A DNA stretch of 63,506 nucleotides, filler included, from 6 parts of 6 records of this genome joined end to end with filler, not necessarily neighbours in it, one strand, 5' to 3'. Shown: positions 1 through 63,506, counted from the whole stretch's first letter. Numbers and translations: made by a program. Notes: a model not told the origin generated them from the letters alone.

Positions 1-1
1 G

Positions 2-244
2 CGGCGCGGGCTGGAAGCGCGCCCGCATGGGTTCCGCACGTCCCTGCGTACATGGTTGGCTGAAGCGACCGACGCGCCGCACGAAGTGGCCGAAGGGATG
101 CTGGCGCATATCGTAGATGGGGGAGTGGTGCGCGCCTATCGGCGCACGGATTATCTGGAGCAACGCCGCGCGCTGATCGACCGCTGGGCCGACCATGTGA
201 CCGGCGGCGCGGGGCAGGTGGTGAAGTTTGTGGGGGCGGTGTAA
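2..244 (+). CDS. Tyrosine recombinase/integrase (P4-like), C-terminal fragment
   Basis: Frame from nt 2 reads RPHGFRTSLRTW...EGMLAH...VRAYRRTDYLEQRRALIDRWAD, giving the HxxR, H and catalytic Y motifs; 5' end cut by the window. Confidence 0.93.
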   Translation, partial: RRGLEARPHGFRTSLRTWLAEATDAPHEVAEGMLAHIVDGGVVRAYRRTDYLEQRRALIDRWADHVTGGAGQVVKFVGAV

Positions 245-879
245 TGGCAAAAAACAATGCTACCCCTGCGACTTTTGCGACACCTGCGACATCAGACCGG
301 ATGGAATATCGAAACGCTGTGGAGTTGGCTCAGCGGTTTTTAGAGAGCGAAAGGTACGATGAACAAGGGCGCGACCTCTATGTGGGCGATGGAGGGCGTG
401 ACAGAATAATCAAAGAAATTGCGCCGCTGTTCTCGGGCCCGATGTATGCTGGGGGTCTATCAGGTGACGGAAAGGAGGTCATTGATATGTTCGCTGAACT
501 CGACATTTCCGAACAGCTTGGTTTTGACATAATGCGCGAAGTTTTGGCGCAAAGAATTGAAAATGACGATCCTCTTGATGTTGCGGATAAAGTTTTAATC
601 GCGGCCCTGATCCGTGGTGTAGCGAAGCGTCCAAAAGGAAAAGCCGGGGCTAAGAAGAAAGAATACTTTCATTCACGTGTCGTTTGGGCAGTCGCATTGT
701 TAAAGGATGAAGGGCTTACACAAGAAAGTGCGTACGAGGCAGTGGCTGACGCACTTCAGGGTCTTTGGCGTGGAAGTAAGGCCGATACACCAGCCAGTAT
801 AAAGAAAATTTGGCTTGATGGTCGCGGGCTCGTCACAATGGTGCAAAATCCAAATCGATTATTGCGCCAAGACGACTAA
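244..879 (+). CDS. Hypothetical protein, possible C-terminal HTH
   Basis: 211-aa ORF overlapping the integrase stop (TAATG); C-terminal LTQESAYEAVADAL...TPASIKKIW looks helix-turn-helix-like. Confidence 0.7.
   Translation: MAKNNATPATFATPATSDRMEYRNAVELAQRFLESERYDEQGRDLYVGDGGRDRIIKEIAPLFSGPMYAGGLSGDGKEVIDMFAELDISEQLGFDIMREVLAQRIENDDPLDVADKVLIAALIRGVAKRPKGKAGAKKKEYFHSRVVWAVALLKDEGLTQESAYEAVADALQGLWRGSKADTPASIKKIWLDGRGLVTMVQNPNRLLRQDD
258..290 (+). repeat. Four TGC(G/T)AC hexamers at 9-bp period (iteron-like)
   Basis: Copies start at 258, 267, 276 and 285. Confidence 0.7.
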
Positions 880-935
880 GCTTACAAAGCCCTACACCTT
901 TGAACTATCTGTAACAATTCTGGATGGTTCAATAA

Positions 936-1118
936 ATGCAAACCTATCTTACTCTAACCGAACTACGTGCCAAGCTGGGCAACCGCTCACGCAGCGCAAT
1001 TTATCTTGACCTTGCAGCAGGGCGTCTGCCCCAGCCGATAAAGCTTGGCGGGCGTCTCTACTGGCCCGAAGGCGACATTGAAACGCACCTGCGCACAATG
1101 CGCGAAGCGGTGGCTTAG
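936..1118 (+). CDS. alpA: AlpA-family excisionase / transcriptional regulator
   Basis: YLTLTELRAKLGNRSRSAIY...GRLPQPIKLGGRLYWPEGDI is a typical AlpA HTH. Confidence 0.9.
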   Translation: MQTYLTLTELRAKLGNRSRSAIYLDLAAGRLPQPIKLGGRLYWPEGDIETHLRTMREAVA

Positions 1119-1119
1119 T

Positions 1120-1527
1120 ATGAGCTGCACAAATGAAGTGGCCCGGAACCTGCGTCAACAGGAACCGGGCCGGAAATATCGTCATGCGACTGCGGCGGAT
1201 ACTCCGAAAATAGCACAACGCAAAGCCAAGCGCCACAATTCTAGCACGCCCTATCGCGTCACACCAACCGAAGGCGATGCGTTTCGCATTGTCGTTTCGG
1301 GCCGTGACCGTTGGGCGCTCGAAGAACTACGCAAGGCCGGGAACAAGGGCTGCACGCCTATCGACAACCCTGCGCCCCGTTGGAGCGCGTATGTGTTCAA
1401 CCCGCGTGAACTTAGCGTTGAAATCGAAACCATCACCGAACCGCACGAAGGCAACTTTCCGGGGCATCACGGACGCTATGTGCTGCGCTCTGGTGTAGCC
1501 TCTGACTGGAAAGGGGGGGCCGCATGA
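1120..1527 (+). CDS. Winged-helix domain protein of alphaproteobacterial integrative elements
   Basis: ATG at 1120 directly after the alpA stop; GRDRWALEEL..AG..GCTPIDNPAPRWSAYV...IETITEPHEG.FPGHHGRYVL motif. Confidence 0.7.
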   Translation: MSCTNEVARNLRQQEPGRKYRHATAADTPKIAQRKAKRHNSSTPYRVTPTEGDAFRIVVSGRDRWALEELRKAGNKGCTPIDNPAPRWSAYVFNPRELSVEIETITEPHEGNFPGHHGRYVLRSGVASDWKGGAA

Positions 1528-1622
1528 ACAAGATGCAGATCCTCTACCTGCGTTGCCTTCACGGGTTGACCGAAGCGCAGGCGCACGCCCTTGCGGCTTT
1601 GATTTGGGGGGCGGGCGTATGA
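1524..1622 (+). CDS. Small 32-aa protein (not in the ORF track)
   Basis: MNKMQILYLRCLHGLTEAQAHALAALIWGAGV; ATGA overlaps with both the upstream stop (1524-1527) and the primase start (1619-1622). Confidence 0.6.
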   Translation: MNKMQILYLRCLHGLTEAQAHALAALIWGAGV

Positions 1623-2503
1623 CAACTGCACGCGACCTTACACAAGCGCTGGGCGGCAAGTGGCATCGAAGTTACGGGGTGGCACCTTGCCCCGTATGCC
1701 AACCCAGCCGACGCAAGAGCCAAAACGCCTTGACCTTAGCCGATGGCCGAAATGGGCGGGTGGTACTGGATTGTAAGAAAAGCGGCTGCGCCTTTCTCGA
1801 CATTCTGGCGGCAGCGGGGCTTCGCTCGGGGGACTATACGCCCCCGGACGCGGCAACCCTTGCCCAGCGCGAACGGGAACAGAAGGCCGAAGCCGAAAAG
1901 CGGGCGGTACAAGCCAAACGAATTTGGAATGAAGCCCAGCCCATTGCGGGCACGATTGCCGAAACATATTTGCGCGGGCGTTGCATCACTTGTGGTTTAG
2001 GCCAGGATTTGCGCTTTCACCGGCAATGCTGGCACGGGCCGACTGCGAAACGATATCCCGCGTTGGTGGCGGCGGTACGGGGCGCAAACCAACCTGCGGT
2101 GCATCGCACCTATCTGCGCGCCGATGGCTCAGGAAAGGCGAACCTAGAAAGCGCAAAGCTGATGCTGGGTGCCGTGTCTGGTGGCGCGGTGCGACTCACT
2201 GATTGGCCGGGGCCGCTAATTGTGGCTGAAGGTATCGAAACAGCATTGAGCCTTGCCTCTGGTCTTCTGCGCGAACGAGCAACGGTTTGGGCGGCGCTGT
2301 CCACATCCGGCATCCGCAAGCTGCGCCTGCCTGACCAGCCGGGGCGGCTGACCATCGCCCCCGATGGCGACGCGGCGGGCTGTGAAGCTGCAAACGCATT
2401 GGCGGCACGGGCGCACGCGCTGGGCTGGCAAGTCTCACTCTTGCCTGCCCCCGATGGCCGAGACTGGAACGACGTTTTGACTATGAAAGGGGAAGCCGTA
2501 TGA
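1619..2503 (+). CDS. Zn-finger + Toprim-domain primase (DUF7146/Toprim_3-like)
   Basis: CPVC...C..GC Zn-binding N-terminus, AETYLRGR, VHRTYL, and Toprim motifs VAEGIETALS, IAPDGD, DWND; start MTTARDL. Confidence 0.88.
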   Translation: MTTARDLTQALGGKWHRSYGVAPCPVCQPSRRKSQNALTLADGRNGRVVLDCKKSGCAFLDILAAAGLRSGDYTPPDAATLAQREREQKAEAEKRAVQAKRIWNEAQPIAGTIAETYLRGRCITCGLGQDLRFHRQCWHGPTAKRYPALVAAVRGANQPAVHRTYLRADGSGKANLESAKLMLGAVSGGAVRLTDWPGPLIVAEGIETALSLASGLLRERATVWAALSTSGIRKLRLPDQPGRLTIAPDGDAAGCEAANALAARAHALGWQVSLLPAPDGRDWNDVLTMKGEAV

Positions 2504-3999
2504 ACGCGCCCCAACCTATCCAATTCATGCCCGAAGGGCCGCAACCGCTGGTGCGGGAAACTCCTAGCGGCAACGACTATCCCGTTCACGCTCTGGGGCC
2601 GCTGAGCGCGGCTGTGGAGGCGGTGCAAGGCATGACCCAAGCCCCCATTGCAATCCCGGCGCAATCGGCTTTGGCGGTTGCGTCGCTGGCGGTGCAAGGC
2701 TTCGCGGATGTTGAAACGCTGGGCGGCACGCGCCCGACATCGCTGTATGCGCTGACCATCGCCCGAAGCGGCGAACGGAAATCAGCCTGTGACGCGCCCC
2801 TTATGACCGCCTTGCGCGCCCATGAAAGCGACCAATCGAAAGCCCAGCGCGAAGAAATGCAAAGCTGGCGCAACAAGCACGCAGTTTGGGAGGCCAGCCA
2901 CAAAAAAATTGTGGCAGAACTTTCCACCGCAAAAGCGAAAGGGAAAGAAGCGGCTGCGGGCGCTGACCTAGACGCACTCGGGCCGGAACCCGAAGCCCCG
3001 CCTTCAGCGGACCGAACCGTGAGCGAACCGACCTTCGAAGGGCTGACCAAGCTATTTGCACATGGCCAGCCCAGCCTTGGACTTTTCTCGGATGAAGGCG
3101 GGCAATTTCTAGGCGGGCACGCCATGAACTCGGAAAACCGGCAAAAGACGCTGGCCGCTTTTAACGACCTTTGGCAAGGGAACCCGATCCGGCGCACGCG
3201 CTCGGGCGATGGTCATGCGACGCTCTACGGGCGGCGGCTGGCCGTTCACCTTATGGTGCAACCGACCGTGGCGCGGGGCTTCATGGCCGACCCGTTGGCG
3301 GCTGACACGGGCTTTTTGCCCCGCTTCCTGATGTGCGAACCGCCCAGCGCAATCGGAACTCGGATGCAGGCGAACGCGAAGCGCGATGACATGGCGCTTT
3401 CGGCTTTTGCGGGGCGGATGCACTCTATCCTCGGAACGCCCATGCCAATGGACCCGGAAACCCGTGAGCTGCAACCGCGAACGCTGAAACTGACACCAGA
3501 CGCACGCAACCTTCTTGCGGATTTCTCGGATGCAATCGAGGCGGCACAAGCTCCCGGCAGCGACGCGGCGCATATCACCGGCACGGCATCCAAGGCGGCG
3601 GAACAGGCGGCGCGCATTGCCGGGGTGCTGACCCTATGGCATGACCTTGGAGCCGTGAATGTCGAAGCCCAAGATATGGCGGATGCAATCGAACTTGCGC
3701 AATTCTACCTGTCCGAAGCATCACGGCTGGCAGGCGTTGCGCTTGTTTCCTCTGAAATCGACAAGGCGGAAAATCTGCGGCGGTGGCTTCTGGAAAGTTG
3801 GCCAGAAGCGGATGTGCTGGTGCGGGATGTGGTACGGCGCGGGCCGAACCCGCTGCGCGAAAGCCCCAAGGCTCGGGCCGCGCTGGGCATCCTCGAAAAG
3901 CACGGGTGGCTGGTGCCGCTGGAAGCGGGAACCGTTGTGCGGGGTGCCCAGCGGGCGGAAGCATGGCGCATTGTGAGGGGTGTTGGCGATGTGGTTTGA
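2500..3999 (+). CDS. DUF3987/YfjI-family replication protein (P-loop, helicase-like)
   Basis: Walker A-like ARSGERKS, Walker B-like LFSDEGG, TFEGL, DTGFLPRFL; ATGA-coupled to the primase. Confidence 0.88.
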   Translation: MNAPQPIQFMPEGPQPLVRETPSGNDYPVHALGPLSAAVEAVQGMTQAPIAIPAQSALAVASLAVQGFADVETLGGTRPTSLYALTIARSGERKSACDAPLMTALRAHESDQSKAQREEMQSWRNKHAVWEASHKKIVAELSTAKAKGKEAAAGADLDALGPEPEAPPSADRTVSEPTFEGLTKLFAHGQPSLGLFSDEGGQFLGGHAMNSENRQKTLAAFNDLWQGNPIRRTRSGDGHATLYGRRLAVHLMVQPTVARGFMADPLAADTGFLPRFLMCEPPSAIGTRMQANAKRDDMALSAFAGRMHSILGTPMPMDPETRELQPRTLKLTPDARNLLADFSDAIEAAQAPGSDAAHITGTASKAAEQAARIAGVLTLWHDLGAVNVEAQDMADAIELAQFYLSEASRLAGVALVSSEIDKAENLRRWLLESWPEADVLVRDVVRRGPNPLRESPKARAALGILEKHGWLVPLEAGTVVRGAQRAEAWRIVRGVGDVV

Positions 4000-4280
4000 C
4001 GCTCGGGCACGGCTGGCGGAAATCGCAAACCCCCGTGGCCGAAAATCAGTGGTTTGTCGCGGAAGTCGCAGATGTCGCAACGCCCAGCGCGCCCAGAACC
4101 GAACCCCATGGAAGAACCGTCGGGGGGCGGGCTGTGACTTGGACTGGCAAGGTGGTGTCGCTGGATGAATGGCGAAGGTTGACCGCATGGGAACGGCACG
4201 GGCCGAACGGGCGGCTCTGGTGCGGCATCACATCGACTTGGACAAATCAGAAAGGCGACCGACATGACGAAATCACTTGA
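3989..4280 (+). pseudogene. Probably frameshifted small gene downstream of DUF3987
   Basis: ATG 3989 gives MWFDARARLAEIA in one frame; the protein-like C-terminus TWTGKVVSLDEWRRLTAWERHGPNGRLW is in another frame. Confidence 0.5.
4056..4079 (-). repeat. Three GTCGC(A/G) hexamers at 9-bp period (reverse complement of the 258-290 array)
   Basis: Copies start at 4056, 4065 and 4074. Confidence 0.7.
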
Positions 4281-4815
4281 ACCGACATCACACCAGACTC
4301 CGGAACCGGCGCAACGCAAAGCGCCATCGCTCACGGTCTATGAGGATGACAACAACACGATGCAAATCGACATAGAAGGGGACTATTCCCGCATATCGAG
4401 CAATGCAGTTAGCAAGCCTGTCGCGCTGGGCTTGATTGGTCAGATTGCCAGCCTTGGCACGCACGGCAGGCGTGTTGACCAAGACGGTGCCAACTTCGTG
4501 GTTGGTTTCGTGGATGCGATGAAGCCGAAGGACGCAGCCGAAGCCTTGTTGCTGACCCAGATGGCGGCAACGCATCAGGCGACCATGATGCTGGCACGGC
4601 GCTTGAACCATGTGCAGAACATCCCCCAACAGGACGCAGCCGAACGCGCACTGAACAAGCTGGCGCGAAGCTATGCCGCGCAGATGGATACGTTGAAGCG
4701 CTACCGCTCGAAAGGCCAACAGACCGTGCGTGTCGAGCGTGTGACCGTGGAAAGCGGCGGGCAGGCTGTGGTTGGGAATGTCGAGGCCGGGGGGCGGGGC
4801 CGTGAAGAAAAGTGA
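4264..4815 (+). CDS. Hypothetical protein of integrative elements
   Basis: 183 aa with EALLLTQMAATH...KLARSYAAQMDTLKRYRSKGQQTVRVERVTVESGGQAVVGNV. Confidence 0.8.
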   Translation: MTKSLEPTSHQTPEPAQRKAPSLTVYEDDNNTMQIDIEGDYSRISSNAVSKPVALGLIGQIASLGTHGRRVDQDGANFVVGFVDAMKPKDAAEALLLTQMAATHQATMMLARRLNHVQNIPQQDAAERALNKLARSYAAQMDTLKRYRSKGQQTVRVERVTVESGGQAVVGNVEAGGRGREEK

Positions 4816-5077
4816 CGCTAACCCCATGCAAAGCGCTCACGACGCGCCCAGATGCACAGCAATATCAAAACGCACAGGTCAACCATGCAAAGCCCCAGCT
4901 GTTCGCGGTTGGAGCGTTTGCCGGATGCATGGCGCAAAAGGCGGTGCAAAGTCTGGCGCTGCGCATCCGAACTGGCAGCATGGTGCATTTAGTAGCGAAG
5001 CCTTAAAGCTGCGCGCACAAGTCGCTGCATTTGGGAAATCTGCGAAACGGTCAAGAGCGGCGCTCGACAATAATTGA
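4802..5077 (+). CDS. HGGxSTG-like Zn-binding small protein
   Basis: RCTAISKRTGQPCKAPAVRGWSVCRMHGAKGGA...HPNWQHG; start uncertain (GTG 4802 or a slightly later ATG). Confidence 0.75.
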   Translation: MKKSDANPMQSAHDAPRCTAISKRTGQPCKAPAVRGWSVCRMHGAKGGAKSGAAHPNWQHGAFSSEALKLRAQVAAFGKSAKRSRAALDNN

Positions 5078-5214
5078 GGTGCATTCCATTGGTGCAATTC
5101 AGACACGAGCCGCGCAGTTCATAGTCTAAATCCCAAAGCTAATGTCGCTTTTGCAGTGCTTTACGTTCTATATTCATTCAACAGAGAAGATATTGGCGGC
5201 CATCGGAGAAAACT

Positions 5215-5706
5215 ATGTTTGACCAAGCGATTGACAGCATGAAAGCTCGACTGATGACTATCGGATATGAAGGTGCAGACATAGCTGACTTCATCGCTAC
5301 GCTAAAAGCTTCCAAAGTAACAACGCTAATCGACGTGCGGGAATTACCGCTTTCCCGGAAAAAAGGGTTTTCAAAGAATAAACTGCGCGAACAACTTGAA
5401 GCGGTTGGCATCACATATATGCACGTAAAGCAACTTGGAGACCCCAAGCCCGGTCGCGTAGCGGCGCGTTCTGGCAACATGCTTGAGTTTCGCCGGATCT
5501 TTGGTGCCCATATCAAACTGGACGCAACTCGTGACGCTCTCCAAGAAGTTGTGCCTGTGATTGAGGCGGGTGGCGCGTGTCTATTGTGTTTCGAACGTTG
5601 TCATTCAGATTGCCATCGGTCTATCGTTGCGGACGAATTAGCAAAGCTTGCCGATTTTGAGCTTGCGCACATCGGAGTGAACCAGGGCATTGCAAATCAG
5701 CACTGA
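5215..5706 (+). CDS. DUF488-family protein (rhodanese-phosphatase superfamily)
   Basis: TIGYEG, LIDVR.LPLSRKKGFSK, LGDPK and the CLLCFERCHSDCHR signature. Confidence 0.9.
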   Translation: MFDQAIDSMKARLMTIGYEGADIADFIATLKASKVTTLIDVRELPLSRKKGFSKNKLREQLEAVGITYMHVKQLGDPKPGRVAARSGNMLEFRRIFGAHIKLDATRDALQEVVPVIEAGGACLLCFERCHSDCHRSIVADELAKLADFELAHIGVNQGIANQH

Positions 5707-6466
5707 CACGACAACTGGAACTGCAAAAACGATAGTACTCATCAAAGCTGCCCCCATAATTGGGCAGAAGCATGGGGAGACAGTGTGCTGCGCCGGAATA
5801 GACATTTATGGCCAGTGGCACCGCATGTATCCAGTGTCGTTTCGCCTTTTGGAGCATGCTAAACGATTTGGGCGTTGGGACGTTGTCACTTATAGTTGGC
5901 GAATGCCCCGCGACGACGACCGCACTGAGAGTCGGCACGTCAACAGCCAGTCACTGGAAATCGTTGGCTGCATGAAAAAAAATGAACGAACCAACTTCCT
6001 AGACAAACACATCGTTACCAGTCTCAAAGCGGAAGCCGAAGCGGGCCGTTCGCTGGCATTACTGCGCCCAGTGGTGAAAGAGTTTCTCTTTATCCAGAAG
6101 CCCAAAAGTCAAGTCGAAGCTGAACAAAGCAAAATAGACAACTACCACGCCCAAAGCGATATGTTTGCGCCAGCGCCGGGAGTACCTCGCGTCGCCTGTC
6201 CATACGAGTTTAAGTACAAGTACAGTACTGACGACGGCGACCGCACAGGGACATGCCAAGATTGGGAAACAGAAGCTACGTTCTACAACTGGCGCAACGA
6301 ATATGGGGAGCAAGATGCTCTGATTAAAATGAAGGAAGTTTACGGACACACGCTGCCAATGCGCGGCTTATATTTCGCTATGGGTACGCACTCGTTTCAC
6401 CGTGAGACATGGCTTATCAATGGTCTTGTTCAGCTCAGATCAACAAATCAACCGTCACTGTTCTAG
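5690..6466 (+). CDS. Dual-OB-fold-like DUF488 partner protein
   Basis: TTG start overlapping the DUF488 end; ETVCCAGI...WHRMYPV.FR, SLALLRP, CPYEFKYKY, CQDWE, FAMGT motifs. Confidence 0.65.
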   Translation: MQISTDTTTGTAKTIVLIKAAPIIGQKHGETVCCAGIDIYGQWHRMYPVSFRLLEHAKRFGRWDVVTYSWRMPRDDDRTESRHVNSQSLEIVGCMKKNERTNFLDKHIVTSLKAEAEAGRSLALLRPVVKEFLFIQKPKSQVEAEQSKIDNYHAQSDMFAPAPGVPRVACPYEFKYKYSTDDGDRTGTCQDWETEATFYNWRNEYGEQDALIKMKEVYGHTLPMRGLYFAMGTHSFHRETWLINGLVQLRSTNQPSLF

Positions 6467-6711
6467 ACATTCAAATATCCGATATGCTCGTCGAGAGATT
6501 GCTCGAAGGTTTATCGGGGCTGCCTTCCGCGCAAAAGCTGAACGGCTAGGCTCTGGACCTATAAAAGGAACGCGGCTTCAACGGCAGCTTTGACCGAGAG
6601 CAGACACTGGCGAAAAATGCGGCTATGACCGAGTTGCGGGACATCTTTGACTTTAGTCCGCTCCTAGGTGGGTGGCGGTTTCGGCCCATTGCTGCCATCT
6701 ATGCAGACTGC

Positions 6712-6811
6712 NNNNNNNNNNNNNNNNNNNNNNNNNNNNNNNNNNNNNNNNNNNNTTAATTAATTAANNNNNNNNNNNNNNNNNNNNNNNNNNNNNNNNN
6801 NNNNNNNNNNN
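6712..6811. other. Artificial contig spacer
   Basis: N44-TTAATTAATTAA-N44 (stops in all six frames). Confidence 0.99.
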
Positions 6812-7324
6812 CGCCACGCGCATCTTCCAGCCGCCCGACAGCGCCCCCACATCGCCATCCATCATGGCCTGGGAAAACCCCAGCCCGTCGAGCACTTCGC
6901 GCGACCGTCCATCCAGCGCATACCCGTCGAGTTCTTCGAACTGTTCGGTCACCTCGCCATAGCGCGCGATGATCGCATCCATGTCGTCGGCCTTCTCGGG
7001 GTCGCCCATGTCGGCTTCGAGCTGGCGCATCTCGGCGCTGAGCGCCGCCACCGGCCCGGCGCCGTCCATGGTCTCGGCTACGACAGAGCGCCCCGCCATC
7101 TCGCCCACGTCCTGGGAGAAATACCCGATGCTCGTGCCCCGATCGACGGAAACCTGCCCCTCGTCGGGCGCTTCCTCGCCGGTGATCATGCGAAACAGCG
7201 TAGTCTTGCCCGACCCGTTCGGGCCCACCAGCCCGATCTTTTCGCCCTTCTGGAGCGCCGCGGAGGCTTCGATGAAAACGATCTGTTTCCCGTTCTGCTT
7301 GCCGATATTTTCAAGACGGATCAT
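6812..7324 (-). CDS. ABC-F family ATPase, N-terminal part (truncated)
   Basis: Walker A GPNGSGKTT and signature LSGGWKMRVA. Confidence 0.93.
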
Positions 7325-7417
7325 GAGGGCTCTTCCAAAATAGACAAGGCCGCCCCCGTGAGAGCGGCCAGTTCTGCCTGCCGTAAATCATTTTGCGGCG
7401 ATCAGTGCAAGCGCGCG

Positions 7418-7588
7418 CTACAGCGCACCCATCCCGGCAAAGTGCGAGCCGAGGAAATAGGGCCACACGATGATCCCCAAAAGGCCGGTCCAGAAATTGA
7501 GTTCCAGAAAGCCGATGGTGAACAGCCAGCCCACAAACCACAGCATCCCGACACCCGAGTGCTGCTCGATCTTAATGCGTCTATCCAT
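7418..7588 (-). CDS. Small membrane protein (56 aa)
   Basis: MDRRIKIEQHSGVGMLWFVGWLFTIGFLELNFWTGLLGIIVWPYFLG, two hydrophobic segments. Confidence 0.7.
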   Translation of the reverse strand: MDRRIKIEQHSGVGMLWFVGWLFTIGFLELNFWTGLLGIIVWPYFLGSHFAGMGAL

Positions 7589-7637
7589 TTGGAAATCCCC
7601 CGCTGCGACGATGGACTTAAAATGGGAGATTTTAGCG

Positions 7638-8750
7638 CTATTGCAATATGCCGGTCTTGTAGAGCGCGATCCGCACGCCATTGTTGTCAACGCTCCCGCC
7701 AGGCTTTTCAAAACTCAGCCCCGTCGCCCGCGCCAGCGCCGGGTCTGCCGTCACCAGCCCCACGCGCCAGCCGGAAAACCGCGTGCGCAGCACCGTGCCC
7801 AGTGCGCCATAAAGCGGATAGAGCTTTTTCCGATCCCCGATGCGCAGGCCGTAGGGTGGATTGACGATCACCAGCCCCGCCGGTCCCTCGGGCCGCACCA
7901 GCGCGTCGATAGCGGTCTGCGCAAAGCGCGTGACCGAACTTACCCCCGCCCGCTCGGCATTGGCTAAACTCATCCGGATCGCACCGGCGTCCCTGTCGCT
8001 GCCGTAAAAAAGGAGAGACGATGTACTGCTGGTAGCTTGAGCCTTCATGGCAGCCCATGCGTTTGCATCAAAGCGTGCCAGATGCTCGAATGCAAAGCTG
8101 CGGACCCGCCCAGGCTTCAGCCCCAGCGCCATCTCGGCCGCCTCGATGACAAAGGTCCCTGATCCGCACATGGGATCCAGCACCGGCTCGCTGCCCTTGT
8201 ACCCGCATTCGCGCAGGAACAGCGCCGCCAGCGTCTCGCGCATCGGCGCCTTGTTGACCTCGAGTTTGTGCCCACGCCTGTGCAGGCCCTCACCGGAGGT
8301 ATCGACGCTGATCGTGCACATATCGTTTTCGATCCGCACCAGAACCCGCACCTGCGCCGCCTCCGAAATCGGCGCACCCAATTCCTCTGCGATCGCCGTC
8401 TCGATCCGCTGCGCGGCGGCACCGGAATGATAGATCTTCGATTTCCGGCAGCTTGCCTCCACCCTGACCGGCACGTCCTTGCGCAGCACCTCGCCCCACG
8501 CCACGGCCCGCGCCCGCTTGTCGAGCTGTGCCAGATGTGTCACGCGAAAACTGTCAATCCGCACCAACACCCGGCCGGCCCCGCGCAGCTCGAGATTGGC
8601 CCGCCAGACCTCGCGCCAGCCGCCCGAAATCTCAACGCCCCCGATCACCGGCCTGGGTTTGGAAAAACCAAGCTCGCGCGCTTCATCGCAAAGAGCCTTT
8701 TCAAGCCCGGGGGTCGCCACGAGAAAAATAGGGAAATGATCTTTGTCCAT
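7638..8750 (-). CDS. THUMP-domain RNA methyltransferase (RlmL-like)
   Basis: DTSGEGLHRRG, APMRETLAA, LDPMCGSGT and NPPYG motifs. Confidence 0.92.
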   Translation of the reverse strand: MDKDHFPIFLVATPGLEKALCDEARELGFSKPRPVIGGVEISGGWREVWRANLELRGAGRVLVRIDSFRVTHLAQLDKRARAVAWGEVLRKDVPVRVEASCRKSKIYHSGAAAQRIETAIAEELGAPISEAAQVRVLVRIENDMCTISVDTSGEGLHRRGHKLEVNKAPMRETLAALFLRECGYKGSEPVLDPMCGSGTFVIEAAEMALGLKPGRVRSFAFEHLARFDANAWAAMKAQATSSTSSLLFYGSDRDAGAIRMSLANAERAGVSSVTRFAQTAIDALVRPEGPAGLVIVNPPYGLRIGDRKKLYPLYGALGTVLRTRFSGWRVGLVTADPALARATGLSFEKPGGSVDNNGVRIALYKTGILQ

Positions 8751-8789
8751 GCCCCTCCATATCCGGGCGCAACCGCCGGCGCGACCAAA

Positions 8790-9869
8790 TTATCGCGAAC
8801 GCCGTGTCGTCCCATCGAACGGCCCGACAAGCAGGGCCTCCAGTGGCCCGCGCGGAAAATGCCGCCGCCAGATCACGGCGAACCCGACCGCGACCGCCGT
8901 CACGACGATGACCGACACCATCGCCTCCCCAACGCTTTCGCGGCGCAGAAGGTCGCCGAAGACATACAGCGCAACAAGATGAGCGACATAAAAACTGAGC
9001 GCCAACTGCCCAAGCGCGACCAACGGCCACAACATTCGGGGCCAGCGGTCGGCAACAATGAGCATGGCCCCGGTCACCGCGCTCGCCGTCCCAATCGATC
9101 CAACCACCCAAAGCGGCATCTGGCTGTGCGGCGCATCCGAAAGCAGCCGCCGCCAGTCCGCGACGCCATCCGGCGCCCCCAAAATCTGCAGTCCCATCGC
9201 GCCAGCGGCCGCCGCAATCACGGCAACCGCACCGCCCACCAGCAGCAATTGAAATTGCGTTTGCCCGGCCCGCAAATCCAGCCGCCCGACCCACATGCCC
9301 CACAGCAACGCCGGAGACCAGGTGAGCAAGGGATACGGCCCGGTCAAAAAGAGCCCGTCGATCACATCGAGCGGATTATCGCCGACCATGACGGTTTCAC
9401 GGCCCACCAGATCCGGCCACTGCGCCCGGATCGCAAAATAGAGCAGCGGCCCGCACACAGCCATGATGGCGGCGAGAATGCCCAGAAATCGGGAAGGGAG
9501 CGTCATCGCGACAATCCCGAGCACATAAAAGACCGCATAGTGATGCAGGATCACCGCAATCCCGTGATCCAGAGCCTGCAGGGTCAGCCCGAGCGGCAGA
9601 AAAACCAGGGCCATCCAGAAAAGCCTCAGCCTGGCGATGGCCAACCGCCCCGGGCGGGCCGAAAGCAGCGATATTCCGATCCCGGCAAGAAAGACGAACA
9701 GTATCGAGGCCCGGCCATGCGGCAGGTTGTAGAGAACTTCTGCAAGATTGGTTCGATCGCGCGGTCCCACATGGACCATCAGCATGCCGACCACTGCGAG
9801 CGCGCGTGCGGCGTCAATCCCGCCGATCCGCGCCCCGTCCTGTTCTCGTGGTTGTTCCTGGTCGTTCAT
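8790..9869 (-). CDS. DUF418 / HGSNAT-like multipass membrane protein
   Basis: RIGGIDAARALAVVGM, GRASILFVFLAG, VILHHYA, LGQLALSFYVAH, RGPLE. Confidence 0.85.
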   Translation of the reverse strand: MNDQEQPREQDGARIGGIDAARALAVVGMLMVHVGPRDRTNLAEVLYNLPHGRASILFVFLAGIGISLLSARPGRLAIARLRLFWMALVFLPLGLTLQALDHGIAVILHHYAVFYVLGIVAMTLPSRFLGILAAIMAVCGPLLYFAIRAQWPDLVGRETVMVGDNPLDVIDGLFLTGPYPLLTWSPALLWGMWVGRLDLRAGQTQFQLLLVGGAVAVIAAAAGAMGLQILGAPDGVADWRRLLSDAPHSQMPLWVVGSIGTASAVTGAMLIVADRWPRMLWPLVALGQLALSFYVAHLVALYVFGDLLRRESVGEAMVSVIVVTAVAVGFAVIWRRHFPRGPLEALLVGPFDGTTRRSR

Positions 9870-9885
9870 CGGTTCTCGTCCGCAC

Positions 9886-9915
9886 GAGAAAGGGGCGCCC
9901 TTTCGGACGCCCCTT
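9886..9915 (-). terminator. Rho-independent terminator
   Basis: Minus strand AAGGGGCGTCC-GAAA-GGGCGCCCCTT then TCTC, just downstream of the lipoprotein gene. Confidence 0.7.
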
Positions 9916-9941
9916 GTCAAAGCAAATTGTCGTTCCGGCTG

Positions 9942-10088
9942 TTACTGTGCCGCAGGATCGGCAGGAACGGCCGGATCAGTCGTCACCGCGGGATCAGCGG
10001 GCACGCCGCCATCCTCGGGAGGGGGCATGTCACAAGCCGCGACGGCCAGCATGAGCGGCAGAGCCAGAAGGGCAAGAAACTTACGCAT
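9942..10088 (-). CDS. Small Pro/Asp-rich lipoprotein (48 aa)
   Basis: MRKFLALLALPLMLAVAAC lipobox followed by DPA repeats; GGAG upstream. Confidence 0.75.
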   Translation of the reverse strand: MRKFLALLALPLMLAVAACDMPPPEDGGVPADPAVTTDPAVPADPAAQ

Positions 10089-10385
10089 TTTCGGTCTCCT
10101 TTTCATTCTCAAAGCAAAATGGCCGGTGGCAAGAATGGTTCCCATTGGGTACGGCCCACGGCCGGGCATTCTGAAGGCAGCATCGTTTTGACGCCTCTAA
10201 CAGTGAGAACCAACGATGACAAAAATGTGATCGACGGGAATCGCCCGCCAAATCAACCAATTACCTTGAAAGGCCCGTGGCGCGCGCATGCACGACTCGA
10301 CTAATAGTGGCATTGAAAAGGCAAATCTTGCGGCAGCATTTGCCAATCGTTCCCCTCATGCCGCGGTCCCTTCGAGTTTCCCGCT

Positions 10386-11585
10386 ATGATCGACTCTCCG
10401 TCCGACCCGACCAAGACACAGTCGGGAAACCTGTTTCAGCCGATTTTCTCGGGCCTTCTTGCGTCGCTGGTGGGCTTTGCGAGTTCGTTCGCCATCATCT
10501 TGCAAGGCTTTGATGCTGTAGGCGCCACCCAGGCCCAGGCCGCTTCGGGGCTTTTTGCTCTTTGCCTGGGCATGGCTCTGGTCGGAATCGGCATGAGCTA
10601 CATTACAAAAATGCCACTCTCGATTGCCTGGTCGACACCCGGCGCGGCGCTGCTCATCACAACGGGCGCCGTCCATGGCGGTTTCCCCGCAGCCGTCGGA
10701 GCTTTCATGGTTGCCGCCGCCCTGGTCGTCGTGGCAGGATTCTGGCGCCCGTTCGGACGAGCCGTGGCAGCAATCCCGATGCCTCTTGCCAGCGCCATGC
10801 TGGCCGGAATCCTGTTCAACCTCTGCCTGGCTCCGGTCAGGGCCGTCGCCGAACTTCCCACATTGGCGCTGCCCATAGTTCTGGCGTGGGCGGTTTGCTT
10901 GCGCTTTGCACGCATCTGGGCCGTTCCCGCTGCCGTTGCCGTCAGTGCGGTGATGATTGCAGCATCGACCGAACTCCCCGCGGACCTCTTCGCCAATGCA
11001 TGGCCAGCGCCCGTCCTGGTTGTCCCCACCCTCAATCTCGATGCGATAATCGGCATCGCATTGCCTTTGTTCGTCGTAACAATGGCCTCACAGAACATTC
11101 CCGGTCTGGCCGTTTTGCGGTCCAACAGATATCAGCCGGACGTCAAACCGATCTTTGTTTCGACCGGCATCGTCAGTGCCGTTGGCGCGCTGCTCGGCGG
11201 CCAACTCATAAACCTGGCCGCCATCACCGCCGCTCTGTGCGCCGGGCCGGAGGCCCATCCCGATAAGACCAAGCGCTACATCGCGGCCATTACCGCGGGC
11301 CTCGCCTATATCCTGTTCGCCCTGGGCGCCGGTGTTGCTGCGGCCTTCATTTCTGCCGCGCCGCCAATCCTGATCGAGGCCGTTGCCGGATTGGCCCTGA
11401 TCGGCGCCCTCGCCAACGCGCTCGTCGGTTCGGTGGCCGATGAGGAGTTCCGGCTGCCGGCAATTCTGACCTTCGTAACCGCCGCCTCGGGGCTCACCCT
11501 GTTTGGTGTAGGCGCCGCTTTTTGGGGGCTGATCGTCGGAGGAGCGCTGCATGCGCTCCTGAAAACAAAAAAGGCGGCCAGTTAG
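10386..11585 (+). CDS. benE: Benzoate:H+ symporter BenE family transporter
   Basis: AWSTPGAALL, VTMASQNIPG, NLAAITAALC, GAAFWGL. Confidence 0.93.
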   Translation: MIDSPSDPTKTQSGNLFQPIFSGLLASLVGFASSFAIILQGFDAVGATQAQAASGLFALCLGMALVGIGMSYITKMPLSIAWSTPGAALLITTGAVHGGFPAAVGAFMVAAALVVVAGFWRPFGRAVAAIPMPLASAMLAGILFNLCLAPVRAVAELPTLALPIVLAWAVCLRFARIWAVPAAVAVSAVMIAASTELPADLFANAWPAPVLVVPTLNLDAIIGIALPLFVVTMASQNIPGLAVLRSNRYQPDVKPIFVSTGIVSAVGALLGGQLINLAAITAALCAGPEAHPDKTKRYIAAITAGLAYILFALGAGVAAAFISAAPPILIEAVAGLALIGALANALVGSVADEEFRLPAILTFVTAASGLTLFGVGAAFWGLIVGGALHALLKTKKAAS

Positions 11586-11594
11586 GCCGCCCTT
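11562..11594 (-). terminator. Terminator hairpin between convergent benE and OMP genes
   Basis: GGCGGCC-AGTTA-GGCCGCC with a T-tract on the minus strand. Confidence 0.7.
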
Positions 11595-11615
11595 GAAACA
11601 ATTATCTTCGCAAGC

Positions 11616-12338
11616 CTAGAAGCGATAGCGCAACGTGGCACGCAACTCGTGAACCAGGGTATCATCGAGCACATAACGGGGCGTCTCGTTGTTGTTCTCG
11701 ATGCTGGCTATGTAAAGCGCGCGGTATCCCAAGTCTGCAACGATGGATCCGAAATCATAGCCGACGCCCGCCATACCTGCTGCTGCGAGACTGGTATTGC
11801 TGCCCCAGGGCCCGAAGGTGCCATCGGAAACACGTGAATCGTTGAATGCCACGCCGACGCCCGCGCCGACATAGCCGAACGTGCCGCCTGCTGCGCTGAG
11901 GCCCATGCCTTCCAGTCCAAAGTCATAGTAGGCATTGGCCAACACGATGGTCGAGCGCAACTCCAGCGTATGATCAACGCCGCCAACATCGGCGGTCATG
12001 TCGTTGTTGCCAAGATAGTCGACCGTCGTATCGAAGCGCAAACCCGTGCCAGTCTCATAGCCGGCACCGATGCCCGCGCTATAACCCCAGCCGCCATCGG
12101 TGATTGAAAAGATATCACCGGCATCAGGGTGCCGCGCCTGACGAGACCAGGCATAATTTCCCGCCACGCTGCCGCGCAGGTAGAACGAGCCTTTGAGGCC
12201 CTCATCGACCGGCGGGACGTAAGGTGGGACATAGTCCTTATAGACAGGATAATCGAAAGTTACAGGATCAGCGGCCATGGCCGCCGTCGATACGAGCGCT
12301 GTTGCCCCAAGGACAACCGATGCGACCAGCTTTTTCAT
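11616..12338 (-). CDS. Outer-membrane beta-barrel protein (Omp25/opacity-like)
   Basis: Signal peptide, amphipathic strands (YVGAGVG, DLGYR) and C-terminal LRYRF. Confidence 0.88.
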   Translation of the reverse strand: MKKLVASVVLGATALVSTAAMAADPVTFDYPVYKDYVPPYVPPVDEGLKGSFYLRGSVAGNYAWSRQARHPDAGDIFSITDGGWGYSAGIGAGYETGTGLRFDTTVDYLGNNDMTADVGGVDHTLELRSTIVLANAYYDFGLEGMGLSAAGGTFGYVGAGVGVAFNDSRVSDGTFGPWGSNTSLAAAGMAGVGYDFGSIVADLGYRALYIASIENNNETPRYVLDDTLVHELRATLRYRF

Positions 12339-12441
12339 AGGCGTAAGTTCCCCAAGCCATAAATCCCTAAGAATTACGGGGAATTTAGAGGAACTTTCTT
12401 AAAGCGCGCTTAACCGTACAGTTTAACCGTAGCCACCGAAA

Positions 12442-13785
12442 TCAGGCGACCTTTCCGATGGCGTCCGCAATCTCATTGACGACCTGGGAGACCAGGGCAG
12501 CGTCGTCGCCCTCCCCCATCACCCGAATGACCGGCTCGGTGCCCGACTCGCGGATGATGAGACGCCCGGTTTCGCCGAGCCGGATCTCGGCATCTGCAAT
12601 CAAGGCCCGGACAGATTTGTCATCGAGCGGCTTGCCGCGCTTGTAGCGTACGTTCTGCAGCAGCTGCGGCACGGGATCGAAACGGTGGCAGACTTCGGAA
12701 ACCGGCTTGCCTTCCTGCTTGACCACTGAAAGCAGTTGCAATGCCGCGACCAGCCCGTCACCCGTCGTCGTGAAATCGGAAAGAATGATGTGGCCCGATT
12801 GTTCGCCGCCCACATTAAAGCCCTTGCCGCGCATGGCTTCGAGCACATAGCGGTCGCCGACCTTGGTGCGCTCGAGCAGCAGGCCCTGCGCTTCAAGATA
12901 CCGCTGCAGCCCCAGGTTGGACATCACGGTGGCGACAATCCCGCCGCCCACAAGCTGTCCGCGCTGATGCCATGAGGTACCGATAACGGCCATCACCTGG
13001 TCGCCATCGACCATATTGCCCTTTTCGTCGACGATCAGCACGCGGTCGGCATCGCCGTCCAGCGCAATGCCGATATCGGCCCGCAATTCCCTGACCTTTT
13101 CGATCAGCGCGCCCGGCGCCGTCGAGCCACACCCCTCATTGATGTTGTAGCCATCGGGCGAAATGCCGATGGATATGACTTCCGCGCCAAGCTCCCAAAG
13201 CACTTCGGGAGCGGTTTTGTATGCGGCGCCATTTGCACAATCGACAACAACCCGCAGCCCGGTGAAATCCATATCGCGCGGCAGTGTACGCTTGGCATAC
13301 TCCACGTAGCGCGTGCGGGCTTCATCGACACGGCGAGCCCGGCCAACCCTTGTGCCCCGCGCCAGGCGCGGCGTCAGGTCGGAATCGATAAGATTTTCGA
13401 TCTCGGCTTCGAAACTGTCGGAAAGCTTGTACCCGTCAGGCTTGAAAAGCTTGATGCCGTTGTCATCGAACGGGTTGTGGGACGCCGAGATCATGACGCC
13501 GACGTCAGCCCGCAATGACCGGGTGAGCATGGCCACGGCCGGGGTCGGCATGGGACCGAGCAGCAGAACATCCATGCCCACGGCGGTAAACCCGGCAGTC
13601 AGCGCGTTCTCGATCATGTATCCCGACCGGCGCGTATCCTTGCCGATCACTACCCGGTGGGCGTAATCGCCGCGCGTGAACGCCAGCCCGGTGGCCATGC
13701 CGACTTTGAGCGCCAGTTCGGGGGTCAGCTTGGGACCATTGGCCAGACCGCGAATGCCGTCGGTGCCGAAATATTTGCGAGCCAT
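12442..13785 (-). CDS. glmM: Phosphoglucosamine mutase
   Basis: [33 protein letters not shown]. Confidence 0.97.
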
Positions 13786-13880
13786 GGGGAATGTTCCGAT
13801 TGTTCAGCAGCGCATCAAACTATACCGCACCTGGCGCAAAAAAAAGGCAAACACGCTTACGGGGTAAATATAACTGAAGG

Positions 13881-14732
13881 TCAGTCGCGCTTTTCGAGAG
13901 CCAGGAAGCGGTATGTATTGACAGTGGCGAAGGCTTCCGGTGAGCGATAATCTGCCTTGAGCCGGGCCACGATATTTTCCCGCTCCGATTTCGGCACGAA
14001 CAGGCCATAGGCCATCTTGAGAAACCAGTAAAGAATCGGACGCTTGTTCGAGAGCAGCCCGCGCACCTGATCGACGGTCGGCGCGACAAACCCGCGATAG
14101 ACGTTCTGGTCGATAGCCATGGTCTGCGCGGCGGCAAGGGTCACGTCCTCGTTCTCGACAATCGTAAATCCGGCCCGTTCCACAGCGACGGTAAACTCCG
14201 AATACCGGTGCCCGCCACCAGGCTGCCTGTCCCCCTGATAGGCGTCGGCGCGGAAACAGTCTGCGATTATGACCCGGCCGTTGGGCGCGAGGATATGTTT
14301 GAGCTTGGCCAGGCTGGTTTCGAGGTCCACGTACTGGAAGCTCTCGGAAAACATACAAACATCGAAGGGACCGTCGCCGGAAAAGTCCTCGAATTTTGTC
14401 TCATGCACACGCGCATTGGGGCCGAGCTTTTCAGCGGCCACTTCGGCCTGAAGATGGCTTGGGGTGATCATTTCGACGGTATAGCCCTTGTCGAGCAGCA
14501 GCTTTGCCATTTCACCGGTGCCACCGCCGATGTCGAGAAGCCGGCCCGGGGCGGGTGGGATCAGGGCGAGGAGCTTATCGACATAACGCTCCTGGGCCAT
14601 GCGGAGCTGGGGGATGTTGGGGCGCTCGCCGGGTTCCCAAAGACCGTAGTGCAGCCATGGACTGTCGGCAAAGGTTTTGGCGACATAGACATAAAGGTCC
14701 AGTCCTTCGGTCTTGGTATCGATCTTGGCCAC
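13881..14732 (-). CDS. Class I SAM-dependent methyltransferase
   Basis: LHYGLW, LDIGGGTG, FSESFQY; GTG start. Confidence 0.88.
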   Translation of the reverse strand: MAKIDTKTEGLDLYVYVAKTFADSPWLHYGLWEPGERPNIPQLRMAQERYVDKLLALIPPAPGRLLDIGGGTGEMAKLLLDKGYTVEMITPSHLQAEVAAEKLGPNARVHETKFEDFSGDGPFDVCMFSESFQYVDLETSLAKLKHILAPNGRVIIADCFRADAYQGDRQPGGGHRYSEFTVAVERAGFTIVENEDVTLAAAQTMAIDQNVYRGFVAPTVDQVRGLLSNKRPILYWFLKMAYGLFVPKSERENIVARLKADYRSPEAFATVNTYRFLALEKRD

Positions 14733-14836
14733 GCAGCTTCTCCATCAAAGATGCTTCTGGGTAGCCAACAGCATGCCCCATGACAAGAGGCGCTGACCAA
14801 AGCCGCGCCCCTTATGGCCTCATCAATGAAAAAACC

Positions 14837-15389
14837 TCAGAAATCCTCCCACTCCGCGTTGATCGCCGCGTTGCCATCCACCTGATAGGCACGCCGCGAC
14901 GCCGCAACGGTCGGGCGCGCTACCGGCGCAGGCTCCTGGTCGGTCACGGTAAACACCGCGGTGATCCTGTCGAGTTCGACGGCCTGGCCCTCGGTCTGCT
15001 CGACCGCCGCGTTGGTCTGTTCGACCAGAGCCGCGTTGTGCTGGGTCATCTCGTCCATCTGACGGACAGCACCGTTGACCTCCTCGATGGCCGAGGATTG
15101 CTCGGAAGCCGCCTTGGCGATGGTTTCAATAACGGCGGAGCTTTCTTCGGCGCCCTGCAGGATTTCGAGCAGCCGGGCGGCAGCCTGCTCGACGAGCCGG
15201 GAGCCCCCGGCCACTTCCGAGGCGCTGGTTTCAATGAGCGCCTTGACCTCGGACGATGCATCGGCTGCCGACTGGGCCAGCCGGCGGACTTCGATGGCCA
15301 CGACGGCAAAGCCCTTGCCAGCTTCCCCCGCTCGCGCCGCTTCCACCGAAGCGTTGAGCGCCAGAAGATTGGTCTGGAAGGCGATATCG
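14837..15389 (-). CDS. Methyl-accepting chemotaxis protein, C-terminal signalling domain (truncated)
   Basis: [38 protein letters not shown]. Confidence 0.95.
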
Positions 15390-15489
15390 NNNNNNNNNNN
15401 NNNNNNNNNNNNNNNNNNNNNNNNNNNNNNNNNTTAATTAATTAANNNNNNNNNNNNNNNNNNNNNNNNNNNNNNNNNNNNNNNNNNNN
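15390..15489. other. Artificial contig spacer
   Basis: N44-TTAATTAATTAA-N44. Confidence 0.99.
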
Positions 15490-15640
15490 TTTTGCTTTGG
15501 TTTTTGCTTTGGTTTTTGCGTTGGTTTTGCTTTGGTTTTGCTTTGGTTTTTGCTTTGGCTTTTTGCTTTGGTGTCTGCTTTGGTTTTTGCTTTGGTGTTT
15601 GCTTTGGTTTTTGCTTTGGTTTGGTTTCCTTTTGCTTGGC
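15490..15640 (+). repeat. Degenerate 12-bp tandem repeat (TTTTGCTTTGGT)n
   Basis: Directly visible at the contig start. Confidence 0.9.
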
Positions 15641-15992
15641 TTGGTATTTTTTTGTTGGTTTCGTTTGCGTTTGGTGTGCATTGGTTTGCATTGCTCGAGT
15701 GGAGCAGGCAGCGCTATCGCGAACCCGCTTTGTTGATTTCTGAACTTTGAATTGGTCCGCAGGTTTTGACGTGGGTCGAGTGGCTGGCGACGCTCTTCGT
15801 CAAGCCGAACGATCACAACGGAAGCAGTCCTCGCTCACTCTCGCTCTCCTCACTCACTCTGCGTCGCTGTGCCTCGCTGTTGCTTCCACTCAGCCGATTC
15901 TAATCAGCAAGGGCATCTCTGACACTCACGCAAGTCATTTCATTTCAATCCAATCACAATCCAATCAGCACAATAATCGCAAAACCTCGCCA

Positions 15993-18900
15993 ATGAACTC
16001 TTTCGGACACCAGTTCTTCAACCAGGAGAATGAAGTGGTGGCTTCGCACCCGCTGGTGAGTGGCAGTCGCCGGCCTGTAGCAGAAACGCTGCAGTTCTCG
16101 AAAGACGGATACTCGAGAGATGAGGCGAGGGACTACACCACTGCTTGGACCAACCCAACACCCTTTGAGCTGCATAACTATGATCATCAACGTCAAGAGT
16201 CTCAACATCCGCACCAGCAGCGAAGTGACGGCGACAGCAGCAACGATGCCGAGTCGGACTCTCGGCGCCATGTCCGGTTCGTTGGGACGAACCTCTCTAG
16301 CGCGTATAGACCATCGGACGCCCCATCGTATCGAATGCACGGGGCAGCCGATCAGCGTAGACACAGAGTCGAAGATCGTGCAGGCAGCGATGAGCATTTG
16401 GCGAGAGGTGGCCGCGCCAATGATGCTAAAATCAACAGCAACTCCGTGCCGCAAAGGTCCAGCCGCAATGGACATGGACGTGCGCGCAGGGGGCGAGGAA
16501 GAGGCGCTGGTCGGCGCGGGAGAGCTGTGGGCGCTGGACGGCGAGGACGGGGTAGCAGCAGCAGTGGCAGTAGTAGACGCAGGGCCATCCCACCGCCGTC
16601 TGTGCGGAAAGAGCAAGCACTCGCGAAGAGACGAGAGGAGGGATGGAACTCGCGATTTGCTGTGCCAGGGGCGGATGATCCAGATGGGTAAGGCCTGCAA
16701 TTTCCGCTCTCCGTTGTGGGGTAATTGGTATGCTAAGAAGCTGGCAGTGTTTGCAGCGGCTGTGTTTAACTTGCTGTCCGTTTGGTCGTGTTGCGCCAGC
16801 CCTGATGTCACCGTCGCGAACCGTGACCGGCGTGGGTTTTTTGACCAGGGAAACATTCGAAAAGACGAAGTTTTTCGGATCACAGACCAAGACACCCGCA
16901 GCCGCGCGGTGCGTCACTCACACTCAGCCGAATATTTTGCCGAACACAACGAATCGGGGATGCTTGTGGTTGGCTTGCAGGCCTTTTGGCATATGCTGTT
17001 TCACATTATGTCGCTTCTGTTTTACCGGCAGGCCGCGCTGCAGGAGAAGCGGGAGCGAGCCGTTGTTCGCAGACTCGCACGGCGAGCCAAACTCGAAGTC
17101 TTCATGCAAGAGGTGTGAACGGAAAGTGATGGGCGAAGAACATTGTGGCGTTGAAATATTTTTTCTTTACTTTTGGTGTTGCACTCTGCTGTGCGGATTC
17201 ATTTTGGTACAGACTGACCGGGAGCGCGCGCGTGTTCATCGTCAGACGGAAGAGCGAGCTGTGCATGGAGTTCCTGCGTATGTCGCCCGCACTGGTTGCT
17301 TCGCCGTATGTGTGGGCTATTTGAACACACATCAGCAAAGGAATACGAAGAGGCAGCATGAATCAGGGCGTCTTTTTTGTTTGATTTGAGTAGGTACATG
17401 CAACCCACTTTTGCTTCGATCGTACGAGAGGTTGATGAGCAGAAAAGAAGGTCAGCTCGTGCAGAAGCTGCCAGCCGCGGGTGCGCCTGTCTGCCTTCAC
17501 TTGTGCTCGTGTTTCTGCTGACTTCTGAATGAATCAAAGTTCACAAAGCGCGATGCTCATGTCTGGATAGGCCCGTTGCTTCGGAGGGAGCCGCGTATTT
17601 GCAGCCAACATTTGCCTCTCGCGAACGAAACCTGCAGCGTGGGACAGCGTTGACGAGAGGACTCGGCCGAGGACATGCCGATACTACTCGTGGTCGCACA
17701 CAGAATCACCAAGCTCGCATTCGTGAGGTGCGGGCGCTTAAAAATTGAGTTGGGCGTGATGCGTGTTTTGACCAAAAAAACAAGAATAACAATGACATTG
17801 TGTTTGTTGGCGGGGTCACATTGCAGGCTACCAAGTTGGCTCAATTCCGTGAAAATTTCGAACGCGCAGAGCAATACGTTGCGGAAAGCGTTGCACTTCA
17901 TCATGAACTCGCAGACAATCGACTTCAAATTGACACGTCACCTCGAAACACCAAGGCTCGTGCCAGCGCCGCTTTTTAAAAATCTGGCTTTTGCGGCTGA
18001 TATACTGCCGTGCTGGACCTCTAACCCTGAATTTTTACCAACGTGCCACTTGGCAGAATCCAAATTCGTCGCGTTTTGACCGAAAGTATTACCGGCGTCA
18101 TGAAGCGGCAAGTGATCCTGTCGAACTTGCGAAAAAGAAGCTGGAGGCAGCTTGCTACGGCTACGGCCGTAACTGGAGCCGGCTCTTTCAGGCATTGGAC
18201 GCTGACGGAAGTGGAAGCTTGGATGCTGAGGAGTTTCGCCTTGGCCTCCGTCGCGTCGCACGAGTGCCTCGAAGTCAATTAAGCGATCGCGACATCAGGC
18301 ATCTCTTTACGGCCATTGATGCGTCGAGCAATGGGCGGATGGAGGCGACGGAATTTGTTGAGTTCATGAACTTACAGATGACACCGTCTTGGGAAATTGT
18401 GCAGCAACGTGAGCGAGAACAAAAGCTCGTGGTCGAAAGTGGTGTAAAATTGCAACAAGCTGAGTCCACGACTGAGAGCGACAGCGAAGAACAATTCCGC
18501 CTTCATCACAGCCCACAGACGCCTCAACCGAGGAAACACGACAGATTGGGTATGCAACCTCAGCCGCAGTACCCTCTAGCTTTCACCGCACCCGACGAGG
18601 TGAGCTCGATGCACGACCTGCAATATTCTGCAACAGGGCAGTCTCGTTGGTGCGTTGTAATGATTAGCGTGTGATACTGAATGTGCTTGCTTTTTTCGTG
18701 CTAATAGGACCAGGCACGAATGATTCAAGAAAATGCTGTCGCACTTGGAAGTGGTTCGTTTCAATCATTATGACTGTTTCAGGATGTTTCGGAATGCCTA
18801 CACTCACGATGAATGTTGCTTGTTTTCTCAAAATGACGAATTGGTGTGTGGCTTCAGGTGTTCCTCCTGGGAGCGATCCGTGCTGTGATCTTTTGAGTCC

Positions 18901-20847
18901 AGCAGTTGCAGCACAGTTGTCGCATCGGCAACGAGCGTCTGTGGAAGCTTTGCTGAAACATCTCACCAAAGCAGACTACGACATTTTGCAGGTCAGCGTC
19001 TGCGTGTTAATTTTTCTGCGAGGTACCCTTGTGTCTCTATATCTACCAACCTGAACGTGCGCTACCGTTGTGTTCTCATGTTTGGTCTCAGCATTGTGTG
19101 CATAAGATGATAGAGCCAGCAACGCGGCGAGCGTATGCCCAAAACTCGCACAGCCCACGTGGTCGAGAAAAAGTGATTCATTCCGGTGAACAGCGGACAC
19201 AGCCAGTGTTGGGGCCAGATCAACTCAATGCGGTCCTTCAGTGAGTGCTTGTTGTCGTTGTCGTCGTCGTTGTCGCCGCCGCCGCCGCCGTCGCTATTGT
19301 TGTTGTTGTTGTTGTTGGCGCTCACTTCATAGCACGTTTCTACTGATAGGTATGTACAGCAGACGGTCGACGGCATCAACAAAGTCGCAAAGAGTGTTCA
19401 GGCTCGTGCGGCCCTCGACGGTCCGCGGTCACCTGCGTCATCACGAGTTCAAACTCCAAGCCCCAACTCCACATCCATGTTCAACCAGCAACACGGACAA
19501 GCATCCTTTCCCCACGGCGACAATGATGCTGATACACCGCACTCGACCTCAAGTTCTGAGAGAGTTCAAAGTCCAGGCACTGGATTGAAGTCGTCTCCGT
19601 CGTTCATTCTTCAAAATCTCGACGTTTTAACAGATATGATCGCTGCTGATGTGGTGGAGTCTTCACTGTTACACTCAGCGGCAAAGATGGTCGTTGACGC
19701 GCAGGGTCTGCACCCCTCTTCATCCAATCGAGCACACGATAGCAGCACCGGCGGGTTACGGAGGCTGCTTTTTGACATGTCTCAACTAGAAGAGAGCGAG
19801 AAGCGGCTGGCGCAGCGCTGGGGTACGCCGCTGCGCGTTGTCATCTGCCGTGCGTGTCAGCTCTTACGTAAGATAGTATGCATGTTACTTTTTAATGATG
19901 GGCCTTTGGGAACCAGGATTTGACAGATCGTTTCGGGAAGGAGGACTACCCATTGAAACACGAAGGCATGCACATGGTTTTGACCAGCCACACAGCGAAG
20001 ATCGTGGTTCAGCAACGCAAGTCCTGCGCAAGCTTGAGAACGCAGGACTGGTCCCAACCGTTTCTCGTGCACTCCCTGATGGGACAATGTACGTGAGCTG
20101 CGTTGCTCTTTTTCCGTCTGACACCGTTTGATTATTGCAGATGAATCACGAGCGTGAATTTGGTGTTCATTGCAGCACGGCTTTTCCGGAGCACTGGGAA
20201 GCAGAGCTCGAAGCGCGACAGGCAGCGGAGGTTTTGGTAGGCTCTGGGCCACATTTCGAATGCAGTGGTTGCCGTTTTCGTCAGTCCCGCTTACTCCCGG
20301 TTGCTGGGTGGTCGTCATTTGTGTCAGGCGCAAGAAGAAGACAAATCGATGGCGCGCATTTTGCACCATGTTCGCCAGTACAAACGTGCCAAGGTGTGGA
20401 GAATGAACCGAGGGTATTTTTGTCTGAAAACTGTGCTGTGTGTAGATCGTGCTCACAATCGCGACGTTGTGGCATTTTACAAGGTCGGGTTGCCAACTCC
20501 GAGCAGTAGTTTGAGCCGCCAGGCCTACAACGCCATTTTTAAACCAGACGCAAATATGGATGATTTCGACGGCGATGCACAACAGTCTGACGGCGAAAAC
20601 CAACATCACCAACGTCCACTGCAACTGGCGGACGTGCTTTTGAGGTTCGTTCACTTTTTCGAATTTTCGTTTGTTGTCAACCCCTTTTTTCGGGTCACCA
20701 ATAATCGTTCGTGTTGGCCTGCGCTGCAGACCCGAGTTGTTGGAGCATTTGTCTGGTCAAATTTTGGAGGAGATCTTGGCGGAAAATGCTGAAGAAGTTG
20801 CAATTTTAATGGATGACATGACAACAAGCGTCATCGAGACATTATGA
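15993..20847 (+). CDS. Spliced eukaryotic gene with an EF-hand pair (approximate model, may be more than one gene)
   Basis: ATG 15993; GT donor near 16688; EF loops DADGSGSLDAEEF (18198) and DASSNGRMEATEF (18318); last exon PELLEHLSGQILEEILAENAEEVAILMDDMTTSVIETL ends at TGA 20845-20847. Confidence 0.55.
19250..19320 (+). repeat. Trinucleotide microsatellite (GTC/GCC/GTT)n, probably intronic
   Basis: Directly visible. Confidence 0.85.
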
Positions 20848-20920
20848 TTCTCGCGCTTTCGTAACGCGGAGGATTTTCAAACTCGCTTGATGGTAATATT
20901 TACACCCAAGAAATCGCTGT

Positions 20921-23900
20921 CTAGGCGCTGACTGTTTGCGATTCGCTAACATGTACTGGCTCACTGTGTGAAATGTTTTTAGCCCGTGATGGCACCACTT
21001 TGATGCTGCCTTTTCTCTGCTTTTTCAAGCAGTGAGTTGTAACTGCTGCAACGATGGCAAGCGCACTGATGCACCCAACAACCGCACCAGCGACGACAAA
21101 ATCGCTTATCGTTTCTGAGCTTCCGGGTTCGCCGCCAGCATCCAACCCCGAACTTCTGTTCGAAGGGGGGGTAGTGGATGTTGCAGACGGACTTGTGGTT
21201 CCCAGTGAATCAGATGACGCGGGCACGCCTGAAGCAGAGTTGACGTCATAGGCAGCCGTAGACCTTTCCGGATGGTTGGAATAGTTTGAAGAAAGGAGTG
21301 GTGCTGTTGATTCTGAAAGGTCCGGGTCTGAAATTTGTGAAGTGGTCCGGAACCGCGAGGTGGCGTCGACTGAAGCGTTTCCCATCCAATCCGTGCTGCG
21401 TCGCTCGCGAATAGTCGTTAAGCTCCGGGTGGTCGGTGGCTTGTGCCTTCCAGCAGTAGAGAAGGTCTGCCAACTCGTCGAAGGCTCTTGTTGAGCCGGC
21501 ACCGAATTTGTTTGAGATACAGGCAGCGGCATAGTGGCCGTGGAGTGGCCGACGATGGCGGTTTCACTGTTCGTGCTGGCTTTGGTCCCGGCATCCGTTG
21601 TGGTGGGGCGTTGAGAACCCAAACTCGGCATTGATGTGTACGCTGAAGTCCAGTGCACCCCTGGCGTTTCAGTTGATGCTGGCCCAGCCACTAAAGTAGA
21701 CGCAACAGCCACATCGCCTGTGTACGCAGTGTTGCGCAAGCGGGTTAAAGAATCGCTTGCAAATTCATCGAGTCCAATTGACGTCAGTGAGGACGTCGTT
21801 TCCGACGTTTGCGAAGTCGGCAACTCGCTTGCAATGCCCACAGGTGTTGATCGAAAATTTGTCTGCGATGGCAATGCATTGCTCGCGTCAACTGTCGCTC
21901 TGGTGTTCAGAGCGGACGAGACTGCTTTTCTACCTGCAGCTGTCGAACCGATTTCAGTAACCGGAGCAGTGAACTGCGTAATTTCAGTACGCAGCGCTGC
22001 AGACGTAGGTACCGTTTGCAGGGCGCTTGTCGTCGGTCCCAGTGTCGGCGGCACACTTGCGTTGTTGCTGTCCCGCGTCGAGTGCACGTAGCTGATAGAT
22101 GCGGTCGTTGAAACAGCTTGCATTCTCGTGGATGGAACCGCCCTCGAATTTGTGCTCGACGGAGAGTTATTAACGACCGGTGAATTCTGATAAGTGCTGA
22201 CATCACTGGTTGCAGAAAATGTGGTGCCGAACGCTTCGACTGGAGCGTAAATAGGATTCTGCGTTTTGAATTCGTCACGAAGCTGTAGAGCATCCGCTGC
22301 GTGGGCTTCAGCCACTAGCACCGCACCCTCATACCTTTTTGGACAAACGTCAGCAAAATGATACGTGACAGGCTGAAACAGTGATCGGCCAAGTTTTCGA
22401 CGAAAAGTCGTGCACGTACCCGCCAAGTGAAATGTTGGTGATGCATGGACCAAGGGAACCATCGAGCCTAACTCTTCGGTACGTCTGGTTCAATTGGACG
22501 GTCAATTTGGCAGCCGCTAAGAACGACGCACTGTTTCCAAAAGTCGAGACACGAAGCACAACGAGGCCTTTGGTGAAGTTCCTTGCCTGCGTGACCAACA
22601 ATGCTTTTTGGTTTCAATGTGTGTTCACACAGCAATCCCTCAATGTCTACAGAAGAGGGGTGGCTCAAACTTACCAAAACACAGTCACTGGGCGATTTAA
22701 TTGTTGATGTGATGAAGTCGCTGCGATACAAATAGAACACGTAGGAAGGGACGACAGGCACCTCCCCAGATGGCCCGCCGACAGTTCCTAGCTCTGCATG
22801 TCTGAGCACAGACTCGCGGGTTGAGCCAATGGATGTATAGCCTGATAGCGGTGTCGACGTACTTGTTTGATACTCCATGAACTCTCGGCTAGTCATACGA
22901 CGGAAAATGTGTCAATGACATGCAATCATCACACATTCAGTCGCCTTGCCACAATCCAAGCCACACACCTGTCTACATCTGAGGGAGGGGCGGGGACTCC
23001 AATATCAATTTTCATCATTTCTGTGGGTTGATAGGCCATGTTCAGGGGCACGCCATCCACCCAAAAGTTGTGAGATTCTGAATTTGCACTGCCATACCTG
23101 CCAGAGCGGCAACACCGATTCAACACAAGCTGCGCAGACTTGTTGTAGAGTGCTGTCCACCGCAAGGGAACGGAGACCACTCACAGAAAGCTGTTTCCCC
23201 AAAACTCTACAAACGTGCGATTAGGCACATGCAGCAGATATGCTTGGACCAACGACGTTTCGAGATCAGCGTCCCAACTCTCACGACTGTTATTAACTTC
23301 ATTTCGAGACGTCCACGTCAACTGTGCTTGCAACAAAATATCTTTGCCAGCCGCGGCGAGCGCAAAAGTGTTCCAGAGCTTTTGGAAACCAATGTACCCA
23401 GTCATGCCGTACCTGCAAAACAACCAAGTTGGGCTGGTGAATCAAGTATTCGCGCCCGCACAACATTTTAAACACGTCGAAAGCGCTAAAGTACGGAACG
23501 AACAAAGGCCGAAGCAGGTCCTCACAAATAAATGCACGCATGTTGGCGGCCACGACACGGCGTTGGTGGGTCTTATACCTGCACATGTTATTGTCGAGTA
23601 ACGTATCACGTCATGTGCAAGCGTGGGTTGGGGCAAAAAAAAGAAAAAAAAAGAAAAAAAGCACTTGGTCGATTAGGAACACCGACGCACAAAGTCTCAG
23701 CTCCAACGTTTGCAGTGATCCAGCGGCTTCCAGTGAACTGCCCAATATGATCTAATAGCATCGTGAAACCGTCTGTAAATGCAAAGTTGTACCTTTTGAC
23801 ACCAAACAGCAGCCGCCAAAAGCAGCAACAAAGGTTACAACAAAGTAAAACGTGCAAGGCAGTGCATTGGAAGTTATTACAAGGGCACGAACTCTACGCT

Positions 23901-25001
23901 CTGCATCCGTCGGTCCACAAAGTTGCTTTCGAATCCGTACGCAGCAACATCTCGTGATGCGTTGCCACCATGAATCACCTTGAATTGATGCGGACCAACA
24001 AGTTTGAACAAATCGTCGTTGTATGCACCAGCCAGGCCGAGCCTGGCCCACTCATCGCGCGTGTACCTGCGGAATATTGACATCGCTCGGTTATACCAGC
24101 CGCGGAAATGCAAAGCTCAATCACAGCGCAAGGTCGAAAACGCACTCTGCAACCCAGTCACGCAAAAGGGGGTCCCAAACGTTGCGAATGCACCAAGCTG
24201 AGTGAGCCGACCACATTTGGCCCAGAGGGGCAGCACGAGCTTCATGCCTCATTCGCGCGCTTGCTTGTGCAAAGGGCCGACGTGCAAACTCCACATCGTC
24301 AACATAGCCATCTCCATTCGCGTCATTCTGTGGATTCCAACCCGGAATCTGTAATGTTCGGTGCAAGAAATGTACAGAAAATGCCTTCACAAAACACCTT
24401 TTTGTCGGGCAGCTTTGACATGCCCATTGAAACAACAGTCACACAAAGGGTACGCACAATCATAAACGGGCTGTTCTTTAAGCCTCTGCCAAATGTTGCA
24501 TTTTGGTACGACGGGTATACAGAGGATGTGTTGAATACGGGCGCAATCCAGCGGCGGTGGGTCACATCATCGACGAGGGGAGCGTTGCACTGGTTTTCGT
24601 CGGAAGTCCATTGAAGTTTTACCGCAAACACCAAGCCGGACTCTGCAAGAAGATCAGTCCTTCCAAAAACTTGCCCTCCATTGTATGTGTGTGTCCCATC
24701 ATTCAACGTTGCAATGTACCAGTCTGCTGGCACATTCCAGTGTACTCGAACGGGCTGAACCGTGTTGTTTGACACTTTGACTTGGGAACCGAGCATCGAC
24801 CAGTTCTTCGCCCTCCTTCGATCCGTACTCACAGAAGATACATACCATGCAGTGAGCGTGCCGTTACACCACATATGCGTCGATGATGAATTTCTCAAGT
24901 CAACTTGAAGAGCGTCAAAGCGCTCGCTCGACAACACAAACAATGCACCGCCATCGGCCACGCCAGAAAAGACGTTCGCGGCCCACGGTGGCGGTTGGTA
25001 C
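20921..25001 (-). CDS. Spliced type-I membrane protein: putative glycoside-hydrolase-like domain, Ser/Thr stalk and TM helix (5' truncated)
   Basis: Exons DANGDGYVDDVEF, GLAGAYNDDLF, RNFTKGLVVLR...TVQLNQTYRRV; long Ser/Thr-rich stretch; TM FVVAGAVVGCISALAIVAAV followed by KKQRK. Confidence 0.6.
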
Positions 25002-25037
25002 CTGCGCAATAAGGGGGGGGGGGGGGGGGGGGGGGAA

Positions 25038-25137
25038 NNNNNNNNNNNNNNNNNNNNNNNNNNNNNNNNNNNNNNNNNNNNTTAATTAATTAANNNNNNN
25101 NNNNNNNNNNNNNNNNNNNNNNNNNNNNNNNNNNNNN
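25038..25137. other. Artificial contig spacer
   Basis: N44-TTAATTAATTAA-N44. Confidence 0.99.
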
Positions 25138-25436
25138 CCCCCCCCCCCCCCCCCCTCTCTCTCTCCTAGGCCAGCGTTGTTTCGGTTTTGGTCTTTCTGC
25201 GCGGTTCTTTTTTCTGGAACTCGGCAGGGCGACGCTTCACGGTATCCCCTCCCGGTGGGCTCACGGGCGCCCCTGGCTCACCTGGAAGGACTCTCAGCTG
25301 TCATGAGAGAGAAATGCAAGAGTTCTTGTCGGGCTTCGCATTGGAAGGATAACTTCGGACTGGAGTGATGGGTAGAAGTTGTTGCCGCTGCTGTTGTTGA
25401 GGCTGTTGCTGGAGTGACCGGCGACAGTTCGTGACA

Positions 25437-28400
25437 ATGCTGAGGTACGGCGATGTTGTGACGCTACGTTTCGAATCGTTCGTTGGCAATGACATCAACC
25501 CGCATTCATGGGCTCGACGCCTCCGGCTTGCCAAGGCGAGCCAAGATAACACGCCCCTATCGCCGCGTGTTGCTGCTCCCGAGTCGAGGAATGAGTCGTC
25601 GCTTCGTGAAGTGCGCGCAGCCTTCGCTCGGGCCGGCCCAAGCGAGGGAGTTGTCTGCTCAACAGACAAGATTCACAATCATGAGTGCTATTTGTGTCAT
25701 GCAGACGACCCAGCAGTGCTCCGCCAATCAGACAGAAGGAAGTGCCTTTTCCAGTTGATACCACAGCTCAGCTACACCGCGAAGGCAGAGTTGCAGCGAG
25801 CGCTCGACCGTGTCGCTGTGCCTCGGCACCGGGGGGCGAGCAGCAGTGGACACGCTGCAAGGACTAAAACACGAAGGGTCACAGCTGAGCACAGTAACGC
25901 AGAGCGCCCCCGCTCTGCAAGTCAAGAAAATTCCCTGAGTCGCAAAAGCTCAAGTTTTTTGCTTCGTCGCCGCTCGGTGACAAACTTGGGAAGGATTTTG
26001 TCGACGGATGGCGACGAGCCCGGTGCGTATTGGTCATTGCAAGACCTGGCTGTGTATTTGCTATTGACCGACGGAGTCATGGGTTTGAAACTTCTTCGTG
26101 GGTTGGGCGCTCGGAGAAAGCCGGACGTACAGATTTTTGAAGAAGTGTCACTTGCTGCTCTTCACTTTGCCGCTGTCAGGTGCGGGTCGCGCTGCGCCAA
26201 GTGAGCCGGAAGATGCTAGCGTTGAACGACTTGACGACTTGCGCGAGGCGTTGGAGCTTGAAGAAAAACAGAATTTGGCCACTCAGCAAAAGCATTTTGG
26301 CCGTCCAGTCGTATATGGCGGAATTACGCAGCTACGACATGTGTCAACGGGCAAATATCTCACGCTTGACGCGCGGCAGGTGAGTCAACAGGCTTGCATG
26401 CATCACTGAATGACTAAATGGGGATTACTTGGTTTGGATTTCGACTGTCAAAGTTGTTCATTTATTTTTCTCGATCCTGTGTGTTGTGTAGGTGGCTGAT
26501 GCAGAGCACGACTGCCTGAAGGTTTTCCTTGCAGAATCTGGCTCTCCAAGTTCCTGGTTGGAACTGCAAGCCCCGTGCGTTGGTTGCCCTGACCACTCAG
26601 CATTCTACGACTCGCCTGGCGGTGGGGGCAATGAGCTGAGGTTTTTTTTTTTTTTTTGATGAAAATAGGTACAGCGTGTGGGACGAAGGTGCACTCATTG
26701 AAACAGACAGTGCAGTGAAACTTCGCTTTCGCGACTTTAAGCAGAACTTCCTGCATTGTGGAGTGGTTGGCGAGGTGAACGCTTCTGCTGCCGGATCGCT
26801 TTTTCAAATTCACCGATTTCAGGCGTTCGCGCCACACAGTGCCCAGATGCTACAGGTTGGATCTGTGGTGCGACTCGTTCACCCCCAGACTTCGCGGTAG
26901 GCTCCTGCTTTAGAGTCACGGACTGGCAGGTCGAAACAGTCAGCTGCAACCTCTCATTTTTGCCTTTTTCCCATTTGGTGTGCTGCAACGGAAGGTACTT
27001 GATTTATGACCATATTTCATCAGCGTATGAAGCTGCTCGTGCCCATGCGTCGGAGGCGGAGGCGCTGGCCGATGCCGCGTCAGAGAATTTGCCCACATTG
27101 CAAAATATTGCCTTGGAGTCAGTTGATGCCCCACATTTTAACGCTTCATGCTCATTGTGGATCGTTGAAACAAACTCGTTCGAGACCGCGGCCGCACGTT
27201 GGACAGACAAGTACGTGCAGCTGTACAGCAGCGTTCAGCGTTCAGCTCGTTGTACAGTGCCCTTGTTACTACTTTCGCATTTCGTTTTTTGCCCTCAATT
27301 TGTGGCTTTGGTCTGCGTTGGATTTTTTACTTCCATTGTGGTGGCTTTCCCTTTGTTCTTGTCGAAGGTTTTTTTTGCGACATTTGAACACACATAAACT
27401 GCTCGGCATTTCGCCACGTGGGGAGCTGTTTGTAGGGGACGGTTTTCGTTTTGATACTCGCGATTTTGAGGTGCGCATCACCTTCGTCTCTGCTTTTCTT
27501 GACAATTTTATATTCGGTGTGCCTCTACTTCCATCGATTCACCCACTTGACTGTGCTGTTTGTAGCTTTCCATTTCCGCAGTTTCTCGCGCTATCGATGC
27601 GAAAGGGAGCGGGGGATTTATTGAATTGTCTGAGGGATTTCTCCTTGGGAGAAAAGTTTTAGCAGCAGAGCACGCCGCAGAGATGTTTCATCGCGCGCCT
27701 GAAACGGTTGCCTCGACCGCTGCTGACGATGTTGTCGAGGCCATGAGTGAGAGCGGAGGTACCTGCTCTGCCAGTGCAAATGTGGTCTCTAGCGACAATG
27801 ATCACATCATTTCGCCACCAGCAAAGGAAAAAGTGTCGACCAAGTTTTCTTCCGTTCTCGCGTCCCGATTCAAGTCTTCCTCACCTTCACAGTCGGTCGA
27901 GTTCCTGAAAAGTCAACTACGCCAGAAATTTGGTCTGCTGGTGGAGCAAGGTGAGAGTACTCGAATACCCAGTAATGGTCATAGGGCCGAGACAATATTT
28001 CAAGACACCCATTTTTGGGTGCATTGTCCATCTCTCGCGATAGCGGCTCCAAAAATTTCGGGCTTGCGTGAAGCAGCGGAAAAGGGCAGTCACAATGAAC
28101 ACATCGGGGCCAGTGAATCAGATTCCGATTCAGACTCGGCTTCCGATTCCAGCTTTGATGTTGATGAGTTTGTGGACATGGCTCTCTCTGCGCAAGGCGT
28201 GCAAGGTGACCGTAAACGACTGCACAGCGGGCGCAGGAAGCATCAGCGAAATGGTAACAGACGCAGTGCTGCGTCCAAGACCCATGCTCGCGCTGGCAGT
28301 GTTCCCAGTTCACCACTGTACGAACAACCGCTGAGTTTGGGGTCAACGTCGGCTCGTGATCTACGTGACTCGTTTCGATTTGAGCTGGTTCGGATGGAAG

Positions 28401-31400
28401 AAGTTTATCGTAGGTTTTTCTGCTGCTCTGCCTTGTTTGCTGCTGTCGCAGTCTTTGGGTTGTTAAGCGATTTTTACGTGACATGTGCAGGAACGGACGA
28501 AGCGTTGGGTGACATCAAACGATTTCGCACATTGGCCAGATCTTTTTACAAAACCAGTTTGACACCTGCCAATGACCCCGATACCAGCGGAGACAAGAGT
28601 ACAGGCAGCACACAGGCAGCACATTTGCCGGCGCAACAATGGCTTGCTGAAGTTCTTGATGTTGTTGGATCACTTATTTTCTTCTGCACCGATTTGCCTC
28701 AAGCAACTCAAACAAGACTCCATGCCATGCATGGCTTCATCCAAAAGGCAGAGTTTTTGTTGTTGTTGAAAAAAGCCCAAAGTACTTCGACGGCAACGGC
28801 CCAGCCCAATGTGAAGAACCAAAAGCTCGTGCGGGAGCAAGGTGGCATTGGCATAACATTTTGGGTTCTTGAGCAACTGACCGCACTGTTGGACGGCAGC
28901 AGTGTGTCTGCATCCAAAAATGATACCTCAACATCACCCAAACAATCTTCCACTTCAGCTGTCGATTCGGCACAAAGGGTTCACACAAACACCACAGATG
29001 CTCGGGTGGACAGTCGGCACACCTCGCATTCTCGATGGATGAAAGTGAAGCAGTCTGCCCGCACACATACGATGGAAGCCATTGCCAACATTCGAACGAC
29101 GTGTTCTCTGCTGTGCGTAATGCGCTGTGTATTCGACGTTTCTTGCGAAGCGAATCGACTGCTCATGATTGGCTCGACAAAGCATCAAACTCTACTGACC
29201 ACCGTTCTTGGTTTGGTATCGTAGGTATTTTTTTCTGAGCTGTACAATTGCCGGCAATCCGTTGAATCAGCAAAAGGCGGCCGAGTGGATGGACGACATG
29301 ATTAAGCATGTTTTGCTTGAAGTGGGAGCAGCTGATTGCCTCACTAGGATGTTGCACAACAACCGCAAACTTTTGAGCGGTCGCCTTGTGCAGGACAAAC
29401 ACGTGGACGGTTTCGTTCGCATGATTACACGTGGTGGAATAATGCCTCTGGCACTCAAGTTTCTGCAAGTTCTATGCGCCACTCAACGCGAAGGAACCTC
29501 TCTCACGTTTGATGCTGTTGGCTCCATGCAAGCCTTGGTGTGCGAGGCCCTGCGGCGGAATGAAGCTATTCACTTTCGTTTTCGACTGAAAAACAATGAG
29601 TGTGCTGGTTCGTCGTTTTGGCCCTGTTTTCAACAATGAGGAACGCGTCCGCCACGTCAGTGGTCCAATCTCACCAACTGCATCCGGCTTGCCGGCAATG
29701 ATAGGCCGTCCCGGGGTGGACGTAATTCCACCAGACCTTACGAAGTTGTACGGAGATGCTGCGCGTGTGAGCAGCGAGTCGCAGAACCTTGCGACGTCTG
29801 CAGCTGCAGTTCATTCAGACTCCGAGGAAGAGGTTCCCCTGCTTTGGCATCATTATTTTGACTCTTGACTTCGCTGAACTGCCCTTCTAACTTTTCTCTG
29901 GCTTTGTGATGCCAGGACTCGGATTTCGACAAGTTTCACACGCTTGGTTCCGACGATCTCTTGCACGACACTACTGGCGAGTTCGTTCTTCACGATATCG
30001 AGGTCACTTGGAACGCCTGGGGGCCATCCGCTGCGCATATGACACCGCAAAGCTTGTGAGTTTTAACCAGCATTGGCGCCACTGCACGTCATGCTTATGG
30101 CACGGTGTTGCCTTTCGGTGCAAGTCTTGGACAAGTAGCCCTAGTGGTATGCAATCAAATTTTCATTCATCACGGCTGTTGAATTTGTGTGTATTTCCTA
30201 GATATGGGGTGGAGTGGGTGAATCTGCGCACATTGGCAAAGCGTGCTCACGAATACAACACAATGGCTATGGAACTTCATGAACGGCAACGCAATAAGCA
30301 GCAAACGAGGCCGCGGGCTAGCACGGCTCGGCGACGTGCTCATTCCATGGGCCACCAAAATTCTTCACGTTCACAAAATCGAATGTCGTTGAATGAAAAC
30401 GTTTCTCATGTTGTCTCGAGCTCGGAGTCAGTGGGTAAAAGTTCAATTCCCGCGGCAAAAGCACACGCGGATGTGCTGAACTATTTGGTTACGTCGTTGA
30501 AGTTGTACGTGTCCTCTGCCGACAGATGCTCAATACAAATATTTTGAATGCGACTGGCTCAACTGCACAATTTTTCTTCTGAACGAATATGTCAGATACG
30601 CAACCTTGTGCATGCAGCGCAACTACACTGGCATTCTATGGCTTGAACAGCGACTTCCTTACAACATATGCCTCGCCGGTCTTGTGCACCCTCGTCACGA
30701 CCCTAACATTCGAAGGGCATTTATGAGACTCATGGTGCGATTCTGCATGCCATCGAGTTGCTTATGCCGCGCCAGCTAAAAGGCGAAGTGACAATTGTTG
30801 GCGTCAAAATCGTAGGTGCATTTATGGATTGACCGCTCACCCCAGCGCCCAGTATCTGCACCGTTCTTAACACGCCATTGGCAAAGCCAGCAAGCTCATT
30901 CTCGCAATATGGAAGTTCACATGCAAGGTGTTGGAGGTCAGCTCCACATGCTAGCTGGGCCTGCGTCTCACCAAGTGCACCGACCCAAGCCGAAGCTTCG
31001 AACTCAAAAAACGCGCTTCCGGCACCTTCGCTCGCACGCTGATCATCCTCAAAGCGTTAGTGGCGAGGCTATTGCCGACCGACCGGATCATCCAGGCCGA
31101 TTTGTGCTGTTACAAGCGTTTATCCTTCAGTGCGTGGGCCTTTTTGCGTTCATGTTTCTGCAGTATGAAAGTGTGTTGGTTCCACATTCGATGGCGATGG
31201 GCCGGAAGAGTTCTTGTTCAGTTGTATGTGGGTTTCTTGGTCTGAACATGGAGGTACTTTCGACGACTGCCAAAGACGTCAGCATCAGTTCGACACAGTA
31301 ACTCTTTGCTTTTAGCCAGACGCCGTGCCAGGAGCGGAGCCGGTGGACGCGCTGCGTCACTCATGGAACGTCAAATGCGTGTTGCAGACCAGCGCTTGAC

Positions 31401-34400
31401 AGTCGAAATAGGCCTGGGGTTGCGCATGTTGTCAAAAATGGGATTCTACGCAACACTTCCAGCGTTCTTGGAGTTATCGCAGCATTTGGTTGCTTTGTTA
31501 GATGGGCGCACTGACCACGTTGACGACACTGGTGCACCGAATAACTCCAATATCTCCGGTGCCGGACGCGACGGCTTTGCCTTGTTTATCCGAGACAACA
31601 CCCTTCGAAGGAGAACGACATCACTCTCCAAGATGCAGTTGGAGCCCGCGAAGGGTCCTGTTTATGCAATCGCTCCAAACCTGGCGGCACAGTTCAACAG
31701 TGACGATGACGATAGTACAGAGAGTGAGGCTGACGATGGTACCACCGAAGGCGAAACCCACAACGGCGATGATTCGGATGGCGAGGCAACCGACTATGTC
31801 GCTGCTCGCGACTCCGTACGGCCGCGGCGAAGCAAAAGCTCTACCTTGAAATTGCAGCCAAAGATGCGTCAAGCTCGAAGATGCACCCTTTGCTGCTCGA
31901 AACGCACTATCGATGCCGTGATCAACAGCACGCCATACACGTTTGGGTTGCTTGTGTGTGTTCCATTGTCAATGATCACTGTTGTCATGCACTATCTTTC
32001 GGACAGTGTCGTTGGTACACTGGCTGAAGAGTGGACATACTTTTTGGTCGACGCAGCTTTCATGACCATTTTCGCTGCTGACGTCATTTTACGCTCGTGA
32101 GTGTGATTCAGTGACATGGGAACTGGGGTTCGGATTGTGTGACTCAGCACTAATGGACGCGGTGGCTGTGATACAGGTACCTGATGACATGGAAGCGATA
32201 CACGCGTGACGTGCTTTGCGTAGTTGACTTTCTTGTCTCGAGTCTTGATGTACGTTCGGATGTTTCTACTCCAATGCGTGCCGTATGCATGTGATAGCTT
32301 TTTTGTTCTGCTCTATTTTTTTGCTTGATTGCCGCGTACTGATGCTTGGCCATTTAGGTGCTGTCGTTTCTGTTTGCCGTATTTTCGCTTGCCAACTACA
32401 ATGACATTGCATCTGCGCAAGTAACTTGGGTATCGAACGTTGGAAGCGTTGTTGAGTTGTCTCCGATTCTTCGCTTGACGCGCTTCAGTCGCACGATTCG
32501 GCTTTTGCGCGTTGCGCGTGTTGTGCGCGCTGTAACACTGGCTCAAAAAGTCAAGGCCAACGTCGAGGAGACGTTTGTGCCAGCGCCACCTTCAGAGCTT
32601 CGACTGTGCGTGCCAGCGTCGCGAAATGATGTGTTGCTTGTTGAATTTGGCTTGGCTGTGTGTGATAAATTGCGTCCAAATGTTGCACGTGCGCTTTCAA
32701 CGTTCTGTGGTGCTAGGTTTCGATATCGAGTCGAAGAAGGAACTCGGAGCGTGACACAAATAAAGATCGTTGCTGTGGACCTCCTACGTACTTTCGGACG
32801 TTTGAACGATGACATTCGCCTGAACCGCCTCGTCACAAACTGTCAATCATTGTTTGCAAAAACGTCAGAAGAGAGTGCAAGGTGTGTTTAGATCCTGGAT
32901 TATACTTCATTGCTTCACCCCTGTTTGTTTGAACATTGAAGTCAGCGCCACACTGAGCGAAACATTGCTTGGATGTGCAAACGATTTATCAGCAAGTCTT
33001 TGTTAGGAGGTCATGAGTTTAGCGGTCAGACGACCCGTGGGTCAGCGTCCCCGTCAGCTGCAAGATCGGCAATAATATCAAGGCAGCCAACTATCATAGT
33101 ATCGTCACAGCCGGCTCGGCAATCTTCAAGGCCACCTTTATCAGCGTATATTTCCGCCTTCAATACCAGTGTGCAAAAACTATTCGAACATAGACATCAT
33201 CTGGTAAATGAGGTAGATACGGGTCGGTTACGTGTCTCTGCGCGCGCTCAGCAAGCAAAAGTGGAGGCCGTTGTCCAACAGTATCACTCCAATGGTGAAA
33301 CTACGTCACCGGGAACAGCAGCGCCTATTGCTGTGCACACTCGGATGCAAGCGCTTGGGCGCGGCGACCCGCTGTCCCATCGTATTCACCCGATTTCTTC
33401 TACATCCCCGGGGGCACACAGCCACAGAAACGGAATTGGAATCTGCGCGACAGAGTCGCCGAATGTGGACACTCTGCATGTTGCCGCCAATGACGAGATG
33501 GACGTTGAGGAACTCAGCGACTCAACCAGCGACACTGAAGACGAAGGCGTGCTGGTTGCAGTACCCCCAACCTACACTGGCCTGTTACCACATGAGCAAA
33601 CCATGCAGTGGCTTCTTGCCCAGAAATTCTCTCTTTATTTTCACGGAAGTCGTATTTGGGCCAACCATGAAGATCTTCGTCGCATTCCAGGCAAGAACAA
33701 ATTTTGTGGTTGCGCCGGCTGCGCGTGAAGAAGAAATAGTTGTTTACGATTTTAATGTTGTGCCACATGCTTGCACGTTGAAGGAACTATTGTGAGTGGC
33801 GGGATGTTAGAGCACGATGTCGATGCGATTCTGATGGACCTACTTCTATACGACGACCTTGAGCTTGCCTTGAAAGCGCTAACACTCTTGATTCAGAAGT
33901 ACGATTCAAAACTATCGTTGTTCGTAACTGCGAAAACTCCCATGCCATCGCCTGCACATTGAAAACCTTTGACTTTGAGTGCATGCTTCTCTCAGATATC
34001 GGCGGTGGGAATCGCTTCGCGACACTGTATGTGGGGTCCAAATGCTAGGATCTACCAGCGAATTTCAGCATTATGCTATCCTCAGAGGTTGTCTTTTTTG
34101 TGTGTCACTTTTCATTTTCAATGTCGCGTATGGGCACATGATCTGATCTTTTCCTCAATCACAAATATTGCTGTTATTATGCCCTGTGTAAAAAATCAAG
34201 GACACCTAGTCGCGTTGGAACACTTGTTCGAGGAATATGAAGCTTGGAAGGTGCTTGACAATGAACAAGCTGTCGAAGCCAAAACTCAGCGAGTTTTTCA
34301 CTCAATATCTGTCATTAAGCTCCTTCTTACTCCCCCGCGAGTTGGAGCATCGAGCCCGCGCCATCATGGTCCAAGTGATCGTCCATCACCGTTTCGCTCT

Positions 34401-37400
34401 GGATCTTCGTTTCTACGTTCGCATGTTGCAAGCAGCCCAGAATCATCTTGTGGCCAGCGCACGTCACAAAAGCAAGCACAGCAAGCGCTTGTGCATTTAG
34501 GGTTTGCCGATCTGATTGATACTGCGTTTGATATACCTTCGGAATGTGATGATTTCCCTTCGTGGTGGTGGAACGCTCCAGGTTAGAAATGCCTTGAGAA
34601 CCGAAGGTAGTGTTTAGCCAATGTTGCTTTTGTTCTGCGACAGGTCTAATCACGTTTGCCTTTTTTTGAATGGGCAAATGATAGGTCGCCCAGACTTGAC
34701 CGGTGAGAATCAATCAAGTCGCAGCACCATGCCTGAGACGAGGCCAAACGTTGTGATTGCAACGTTTGGAGGAAACATCGAGATGCTCCGGGCAAACGAT
34801 ACCGTTATCAAATTCCAGGACTCATCCGCGGCAAGAAGACAGCAATCCGGTCGCATACGTCGCGCGAAGCCGCTTGTGGCCGAGCAGTCCACTCAATTGA
34901 CGGTGGGTTTTGATTTCCCATGTTGACTGTACCATGCACTGACACGTACTTTTTCTGACGTGCTGTGCCTGGTCGGTGTTTGCTGCGCAACGCGGGGCCG
35001 AAATTTAGGATCCACCCGAGGTCGTGGTTGCGGACACCGACACAGACTCGCAACGGCGCACATTGAGCACTCACGAGGACAGTGGTGGGAGCGAGTTGTC
35101 GCTTATGTTATGGATGGACGCACATCCAGCCAAACGTGGCGTACGACGCAACGAGCATCGGCGACGTGTGATGTTGGGGTGGTTAAATGAGCTGCTTCTT
35201 GGCTTCGCTGACAGCAATGCCGACAATCAGAGATTACTGTTTGAAAAGATTCGCATCTTCATCCGAAATATTGGCCATGTGCAACATAGCGACCAAGTCG
35301 TTGCTGCCATTTTTTCGGGTATGATATCGATATCCTTGTTTGCTTCCAGTCTGAGCGCTGTTGAAGTTCAACTCTGCAGTTATGCATGGGCGCTGTGCCG
35401 TTTTTGGTGTGCAGGCAATTTGGAACTCTGCCGATTAGCCTCACCGCAGCTAGTCCATGGACTCATTGTTCAAATGGAAAGATCTTTTCATTATGGGGTC
35501 TTTGCGCAAGGCCTTGTTTCTGCATTGACAAGTATTGCCATGTCGACCAAGGGAAACCAGTCGGTTCGTTGCATGCTGTTGGGCGCGCTGCATGCGATGA
35601 AACAAATTGGGGTTTCGTATTGGCCAGTGGCTTGTATCTGGCGATTTACTTCTGAACACACTATGTTCATCTGAAAAGCATCAAATTCGCGATACCATCA
35701 TTACATCGATTTGTGCCCGAGCGCTGAATCTGGGATTTTACACACATACTGAAAAGCGAAACTCCGTTCTGCATCAAATCATTCACGAAGCATCAACCAA
35801 ATTGCGCGATGCAGCTTCATGGACAGCCTCGTGAGTGTTGGCTGTACTTTCCACTTTCCACACTCTGTTGTTGTAAGACTCCAAGCAGCCGAAAACGATT
35901 TTGCTGAAAAGTATTTACCGGTATATCACTTTCAGGTATATTGTCGAATTTGTTCCGGGAAGCCAGCGTTCAAAGGAGCTGAAGCAAAACCTAGACAATC
36001 CTGCCAAAGTCTCTGCGGAAAGCCCTCGAGAAGTCTTGCAGGGACGGCAACCAAGTCGCAGGCTACGGCGAAGGCAAACTTCACAAACTCAGTTTGAGTC
36101 AGTGCCTAGACATCGTCGGCGATCCAACACCACAAGATCGCTTCCTCCATCAGCCGACATTAGGGCTGATCAGCAGCGACATCGTCGACGATTACAGCAT
36201 TTCGTTGGCGCTGCACCGTTCATGCATGCACACATGAGCACAATGCGACTGCTGCTCGCTTGTTGCGGTTCGTGGTGTGCGTGTTGGTTTTATGACCTGT
36301 TTTTGGCATTCGCAAGCCAGTGACCTTGCTTGCATTGTGGCAGGTTCCGGGGTTGGCAACGACTCTCTCCTCGCCCAGAAGTGCCAAACCCTCTATCCTG
36401 CTGCGACTTTGGTACGTTTTTAGTCAAGCATGTTTGGTTTGGTGTAACTTGTGTGATCATTGCCATAGATGAACCTGGAAGGTGGATGCGTGTGTGTGCA
36501 TGTACCTCCTGTTGAAGACGGCTCTTGTATGCGAACCCGACATTCTCTGGAACGCGCGCGTGATATACATTGATCTACTGAGTAGCCTTTACATTGACAC
36601 TGCAGCACCGACGAAAGGGTGAGCACTATTCATGGTTTGGCTTTTGTTTTTGAATCATGTCGACGCATTGGATTGAGAACAGCTTTTAAATGTCGGTGCA
36701 GATTTGTCAGCGAGTCGAATTTACCAGGCGTGGTGGATGTATTTGCGCGGACCATCCAGGTTGATGACGTTCATTGATTGATGAATGCTATTTTTTGTTG
36801 TGATTTAACATTGTAAGCACCGCCCAGCCAACAATTGCCATTTGCTTGACACGGCTTTGTCTGCACGGTGGAGTTTAGGTTTATTCCAGCATGAATGCTC
36901 AGCGGCCTGACCTTCAGCTTGAGCTTCAGAATTTTTTAGTCCAACCAGGTTTAGAAGGTGGAGCCAAACTAGATCCGTTGCGCCACAGCGTCGTCGCAGA
37001 TCTGCGCCAACATCCAGCATTTTTCCTGACACACTTGTATTGCCAAGTTTTACCCGTTCTCGCCACTTTTATGAATCGATATGGACCAAACTTGTGCGCG
37101 CTTCTTTCCTGTTTCTCAAATGGCTTTACGTATCCTCGTTGTGGAACGATTGATGACAGTGCCTGCTGTGCTGATCCGGACAGATATATGGCCAGTCTTC
37201 GCAGCAGCACGCACCTCAAAGACAGTTTATCCAACGTACGTGCAGCAGCTTGTTCTGTCTGGCATACAGTATTTGACGAGCCATTCGTTTCCCCTCTCTT
37301 ATCGCGCGCGTGTTCGTTGCTTTTTGATGAAATAAGATACTGCACGTCATATGTGAGCTCTTTCGCTCAACTTCGAGCATTGAACGATGGTTTGGTTCGT

Positions 37401-40400
37401 CAACCCAAGATGATGGCAGCAGTAGATCAGCGGTTGTGGGAGGGCGGTGGAGAATGGGTGACAGAATCCAAGACCTTACGTCGACCACGTTACTGCAATG
37501 GCGCCTTGCGCTCTGCATTGCGCAGTTTGAAGATGTGTGCGTGCTTTCAGTTTGTACACGCAACCACGTTTTTGAAACCGCTTTCATTTTGATCAGTTTT
37601 ATGAACCACCTGTCTCATATAGGTTTGAGTTGCTGCTGTGGGACAGCTTTGACCCAAAGACTTATCTGGACGAGAAGGACATTCGAGCGCTGAAAAACGC
37701 CGTGGCTTCGGCCCAGCGCTTCGAAGTTCCAAGTGGTGATGTGTCTGCGAGAGCCAGCTTGCTGGTTTGTTCAACCTGGTACGATCTCGTGTGCACTGTT
37801 TCGCCATGCAACTCATGATGCGACGTGAGGTTGAATGGATGTGGAACAAATATTGTTGGTTTTAGGCCGCATTTTCCTGTGTTGGCAGAACATGACATCG
37901 AGGAATACAATTCTAGTTTTGGAAAACGCCGGCTCCCGAGGCGACGCGGTGGTCCACCCGTTGTTGAGCAACACTCGCTTCCTCAAATTTTTGAGCGATG
38001 TGCACAACTTGCATTCGGGCAAGGCCAGTCCGGTGGCAGCTCCCAGACCACGTTCGGAACCCAGGGAGCCAATACAAGTATTCACATCACTGTAAGCTGG
38101 GCGTTTGCCGTGCTGTCACACGTGCATGCTCATGCTCTTGACGCCTTGAGTACCGAACGTGATTTTTTGAATTCTCCGTGGGCTAATCAGGACGAGGATA
38201 CTCACGGGGCGCGAGCTTCTCGGTTGAGGCAGAACTTGGTCAAGCAAATGATGTCTCTCCCACAAACGGTCTGTCTTTTTCCAGGAATAAACCATTGGTT
38301 TCGTTTCGAGTGAAAGTAGTGTATTACCACTCATTTATTTTGCGAAATTTACTTCACAGATCAATGGACCGGAGGGCGTGGGCGATCAGCCGTTGGACAG
38401 CTGCACGCTGCCAAACGTTTTGCAACGCATGATTGTCCTGGTGCAGCATTCGCTTGAGCCAGTACCCGGCGAGCGGTGAGCAGTGTTGAACATTTTTTCT
38501 GCCCCCTGTTTATTCCTCTTCTTTTTGCTATCGTGCGTGTGCATGCCGCTCACTGACATGTGCATCGAACGATTCTTGCATTAGCTTTAGTTTGAAGTTC
38601 GGGTCTCCATCATTGGTTCAGGCCGCCTCACAAGTGGTCTCTATTCTGAAGGTACACACGACATGATGCCAACTTTGGGTTTTATGCTTAGATTGGAGAC
38701 ATTATACGTTTGAATCGTGCGCATGCCGCATGCTCATCACAGGCCATCGTCGATTCTGTTGGAGTTCACCACAATGGCAGCGGGGTTGTTCGGCGCACTC
38801 TTCCTGCGCTGCAAGAGCAGGCACGTTAGCGGTTGGTGCAAGACTTCATGCCATCATTCGCACCAACCGCTGTCACAAATATGTTTGTTTCAATGCAGGT
38901 CTCTCTTGTTGGGGGCGTTGAACTTGTATTGGCGCTTGTGTCTTCGAGCGTGCCAGATGACCTGTTCCTGAAGGCCGTTGAACTTGGTATTGTTCTAGTC
39001 GCTGCCGAGCGAGTTCCTGCACAGGATGTGATGCACGGAGTTAGCAGTTCACCACCAAGCGAGTTTGTCAACGTGACTCCCCCCACAAACGATTTTTTTC
39101 GGCGCATTGGGCTCACGAACTTTGTTGCTTGCAACTCCAAAATGCAGCGGCATTTTTTTCAACGCCTTTTGCATGAAGCTGGCGCCAGTGAGGCCTTTAT
39201 GTTGGGTGTACGGCGTCGACTTGAGCTCGCAATGCAGGTTGTCGCTCGCACAAAAATGTTTGCCGACGAAGAGCACATTCCTGAGCTTGGGGCCTTCACG
39301 AGTTCTCGCATCGAATCTCCAATGGCCGCGCATCAGACTCTGGCGCAGCAGCCGCCTCCGTCAAATTCGGCGGTTTTACGCCTGCACACGCAGATTCCAA
39401 AAGGAATTGGAGAAGCCGCTGCTGGAGCCATGCACGGCGCGAGTTCAGCTACCCCCTCTTTCGGACGAAAACTCCGCGACGCGCAAAATTTGCCATCACG
39501 TGAACGACTGCCTTTTGGTCAGACCCCAAGTGCTTGGAGTCTTCGGATGGTTCAAATGCTTTACCTCTTGGTGCTCAGTGGGTCTGAAACGCACAAGTCG
39601 TTGTTCAAAGAGCAGGCTCATGCAGCAGTCTCCGTGAATTTGCTTGACACAATTGTCAAGTACTTCGGAACTTTTGCAGGTGCGTTTGCTGTTATCGCCA
39701 CAATTGCGAGATGCCTAAGCGCTTCGGAGCACAGTAATGATCAATGTATCTGTTTCTCTTCCTTTTAATCAATGCCAGAGAGATTTTGCATTAGCCCTTC
39801 GATCTTGACAGCCCTGGCGGTGTCATCGAACCTACTGTGTGCCCTGCTCGACGGCCCTTGCAAGAAAAACCAAGTGCATTTGGTGGGTTTTCAGTGCTGT
39901 TGCTCTCACTTGCCTTTTACGATTGTGCACCGAAGGAGTTGAATTTTGATTGTGTTGATGTGTAGGCGACCCGAACTGATCTCCTCGACACTGTGAACCA
40001 TTTGTTGCGTTGCCTTGCCGCGGCTCACGACACGTATGCGAGGCATCTACCTTTCATGAATCGATCGCGAACGACTGTCTCCGACCGTAAGAAAAAAGTA
40101 TCGTCAATGCCTTTGAGCGGAGAAACGGAAGAGTGGTACTTCGACGTTCTCATGCTGTTGTACCGTGTCGAGGAGAACCTACTTCGTTTGGTAGGTTGGT
40201 TTAGCGAGTGATGGGTGATGTGGTGCTTTACCTGTGTGCACGGTACAATCATTTGCCTGCTTTTGAAATGTGTGTTAGTGCCTCGGCATGATTGATGGCT
40301 TGAGTAACCCGACTGTAGTGGAAAAGGTTCACACAACGCTTAAATTTCATCTGTGGTGAGTTTAGTTCTAAAGTGTCGCTTGTCTGCTCGGAACTGTGCA

Positions 40401-43400
40401 CGCCGTGTCTACAATTTAAAAACAAAATCTTGTTGCACAGGCTGGAACGCCTGGGTTCAATGCGCAAGCTTGTTCACGGCCTTGGTGGGCGCGAGCTTGA
40501 ATTGCCGCCGTCTCCATCAATTGAAGCACAGCGACGCTACTCGATTGTTCAAAAAAATTTGACAATTGGTGAGCACTGTTTGTGTTTTGCTGATTGCCTT
40601 TATGATTGTATTGCAAGAGTACGTTGCCTGCTTGGCATAGGGGTTTGTTCGTTCTTTATTCATGGATGTTGCTTCGGGGCACAGGTCATAGTTTAATGAT
40701 GCTCGTCCACTACATTGGGGAATTATTTCCGGAATGGTACCAACATTTGATGGAGCGTGCTGCAACAACACGGGCACCAGATTATTTTGATACGGGACTG
40801 CGCCGCGTTGAGGTGTTTTGGTGTAACCGTGTTCACGCTGCGTACTTTCCTACTCTGGCAATGTGCAAGTAAGGGCAAAGCGTTTCAGTGCAGAATATCA
40901 ACCGTTGTTTCACCCAAAATTCGCTGTACTGACGGTAATTCCTGTTGGACTTGCCACAAATGCGGGCACAATGTTTTTGTTGTTGCACCAGGTCAATTCC
41001 TCAAGCCCGTCTCGACAGTCTCCTCGAGTCCGTTGACCGACAAAACCATGACACGAAATTGAATGGCTTTACTTCTATTGCCAAGGATCTGTACATCTCA
41101 ATGCGTCATTCGGCGTTGTCAGTTTGCCGCCTTGTTCTCGGTCATTATTTTATTTTGCTTGAGTCCGCAAATGCAAACATTTATCGTTATTACGGACCTG
41201 GTATTCGTCCTGCGCCATAGGTTGAAGCAAAAACGCCTTGACGTGCTTTTCAGTGAGCGGAAACTCATGTACGTCAATCACCGACAGATACTCACCTCTG
41301 CATTTTTCGCATCACTCGCTATCTAGTCCTTGGTTGCCACCTTCATCCACGTTTTCGTTTGTGAAATGTGGACAACCAAAAAGGTACACTCAAAACACTA
41401 AATTCGCGTTGGCACTTCTTATCAACGGCTTCATATTTTTGTTCATGGAAGCATCGCACAGCGACAGCCATGACCAAGAGCTTCTTCTGACCAACACCTG
41501 GTTGCAGGATAGTTTTCTCGACAGTGCGGGTGGACCGGATGCGTTCGTGCAGGTGCGACAAACGTGTCGTCAGGCGGCTGCATGCTGTTTCCATCGCGTG
41601 TTGCATCATATTGAGTGCACGGATCGAAACACTTTCTGGCTCGGTTGAACACAGGTGCTGGGATATCTTCAACTCTTTGCAGCCCTATACGTAATGGTTT
41701 GCCGCTACGTACTTTCGCTGCCAATTTTCTACGCGCGGCATCACAGCATCCTGGCAGCAATGCTAGACCCTCAAGTGGTGTACCCCTTAGCGTAAGAATT
41801 GCGTGTGTTTGATTTGGCCCTCGCAACTTGAAGTTCTTTCGCATACTAGTGGACTCTTTGGGAAACACATTTGATTTTTCGCTTTGTCGTGTTTTGGAAC
41901 AGTTACGTTGCTGTTTGTGCGGTTGGATTGTGGTCGGGATTTCTCTACGTTTACTGCTTTTGTTTCCTGGTACGTGACGCCAGTCGGTGCAAATTGGGAG
42001 TTTTCAATTTTGCTTCCCTCGCGCGTGTTTGAGAGCCGAACAACAAATATCTTCCTCGGCATTGCTTCTAGGATATCGTGGAGCGTTCAAAGAATGTGCA
42101 ACATGTGCTCTTCGCTGTTACCCGCCCAATCCGACAAATCATGTTGACCATGACCCTGCTACTCATCGTGCTCATCATTTACGGCTACACCGTGTTTTAT
42201 TTCAACCGCGAAAAGGTGTGGAGTCCGTAAAATGGATTGCACTCGTTCTTATGGGTTCTGTGTGCGCAGGCTTGATCAGTGGTGCGCTTGATCGATGTGA
42301 CAGGTTGATACGGGCGAGTGCTACTCAATGTTTTCATGCGTCCTTTGGGTAATCTACGTTGGTGCTCGATATGGCGGCGGCATAGCGGACGGTATCAACG
42401 ACTATGACATTTACTTTGAGCAGGCAACATGGTTGTCGGTTTCGTTCCTGATCGGTACGGGTTTGCCTGAGCACTGCAAGCGGTTCTTTCGTTAAAACCA
42501 AACTCATTGTTTGCTTTGCGCTGCTTGACATGATGTCGTTCAGGCCTCAGCTTCTACGTTGTGGTGAACCTCATTTTGTTGAACCTTGTGTTCGGCATCA
42601 TCATTGATAAATTTGCTGAGCTGCGTCAAGATCGAGACACCAAGTTGTATGACCAGGTTTGCTGCATTTGTCTGTTGCTTTCTCCACACGCTCCAAATCA
42701 ACTTTGAAGCATTTTTCAGCACACTGCACGTCGTCGTTCCGTCCGCTTGGCAGGAAAATTTCTGTTTCATTTGCGGACTCTCAAGGCGGGAATTTGAAAT
42801 GTCGCAGCAAACTAACTTTCACACACACACCAAGCAAGTGCACAACCCATGGGCTTATTTGCAATACATTGTGTACATCAGCGAGAAACCACGCCAGTCT
42901 CTGTCTGGCATAGAGAGGTGCGTCGCCTGAAGGATTTAATTTCACGCAGTTGATGTGGCTCATTGGTGCACACTCGCGCGGAGTCCCATGTGAACTCGTG
43001 GTCTTTCTTTGATCGGCTTCCCGACCCGTAGGCACGTGGCACGGTGTTTAGACGTGAATAAAATCAAATGGTTTCCGCAAGGATTCGCCTCCGACCTTGT
43101 GCTGCATGGAGTGGCCAATGAATCCAATGGGGGAACTGCAGTTGACGACAATGCACGCCACATCGACGCTAACGGCCGTGTCCCAAATGACAACGACGCA
43201 GATCATAGCGTGCGTTCTGTTAACAACTTTGTGAATGAACCTGAACTCGACCATACAGGGACATGTGTTCTCCAAAATGCCGACTCATAAGGTTGGTGCC
43301 ACTAAATGTGCTGTTGCGCAGCCTGCGTTGCCGGAAGCCATTTTGCAAGCTATTCAGAAATTGGATGAGCGCATGCAGACCATCGAACAGCTGCAGGAAT

Positions 43401-43539
43401 GTTCCGTTTTTTGCACCGTATTTTGAACCCACTATGTGCCGGTTGCGACCTGTGCATCAACATGGATTTTTTTTTTCGGCTGCAGGCTTTGTCACAAATG
43501 GAAACAGTCGGATTTGACCAGGATGAATCGCCGCCGTGA
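25437..43539 (+). CDS. Multi-exon IP3-receptor-family Ca2+-release channel with an inserted voltage-sensor domain
   Basis: Collinear IP3R motifs: MLRYGDVVTL, CLFQLIP, EEKQN...VVYGGITQLRHVSTGKYLT, GSVVRLVH, SLWIVE, QKLVREQ, MLHNNRKLL, HLWIDRSPQ, GFY...LLDG, DGPCKKNQ, RVEVFW...YFP, pore GGGIAD, NLVFGIIIDKFAELR, CFICG...HTKQVHNPW, KWFP; many short GT-AG introns. Exact exon model not fully resolved. Confidence 0.92.
31930..32560 (+). other. S1-S4 voltage-sensor domain encoded by three exons inside the IP3R gene
   Basis: S1 PYTFGLLVCVPLSMITVVMHYL; S2 FLVDAAFMTIFAADVILR; S3 VLCVVDFLVSSLD/VLSFLFAVF; S4 RLTRFSRTIRLLRVARVVR (32472-32528). Introns 32097-32176 and 32250-32357 keep the frame. Confidence 0.85.
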
Positions 43540-43694
43540 CAGTCTTTGGCATGGTTCACGGTGCGAATAATTTCTTGAAATGCACCAATAGGCCGGTTTG
43601 TTTTTTATTCATAATAATGACCTGCATAAGTGGTACGAATGCCACACACCTCCCAAACCTCACTGTGGCGACCAAAGCTGCGTTTTGGCTGCGG

Positions 43695-44900
43695 CTACGA
43701 TTCTGAAAGCAAGCTCGCCAAATACTGCCTTCGCTGTTTGGCCTGCTGAACGCAGCATCCAGTTGCCACAAAAGTCACACACAGAATGCCCACCAGCGCG
43801 CCAACTACGCCCCAGCCATACTCCGGCAGATTATTGATGTCGAACACATATCTGGTACATCACGTTTTACATTGGCAAAACAGCAAGGCGCGTTGAAGAA
43901 AAGATATCCCCGAGCGCTGCAATAGAATGGCAACACGCAAGCTCGCTTTGGTTGACGAACGTTTTAGGTGCGGGGGCTGGGATGTCAACTCTACGCTCCC
44001 GTGAGACCAAGTCAATCCTTGAGCATTGTGTATCGCCAGGGAGATCGCATCCGTAGCGAATGCCATCCTGTGATGGGAACATGAAGCTGAGCTGAAGCTA
44101 CTCGTCGCGAGTGGAATCAATACCGTGGACGGCGTGGAGTTGTGTGACATGCACGACCTTTTGACAACATATGTGCCTACCTTTTCACAGAATGGAGCAA
44201 TCGTGAGTGGTGTTCCTGATCCACCGCCACAAGCACAACAGGCACCAAGAGCGCTTCGATTTGCACTTTTCGCGCCAATGAAGTTGTCGTAGTATTCGAC
44301 ATCATATCGCAGGAACTTCCCCCCAGCACAAAAGCCTCGGGCCTCGTAAACGGCACATGACAGCCCTAGCGTTCCACAGCACACGACCAAGCCAGCAACA
44401 GCAAAGGATTTTTGCCAAGTGGTACAAACCTGCATGGAAGAGAAAAAAACAAGCCCAGACCTCGATACAAACCGTCCCGATCGAGCCAAGGATTTTCACA
44501 TTCACCAGCGCAAGGATCCCCAAATCGGTTGATGTCGACGCATGGCGACCTACAAACAAAGTCGAGCTCCATCTTCCATGGCGGCTGCTTGTCTGTCCTG
44601 TCTCCTCCAACGTAGCTGTTTAGAACGCCAAATGAAAACAACGCAGACTCAACGGGCGAAGACGACTGCATGATTGGCAGGCAACGACGATCGACAACGC
44701 GTTGCAAAAACGGACCCGAGGCTAAGGTTCGCGTCCAACGTGACATTAAAGTCCGCCTCCCACTCATCATTGATGCACACGCACTCAACGCCGTTCACAC
44801 TGTCCACTGGCAAAATGTCGTACATCGGCGTCGCAGCCTCATCATAATTTTCATACGCAGTTTCAATCAAAGTGGCTCCGGAAAGTTTCGCCTGAAGGTT
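43695..44900 (-). CDS. 3' exons of a Cys-rich single-pass membrane protein (5' truncated)
   Basis: Cys-rich exons including ACCACGGG; last exon YGWGVVGALVGILCVTFVATGCCVQQAKQRRQYLASLLSES, stop at 43695-43697. Confidence 0.55.
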
Positions 44901-44974
44901 GATGAGCACACACAAAAAGAAAAAAGAAAAACATTGTCGTCATGATCACAATTACGACGATGACAAATCGTAGC

Positions 44975-45039
44975 AAGAACAGCAGTAGCAACAGCAGCAA
45001 CAACAAAAAAACGACAGCAACAACAACAACAACAACAAC
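44975..45039 (+). repeat. (CAA/CAG)n microsatellite at the contig end
   Basis: Directly visible. Confidence 0.85.
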
Positions 45040-45139
45040 NNNNNNNNNNNNNNNNNNNNNNNNNNNNNNNNNNNNNNNNNNNNTTAATTAATTAANNNNN
45101 NNNNNNNNNNNNNNNNNNNNNNNNNNNNNNNNNNNNNNN
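45040..45139. other. Artificial contig spacer
   Basis: N44-TTAATTAATTAA-N44. Confidence 0.99.
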
Positions 45140-45140
45140 G

Positions 45141-46352
45141 CCGCTTGCCGACGCGATCACGCTGGGCCTCAGCAAATTCAAGAAAATCCTCGAAGTCGAT
45201 TTCGAAAATCGGTGCGTCGTGACACAGCCGGGCGTTACCAATCTGGGCATCACCCAGGCGGTCGAACATGCCGGCTTTTATTACGCCCCCGATCCATCAT
45301 CGCAGATTGCGTGTTCCATCGGCGGCAACGTCGCCGAAAATTCCGGCGGCGTGCACTGTCTGAAATACGGCCTGACCACGAATAATGTGCTGGGCGTGGA
45401 AATGGTGCTGATGAACGGCGACATCATTCGTCTGGGCGGTAAGCATCTGGATGCCGGCGGCTATGATCTGCTGGGCGTGATTACCGGGTCAGAAGGTCTG
45501 CTGGGCGTGATCACCGAAGTGACGGTGCGTATCCTCAGGAAACCGGAAGCCGCCCGCGCCGTGCTGATCGGCTTTCCGACCATGCTCGATGCCGGTAAAT
45601 GTGTCGCCGACGTGATCGCGGCGGGGATCATTCCGGGCGGCATGGAGCTGATGGACAAGCCGATCATCCACGCCACCGAGGATTTCGTGCACGCGGGCTA
45701 TCCACTCGACGTTGACGGGCTGATGATCGTCGAACTGGACGGTCCGGAAGCCGAGGTCGCGTACCTGGTCGAGCGCGTCGAACAGATCGCGAAAACATGC
45801 AATGCCAGCTATGTGCGGATCAGCGAAAGCGAAGACGAGCGTGCGCGCTTCTGGTCCGGACGCAAGAATGCGTTTCCCGCCGTCGGCCGGATCTCGCCCG
45901 ATTACATCTGCGTCGACGGGACGATCCCCAGGAAAAAGCTCGCCGTCGTGCTCGATCGCATCGCCGGACTTTCGGAAAAATACGGCCTGCGCGTCGCCAA
46001 CGTGTTTCATGCCGGTGACGGCAACCTGCACCCGCTTGTGCTGTTTGACGCCAACGTGCCGGGTGAACTGGACGCGGCGGAAGCCATTTGCGGCGACATC
46101 CTCAGGCTGTGTGTCGAGGTCGGCGGTGTGCTGACCGGTGAACATGGGGTCGGTGTCGAGAAGCGCGATCTGATGGGCGCGATGTTCACCGAAGACGACA
46201 TGAAACAGCAGCAGCGCGTCAAATGCGCCTTTGATCCGGCGCATCTGCTGAACCCCGGGAAGGTCTATCCCGAACTTCACCGCTGCGCCGAACTGGGCAA
46301 GATGCACGTACACCACGGCAAGCTGCCGTTTCCCGACATTCCGAGATTCTAG
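45141..46352 (+). CDS. glcD: Glycolate oxidase subunit GlcD (5' truncated)
   Basis: PDPSSQIACSIGGNVAENSGGVHCLKYG, GSEGLLG, FHAGDGNLHP, GEHGVG; frame open from the contig start. Confidence 0.95.
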   Translation, partial: PLADAITLGLSKFKKILEVDFENRCVVTQPGVTNLGITQAVEHAGFYYAPDPSSQIACSIGGNVAENSGGVHCLKYGLTTNNVLGVEMVLMNGDIIRLGGKHLDAGGYDLLGVITGSEGLLGVITEVTVRILRKPEAARAVLIGFPTMLDAGKCVADVIAAGIIPGGMELMDKPIIHATEDFVHAGYPLDVDGLMIVELDGPEAEVAYLVERVEQIAKTCNASYVRISESEDERARFWSGRKNAFPAVGRISPDYICVDGTIPRKKLAVVLDRIAGLSEKYGLRVANVFHAGDGNLHPLVLFDANVPGELDAAEAICGDILRLCVEVGGVLTGEHGVGVEKRDLMGAMFTEDDMKQQQRVKCAFDPAHLLNPGKVYPELHRCAELGKMHVHHGKLPFPDIPRF

Positions 46353-46363
46353 ACGACGACGCC

Positions 46364-47602
46364 ATGACCGATACGCTGAAACCGGAAAACGAAGGCCAGA
46401 TACTGGACGCCATCCAGTGGGCGGTTTCGGAAAAAACTCCGCTGGAAGTCGTTGCCGGCGGCACGAAACGCGCTTTCGGACGGCCGATGCAGACGGCGGC
46501 GACGCTGGACCTGTCGGCGATGTCGGCGATCAAAACCTATGAGCCGGAAGAACTGTTCATGACCCTCGAAGCCGGGGCGCAGATGGCAGAGGTCAACAAG
46601 GCGCTCGACGATGCCGGACAGCATCTGTCGTTCGAGCCACCCGATTTCGGCCCGCTGCTGGGCACCGACGGCGACAAGGCGACCATTGGGGGCATCGTTG
46701 CCACCAACCTGGCCGGCCCCCGGCGGATCAAGGAAGGTGCGGCGCGTGATCATGTGCTCGGCTTTCATGCGGTATCGGGCCGGGGTGAAATCTTCAAGTC
46801 CGGCGGCACGGTGGTCAAGAACGTCACCGGGTTCGACCTGTCGAAGCTGATGGCCGGTTCGTTCGGCACCCTTGCGGTGATGTCCGACGTGACCCTGAAA
46901 ACCCTGCCGAAACCGGAAAAGGTCCGCACGCTGCTGGTCCGCTGGCGCGTTGACGGGGTGTACGATCATGCGGCGATGAAAGTGATGTCGAAGGCGCTCG
47001 GCAGTGCGCACGACGTTTCCGGCGCGGCCCATCTGCCGGCGCATGCGGCGATTGCCTCATCGGTCGACTACGTCAATGCCATGGGTGGCGGGGTGACAGC
47101 GCTTCGTGTCGAAGGCCCGGCGCCGTCGGTTGAACACAGGGTAGAAGCCCTGCGCAATGAACTGAGGGAATTCGGCAATATCGAGGAACTGCATACCGCA
47201 AATTCCCTGACATTCTGGCGCGAGGTCCGCGACGTTCATCCATTCGTCGGCCGCGACGACCTGGCGTTCGTGTGGCGGCTGTCCGTGCCACCGGCGAATG
47301 GCGCAAAGGTTGCCCTGTCGATACTCGAAACCCTCAAGGGTGAAGTCATGTATGACTGGGGCGGCGGCCAGGTCTGGCTGGGCCTGCAGGCGGTCACCAA
47401 TGCCGGGGCCGAGGTTGTGCGTTCGGTGGTGGCAGGCGTCGGCGGTCATGCGACGCTGATCCGGGCGTCACAGGATATCCGTGGCGAGGTGCCGGTGTTC
47501 CAGCCGCTTTCCGCTGCCGAAGGTCTGGTTGCGGCAAAGATCAAGGAAGGCTTCGATCCGGAAGGTGTTCTCAATCCCGGGCGCATGTATCCGGGGGTAT
47601 AG
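46364..47602 (+). CDS. glcE: Glycolate oxidase FAD-binding subunit GlcE
   Basis: YEPEEL, FEPPD, AGPRR, GGTVVKNVTGFDLSKL, FDP.GVLNPGR. Confidence 0.94.
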   Translation: MTDTLKPENEGQILDAIQWAVSEKTPLEVVAGGTKRAFGRPMQTAATLDLSAMSAIKTYEPEELFMTLEAGAQMAEVNKALDDAGQHLSFEPPDFGPLLGTDGDKATIGGIVATNLAGPRRIKEGAARDHVLGFHAVSGRGEIFKSGGTVVKNVTGFDLSKLMAGSFGTLAVMSDVTLKTLPKPEKVRTLLVRWRVDGVYDHAAMKVMSKALGSAHDVSGAAHLPAHAAIASSVDYVNAMGGGVTALRVEGPAPSVEHRVEALRNELREFGNIEELHTANSLTFWREVRDVHPFVGRDDLAFVWRLSVPPANGAKVALSILETLKGEVMYDWGGGQVWLGLQAVTNAGAEVVRSVVAGVGGHATLIRASQDIRGEVPVFQPLSAAEGLVAAKIKEGFDPEGVLNPGRMYPGV

Positions 47603-47608
47603 GGCAGC

Positions 47609-48904
47609 ATGCAAACCAACTTCTCCATCGCCCAGCTGACCGATCCGAACATCGAGGCGGCCAACGACATCCTGCGGAAATGCGTGCACTGCGGATTCTG
47701 TACGGCGACGTGCCCGACGTTCGTACTCAAGGGGGATGAACTGGACAGCCCGCGCGGTCGCATCTACCTGATGAAGGAAGCGTTCGAGAGCGGCGGCCCG
47801 GCGACACCAAAACTGGCGAAACACCTGGACCGATGCCTGTCGTGCCTGTCGTGCATGACCACCTGTCCGGCCAGTGTCGATTACATGCATCTGGTGGATT
47901 ACGGGCGGACCTTTGTCGCTGAAACCCACAAGCGCCCCCTGGCGGACGCCGGCCTGCGCTGGCTGCTGGCCAAAGTGCTGCCGTATCCGGGCATGTTCCG
48001 GCTGTCGCTGATCGGTGCCTGGCTCGGCCGCCCGTTCAGGAACCTGATGCCGGCGCGGCTCAAGGCGATGCTGGAACTGGCGCCGGATCGCATCAACAGC
48101 CCCAGCAGTGTCGACAGCCCAGGCGTTTTCCGCGCCGAAGGCGAAACGCGCATGCGTGTCGCCCTGCTCAGCGGCTGTGCGCAACAGGTTCTGCGCCCGT
48201 CGATCAATGAATCCACGGTCAGGCTGCTCAATCGTCTGGGCTGCGACGTGGTGATCGCCGACAACATGGGCTGTTGCGGTGCGCTGGTTCACCACATGGG
48301 TCTCGAGGAACAGGGCCATGCCGCCGCAAAGCGGAATATCGCCGCCTGGGATGCCGCCGAACAGGCGCACGGCACCATCGATGCCGTTATCATCAATGCG
48401 TCCGGTTGCGGCACCACGGTCAAGGATTACGGCTGGATGCTCAGAAACGACAGCCAGTGGGCGACGCGGGCACGGGTGATTTCCGAAAAAACCCGCGATG
48501 TCAGCGAAGTTCTCCTGCAACTGGGACTGACCGGTCTTACGGGCGAGGCCCGTCCGAAGGTTGCCTATCACTCGGCGTGTTCCATGCAGCACGGCCAGCA
48601 GTTGAAAACCGAGCCGGTGGACCTGCTCCGCGCCGCCGGTTTCGAGGTGGTGCAGCCGGCGGAATCACATCTCTGCTGCGGTTCCGCAGGGACATACAAC
48701 ATCATGCAGCCCGAATGGGCGGCAGAACTGGGCGCCCGCAAGGCGGGGCACCTGAAAGCCCTGGATGCCGATTGCATCGCAACCGGCAATATCGGTTGCC
48801 TGACGCAGATATCTGCATCCATGGAGGGGCAATCTCCCCCCGTCCTGCACACGGTAGAATTGCTGGACTGGGTGACCGGCGGGCCGCGACCCGATCAGCT
48901 CTGA
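47609..48904 (+). CDS. glcF: Glycolate oxidase Fe-S subunit GlcF
   Basis: CVHCGFCTATCP, CLSCLSCMTTCP and two CCG domains. Confidence 0.96.
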   Translation: MQTNFSIAQLTDPNIEAANDILRKCVHCGFCTATCPTFVLKGDELDSPRGRIYLMKEAFESGGPATPKLAKHLDRCLSCLSCMTTCPASVDYMHLVDYGRTFVAETHKRPLADAGLRWLLAKVLPYPGMFRLSLIGAWLGRPFRNLMPARLKAMLELAPDRINSPSSVDSPGVFRAEGETRMRVALLSGCAQQVLRPSINESTVRLLNRLGCDVVIADNMGCCGALVHHMGLEEQGHAAAKRNIAAWDAAEQAHGTIDAVIINASGCGTTVKDYGWMLRNDSQWATRARVISEKTRDVSEVLLQLGLTGLTGEARPKVAYHSACSMQHGQQLKTEPVDLLRAAGFEVVQPAESHLCCGSAGTYNIMQPEWAAELGARKAGHLKALDADCIATGNIGCLTQISASMEGQSPPVLHTVELLDWVTGGPRPDQL

Positions 48905-49048
48905 TTTTCTGCCGGGGCAGTAGCAGGGCAGTGGCTGGGGTTCGGATATCCACAACTTAGAAAAGTCACGGCACCCGTTACATTATTCGCTTCACGGGCA
49001 CGGGGTGCCGCTTTTCAGAAGACGCGGGCGCGCCATGGGGCTGACAGA

Positions 49049-51049
49049 ATGACCGAAAATGCCGATAAAGGTGTGCAGGCCCTTCTCAGAAGGCTTTTCC
49101 ATAATGTCATGCTGGTGCCGGTTCTGGTGTTCGGGCTGCTGCTTTCCGCAACCGCCTACACCTGGAGTGAAATCAACCGTTACCATCTCCTGCAGCAGAT
49201 ATCGGATTCCAATCAATATCTGGAATTCGTTGCGGCGCAGCTGGGCGCACATATAGATGTTAGGCTCGTACTCGGGGAGCTGATCCGTCAGGAATGGCTC
49301 GATACCCATTCCGATGTGCCAGAGGAATTCACCGCGATCGTCAAACCGAAGCTGCAACGCTTCACGGATATTCAGGCCATTAACTGGGTCGACGCGTACG
49401 GCGTTATCCGCTGGGTCAATCCGGTCATGGGAAATGAAAAAGCAATCGGCCTGAATATCAGGGATTTGCCGGGTCCGAATGCAGCTCTTAGCGAAGCGGT
49501 GCGGACAGGAAATATCCAGGTTTCCAAGCCGGTTAACCTTGCCCAGGGTGGGCGCGGATTCGTGACCTATATACCCGTCTTTGCTGGCGATGAAATTCAG
49601 GGTTTCATCAATATCGTCTTCAGGGCGGAAACCCTGATCAAGGAAGTGCTGCTGACGAAAGATAAAGGTCAGTATGATCTGCATGTCGAGGATGCAGGCG
49701 AAATTCTTTATGAATATCACACAGCTCAACACCTGTCTGAATTGAACCACAGAAAAATCGCCGTCGCGAACCGTGAGTGGACGGTGTCGATCGCGCCGAC
49801 ATCTCGGGTAGCGGAATCGTACTCCCACGCCGGGACCAATCTTCTGCTTTTGTTCGGCCTGATCTTTTCCGTCGCCTTGCCACTGACGCTGTTCCAATTG
49901 TTGCGCAGAAACCGCAGTCTTCGCGAAACGCAGAGCCGATTATCCGATTACGCCGATATCAGTTCCGACTGGTTCTGGGAAACAGACAGCAAATTACGGT
50001 TTTCCTATTTTTCGGGCCGTTTTGAGGAAGTAACCGGGGTGTCGCCGGACCTGCTCATCGGCAGGACACGCCGCGAGGTTGGCGCGCCCGAAGCAGATCC
50101 GGACGAATATCAGGAGATGCTGGAAAAAATGGATCTTCATCTCCCGTTCCGCGATTTTGAGCATGTTCGTCCCAAAGGAGACGGCACGAAAACAAATTTA
50201 TCGATCAGTGGTCGTCCGGCTTATGATGATGCAGGAAACTTCATCGGCTACCGGGGCGTCGGCAAAGACATCACGGAAAGTAAAAGAAACCAGAAAGTCG
50301 TGGCTGATGCACTGCGGGCTTCTGAAGCGGCGAACCGGGCAAAATCCGAATTTCTGGCAACCATGAGCCATGAGTTCCGGACTCCGTTGAATGCCATTAT
50401 CGGTTTCAGCGAGATGCTCAAGGAAGAGTATTTCGGCCCGCTCGGTGCCAAAAACTACAAGGAATATGCCACTGATATCAATAGCAGCGGACGGCACATG
50501 CTGGATCTGGTGAACGATATTCTGGATTTTTCCGCCATCGAAGCGTCCAAACGGCAAATGGAAATAGAAGCTTTCTCATTCGATGAAATTCTCAAGGACA
50601 GCATCCGCAACGTCGAAAAGCAGATGAATGAAAAGGGGCTGCATCTGAACAGGGACGTGTCTGACGGCCTGCCGGACATGTATGCCGACAAGCGCTCCGT
50701 GTATCAGATCATGCTCAATCTGTTGACGAATGCGGTCAAGTTCACCAATCCGGGCGGCAGTATCACCGTCCATGCCGAATGTGATGATGAAGTGTTTACG
50801 TTCTCGGTCAGTGACACGGGGATCGGTATCGAAGCTTCCCAGCTTGATACGATTACAGAGCCCTTTGCGCAGACCCACAGCAATGCCCACATTGCGGGGA
50901 CGGGCACGGGGCTCGGCCTGACCATCGTCAAATCCCTGGTTGAGGCGCATAATGGGACCCTGGTTATCGACAGCGTTCTGGGTGAGGGGACAAGCATAAA
51001 AATTAGTCTGCCCCGCAAACCTGACCTGGAGCAGAAGGACCTCTCCTGA
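49049..51049 (+). CDS. Membrane sensor histidine kinase (CHASE-like periplasmic domain, PAS, HisKA, HATPase)
   Basis: Two TM segments, SDWFWETD PAS, MSHEFRTPLNAIIGF, NAVKFT, DTGIG, GTGLGL. Confidence 0.93.
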   Translation: MTENADKGVQALLRRLFHNVMLVPVLVFGLLLSATAYTWSEINRYHLLQQISDSNQYLEFVAAQLGAHIDVRLVLGELIRQEWLDTHSDVPEEFTAIVKPKLQRFTDIQAINWVDAYGVIRWVNPVMGNEKAIGLNIRDLPGPNAALSEAVRTGNIQVSKPVNLAQGGRGFVTYIPVFAGDEIQGFINIVFRAETLIKEVLLTKDKGQYDLHVEDAGEILYEYHTAQHLSELNHRKIAVANREWTVSIAPTSRVAESYSHAGTNLLLLFGLIFSVALPLTLFQLLRRNRSLRETQSRLSDYADISSDWFWETDSKLRFSYFSGRFEEVTGVSPDLLIGRTRREVGAPEADPDEYQEMLEKMDLHLPFRDFEHVRPKGDGTKTNLSISGRPAYDDAGNFIGYRGVGKDITESKRNQKVVADALRASEAANRAKSEFLATMSHEFRTPLNAIIGFSEMLKEEYFGPLGAKNYKEYATDINSSGRHMLDLVNDILDFSAIEASKRQMEIEAFSFDEILKDSIRNVEKQMNEKGLHLNRDVSDGLPDMYADKRSVYQIMLNLLTNAVKFTNPGGSITVHAECDDEVFTFSVSDTGIGIEASQLDTITEPFAQTHSNAHIAGTGTGLGLTIVKSLVEAHNGTLVIDSVLGEGTSIKISLPRKPDLEQKDLS

Positions 51050-51087
51050 TGCTGGACAATCTTCATCACCGGCACCATATCCGGAAG

Positions 51088-51639
51088 ATGAACCGCTTAT
51101 TTGCACTGCTTGCATTGGTGATGCTGATGGTCCCTGCGCCAACAGCAGCGGATCAGAACAGTGCGCAGCTGGATGAACTGTTCCGGCAGTTGCAAAGCGC
51201 GACAGATCCGGCGGTATCCGCCAAAGCGGAAAGACAGATCTGGCGGTTATGGAGCCTGCCGGACGACCGGACAGCGAGCATCCCCTTTGCACAGGGCGTG
51301 CTTGCCATGAACGATGGCCGGCTGAAACAGGCCCTGGCGCTCTTCAGCCGCGTGACCACCGCCGATCCGGACTTTGCCGAAGGCTGGAACAAGCGCGCGA
51401 CCGTTTCCTATTATCTGGGTGATCTGGAAGCATCGGTACGCGATATCCGTAAAACTTTGTCTCTGGAGCCGCGCCATTTCGGCGCCTTGTCGGGGCTTGC
51501 CATGATCTACCAGTCGACGGGGCTTGAGGCGCAGGCGCTCGATGTTCTGATTCAGGTCAAGGAAATCTATCCGACAATGCCGGGGATCGATGAGCGACTT
51601 GAGGAATTGCAGGCAGCTATTGCCGCCAAAAAAACCTGA
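51088..51639 (+). CDS. Exported TPR-repeat protein
   Basis: Signal peptide MNRLFALLALVMLMVPAPTAA; PDFAEGWNKRAT, LEPRHFGALSGL. Confidence 0.88.
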   Translation: MNRLFALLALVMLMVPAPTAADQNSAQLDELFRQLQSATDPAVSAKAERQIWRLWSLPDDRTASIPFAQGVLAMNDGRLKQALALFSRVTTADPDFAEGWNKRATVSYYLGDLEASVRDIRKTLSLEPRHFGALSGLAMIYQSTGLEAQALDVLIQVKEIYPTMPGIDERLEELQAAIAAKKT

Positions 51640-51659
51640 ATTGGCTGTAGAACATCACG

Positions 51660-51899
51660 CTAGCCAGGCTCGTCATTGGCCGCTTCGGCGCGTGATTTTT
51701 CCCTGCGCATCCTGTCGTCTCGCAGAAACCCGAGAATGCGCAGTGCGCCGGCAAAGGTGAAGGCCGCCATGCCCAGCAGGGCCGCCATGAACAGGATGGC
51801 CTCGTTCGGCGGGGTCTTGTCCGGGAAGACCAGCGGATATGCGAAATAAAGACCGACAAACGCCAGTGGCCAGAGAATGGCAAAGATCAGATACAGCAT
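51660..51899 (-). CDS. Small two-TM hypothetical protein
   Basis: 79 aa with two hydrophobic helices, fills the intergenic gap. Confidence 0.65.
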   Translation of the reverse strand: MLYLIFAILWPLAFVGLYFAYPLVFPDKTPPNEAILFMAALLGMAAFTFAGALRILGFLRDDRMRREKSRAEAANDEPG

Positions 51900-51997
51900 G
51901 GGGTCAGATTAACATATCATCGGGCTTTGCGGAATCCTGCCGGGCAGCTTAAATTGGCGGCCATCACGTATTTTCCATGCGGATCGGGAGACAGGCG

Positions 51998-53389
51998 ATG
52001 CAATCAGCCGTAAAAAGCCGCTTTGACGATGCCCTGCTGGGCGTGTTGCGTCAGATCGTCGGCGAACGGGTGACGACCGCGGATGCGATCCGCGAACAGC
52101 ACGGCAAGGATGAGTCGTTTCACCCATGCATGCCACCGGATGCCGTGGTTTTTGCCCATAGCACGGATGAAGTATCCCGGGTCGTCAGCGCCTGCGCCGA
52201 GCGCGGTGTGCCGATCATTCCTTTCGGTACCGGGACGTCCCTTGAAGGGCATGTGGCCGCGCTTGAAGGCGGTGTCAGCATCGATGTTTCACAGATGAAC
52301 GAAGTCCTCTGCGTCAACGCCGAGGATCTGGATTGCCGGGTGCAGCCCGGTGTGACCCGCAAGCAGTTGAACGAATATCTGCGCGATACCGGACTGTTTT
52401 TTCCCATCGATCCCGGCGCCGATGCGTCACTGGGGGGCATGACCGCAACCCGGGCCTCCGGCACCAATGCGGTTCGCTACGGCACCATGCGTGAAAATGT
52501 TCTTTCACTTGAAGTGGTGATGGCAGACGGGCGCATCATCCGCACCGCCCGGCGCTCCAAGAAAACGTCGGCGGGCTACGATCTGACACGGCTTTTCGTC
52601 GGGTCGGAAGGCACCCTCGGCATTATCACCGAAGTGACGCTCCGCCTCTATGGTATCCCCGAAGCGATGTCGGCCGCGGTGTGCTCGTTCCCCGATATGG
52701 AAAGTGCCGTGAATACGGTCATCCTGACCATCCAGTCAGGTATTCCGGTGGCCCGTATCGAGTTGCTGGACGATGTCCAGATGGATGCCTGCAACCGGTA
52801 TTCCGATCTCGATTATCCTGTGCAGCCGACACTCTTCTTTGAATTTCATGGCTCTGAACAAAGCGTCAAGGAACAGGTCACACAGGTTCAGGCCATTGCC
52901 GGTGACTTCGGCGCCTCCGAATTCAAATGGGCCAGCAAAGCCGAAGAGCGCTCGAAGCTCTGGCAGGCCCGGCATGATGCCTATTATGCGGGGATTGCCC
53001 TCAAACCCGGCGCCAAGGGGATTGCGACGGACGTATGCGTGCCGATCTCCAGGCTTGCTGAATGTATTCTTGAAACCCAGAAGGATATCGCCGACAGCGG
53101 CCTGACCGCCCCCATCGTCGGTCATGTGGGCGATGGAAATTTTCACCTCGTCATCGCGGTGAACCCGGACGATGCCGAAGAAATGGCGCGGGCCGAGGCG
53201 CTCAACGAGCGTATGGTCATGCGTGCCCTGGCGATGGACGGCACCTGTACCGGGGAACACGGCGTCGGGTACGGCAAGATCGGATTCCTGGAAGCCGAAC
53301 ATGGCGAGGCCCTTTCCGTGATGCGCGACATCAAGCGCGCGCTGGACCCCGGGAACATCATGAACCCCGGCAAAATCATACGAATGTAG
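51998..53389 (+). CDS. FAD-linked D-2-hydroxyacid (D-lactate) dehydrogenase
   Basis: GTGTSLEGH, FPIDPGADASLGGM, ASGTNAVRYGTM, GHVGDGNFH, GEHGVG. Confidence 0.92.
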   Translation: MQSAVKSRFDDALLGVLRQIVGERVTTADAIREQHGKDESFHPCMPPDAVVFAHSTDEVSRVVSACAERGVPIIPFGTGTSLEGHVAALEGGVSIDVSQMNEVLCVNAEDLDCRVQPGVTRKQLNEYLRDTGLFFPIDPGADASLGGMTATRASGTNAVRYGTMRENVLSLEVVMADGRIIRTARRSKKTSAGYDLTRLFVGSEGTLGIITEVTLRLYGIPEAMSAAVCSFPDMESAVNTVILTIQSGIPVARIELLDDVQMDACNRYSDLDYPVQPTLFFEFHGSEQSVKEQVTQVQAIAGDFGASEFKWASKAEERSKLWQARHDAYYAGIALKPGAKGIATDVCVPISRLAECILETQKDIADSGLTAPIVGHVGDGNFHLVIAVNPDDAEEMARAEALNERMVMRALAMDGTCTGEHGVGYGKIGFLEAEHGEALSVMRDIKRALDPGNIMNPGKIIRM

Positions 53390-53399
53390 GAAGATCAAG

Positions 53400-54659
53400 A
53401 TGCCTGAAGCCAAAGACCTGCTGCGTCAGCTCGCAGATGCCGCCATCCATGCCGCCGATCCCGCTTCACGGGTGCCGCCGATCCTGCCGCCGGCCCCGCC
53501 CAAGGCCATCGTGCTGGGGGCCGGCAAGGCGTCAGCGGCCATGGCCAAAGCCATTGAAAATGCATGGCCGGACACGGACCTCTCGGGTCTCGTCGTGACG
53601 CGATACGGTTATGAAGTCGCGTGTGATCGGATCGAGATCGTACTGGCGGCGCATCCGGTCCCGGACGATGCCGGCCGTGAAGCGGCGCGGCGCATTCTCG
53701 AAATGGCGGAAAGCGCGGGCGAGGGGGACCTTGTGATTGCGCTGATGTCCGGGGGCGGGTCGGCCCTGCTGACCGCGCCAGCCGAGGGCATCACTTTCGA
53801 GGAAAAGCAGGAAGTGAACCGCCAGTTACTACGTTCCGGTGCCGACATCGGCGAGATGAATACGCTGCGCAAGCATATCTCGGCGATCAAGGGCGGCCGG
53901 CTTGCGGCGGCCGCGCACCCGGCAAAGGTCCTGAGCATCCTGATTTCCGATGTCCCCGGTGATGACCCGGCGGTTATCGGCTCCGGGCCGACGGTGCCCG
54001 ATCCGACGACGTTTGAAGACGCCCTTGCCGTGGTGGCCAAATACAACATGAAGCTGCCCGACAGCGTGCGCCGTCATCTCGAAGCGGGTGCGGATGAAAC
54101 CCCGAAACCGGGGTCCGAGATTTTTGACGGCAACGAGCTTGTTTTCGCCGCCAAGCCCGACAAAAGCATCGAAGCCGCGGCGGCAGTCGCCAGGGCGGCC
54201 GGGTTCGCAGTTGTCGATCTCGGCGATCTTGTCGAGGGCGAAGCGCGTGACGTCGGCCGTGAGCACGCTGAACTGGCGATGAAGTGCAAGAACGGCTCGG
54301 GCCCGGCCAAGGCACCCTGCGTCATCCTTTCAGGGGGCGAGACGACCGTGACCATGACCGGGAACGGCCGTGGCGGGCGAAATACGGAATATCTGCTGGG
54401 GGTGGCTGAACGGCTCGACGGTGTGGACGGTATTTATGCCGTCGCCTGCGATACCGATGGGGTCGACGGCAGCGAAGACAATGCGGGCGCCTTTATTGAC
54501 CCGACGACCCTGGCGCGGGCCGAAGCCGCCGGGCTCGGCGTTGCCCAGGCCCTTGAAGCCAATGATGCGTATACGCTGTTCGACAATATCGGCGATCTAC
54601 TGGTCACCGGCCCGACATATACAAACGTGAATGATTTTCGCGCCGTTCTCGTCACCTGA
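53400..54659 (+). CDS. Glycerate 2-kinase (MOFRL/TtuD family)
   Basis: GAGKAS, SGGGSAL, ISDVPGD, SGGETTV, GGRN, DTDGVDG, TNVNDFR. Confidence 0.93.
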   Translation: MPEAKDLLRQLADAAIHAADPASRVPPILPPAPPKAIVLGAGKASAAMAKAIENAWPDTDLSGLVVTRYGYEVACDRIEIVLAAHPVPDDAGREAARRILEMAESAGEGDLVIALMSGGGSALLTAPAEGITFEEKQEVNRQLLRSGADIGEMNTLRKHISAIKGGRLAAAAHPAKVLSILISDVPGDDPAVIGSGPTVPDPTTFEDALAVVAKYNMKLPDSVRRHLEAGADETPKPGSEIFDGNELVFAAKPDKSIEAAAAVARAAGFAVVDLGDLVEGEARDVGREHAELAMKCKNGSGPAKAPCVILSGGETTVTMTGNGRGGRNTEYLLGVAERLDGVDGIYAVACDTDGVDGSEDNAGAFIDPTTLARAEAAGLGVAQALEANDAYTLFDNIGDLLVTGPTYTNVNDFRAVLVT

Positions 54660-54803
54660 GGACCATTTCTAAGTCACGGAACCGTTATGTTCAGCCGATT
54701 GCCCGTACCTGAGTGAACAGTTACCATGCCTGCGCTGTCAGCGTAGTCTGCGGCCAACTGTAATATTGCATACCGGAAGCTGTTCCGGGTGGGAGATAAC
54801 TTC

Positions 54804-57800
54804 GTGAAGAAGATTCTAATCGCTATCGGTGGGTTCCTCGTCCTTGTCGCTGGGGCGGTGCTGATTGTGCCGAACTTCATCGACTGGAATGCCTACAAAC
54901 CGGAAATATCAGAACAGGTCAGAAAATTTACCGGACGGGAATTGGTGATTGCGGGCGATATCGATCTCAAGGTGCTCCCCGCCCCGGCGCTGATCGCGGA
55001 AAAGGTCTCCCTCTCCAGTATCGAAGGTGCACAGTCACCGGATCTGGTCTCTCTTCGCTCCGTCGAAGTCCGTATCGCTCTGGCGCCGCTTTTGGGGGGC
55101 AACCTGAGCGTCGAAACGGTGCGGCTGGTTGAACCGCAGGTGCATCTCGAGGTTCTGACCGATGGCCGGGCCACCTGGGTATTCGAAGCGCCGGCCGCCA
55201 AGGGCGCCGAAGAACAGTCGGCGACCGACAGTTCGCCGTCGGGGAATGGGTCTTCATCCAAGACGGGGATCGCGATTGGCAATTTTGAAATTGTCGACGG
55301 GTCGCTCACCTATCAGGATGCCGCCTCGAAAACCCATGAGGTCATCAACGACATCGACGTCACGCTTGAGGCGGCGTCACTTGTTTCAGGACCTTTCCGC
55401 GCCCGTGGGTCGCTGGTCGCAAAAGGCATGCGGCTCGGGATCAATGCGGAAATCGGTGAAATCGTCGGTGGGCGCACGTTCCCGCTTGATCTCGGCGTGA
55501 TGGTCGGCGGCGATAGCGCCAAACTGAGCCTTGCCGGGACGGTGCTCAATCTGGATGAAGCACCGCGTTTTCGCGGCACGATGAAACTGGAAAGCCCGGA
55601 TATCGGCAAGGTCGTGAGCGCACTGGCCGATGGGGCAGCACTGCCGGCACCGTTGAGCCAGTCTCTCTTGATGAACGGCACGCTCGATGCCTCTGCAACC
55701 GCACTGGCGCTGGACGATCTCAGCCTCAACTTCGGCGGCGCCATGGGGAAGGGCAAGGTATCGGGCAATTTCAACGGTGTGCCGAAAATCACCGGCGAGA
55801 TGAAGATCGACAAGATCGATGCCGAACCCTGGCTGAAAACAGTAACGCCCCCTGAATCTTCGGGGAGTAGCGAATCAGCCGCGAAAACGGCTGCCGGCGG
55901 ATCGAAGCCTGCAACTGCCGGGACCGACACCGCTGCCGCGGCGACGCCGTTTGCCATGCCGTCGGGGATCGCCGCGTCGCTGTCGGTCAGGATCGGCGAG
56001 ATTTCATTGATGGGCGACAAGATCAGCAATGCCGTCCTGAATGCCGACCTTGCGAACGGTGAACTCAACCTGTCGCAGTTGTCGTTGCAGGGGCCGGGCG
56101 GCGCCGATCTGGCGGTATTCGGTTTCCTGACCGCGAAGGACGGCAAGCCGTCATTCGACGGGCAGGTTCAGGCCAAGGTGGCCGAGCCGCAGACCCTGAT
56201 GAAATGGGCGGGTGTGGATACCGCTGCCCTGAAGCCCGGAAAGCCGGGCGCGACGAGCCTGAATGTGGAAGCGGGCGTCACGCCGGATACGGTGGTCGTC
56301 CGCAAACTGGCGCTGGCTTTTGACAAGACCAACGTGAACGGGGCCGCGAATATTCTGCTGCGTCAACGTCTTGGGCTGGGCGCGTCGGTGGTCGTCGATC
56401 AGATCGATCTCGATGCCTATCTGGCGGATACCCCGGCCGCGGCAGAAACACCTTCGTCGTCGGTACCGGAAAGCGGCGCATCCAATGAAACCCCCGCCGA
56501 CGGCAAGGCGCCTAACCCTGGCGATACCGGCGACGGCGGCATGTTCGATGCGCTCAGACCGCTGGCGGATTTCGATGCCAACGTGCGCGTCAATGTCGGA
56601 ATGCTGAAAACCTCAGGCATTCCGATCCGTGATGTCGCAGCCGATCTCAGCCTTGTGAAGGGCGATCTGACGATCAACAAATTTACCGTAGCCGATGTGC
56701 TGTCGTCCGGGGTATCGATGAGCGGTGCGCTTCTGGGGCTGGACCGGACACCCACGGCCAAGGCCCTGGCGCTGCGTGCCGAACTCCGTGATCCCGCGAA
56801 AATCGCCGCCCTCGCGGGCGCCGAACTGCCGGTCCCGGCGAAAACCCTCGGCAAGATCAATATCGCCACCGACGTCAACGGCAGCCTGACCGAACCGTCC
56901 CTGAATTCGACCATCAAGGCGATGGCGGCAACCCTGCAGGCGGACGGCAATCTGAAGCTGCTGGACCCGGCCAACATGTTCAATCTGGGCCTCAGGCTGC
57001 GGCATGCCGATACGGCAGGTTTGCTCCGGAAATTCGGTTCCGATTACCGGCCATCCGGCGATATCGGCGGGGTCGATCTGTCGACGACGGTCAAGGGCGG
57101 CCCGTCGGCTTTCACGTTCTCGAAGCTGGCAGCTGCGCTGGGGGCGGTAAAAATCAACGGTGAGGGGACGGTCAACCTGTCCGGAGCACGCCCAAAGGTC
57201 GTCACCACGCTGACGACCGGCAATGTGGTCGTCGATCCGTTCCTGCCGGCCAAGAAGTCCGCATCCCTTGATCCCGCCCAACCGGCCCGTGTCATGCCGG
57301 CCCGGTTCATCGTGCCGGAAGGCGGGCAGGCCGGTCTCAAACACCTGATTGCGACGATCTCCGAACGCTGGTCGACGGCACCGGTCGATCTGTCTGTGCT
57401 GAAGGCTGCCGATGCGGACATCACCCTGACCGCGCCCCGGATTTCCTATCACGAGTATAACCTCGACGGGGCCAAACTGTTGGGGGGCATTGAAAACGGG
57501 CTGCTCAAGGTCAACGAGTTTTCCGGTGTGGTCTTTGGCGGTTCGGTGCAGTCACAGGCAAGCGTGAATGCATCGGGGCCGAAGCCGACGCTGGCGGGGC
57601 TGATCACGCTCGGCAACATGGACGTCGGCGCCGCCTCAAAGGCTGCCGGAATTGCCGGAACGACCGGCAAGCTGACGACCCGTATCGACGTCGCGACAGC
57701 CGGCAACAGCGTAGCGGAATGGGTCGGCGCACTGGACGGCAAGGGTGCGATCGAGGTCCGGGGAATCAAGGGGCAGTCGTCGCTCAACGACCTGCCGGTG

Positions 57801-58147
57801 ATCGGTCTGGCGCTCGGACCGCTGATGCAGGTTTTCGAAGTACTCAACTCCGGCCTTGGCAGCATCATCGGTGCCGGCGGCAAGACCAAGATCGGCGAAA
57901 CCGACGTCACCAGTTCGTTCACGATATCCAACGGCAAGATCAACACCAAGGACACCAAGATACTGTCGAACATTTATGAAGGGGATATCTCGGGCGACAT
58001 CAACCTGCCGCTATGGTCGATGAACATCGGCGGCACGATGAAGGTCGATCAGGGGCTGCTGGGCGCGGTGCTTTCGAACGTGGCACGCCTGCCGACGGAA
58101 ATCCCGTTCCAGGTCACCGGCAACATCGACAAGCCGAACGTCAAGAT
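54804..58147 (+). CDS. AsmA-family protein (3' truncated)
   Basis: N-terminal anchor KKILIAIGGFLVLV...PNFIDWNAYK...TGREL.I.GD, then a long beta-rich body; GTG start after GGGAG. Confidence 0.88.
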
Positions 58148-58247
58148 NNNNNNNNNNNNNNNNNNNNNNNNNNNNNNNNNNNNNNNNNNNNTTAATTAAT
58201 TAANNNNNNNNNNNNNNNNNNNNNNNNNNNNNNNNNNNNNNNNNNNN
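58148..58247. other. Artificial contig spacer
   Basis: N44-TTAATTAATTAA-N44. Confidence 0.99.
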
Positions 58248-58367
58248 GGCTGGACCGTGGTCACCAAGGACCGCAAGCTGTCCGCTCAGTGGGAGCATAC
58301 CATCGCGGTCACCGCCAACGGCTACGAGGTGCTGACCGCGCGCGACGAGGAACAGGACCTGTATTGA
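58248..58367 (+). CDS. map: Methionine aminopeptidase, C-terminal fragment (not in the ORF track)
   Basis: [30 protein letters not shown]; upstream of glnD as usual. Confidence 0.93.
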
Positions 58368-58486
58368 GCCGTTGGTGTCATCCCCGGTTTGTGTAGAATG
58401 AGCGGACGGCACCGCCATCCCGGTGGCTCGTCCAATCCGGAGGCCGGCCTTGCGCCGGCCCCTTCTTTTATGTGGCAGGTTCCAGC

Positions 58487-61180
58487 ATGACGTTGACGCC
58501 CCCTCTGAGCCAGTCCGACCTTCTTGCACGCCTGCGCGATGCCGACCAGCCGGGACAGGCCGCCCGGGCTTACCTGGAGGAAGGGCAGGCGCGCCTGGAC
58601 GCCGCTTTTGACCAGACCCCGATCGAGGATCTGGTGCACGGCCGCGCCACCCTGGTGGACCGGGTCCTCATCGCCGCCTGGTCCCTGTTCGGTCTGGACC
58701 ATTTGAGCGACGCCGCTCTGGTGGCCGTGGGCGGCTACGGCCGCGGCGAACTGCACCCCTATTCCGATGTGGACCTGATGGTGCTGTTCCGCCAGCGCCC
58801 GGACGAACAGGCCTGCGGGTCCCTGGAAGGTTTCGTGGCCTTTCTTTGGGACATTGGCCTGGAAATCGGCCACAGCGTACGCTCCCTTGACGAGTGCGTG
58901 GCCCTGGCGGCCGAGGACATCACCGTCGCCACCAACATCATGGAGGCACGCACCCTGGCCGGCGACAACGCGGTCCTGACCGCTCTGGCCGAACACACCG
59001 CCCCGGACCGGATGTGGCCGGCGGACCGCTTCTTCGCCGCCAAATGGGATGAGCAGACCGCCCGCCACGCCAAACACAACGACACCGAATACAACCTGGA
59101 ACCGGACCTCAAGAACGCCCCCGGCGGCCTGCGTGATTTTCAAATGATCTCCTGGGTGGCACAGCGGCATTTTGGCGCCGACAGCATCGATACCATGGTC
59201 GAAGCCGGTTTTATCACCCGCAAGGAACACGCGCTGCTGCAAAAATGGCTGGCCGAGCTGTGGCGCATCCGCTGGGCGCTGCACTCGCTCACCGGCCGCA
59301 ATGAAAACCGGCTGCTGTTCGATCATCAACGGCAACTGGCGGACCGCCTCGGATATCGGGATTCCGACGCCAACCTGGCGGTTGAGCATTTCATGAAAGG
59401 GTTCTACCGGGTGGCGCTGGCCATGTCGGTGTTCAATGAAATGCTGCTGCAATTGTTCGACGAAGCGATTCTGCGCTCCGGTACGCCGGAACAAAAGCGT
59501 CCGCTCAACCGCCGCTTCCAGGCACGTAATGACTACCTGGAAATCAGCGCTCCGGACGTATTTCAGAAGCACCCATCGGCGATGCTGGAAATGTTCGTGC
59601 TGCTGGCGCAGAACCCGGACCTGAAAGGCATTCGCGCGGAGACTATTCGCGCGCTGATCGAAGCCCGGCCCACCATCGACGATGCGTTCCGTAACGATCC
59701 CGCCAACACCGCCCTGTTCATGCAGCTGCTGCGCAGCCCTCACTCGTTGTTCACCCAGTTGCGTCGGATGAAGCGCTACGGGCTGCTCGGCAAATACCTA
59801 CCCGAGTTCGGCCGCATCATCGGCATGATGCAGTACGATCTGTTCCATATTTACACCGTCGATGCCCATACCCTGCTGGTGATCAAGAACATGCGCCGGC
59901 TGCGTTACGACGACATGCGCGAGACGTTCCCGCTGGCCAGCGAAGTGTTTTACCGACTGCCGAAACCGGAACTGCTGTATGTCGCCGGCCTCTACCACGA
60001 CATCGCCAAGGGCCGCGGCGGTGATCACTCCGAACTGGGAGCCGAGGACGCCATCGCCTTTTGCCAGCGCCACGGCCTCAGCAACTGGGACGGCAAACTG
60101 GTGGCCTGGCTGGTCCGCAACCATCTGACCATGAGCGTCACCGCCCAGCGCAAGGACATTTCCGACCCGGACGTGGTGCACGAGTTCGCCCGCGTGGTCG
60201 GCGATCTGGTGCACCTGGACTATCTTTACGTACTCACCGTGGCGGACATCAACGCCACCAATCCGAACCTGTGGAATTCCTGGCGCGCTTCGTTGTTGCG
60301 CCAACTGTACGTGGAAACCAAGCGCGCCCTGCGCCGCGGCCTGAACAACCCGCTGGATAAACAGGACTGGGTCGACGAAACCCACGAAGCGGCGCTTAAG
60401 ATGCTGGTGGATCGCGACCAGGATCCGCAGGCGGTGGAGGCTTTGTGGGCCAACATCGGCGACGAGTATTTTCTTCGCGAAACCCCCTGGGATATCGCCT
60501 GGCACACCGAGGCGCTGCTCGGCCGCCCCAACCCGGAAGATCCACTGGTGCTGATCCGCGAAAACCAGATGGGCCAGGGGCAAACCGAAGGCGGTTCGCA
60601 GATCTTCATCTACACGCCTGATACCCAGAACCTGTTCGCCGCCACCGTTAACGCCCTGGACAGCCTGGGCCTGACCATCATGGACGCCCGCATCATCACC
60701 AGCGCCGACGGCTTCAGCCTGGATACCTACATCGTCCTGGACGAGCATGGCACACCGATCGGCGATGACTGGCCGCGCATCGAACACATCCGCCAGACCC
60801 TGACCGAGACGCTCAAGCACCCGGAGAAGTTCGGCACCACGGTAAGCCGGCGCATGCCGCGCCGGCACAAGCATTTCGACGTGCCGACCCAGGTGGTGAT
60901 CAGCAACGACATTGTCAATGACCGCACCGTGGTGGACATCCACACTCTGGACCGCCCCGGCCTGCTGGCCCATATCGGTCGCATCTTCGTGCAGTTTGAG
61001 CTGCTGGTGCAGAATGCGCGCATCGCCACCCTGGGAGAGCGGGTCGAGGACGTGTTCTTCGTCACCGACCTCAACGGTGATCCGGTATCCGACCCGGAGC
61101 TATGCCAGCACCTGCAGGACACGCTCATGCGGGAACTGGACAAGCGCAATCAGAACGACACTTATTCCACCACTTTTTGA
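58487..61180 (+). CDS. glnD: [Protein-PII] uridylyltransferase
   Basis: AVGGYGRGELHPYSDVDL, GGLRD, YTVDAH, HDIAKGRGGDH and two ACT domains. Confidence 0.97.
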   Translation: MTLTPPLSQSDLLARLRDADQPGQAARAYLEEGQARLDAAFDQTPIEDLVHGRATLVDRVLIAAWSLFGLDHLSDAALVAVGGYGRGELHPYSDVDLMVLFRQRPDEQACGSLEGFVAFLWDIGLEIGHSVRSLDECVALAAEDITVATNIMEARTLAGDNAVLTALAEHTAPDRMWPADRFFAAKWDEQTARHAKHNDTEYNLEPDLKNAPGGLRDFQMISWVAQRHFGADSIDTMVEAGFITRKEHALLQKWLAELWRIRWALHSLTGRNENRLLFDHQRQLADRLGYRDSDANLAVEHFMKGFYRVALAMSVFNEMLLQLFDEAILRSGTPEQKRPLNRRFQARNDYLEISAPDVFQKHPSAMLEMFVLLAQNPDLKGIRAETIRALIEARPTIDDAFRNDPANTALFMQLLRSPHSLFTQLRRMKRYGLLGKYLPEFGRIIGMMQYDLFHIYTVDAHTLLVIKNMRRLRYDDMRETFPLASEVFYRLPKPELLYVAGLYHDIAKGRGGDHSELGAEDAIAFCQRHGLSNWDGKLVAWLVRNHLTMSVTAQRKDISDPDVVHEFARVVGDLVHLDYLYVLTVADINATNPNLWNSWRASLLRQLYVETKRALRRGLNNPLDKQDWVDETHEAALKMLVDRDQDPQAVEALWANIGDEYFLRETPWDIAWHTEALLGRPNPEDPLVLIRENQMGQGQTEGGSQIFIYTPDTQNLFAATVNALDSLGLTIMDARIITSADGFSLDTYIVLDEHGTPIGDDWPRIEHIRQTLTETLKHPEKFGTTVSRRMPRRHKHFDVPTQVVISNDIVNDRTVVDIHTLDRPGLLAHIGRIFVQFELLVQNARIATLGERVEDVFFVTDLNGDPVSDPELCQHLQDTLMRELDKRNQNDTYSTTF

Positions 61181-61200
61181 TCAAGGAGCGCCGGCGCCTC

Positions 61201-62382
61201 ATGAATCCGGATTTGGAGCAGCTGCATCCCTACCCTTTTGAAAAACTGGCGACGCTGTTCAACAAACTACCCGCCTCGGACAAAACTCCGGTGTCGTTTT
61301 CCATCGGCGAGCCGCAACATCCGGCACCGGAATTCGTGCAACAAGTGCTGCGCGAGAATACCGCTTTGCTGTCCCGCTATCCGGCCACCAACGGCCTGCC
61401 GGAACTGCGCCAGGCCATCGCGGACTGGCTGGTGCGCCGCTTCAAACTGACCACCGTGGACCAGGACCGGCAGGTGATTCCGGTAAATGGCACCCGCGAA
61501 GCGTTGTTCGCCTTCACTCAGGCCCTGCTGGACCGGCAGCGCCGGCCACTGGTACTGATGCCCAACCCCTTCTATCAAATCTACGAAGGCGCCACGCTGC
61601 TCGGCGGTGGCGAGCCGGTGTACCTGCCGTGCACCAGCGCCTCCGGCCTGCAACCGGATTTCGACGCGGTCGGTGAAGACGTTTGGATCCGCACTCAGTT
61701 GCTGTTCATCTGCACTCCGGGCAACCCCACCGGCGCCACCCTCTCCAAAGCACAGCTGAAAGCACTGATCCAACTGGCGGACAAATACGATTTTGTCATC
61801 GCCTCCGACGAGTGCTACTCGGAAATTTATCAGGACCGGGCCCCGGCCGGCCTGCTGCAGGCCTGCGCGGAAATGGGCCGCCACGACTATCGCCGCTGCG
61901 TGGTGTTTCACTCCCTGTCCAAACGCTCCAACCTGCCGGGATTGCGCTCCGGCTTCGTCGCCGGCGATGGCGAAATCCTGCAACGGTTCCTGCGCTACCG
62001 CACCTATCACGGCTGCGCCATGCCGGTCCATCACCAACTGGCCAGCATCGCCGCCTGGAACGATGAAACCCACGTGGAAACCAATCGGGCCCTGTACGTG
62101 GAAAAATTCCGCGCGGTGCTGGACATTCTCGGTGACGTACTTAAGGTATCCGCCCCGGACGCGGGCTTTTACCTGTGGCCGCGCACCCCCATCGACGACG
62201 AAAGTTTCGCCCGTCAATTAAAGGCGGAAGAGAACGTCACCGTGCTGCCCGGCCGCTATCTGTCTCGCACCGTGAACGGCCGCAACCCCGGTAATAACCG
62301 GGTGCGCATGGCGCTGGTGGCGGAACTGGACCAGTGCGTGGAAGGCGCCGAGCGCATGCGCGCGCTGATCAAGCGTCTGTAA
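61201..62382 (+). CDS. dapC: Succinyldiaminopimelate transaminase
   Basis: MNPDLEQLHPYPFEKL, NPFYQIYEGA, SDECYSE, SLSKRSNLPGLRSG. Confidence 0.93.
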   Translation: MNPDLEQLHPYPFEKLATLFNKLPASDKTPVSFSIGEPQHPAPEFVQQVLRENTALLSRYPATNGLPELRQAIADWLVRRFKLTTVDQDRQVIPVNGTREALFAFTQALLDRQRRPLVLMPNPFYQIYEGATLLGGGEPVYLPCTSASGLQPDFDAVGEDVWIRTQLLFICTPGNPTGATLSKAQLKALIQLADKYDFVIASDECYSEIYQDRAPAGLLQACAEMGRHDYRRCVVFHSLSKRSNLPGLRSGFVAGDGEILQRFLRYRTYHGCAMPVHHQLASIAAWNDETHVETNRALYVEKFRAVLDILGDVLKVSAPDAGFYLWPRTPIDDESFARQLKAEENVTVLPGRYLSRTVNGRNPGNNRVRMALVAELDQCVEGAERMRALIKRL

Positions 62383-62415
62383 CCGCCGGCATATGAACAC
62401 AGTATGGAGCTTACC

Positions 62416-62760
62416 GTGGCCACTACCCTTTACGGCATCAAGAACTGCGACACCATGAAGAAGGCCCGGGTCTGGCTGGACGACCAGGGCGTGGAGTACG
62501 TGTTTCACGATTACAAAAAGGAAGGCGTGCCGGAAGCGGAACTGCGCCGCTGGATCGATACCCTGGGTTGGGAAACCGTCATCAACCGTCGCGGCACCAC
62601 CTGGCGTAAACTGGATCAGGATGTGCGCGACAATATGGATGCCGAACAGGCCGTGCCCGTGGCGCTGGACAATCCATCCATTATCAAACGGCCGATCCTC
62701 CAGCACGGAGAGGCCCTGGTGGCCGGCTTCAACGCCGACCAATGGCAAGCCTTGTTCTAA
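62416..62760 (+). CDS. ArsC/Spx-family (YffB-like) protein
   Basis: LYGIKNCDTMKKA, NRRGTTWRKL, PSIIKRP; GTG start after GGAG (alternative ATG 62404). Confidence 0.9.
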   Translation: MATTLYGIKNCDTMKKARVWLDDQGVEYVFHDYKKEGVPEAELRRWIDTLGWETVINRRGTTWRKLDQDVRDNMDAEQAVPVALDNPSIIKRPILQHGEALVAGFNADQWQALF

Positions 62761-62824
62761 AAGAGTTTTGTTTTAATTAGCGTCGGGCGCCCCGGTCTGA
62801 CGTTCGACGCCAAAGGAGATTGTT

Positions 62825-63506
62825 ATGAGCACGATTTTCGCCTTCGCCCTGGGTTGCGGCACCAAGAACCGTGATGACAACTGGCTGGAAGTGTTTTATC
62901 CGGATCCTTACCTGAATCCGGATCCCAAACTGATTGAGGTCGTGCGTGAGGAAGTGGGCTACCAAGGCGGCAATGCCGCCCTGGAACTGACCCACCGCCA
63001 GGTGCAACACCTGGCCCGGGAATGGCGTGAAGCCGGTTTCGAACATGAGGCCAGCTATGCTGTGGCGTTCCAGGAATCCGAGCGACCGGTGGTGCTTACC
63101 ATCCTGGAAACCGATGCCGAGCCGGCCTCCACCCCGGAAGCCTATCTGAAGCTGCACCTGCTCTCCCATCGCCTGGTGAAACCCCACGGCGTGGTACTCA
63201 GCGGCATCTTCCCGCTGCTGCCGAACGTGGCCTGGACCAACGAAGGCGCGGTGGATCTGGAAGAGCTGCCGGAGCGTCAACTGCTGGCCCGCCTCAACGG
63301 CAAGCTGCTGGAAGTGAACAGCGTCGACAAGTTCCCGAAAATGACCGACTACGTGATCCCCACCGGCGTGCGCATAGCCGATACCGCCCGGGTCCGCCTC
63401 GGCGCCTATGTGGGCGAAGGCACCACCATCATGCACGAGGGCTTCATCAACTTTAACGCCGGCACCGAAGGCCCGGGCATGATCGAAGGCCGCATCTCCG
63501 CCGGCG
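62825..63506 (+). CDS. dapD: Tetrahydrodipicolinate N-succinyltransferase (3' truncated, not in the ORF track)
   Basis: ATG 62825 after AAGGAG; YLKLHLLSHRLVKPHG, VDKFPKMTDYV, VRIADTARVRLGAY.GEGTTIMHEGF. Confidence 0.95.
   Translation, partial: MSTIFAFALGCGTKNRDDNWLEVFYPDPYLNPDPKLIEVVREEVGYQGGNAALELTHRQVQHLAREWREAGFEHEASYAVAFQESERPVVLTILETDAEPASTPEAYLKLHLLSHRLVKPHGVVLSGIFPLLPNVAWTNEGAVDLEELPERQLLARLNGKLLEVNSVDKFPKMTDYVIPTGVRIADTARVRLGAYVGEGTTIMHEGFINFNAGTEGPGMIEGRISAG

What the first reader, a model, noticed from the sequence alone, without database searches (positions are those of the whole stretch)
31306..32880. IP3-receptor-family channel with a complete voltage-sensor domain inserted in its cytosolic scaffold
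Seen: three exons sit between two IP3R landmarks, GFYATLPAFLELSQHLVALLDG and TQIKIVAVDLLRTFGRLNDDIRL. They are joined by canonical GT-AG introns (32097-32176, 32250-32357, 32606-32716) that preserve the frame. They encode S1, S2 with F-x-x-D-x-x-x-R (IFAADVILR), S3 with the conserved Asp (VVDFLV), and an S4 with seven Arg at perfect i+3 spacing (RLTRFSRTIRLLRVARVVR, 32472-32528). No pore follows this S4; the channel's own TM/pore module is about 9 kb downstream. Established: in animal IP3Rs the equivalent interval is a disordered cytosolic loop, and IP3R/RyR channels have no charged S4 and are ligand gated; skeletal muscle couples voltage to Ca2+ release with two proteins (Cav1.1 and RyR1). 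Inference: this protist protein may be a single-chain voltage-sensing Ca2+-release channel, with the sensor in the plasma membrane (or the same store membrane) pulling on the gating scaffold. I do not know of a description of this architecture.
Basis: partly seen in the sequence, partly recalled or inferred. Interest (0 to 1): 0.93.

Follow-up and report, generated by a model that had tools for sequence, protein, structure and literature searches.

The report
Voltage-sensor domain inside an IP3R/RyR channel
A marine protist gene encodes a giant calcium-release channel of the IP3-receptor/ryanodine-receptor family with a complete, strongly charged voltage-sensor domain built into the middle of its cytosolic part, a combination I found in no paper, which could let one protein turn membrane voltage directly into calcium release.

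Summary
The three exons and three GT-AG introns exist as described. A 13,218-nt spliced contig in public run X1 matches the window with no mismatch. It joins the S1-S4 exons to upstream RIH-domain exons and continues past 39676. An independent 949-aa relative (P0001) reads through all three junctions without interruption. P0001 scores above Pfam's cut-off for Ion_trans, on the S1-S4 part of the profile only. A seawater-metagenome contig (L001) carries a collinear ortholog with the same insertion. My gene model gives about 4,114 aa in about 57 exons: weak Ins145_P3_rec and MIR matches, a significant RIH domain, the voltage sensor at residues ~1657-1795, a weak RIH_assoc match, then a RyR-like pore and an IP3R-like C-tail. 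All seven S4 arginines are invariant in 4 of 4 sequences. The sensor is among the best conserved parts of the protein. The two "IP3R landmarks" could not be aligned to solved IP3Rs, the fold model failed (pLDDT 46), and function is untested. I think the sensor most likely sits in the same membrane as the pore, not in an opposing plasma membrane. Seven literature searches found no description of this architecture. Verdict: a real and apparently undescribed architecture; interest 0.8.

The parts
25229..43700 (+). Transcribed gene. The spliced transcript contig starts at 25229. The model CDS runs 25437-43539: about 57 exons, about 4,114 aa. The 3' end is approximate.
   Evidence: 13,218-nt contig of run X1, 0 mismatches, GT..AG skips, depth in all 30 bins; frame open for 2,116 codons over 18 junctions; the model downstream of 33690 comes from my own dynamic programme, guided by tblastx to L001 and two length constraints from the contig. 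Exons at 37623-38268 and the last exon are uncertain.
26180..26379 (+). Exon with a weak N-terminal Ins145_P3_rec match (IP3R/RyR N-terminal domain).
   Evidence: 18.2 bits, below the cut-off of 23; the L001 ortholog gives 15.4 bits, plus MIR at 18.5 bits (cut-off 25.6).
29225..29607 (+). Exon 9, RIH domain (RYDR_ITPR).
   Evidence: PF01365, 40.8 bits against a cut-off of 22.3. L001 scores 25.5 bits; 17 of 30 Atlas hits fall in RIH-domain clusters, score 0.96.
31254..32096 (+). Exon 15. It carries upstream motif 1 (31441-31506), a variable acidic linker (31519-31899), a basic/Cys cluster (31864-31920), S1 (31933-32004) and most of S2 (from 32026).
   Evidence: one piece, 31254-32096, contig letters 7879-8721.; the linker is 34% identical to P0001, which has 70 extra residues there.
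32097..32176 (+). Intron (80 nt, GTGAGT..CAG) after the first two bases of a Ser codon in S2.
   Evidence: P0001 is continuous across it.
32177..32249 (+). Exon 16: end of S2, the S2-S3 turn, and the first half of S3 with the conserved Asp (VVDFLV).
   Evidence: It is 79% identical to P0001 and contiguous in L001/P0003.
32250..32357 (+). Intron (108 nt, GTACGT..TAG) inside S3.
   Evidence: It is absent from P0001 and from the L001 genomic sequence.
32358..32605 (+). Exon 17: second half of S3, the S3-S4 loop, S4 (32463-32537, seven Arg at i+3) and the start of the S4-to-scaffold linker.
   Evidence: R39, R42, R45, R48, R51, R54 and R57 are invariant in 4 of 4 sequences. S4 is 80% identical to P0001.
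32606..32716 (+). Intron (111 nt, GTGCGT..TAG). It is in frame and free of stop codons, so retaining it would add 37 residues to the linker.
   Evidence: It is removed in the X1 contig (length arithmetic) and absent from P0001.
32717..32881 (+). Exon 18: the rest of the 35-residue S4-to-scaffold linker and downstream motif 2 (32754-32822).
   Evidence: the linker has 0 indels against P0001, and motif 2 is 79% identical.
33691..33783 (+). GC-AG intron after exon 19 (32993-33690).
   Evidence: no GT at the cut. The junction reproduces the P0001 reading (..PG/SIVSGG..).
41403..42656 (+). C-terminal channel module: about six hydrophobic segments, a pore helix with the filter GGGIAD (42373-42390) and S6 (42552-42626).
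   Evidence: ORF 42301-42495 matches RyR1 4875-4903. 39 of the 44 hits at E<=10 are RyR chains, E 0.034-0.15.
42754..42917 (+). Post-S6 CFICGL..H..H zinc-finger-like tail.
   Evidence: IP3R1 2604-2658 at E 5.9e-6. Of 51 hits at E<=1, 12 are IP3R chains (E about 6-8e-6) and 39 are RyR chains (E 0.0045-0.05).

Best explanation
This is a real single gene of an unidentified, intron-rich marine protist. It encodes a protein of about 4,100 residues in the IP3R/RyR superfamily. About 1,650 residues from the N-terminus, between the RIH domain and the RIH_assoc-like region, the protein carries a complete four-segment voltage-sensor domain of the Nav/Cav/Kv type and no pore of its own. These points are shown.

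The rest is inferred. One polypeptide is inserted into one membrane, so the sensor most likely sits beside the channel's own six-segment pore module. That membrane could be a Ca2+ store or, if the whole channel is trafficked there, the cell surface. Both ends of the sensor face the cytosol. The upstream connection is a long, acidic, length-variable tether. The downstream connection from S4 to the conserved scaffold helix is short (35 residues), invariant in length, and conserved. S4 movement in response to the potential across that membrane would therefore be passed to the cytosolic armadillo-type gating scaffold. That would bias opening of the Ca2+ pore, as S4 drives the phosphatase of voltage-sensing phosphatases through a short linker. 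The result would be a voltage-modulated Ca2+-release channel in a single chain. The confidence given is for the whole statement including the inferred mechanism; for the architecture alone it is about 0.95.
For: Architecture:
- The spliced 13,218-nt contig has 0 mismatches and spans 25229 to beyond 39676, with depth in all 30 bins.
- The frame is open for 2,116 codons across 18 junctions.
- X1 holds 0.63 of the sampled words. The spliced form alone predicts about 0.64, from the exon content of the model (my arithmetic).
- The ortholog L001 is collinear over 3,490 of 4,114 model residues.

Family:
- RIH scores 40.8 and 25.5 bits against a cut-off of 22.3.
- The Pfam hits on L001 come in the order Ins145_P3_rec, MIR, RIH, Ion_trans, RIH_assoc.
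- The C-tail matches IP3R1 at E 6e-6, and the pore and filter match RyR1.

Sensor:
- Ion_trans scores 33.8 bits against a cut-off of 25 on P0001 residues 349-483, which is profile positions 3-113 of 241, S1-S4 only.
- The L001 S2-S4 ORF scores 21.4 bits on profile positions 42-116.
- The best solved-structure match of P0001 is a NavAb/Nav1.7 sensor, although it is weak (E 0.13).
- The seven S4 Arg are invariant in 4 of 4 sequences.
- S2 has the spacing acidic-x6-Phe-x2-Asp-x3-Arg and S3 has Asp-x5-Asp. Both are read directly in the window and in P0001. That this is the charge-transfer-centre spacing is my recollection.

Selection:
- The S2b-S4 stretch is 63% identical to L001, against 42.4% overall. 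Only pore-region stretches score higher.
- S4 is 80% identical to P0001.

Coupling:
- The S4-to-motif-2 linker is 37 aligned residues with 0 indels.
- The upstream linker differs by 70 residues.
Against: - No functional datum exists.
- The window's own VSD pieces, split by introns, gave no Pfam hit at E<=0.01. Both VSD-bearing ORFs were among the 10 scanned.
- A profile of the orthologs found no voltage-gated channel among solved structures.
- The AlphaFold model, built from a 6-row alignment, has pLDDT 46 with unpacked helices. Foldseek gave 0 matches at E<=0.001.
- Charged S4 segments persist in some channels that are barely voltage dependent (established knowledge).
- Store membranes are generally thought to hold little potential.
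- The distance from the scaffold insertion point to the membrane is unknown, because the flanks could not be mapped onto a solved IP3R.
- Contigs cannot show whether isoforms that skip the VSD exons exist.
Confidence: 0.5

Rival explanations
1. Trans-junction coupling. The sensor sits in the plasma membrane, or another opposing membrane, while the pore sits in the store membrane. One chain would then do the work of Cav1.1 plus RyR1.
For: The sensor lies far from the pore in the sequence, about 1,900 residues away. It hangs on a long flexible acidic tether on one side. IP3R/RyR cytosolic assemblies do span junctional gaps (established knowledge).
Against: All transmembrane segments of one polypeptide are normally inserted co-translationally into the same membrane. 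I know of no integral protein with helical bundles in two separate membranes (established knowledge; inference). The short, length-invariant 35-residue linker after S4 would have to reach the opposing membrane. Nothing here tests localisation.
Confidence: 0.08
2. The four helices no longer sense voltage. They act as an extra membrane anchor or assembly element, or as a site for lipid or partner binding.
For: The fold and function are untested. IP3R/RyR channels already carry an uncharged S1-S4-like bundle (established knowledge). A conserved Cys cluster just before S1 is seen in the window, P0001 and L001. It could be a lipidation site that serves anchoring (inference).
Against: Seven Arg at exact i+3 spacing are invariant in 4 of 4 sequences that are only 51-57% identical outside the closest pair. 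The S2 and S3 counter-charges and the S2 Phe are kept in the window and in P0001. S4 is the best conserved stretch of the region at 80%. An anchor needs none of this.
Confidence: 0.2
3. The sensor is itself a conduction pathway, Hv1-like or a gating-pore leak, that supplies counter-current or H+ flux during Ca2+ release.
For: Pore-less sensors that conduct are known, for example Hv1 and the CatSper sensor (PMC7560727 and PMC10377628; search listings and abstract starts only). Ca2+ release does need counter-ion flux (established knowledge).
Against: S1 carries no acidic residue within its hydrophobic core (read). The Arg ladder is complete, with no gap that would open a gating pore. The requirement for an S1 Asp in Hv1 is my recollection. 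No family-specific hit beyond the generic Ion_trans.
Confidence: 0.05
4. Artefact: a misassembly, a chimeric transcript contig, or two adjacent genes read as one.
For: The window is a concatenation of contigs, some of them bacterial-looking. Run X1 is only guessed to be RNA. A contig across two genes would not prove a single transcript (tool caveat).
Against: The gene lies wholly within one contig piece, 25138-45039. Motif 1 and S1-S2 share one exon, and S4 and motif 2 share one open frame. The frame stays open for 2,116 codons across 18 junctions. Two other sources, P0001 and L001, show the same order independently.
Confidence: 0.02

Closest known systems
IP3 receptor / ryanodine receptor superfamily (animal ITPR1-3 and RyR1-3; protist Ca2+-release channels such as those of Paramecium, PMC3213138, abstract start only)
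   Same: RIH domain above Pfam's cut-off. Weak Ins145_P3_rec, MIR and RIH_assoc matches in the canonical order. A C-terminal six-segment module with a GGGIxD-type filter, a conserved S6 and a CFICGL..H..H tail.
   Different: It carries an additional, fully charged S1-S4 sensor in the cytosolic scaffold. At about 4,114 aa it is longer than the solved IP3R chains (2,453-2,771 aa) and shorter than full-length RyR chains (4,966-5,037 aa), going by the chain lengths listed. The pore is nearest RyR while the tail is nearest IP3R. Ligand-binding residues were not assessed.
Cav1.1-RyR1 voltage-induced Ca2+ release in muscle (reviewed in PMC6053751 and PMC11087772; search listings and abstract starts only)
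   Same: It links a Nav/Cav-type voltage sensor to a RyR-type Ca2+-release pore.
   Different: In muscle, two proteins sit in two membranes and are coupled across a junction. Here there is one polypeptide, most likely in one membrane, and the link is covalent through a 35-residue linker.
Voltage sensors coupled to non-pore effectors: voltage-sensing phosphatase (PMC4187576, abstract start) and Hv1 (PMC13095418, passages read)
   Same: The S1-S4 module has no S5-S6 of its own. The end of S4 is joined by a short linker to a cytosolic effector.
   Different: The effector here is the gating scaffold of a giant Ca2+ channel. The sensor is internal to the chain, not N-terminal.
Oomycete PKDRR channels (PMC4820453, passages read; PMC7399828, abstract start only)
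   Same: They are a precedent for shuffling RyR/IP3R modules with other cation-channel modules in protists.
   Different: PKDRR proteins are polycystin-type channels carrying a RyR domain. They are not IP3R/RyR channels carrying a voltage sensor. No voltage sensor inside an ITPR/RyR homolog is mentioned in the passages I read.

Membership tests
IP3R/RyR superfamily | RIH (RYDR_ITPR, PF01365) domain above the curated cut-off | tested here: met
   Window ORF 29199-29639 scores 40.8 bits against 22.3. L001 ORF 6707-7123 scores 25.5 bits. Atlas: 17 of 30 hits are RIH clusters.
IP3R/RyR superfamily | C-terminal pore module with a GGGxGD-type filter, a conserved S6 and a post-S6 Cys/His tail | tested here: met
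   The tail matches IP3R1 2604-2658 at E 5.9e-6. The pore helix and filter match RyR1 4875-4903 at E 0.03-0.05, and 39 of 44 hits are RyR. The filter reads GGGIAD.
IP3R/RyR superfamily | N-terminal Ins145_P3_rec plus MIR domains | tested here: inconclusive
   Only sub-threshold hits: 18.2 and 15.4 bits against 23, and MIR at 18.5 against 25.6. They lie in the right place and order. The scans were run on exon-sized fragments.
IP3R/RyR superfamily | RIH_assoc domain before the pore module | tested here: inconclusive
   13.9 bits against 28.5 on L001 ORF 16232-16957. No hit in the window ORFs (0 of 10 ORFs had any family).
IP3 receptor proper (IP3-gated) | Conserved IP3-coordinating basic residues in the binding core | not tested
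IP3 receptor proper | The motifs flanking the insertion are alignable to animal IP3R, with a disordered loop as the equivalent interval | tested here: not met
   No IP3R hit in any of four searches: phmmer of P0001 at E<=1, phmmer of its first 141 residues at E<=10, the ortholog profile of the motif-1 region at E<=10, and the profile of VSD plus motif 2 at E<=1. A dedicated motif-2 profile was not run.
Voltage-sensor domain (S1-S4 of the voltage-gated cation channel superfamily, Pfam Ion_trans) | Profile match to the S1-S4 part of Ion_trans above the cut-off | tested here: met
   P0001 scores 33.8 bits against 25 on residues 349-483, profile positions 3-113 of 241. The L001 S2-S4 ORF scores 21.4 bits on profile positions 42-116. 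The window's own pieces, split by introns, gave no hit.
Voltage-sensor domain | S4 with basic residues at every third position | tested here: met
   Seven Arg, invariant in 4 of 4 aligned sequences.
Voltage-sensor domain | Charge-transfer centre: S2 Phe with two acidic residues and one basic residue, plus the S3 Asp | tested here: met
   D-x6-F-x2-D-x3-R in S2 and D-x5-D in S3, read in the window model and in P0001. The reference spacing is recalled and does not come from a call.
Voltage-sensor domain | Four-helix antiparallel bundle fold | tested here: inconclusive
   AlphaFold2 on a 6-row alignment gave four long helices in the right places, but pLDDT 46.3 and pTM 0.27. Foldseek gave 0 matches at E<=0.001.
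Voltage-sensor domain | Gating charge movement | not testable with these tools
   This needs electrophysiology or voltage-clamp fluorometry.

The most novel reading that the evidence does not exclude
A single-chain voltage-gated Ca2+-release channel. A built-in Nav/Cav-type voltage sensor, covalently tied by a rigid-length linker to the cytosolic gating scaffold of a RyR/IP3R-type channel, opens or closes the pore in response to the potential of the membrane it sits in. This would be a third gating mode for the superfamily, beside ligands and protein-protein coupling. It would also be an independent protist solution to the problem that muscle solves with Cav1.1 plus RyR1.
Probability: 0.45. 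Interest if true: 0.9.

Novelty: new variant of a known kind. Interest (0 to 1): 0.8.

Why it matters
IP3R and RyR channels are textbook ligand-gated or partner-gated channels. Voltage reaches them only indirectly, through a separate Cav channel. A member of the family with its own conserved, fully charged voltage sensor would have three consequences.

- It would show that the giant cytosolic scaffold can accept a mechanical input from an S4 helix within a single chain.
- It would provide a minimal, genetically tractable model for voltage-induced Ca2+ release.
- It would raise the question of whether the membrane that holds it, a Ca2+ store or the cell surface, carries a physiologically used potential in these protists.

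It also adds a third class of effector to pore-less voltage sensors, after phosphatases and transporters or proton paths. In the 1.84 billion representative proteins searched, the family is rare: 5 hits, which together with the window and L001 trace to at least three lineages. This shows how much channel diversity sits in unsampled marine protists.

Tried and rejected
- Whole genome: none is held.
- Pfam on 20 window ORFs: only RIH was significant. The split VSD pieces gave nothing.
- The search for homologous proteins, P0001, 'longer': 0 of 7,998 candidates.
- The search for homologous proteins, P0001 region 335-500, 'shorter', E<=10: 0 of 5,353 candidates. This search did not return P0002 or P0003, which one search had found, so these blanks are weak evidence.
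- Atlas on the P0001 VSD region: no usable hit.
- Solved-structure searches for the flanking motifs: none at E<=10. The A2 profile gave one spurious ribosomal hit.
- A dedicated profile of the motif-2 region was not run, so motif 2 was tested only within the A2 profile.
- AlphaFold2 of P0001 residues 332-557 with a 6-row alignment: pLDDT 46.
- Foldseek against the PDB: 17 matches at E<=10 and 0 at E<=0.001, all meaningless. A deeper alignment of sensor homologs could not be gathered.
- The search for related loci with alignment A2 was rejected as unsuitable. It was repeated with A3.
- Sequencing runs: no holder on record as RNA is listed. The single holder, X1, is 'RNA?' by guess. Its contig is spliced, so it derives from processed RNA.
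- My first gene-model programmes over-spliced or timed out. The cause was a GC-AG intron.
- Earlier findings of this scan: nothing.
- Taxonomy: Pfam on neighbouring ORFs gave only an EF-hand protein and bacterial-type enzymes. The organism stays unidentified.
- Literature: seven searches and passages of three papers gave no description of a voltage sensor inside an IP3R/RyR homolog. Supplementary tables of those papers were not seen and could list such architectures.

Full report
**What the window is.** The 63.5-kb window is six contigs joined by spacers of N. The finding lies in the piece 25138-45039 (GC about 0.50). The flanking pieces at 1-15389 and 45140-63506 have GC about 0.6 and dense long ORFs of bacterial type, for example an FAD-linked oxidase and a phosphoglucomutase. 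No whole genome is held.

**The observation.**
- An open frame from 31246 to 32100 contains the first motif, a long acidic stretch, a hydrophobic S1 and an S2 ending in IFAADVILR.
- A 73-nt exon carries the S3 aspartate (VVDFLV).
- An exon from 32358 carries the rest of S3 and an S4 with seven arginines at every third position.
- The second motif follows after a 111-nt intron that is itself in frame and free of stops.
- All three introns start GT(G/A)(A/C)GT and end (C/T)AG.

**Are the junctions real?** Three independent lines say yes.

1. One public run (X1, 'RNA?' by guess) holds 0.63 of the sampled words of 28000-37999. Laid on the contig, it gives one 13,218-nt record with no differing letter. 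The record skips GT..AG intervals from 25229 onward: 15 joints are listed and 44 more are not shown. The pieces 31254-32096 and 32991-33688 are separated by 484 record letters. A retained intron or a skipped exon would not give this number. The spliced form alone predicts a word share of about 0.64 from the exon content of my model (my arithmetic). So the run holds the processed form only.
2. A search with ORF 31246-32100 found one protein among 8,000 scored candidates. This is P0001: 949 aa, an uninterrupted ORF on a 3.8-kb contig, 40-47% identical. It reads first motif, acidic linker, S1-S4, second motif in one piece. It runs across all three junctions and lacks the 37 codons of the third intron.
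3. A scan of metagenome contigs with an S3-S4 alignment matched 321 stretches and confirmed one, L001, a 23.9-kb seawater contig. L001 is collinear with my model over 3,490 of 4,114 residues at 42.4% identity. It shares intron positions such as the one before exon 15, but has no intron in S3.

A HMMER search of 1.84 billion representative proteins with ORF 32358-32891 returned only five proteins. They are P0001, two fragments 87-94% identical to the window (P0002, P0004) and two ORFs of L001 (P0003, P0005). The architecture therefore exists in at least three lineages but is rare in the databases.

**The gene.** Joining the exons given by the transcript contig leaves one frame open for 2,116 codons across 18 junctions. 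Downstream of 33690 the joints were not printed. I built that part with a dynamic programme using codon usage, splice-site matrices trained on the 18 known introns, tblastx conservation with L001 and two exact length constraints from the contig. One GC-AG intron (33691-33783) had to be allowed.

The model has about 57 exons and 4,114 residues. The stretch 37623-38268 and the last exon are uncertain. Along the protein:
- Weak Ins145_P3_rec and MIR matches come first.
- A significant RIH domain follows: 40.8 bits in the window and 25.5 in L001, against a cut-off of 22.3.
- The sensor lies at residues ~1657-1795.
- A weak RIH_assoc match comes next.
- A hydrophobic cluster at 3716-3967 carries a pore helix and the filter GGGIAD. 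This matches RyR1 4875-4903, and 39 of 44 hits at E<=10 are RyR chains.
- S6 and a CFICGL..H..H tail close the protein. The tail matches IP3R1 2604-2658 at E 5.9e-6: 12 IP3R and 39 RyR sequences among 51 hits.

An Atlas look-up of the RIH exon agrees, with 17 of 30 hits in RIH clusters. The protein belongs to the IP3R/RyR superfamily. I cannot say which branch.

**Is the insert a voltage sensor?** Evidence for:
- P0001 residues 349-483 match positions 3-113 of the 241-position Ion_trans profile at 33.8 bits against a cut-off of 25. That is S1-S4 and nothing of S5-S6.
- The L001 ORF with S2-S4 matches positions 42-116 at 21.4 bits.
- The best solved-structure match of P0001 is the sensor of a NavAb/Nav1.7 chimera. 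It is weak (E 0.13), but it aligns S1-S3 in register.
- The seven S4 arginines are invariant in four of four sequences.
- S2 shows acidic-x6-Phe-x2-Asp-x3-Arg and S3 shows Asp-x5-Asp, in the window and in P0001. I recall this as the spacing of the charge-transfer centre.
- The S2b-S4 stretch is 63% identical to L001 against 42.4% overall, and only pore-region stretches score higher. S4 is 80% identical to P0001.

Evidence against, or missing:
- The window's own pieces, split by introns, gave no Pfam hit.
- A profile of the orthologs found no channel among solved structures.
- AlphaFold2 with only six rows gave four long helices but pLDDT 46, and Foldseek found nothing meaningful.

I rate homology to voltage sensors at about 0.95 and retained voltage sensing at about 0.65-0.7.

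**The flanks.** The two motifs are strongly conserved among the orthologs: 66% and 79% identity to P0001, with 36 invariant columns in the motif-1 alignment. No search aligned them to solved IP3Rs. What is shown is the order RIH, then sensor, then the RIH_assoc-like region, then the pore.

**How it probably works.**
- A four-segment sensor has both ends on the same side of the membrane, so it fits inside a cytosolic region without changing the topology of the downstream pore module.
- All ten segments belong to one polypeptide and would be inserted into one membrane (established knowledge). The sensor therefore most likely sits beside the pore module, in a store membrane or, if the channel is trafficked there, in the surface membrane.
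- The two connections are very unequal. The upstream linker is acidic, 34% identical, and 70 residues longer in P0001. The downstream linker from S4 to the second motif has 37 aligned residues and no indel.
- This is the pattern expected if S4 movement is handed on to the scaffold through a linker of fixed length, as in voltage-sensing phosphatases. The steps from anatomy to mechanism are inference.

The rivals are a sensor in an opposing membrane, a non-sensing anchor, a conducting sensor and an artefact. They are weighed in their own sections.

**Novelty.** Seven full-text searches found no description of a voltage sensor inside an IP3R/RyR homolog. Neither did passages of a voltage-sensor review, an oomycete Ca2+-signalling review and a comparative study of the ER Ca2+ system. 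Their supplements were not seen. Both modules are known, and the combination appears to be new.

Noticed in passing
window 6712-6811, 15390-15489, 25038-25137, 45040-45139, 58148-58247: The window is six contigs joined by spacers (44 N, 12 bases, 44 N). Pieces 1-15389 and 45140-63506 have GC about 0.6 and dense long ORFs of bacterial type (FAD-linked oxidase at 45219-46352, phosphoglucomutase at 12442-13785). The assembly therefore mixes a protist with bacteria.
   Followed up: partly
window 32606-32716 and 28410-28490: Two introns are in frame and free of stop codons (111 nt and 81 nt). Retaining the first would add 37 residues to the otherwise length-invariant linker between S4 and the scaffold. 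The ORF called in a close relative (P0002) reads on into that intron.
   Followed up: no
window 33691-33783: A GC-AG intron among otherwise GT-AG introns. The transcript contig has its cut there, and the junction reproduces the reading of P0001.
   Followed up: yes
window 31864-31920: A basic stretch with a cluster of three cysteines lies just before S1. It is also present in P0001 and L001. It could be a membrane-proximal lipidation site.
   Followed up: no
window 43860-44900, minus strand: A neighbouring spliced gene lies on the opposite strand (joints 44364-44472 and 44615-44716 with CT..AC ends). Its contig depth (81-111) is much higher than that of the channel transcript (18.6). Pfam gave no hit for its largest ORF.
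   Followed up: partly
window 17991-18674: An EF-hand protein ORF (EF-hand_7, 39.1 bits) lies on the neighbouring, eukaryote-looking contig piece 15490-25037.
   Followed up: no
P0001 region 335-500: The word-indexed protein search returned nothing at E<=10 among proteins of 30-520 aa. Yet P0002 and P0003, found by the exhaustive search, fall in that length range and share several five-residue words with the query. Blanks from that tool are weak evidence here.
   Followed up: no
window 42373-42390: The selectivity filter reads GGGIAD where the aligned RyR chains have GGGIGD. Ala replaces the second-last Gly, which might affect conductance or selectivity.
   Followed up: no
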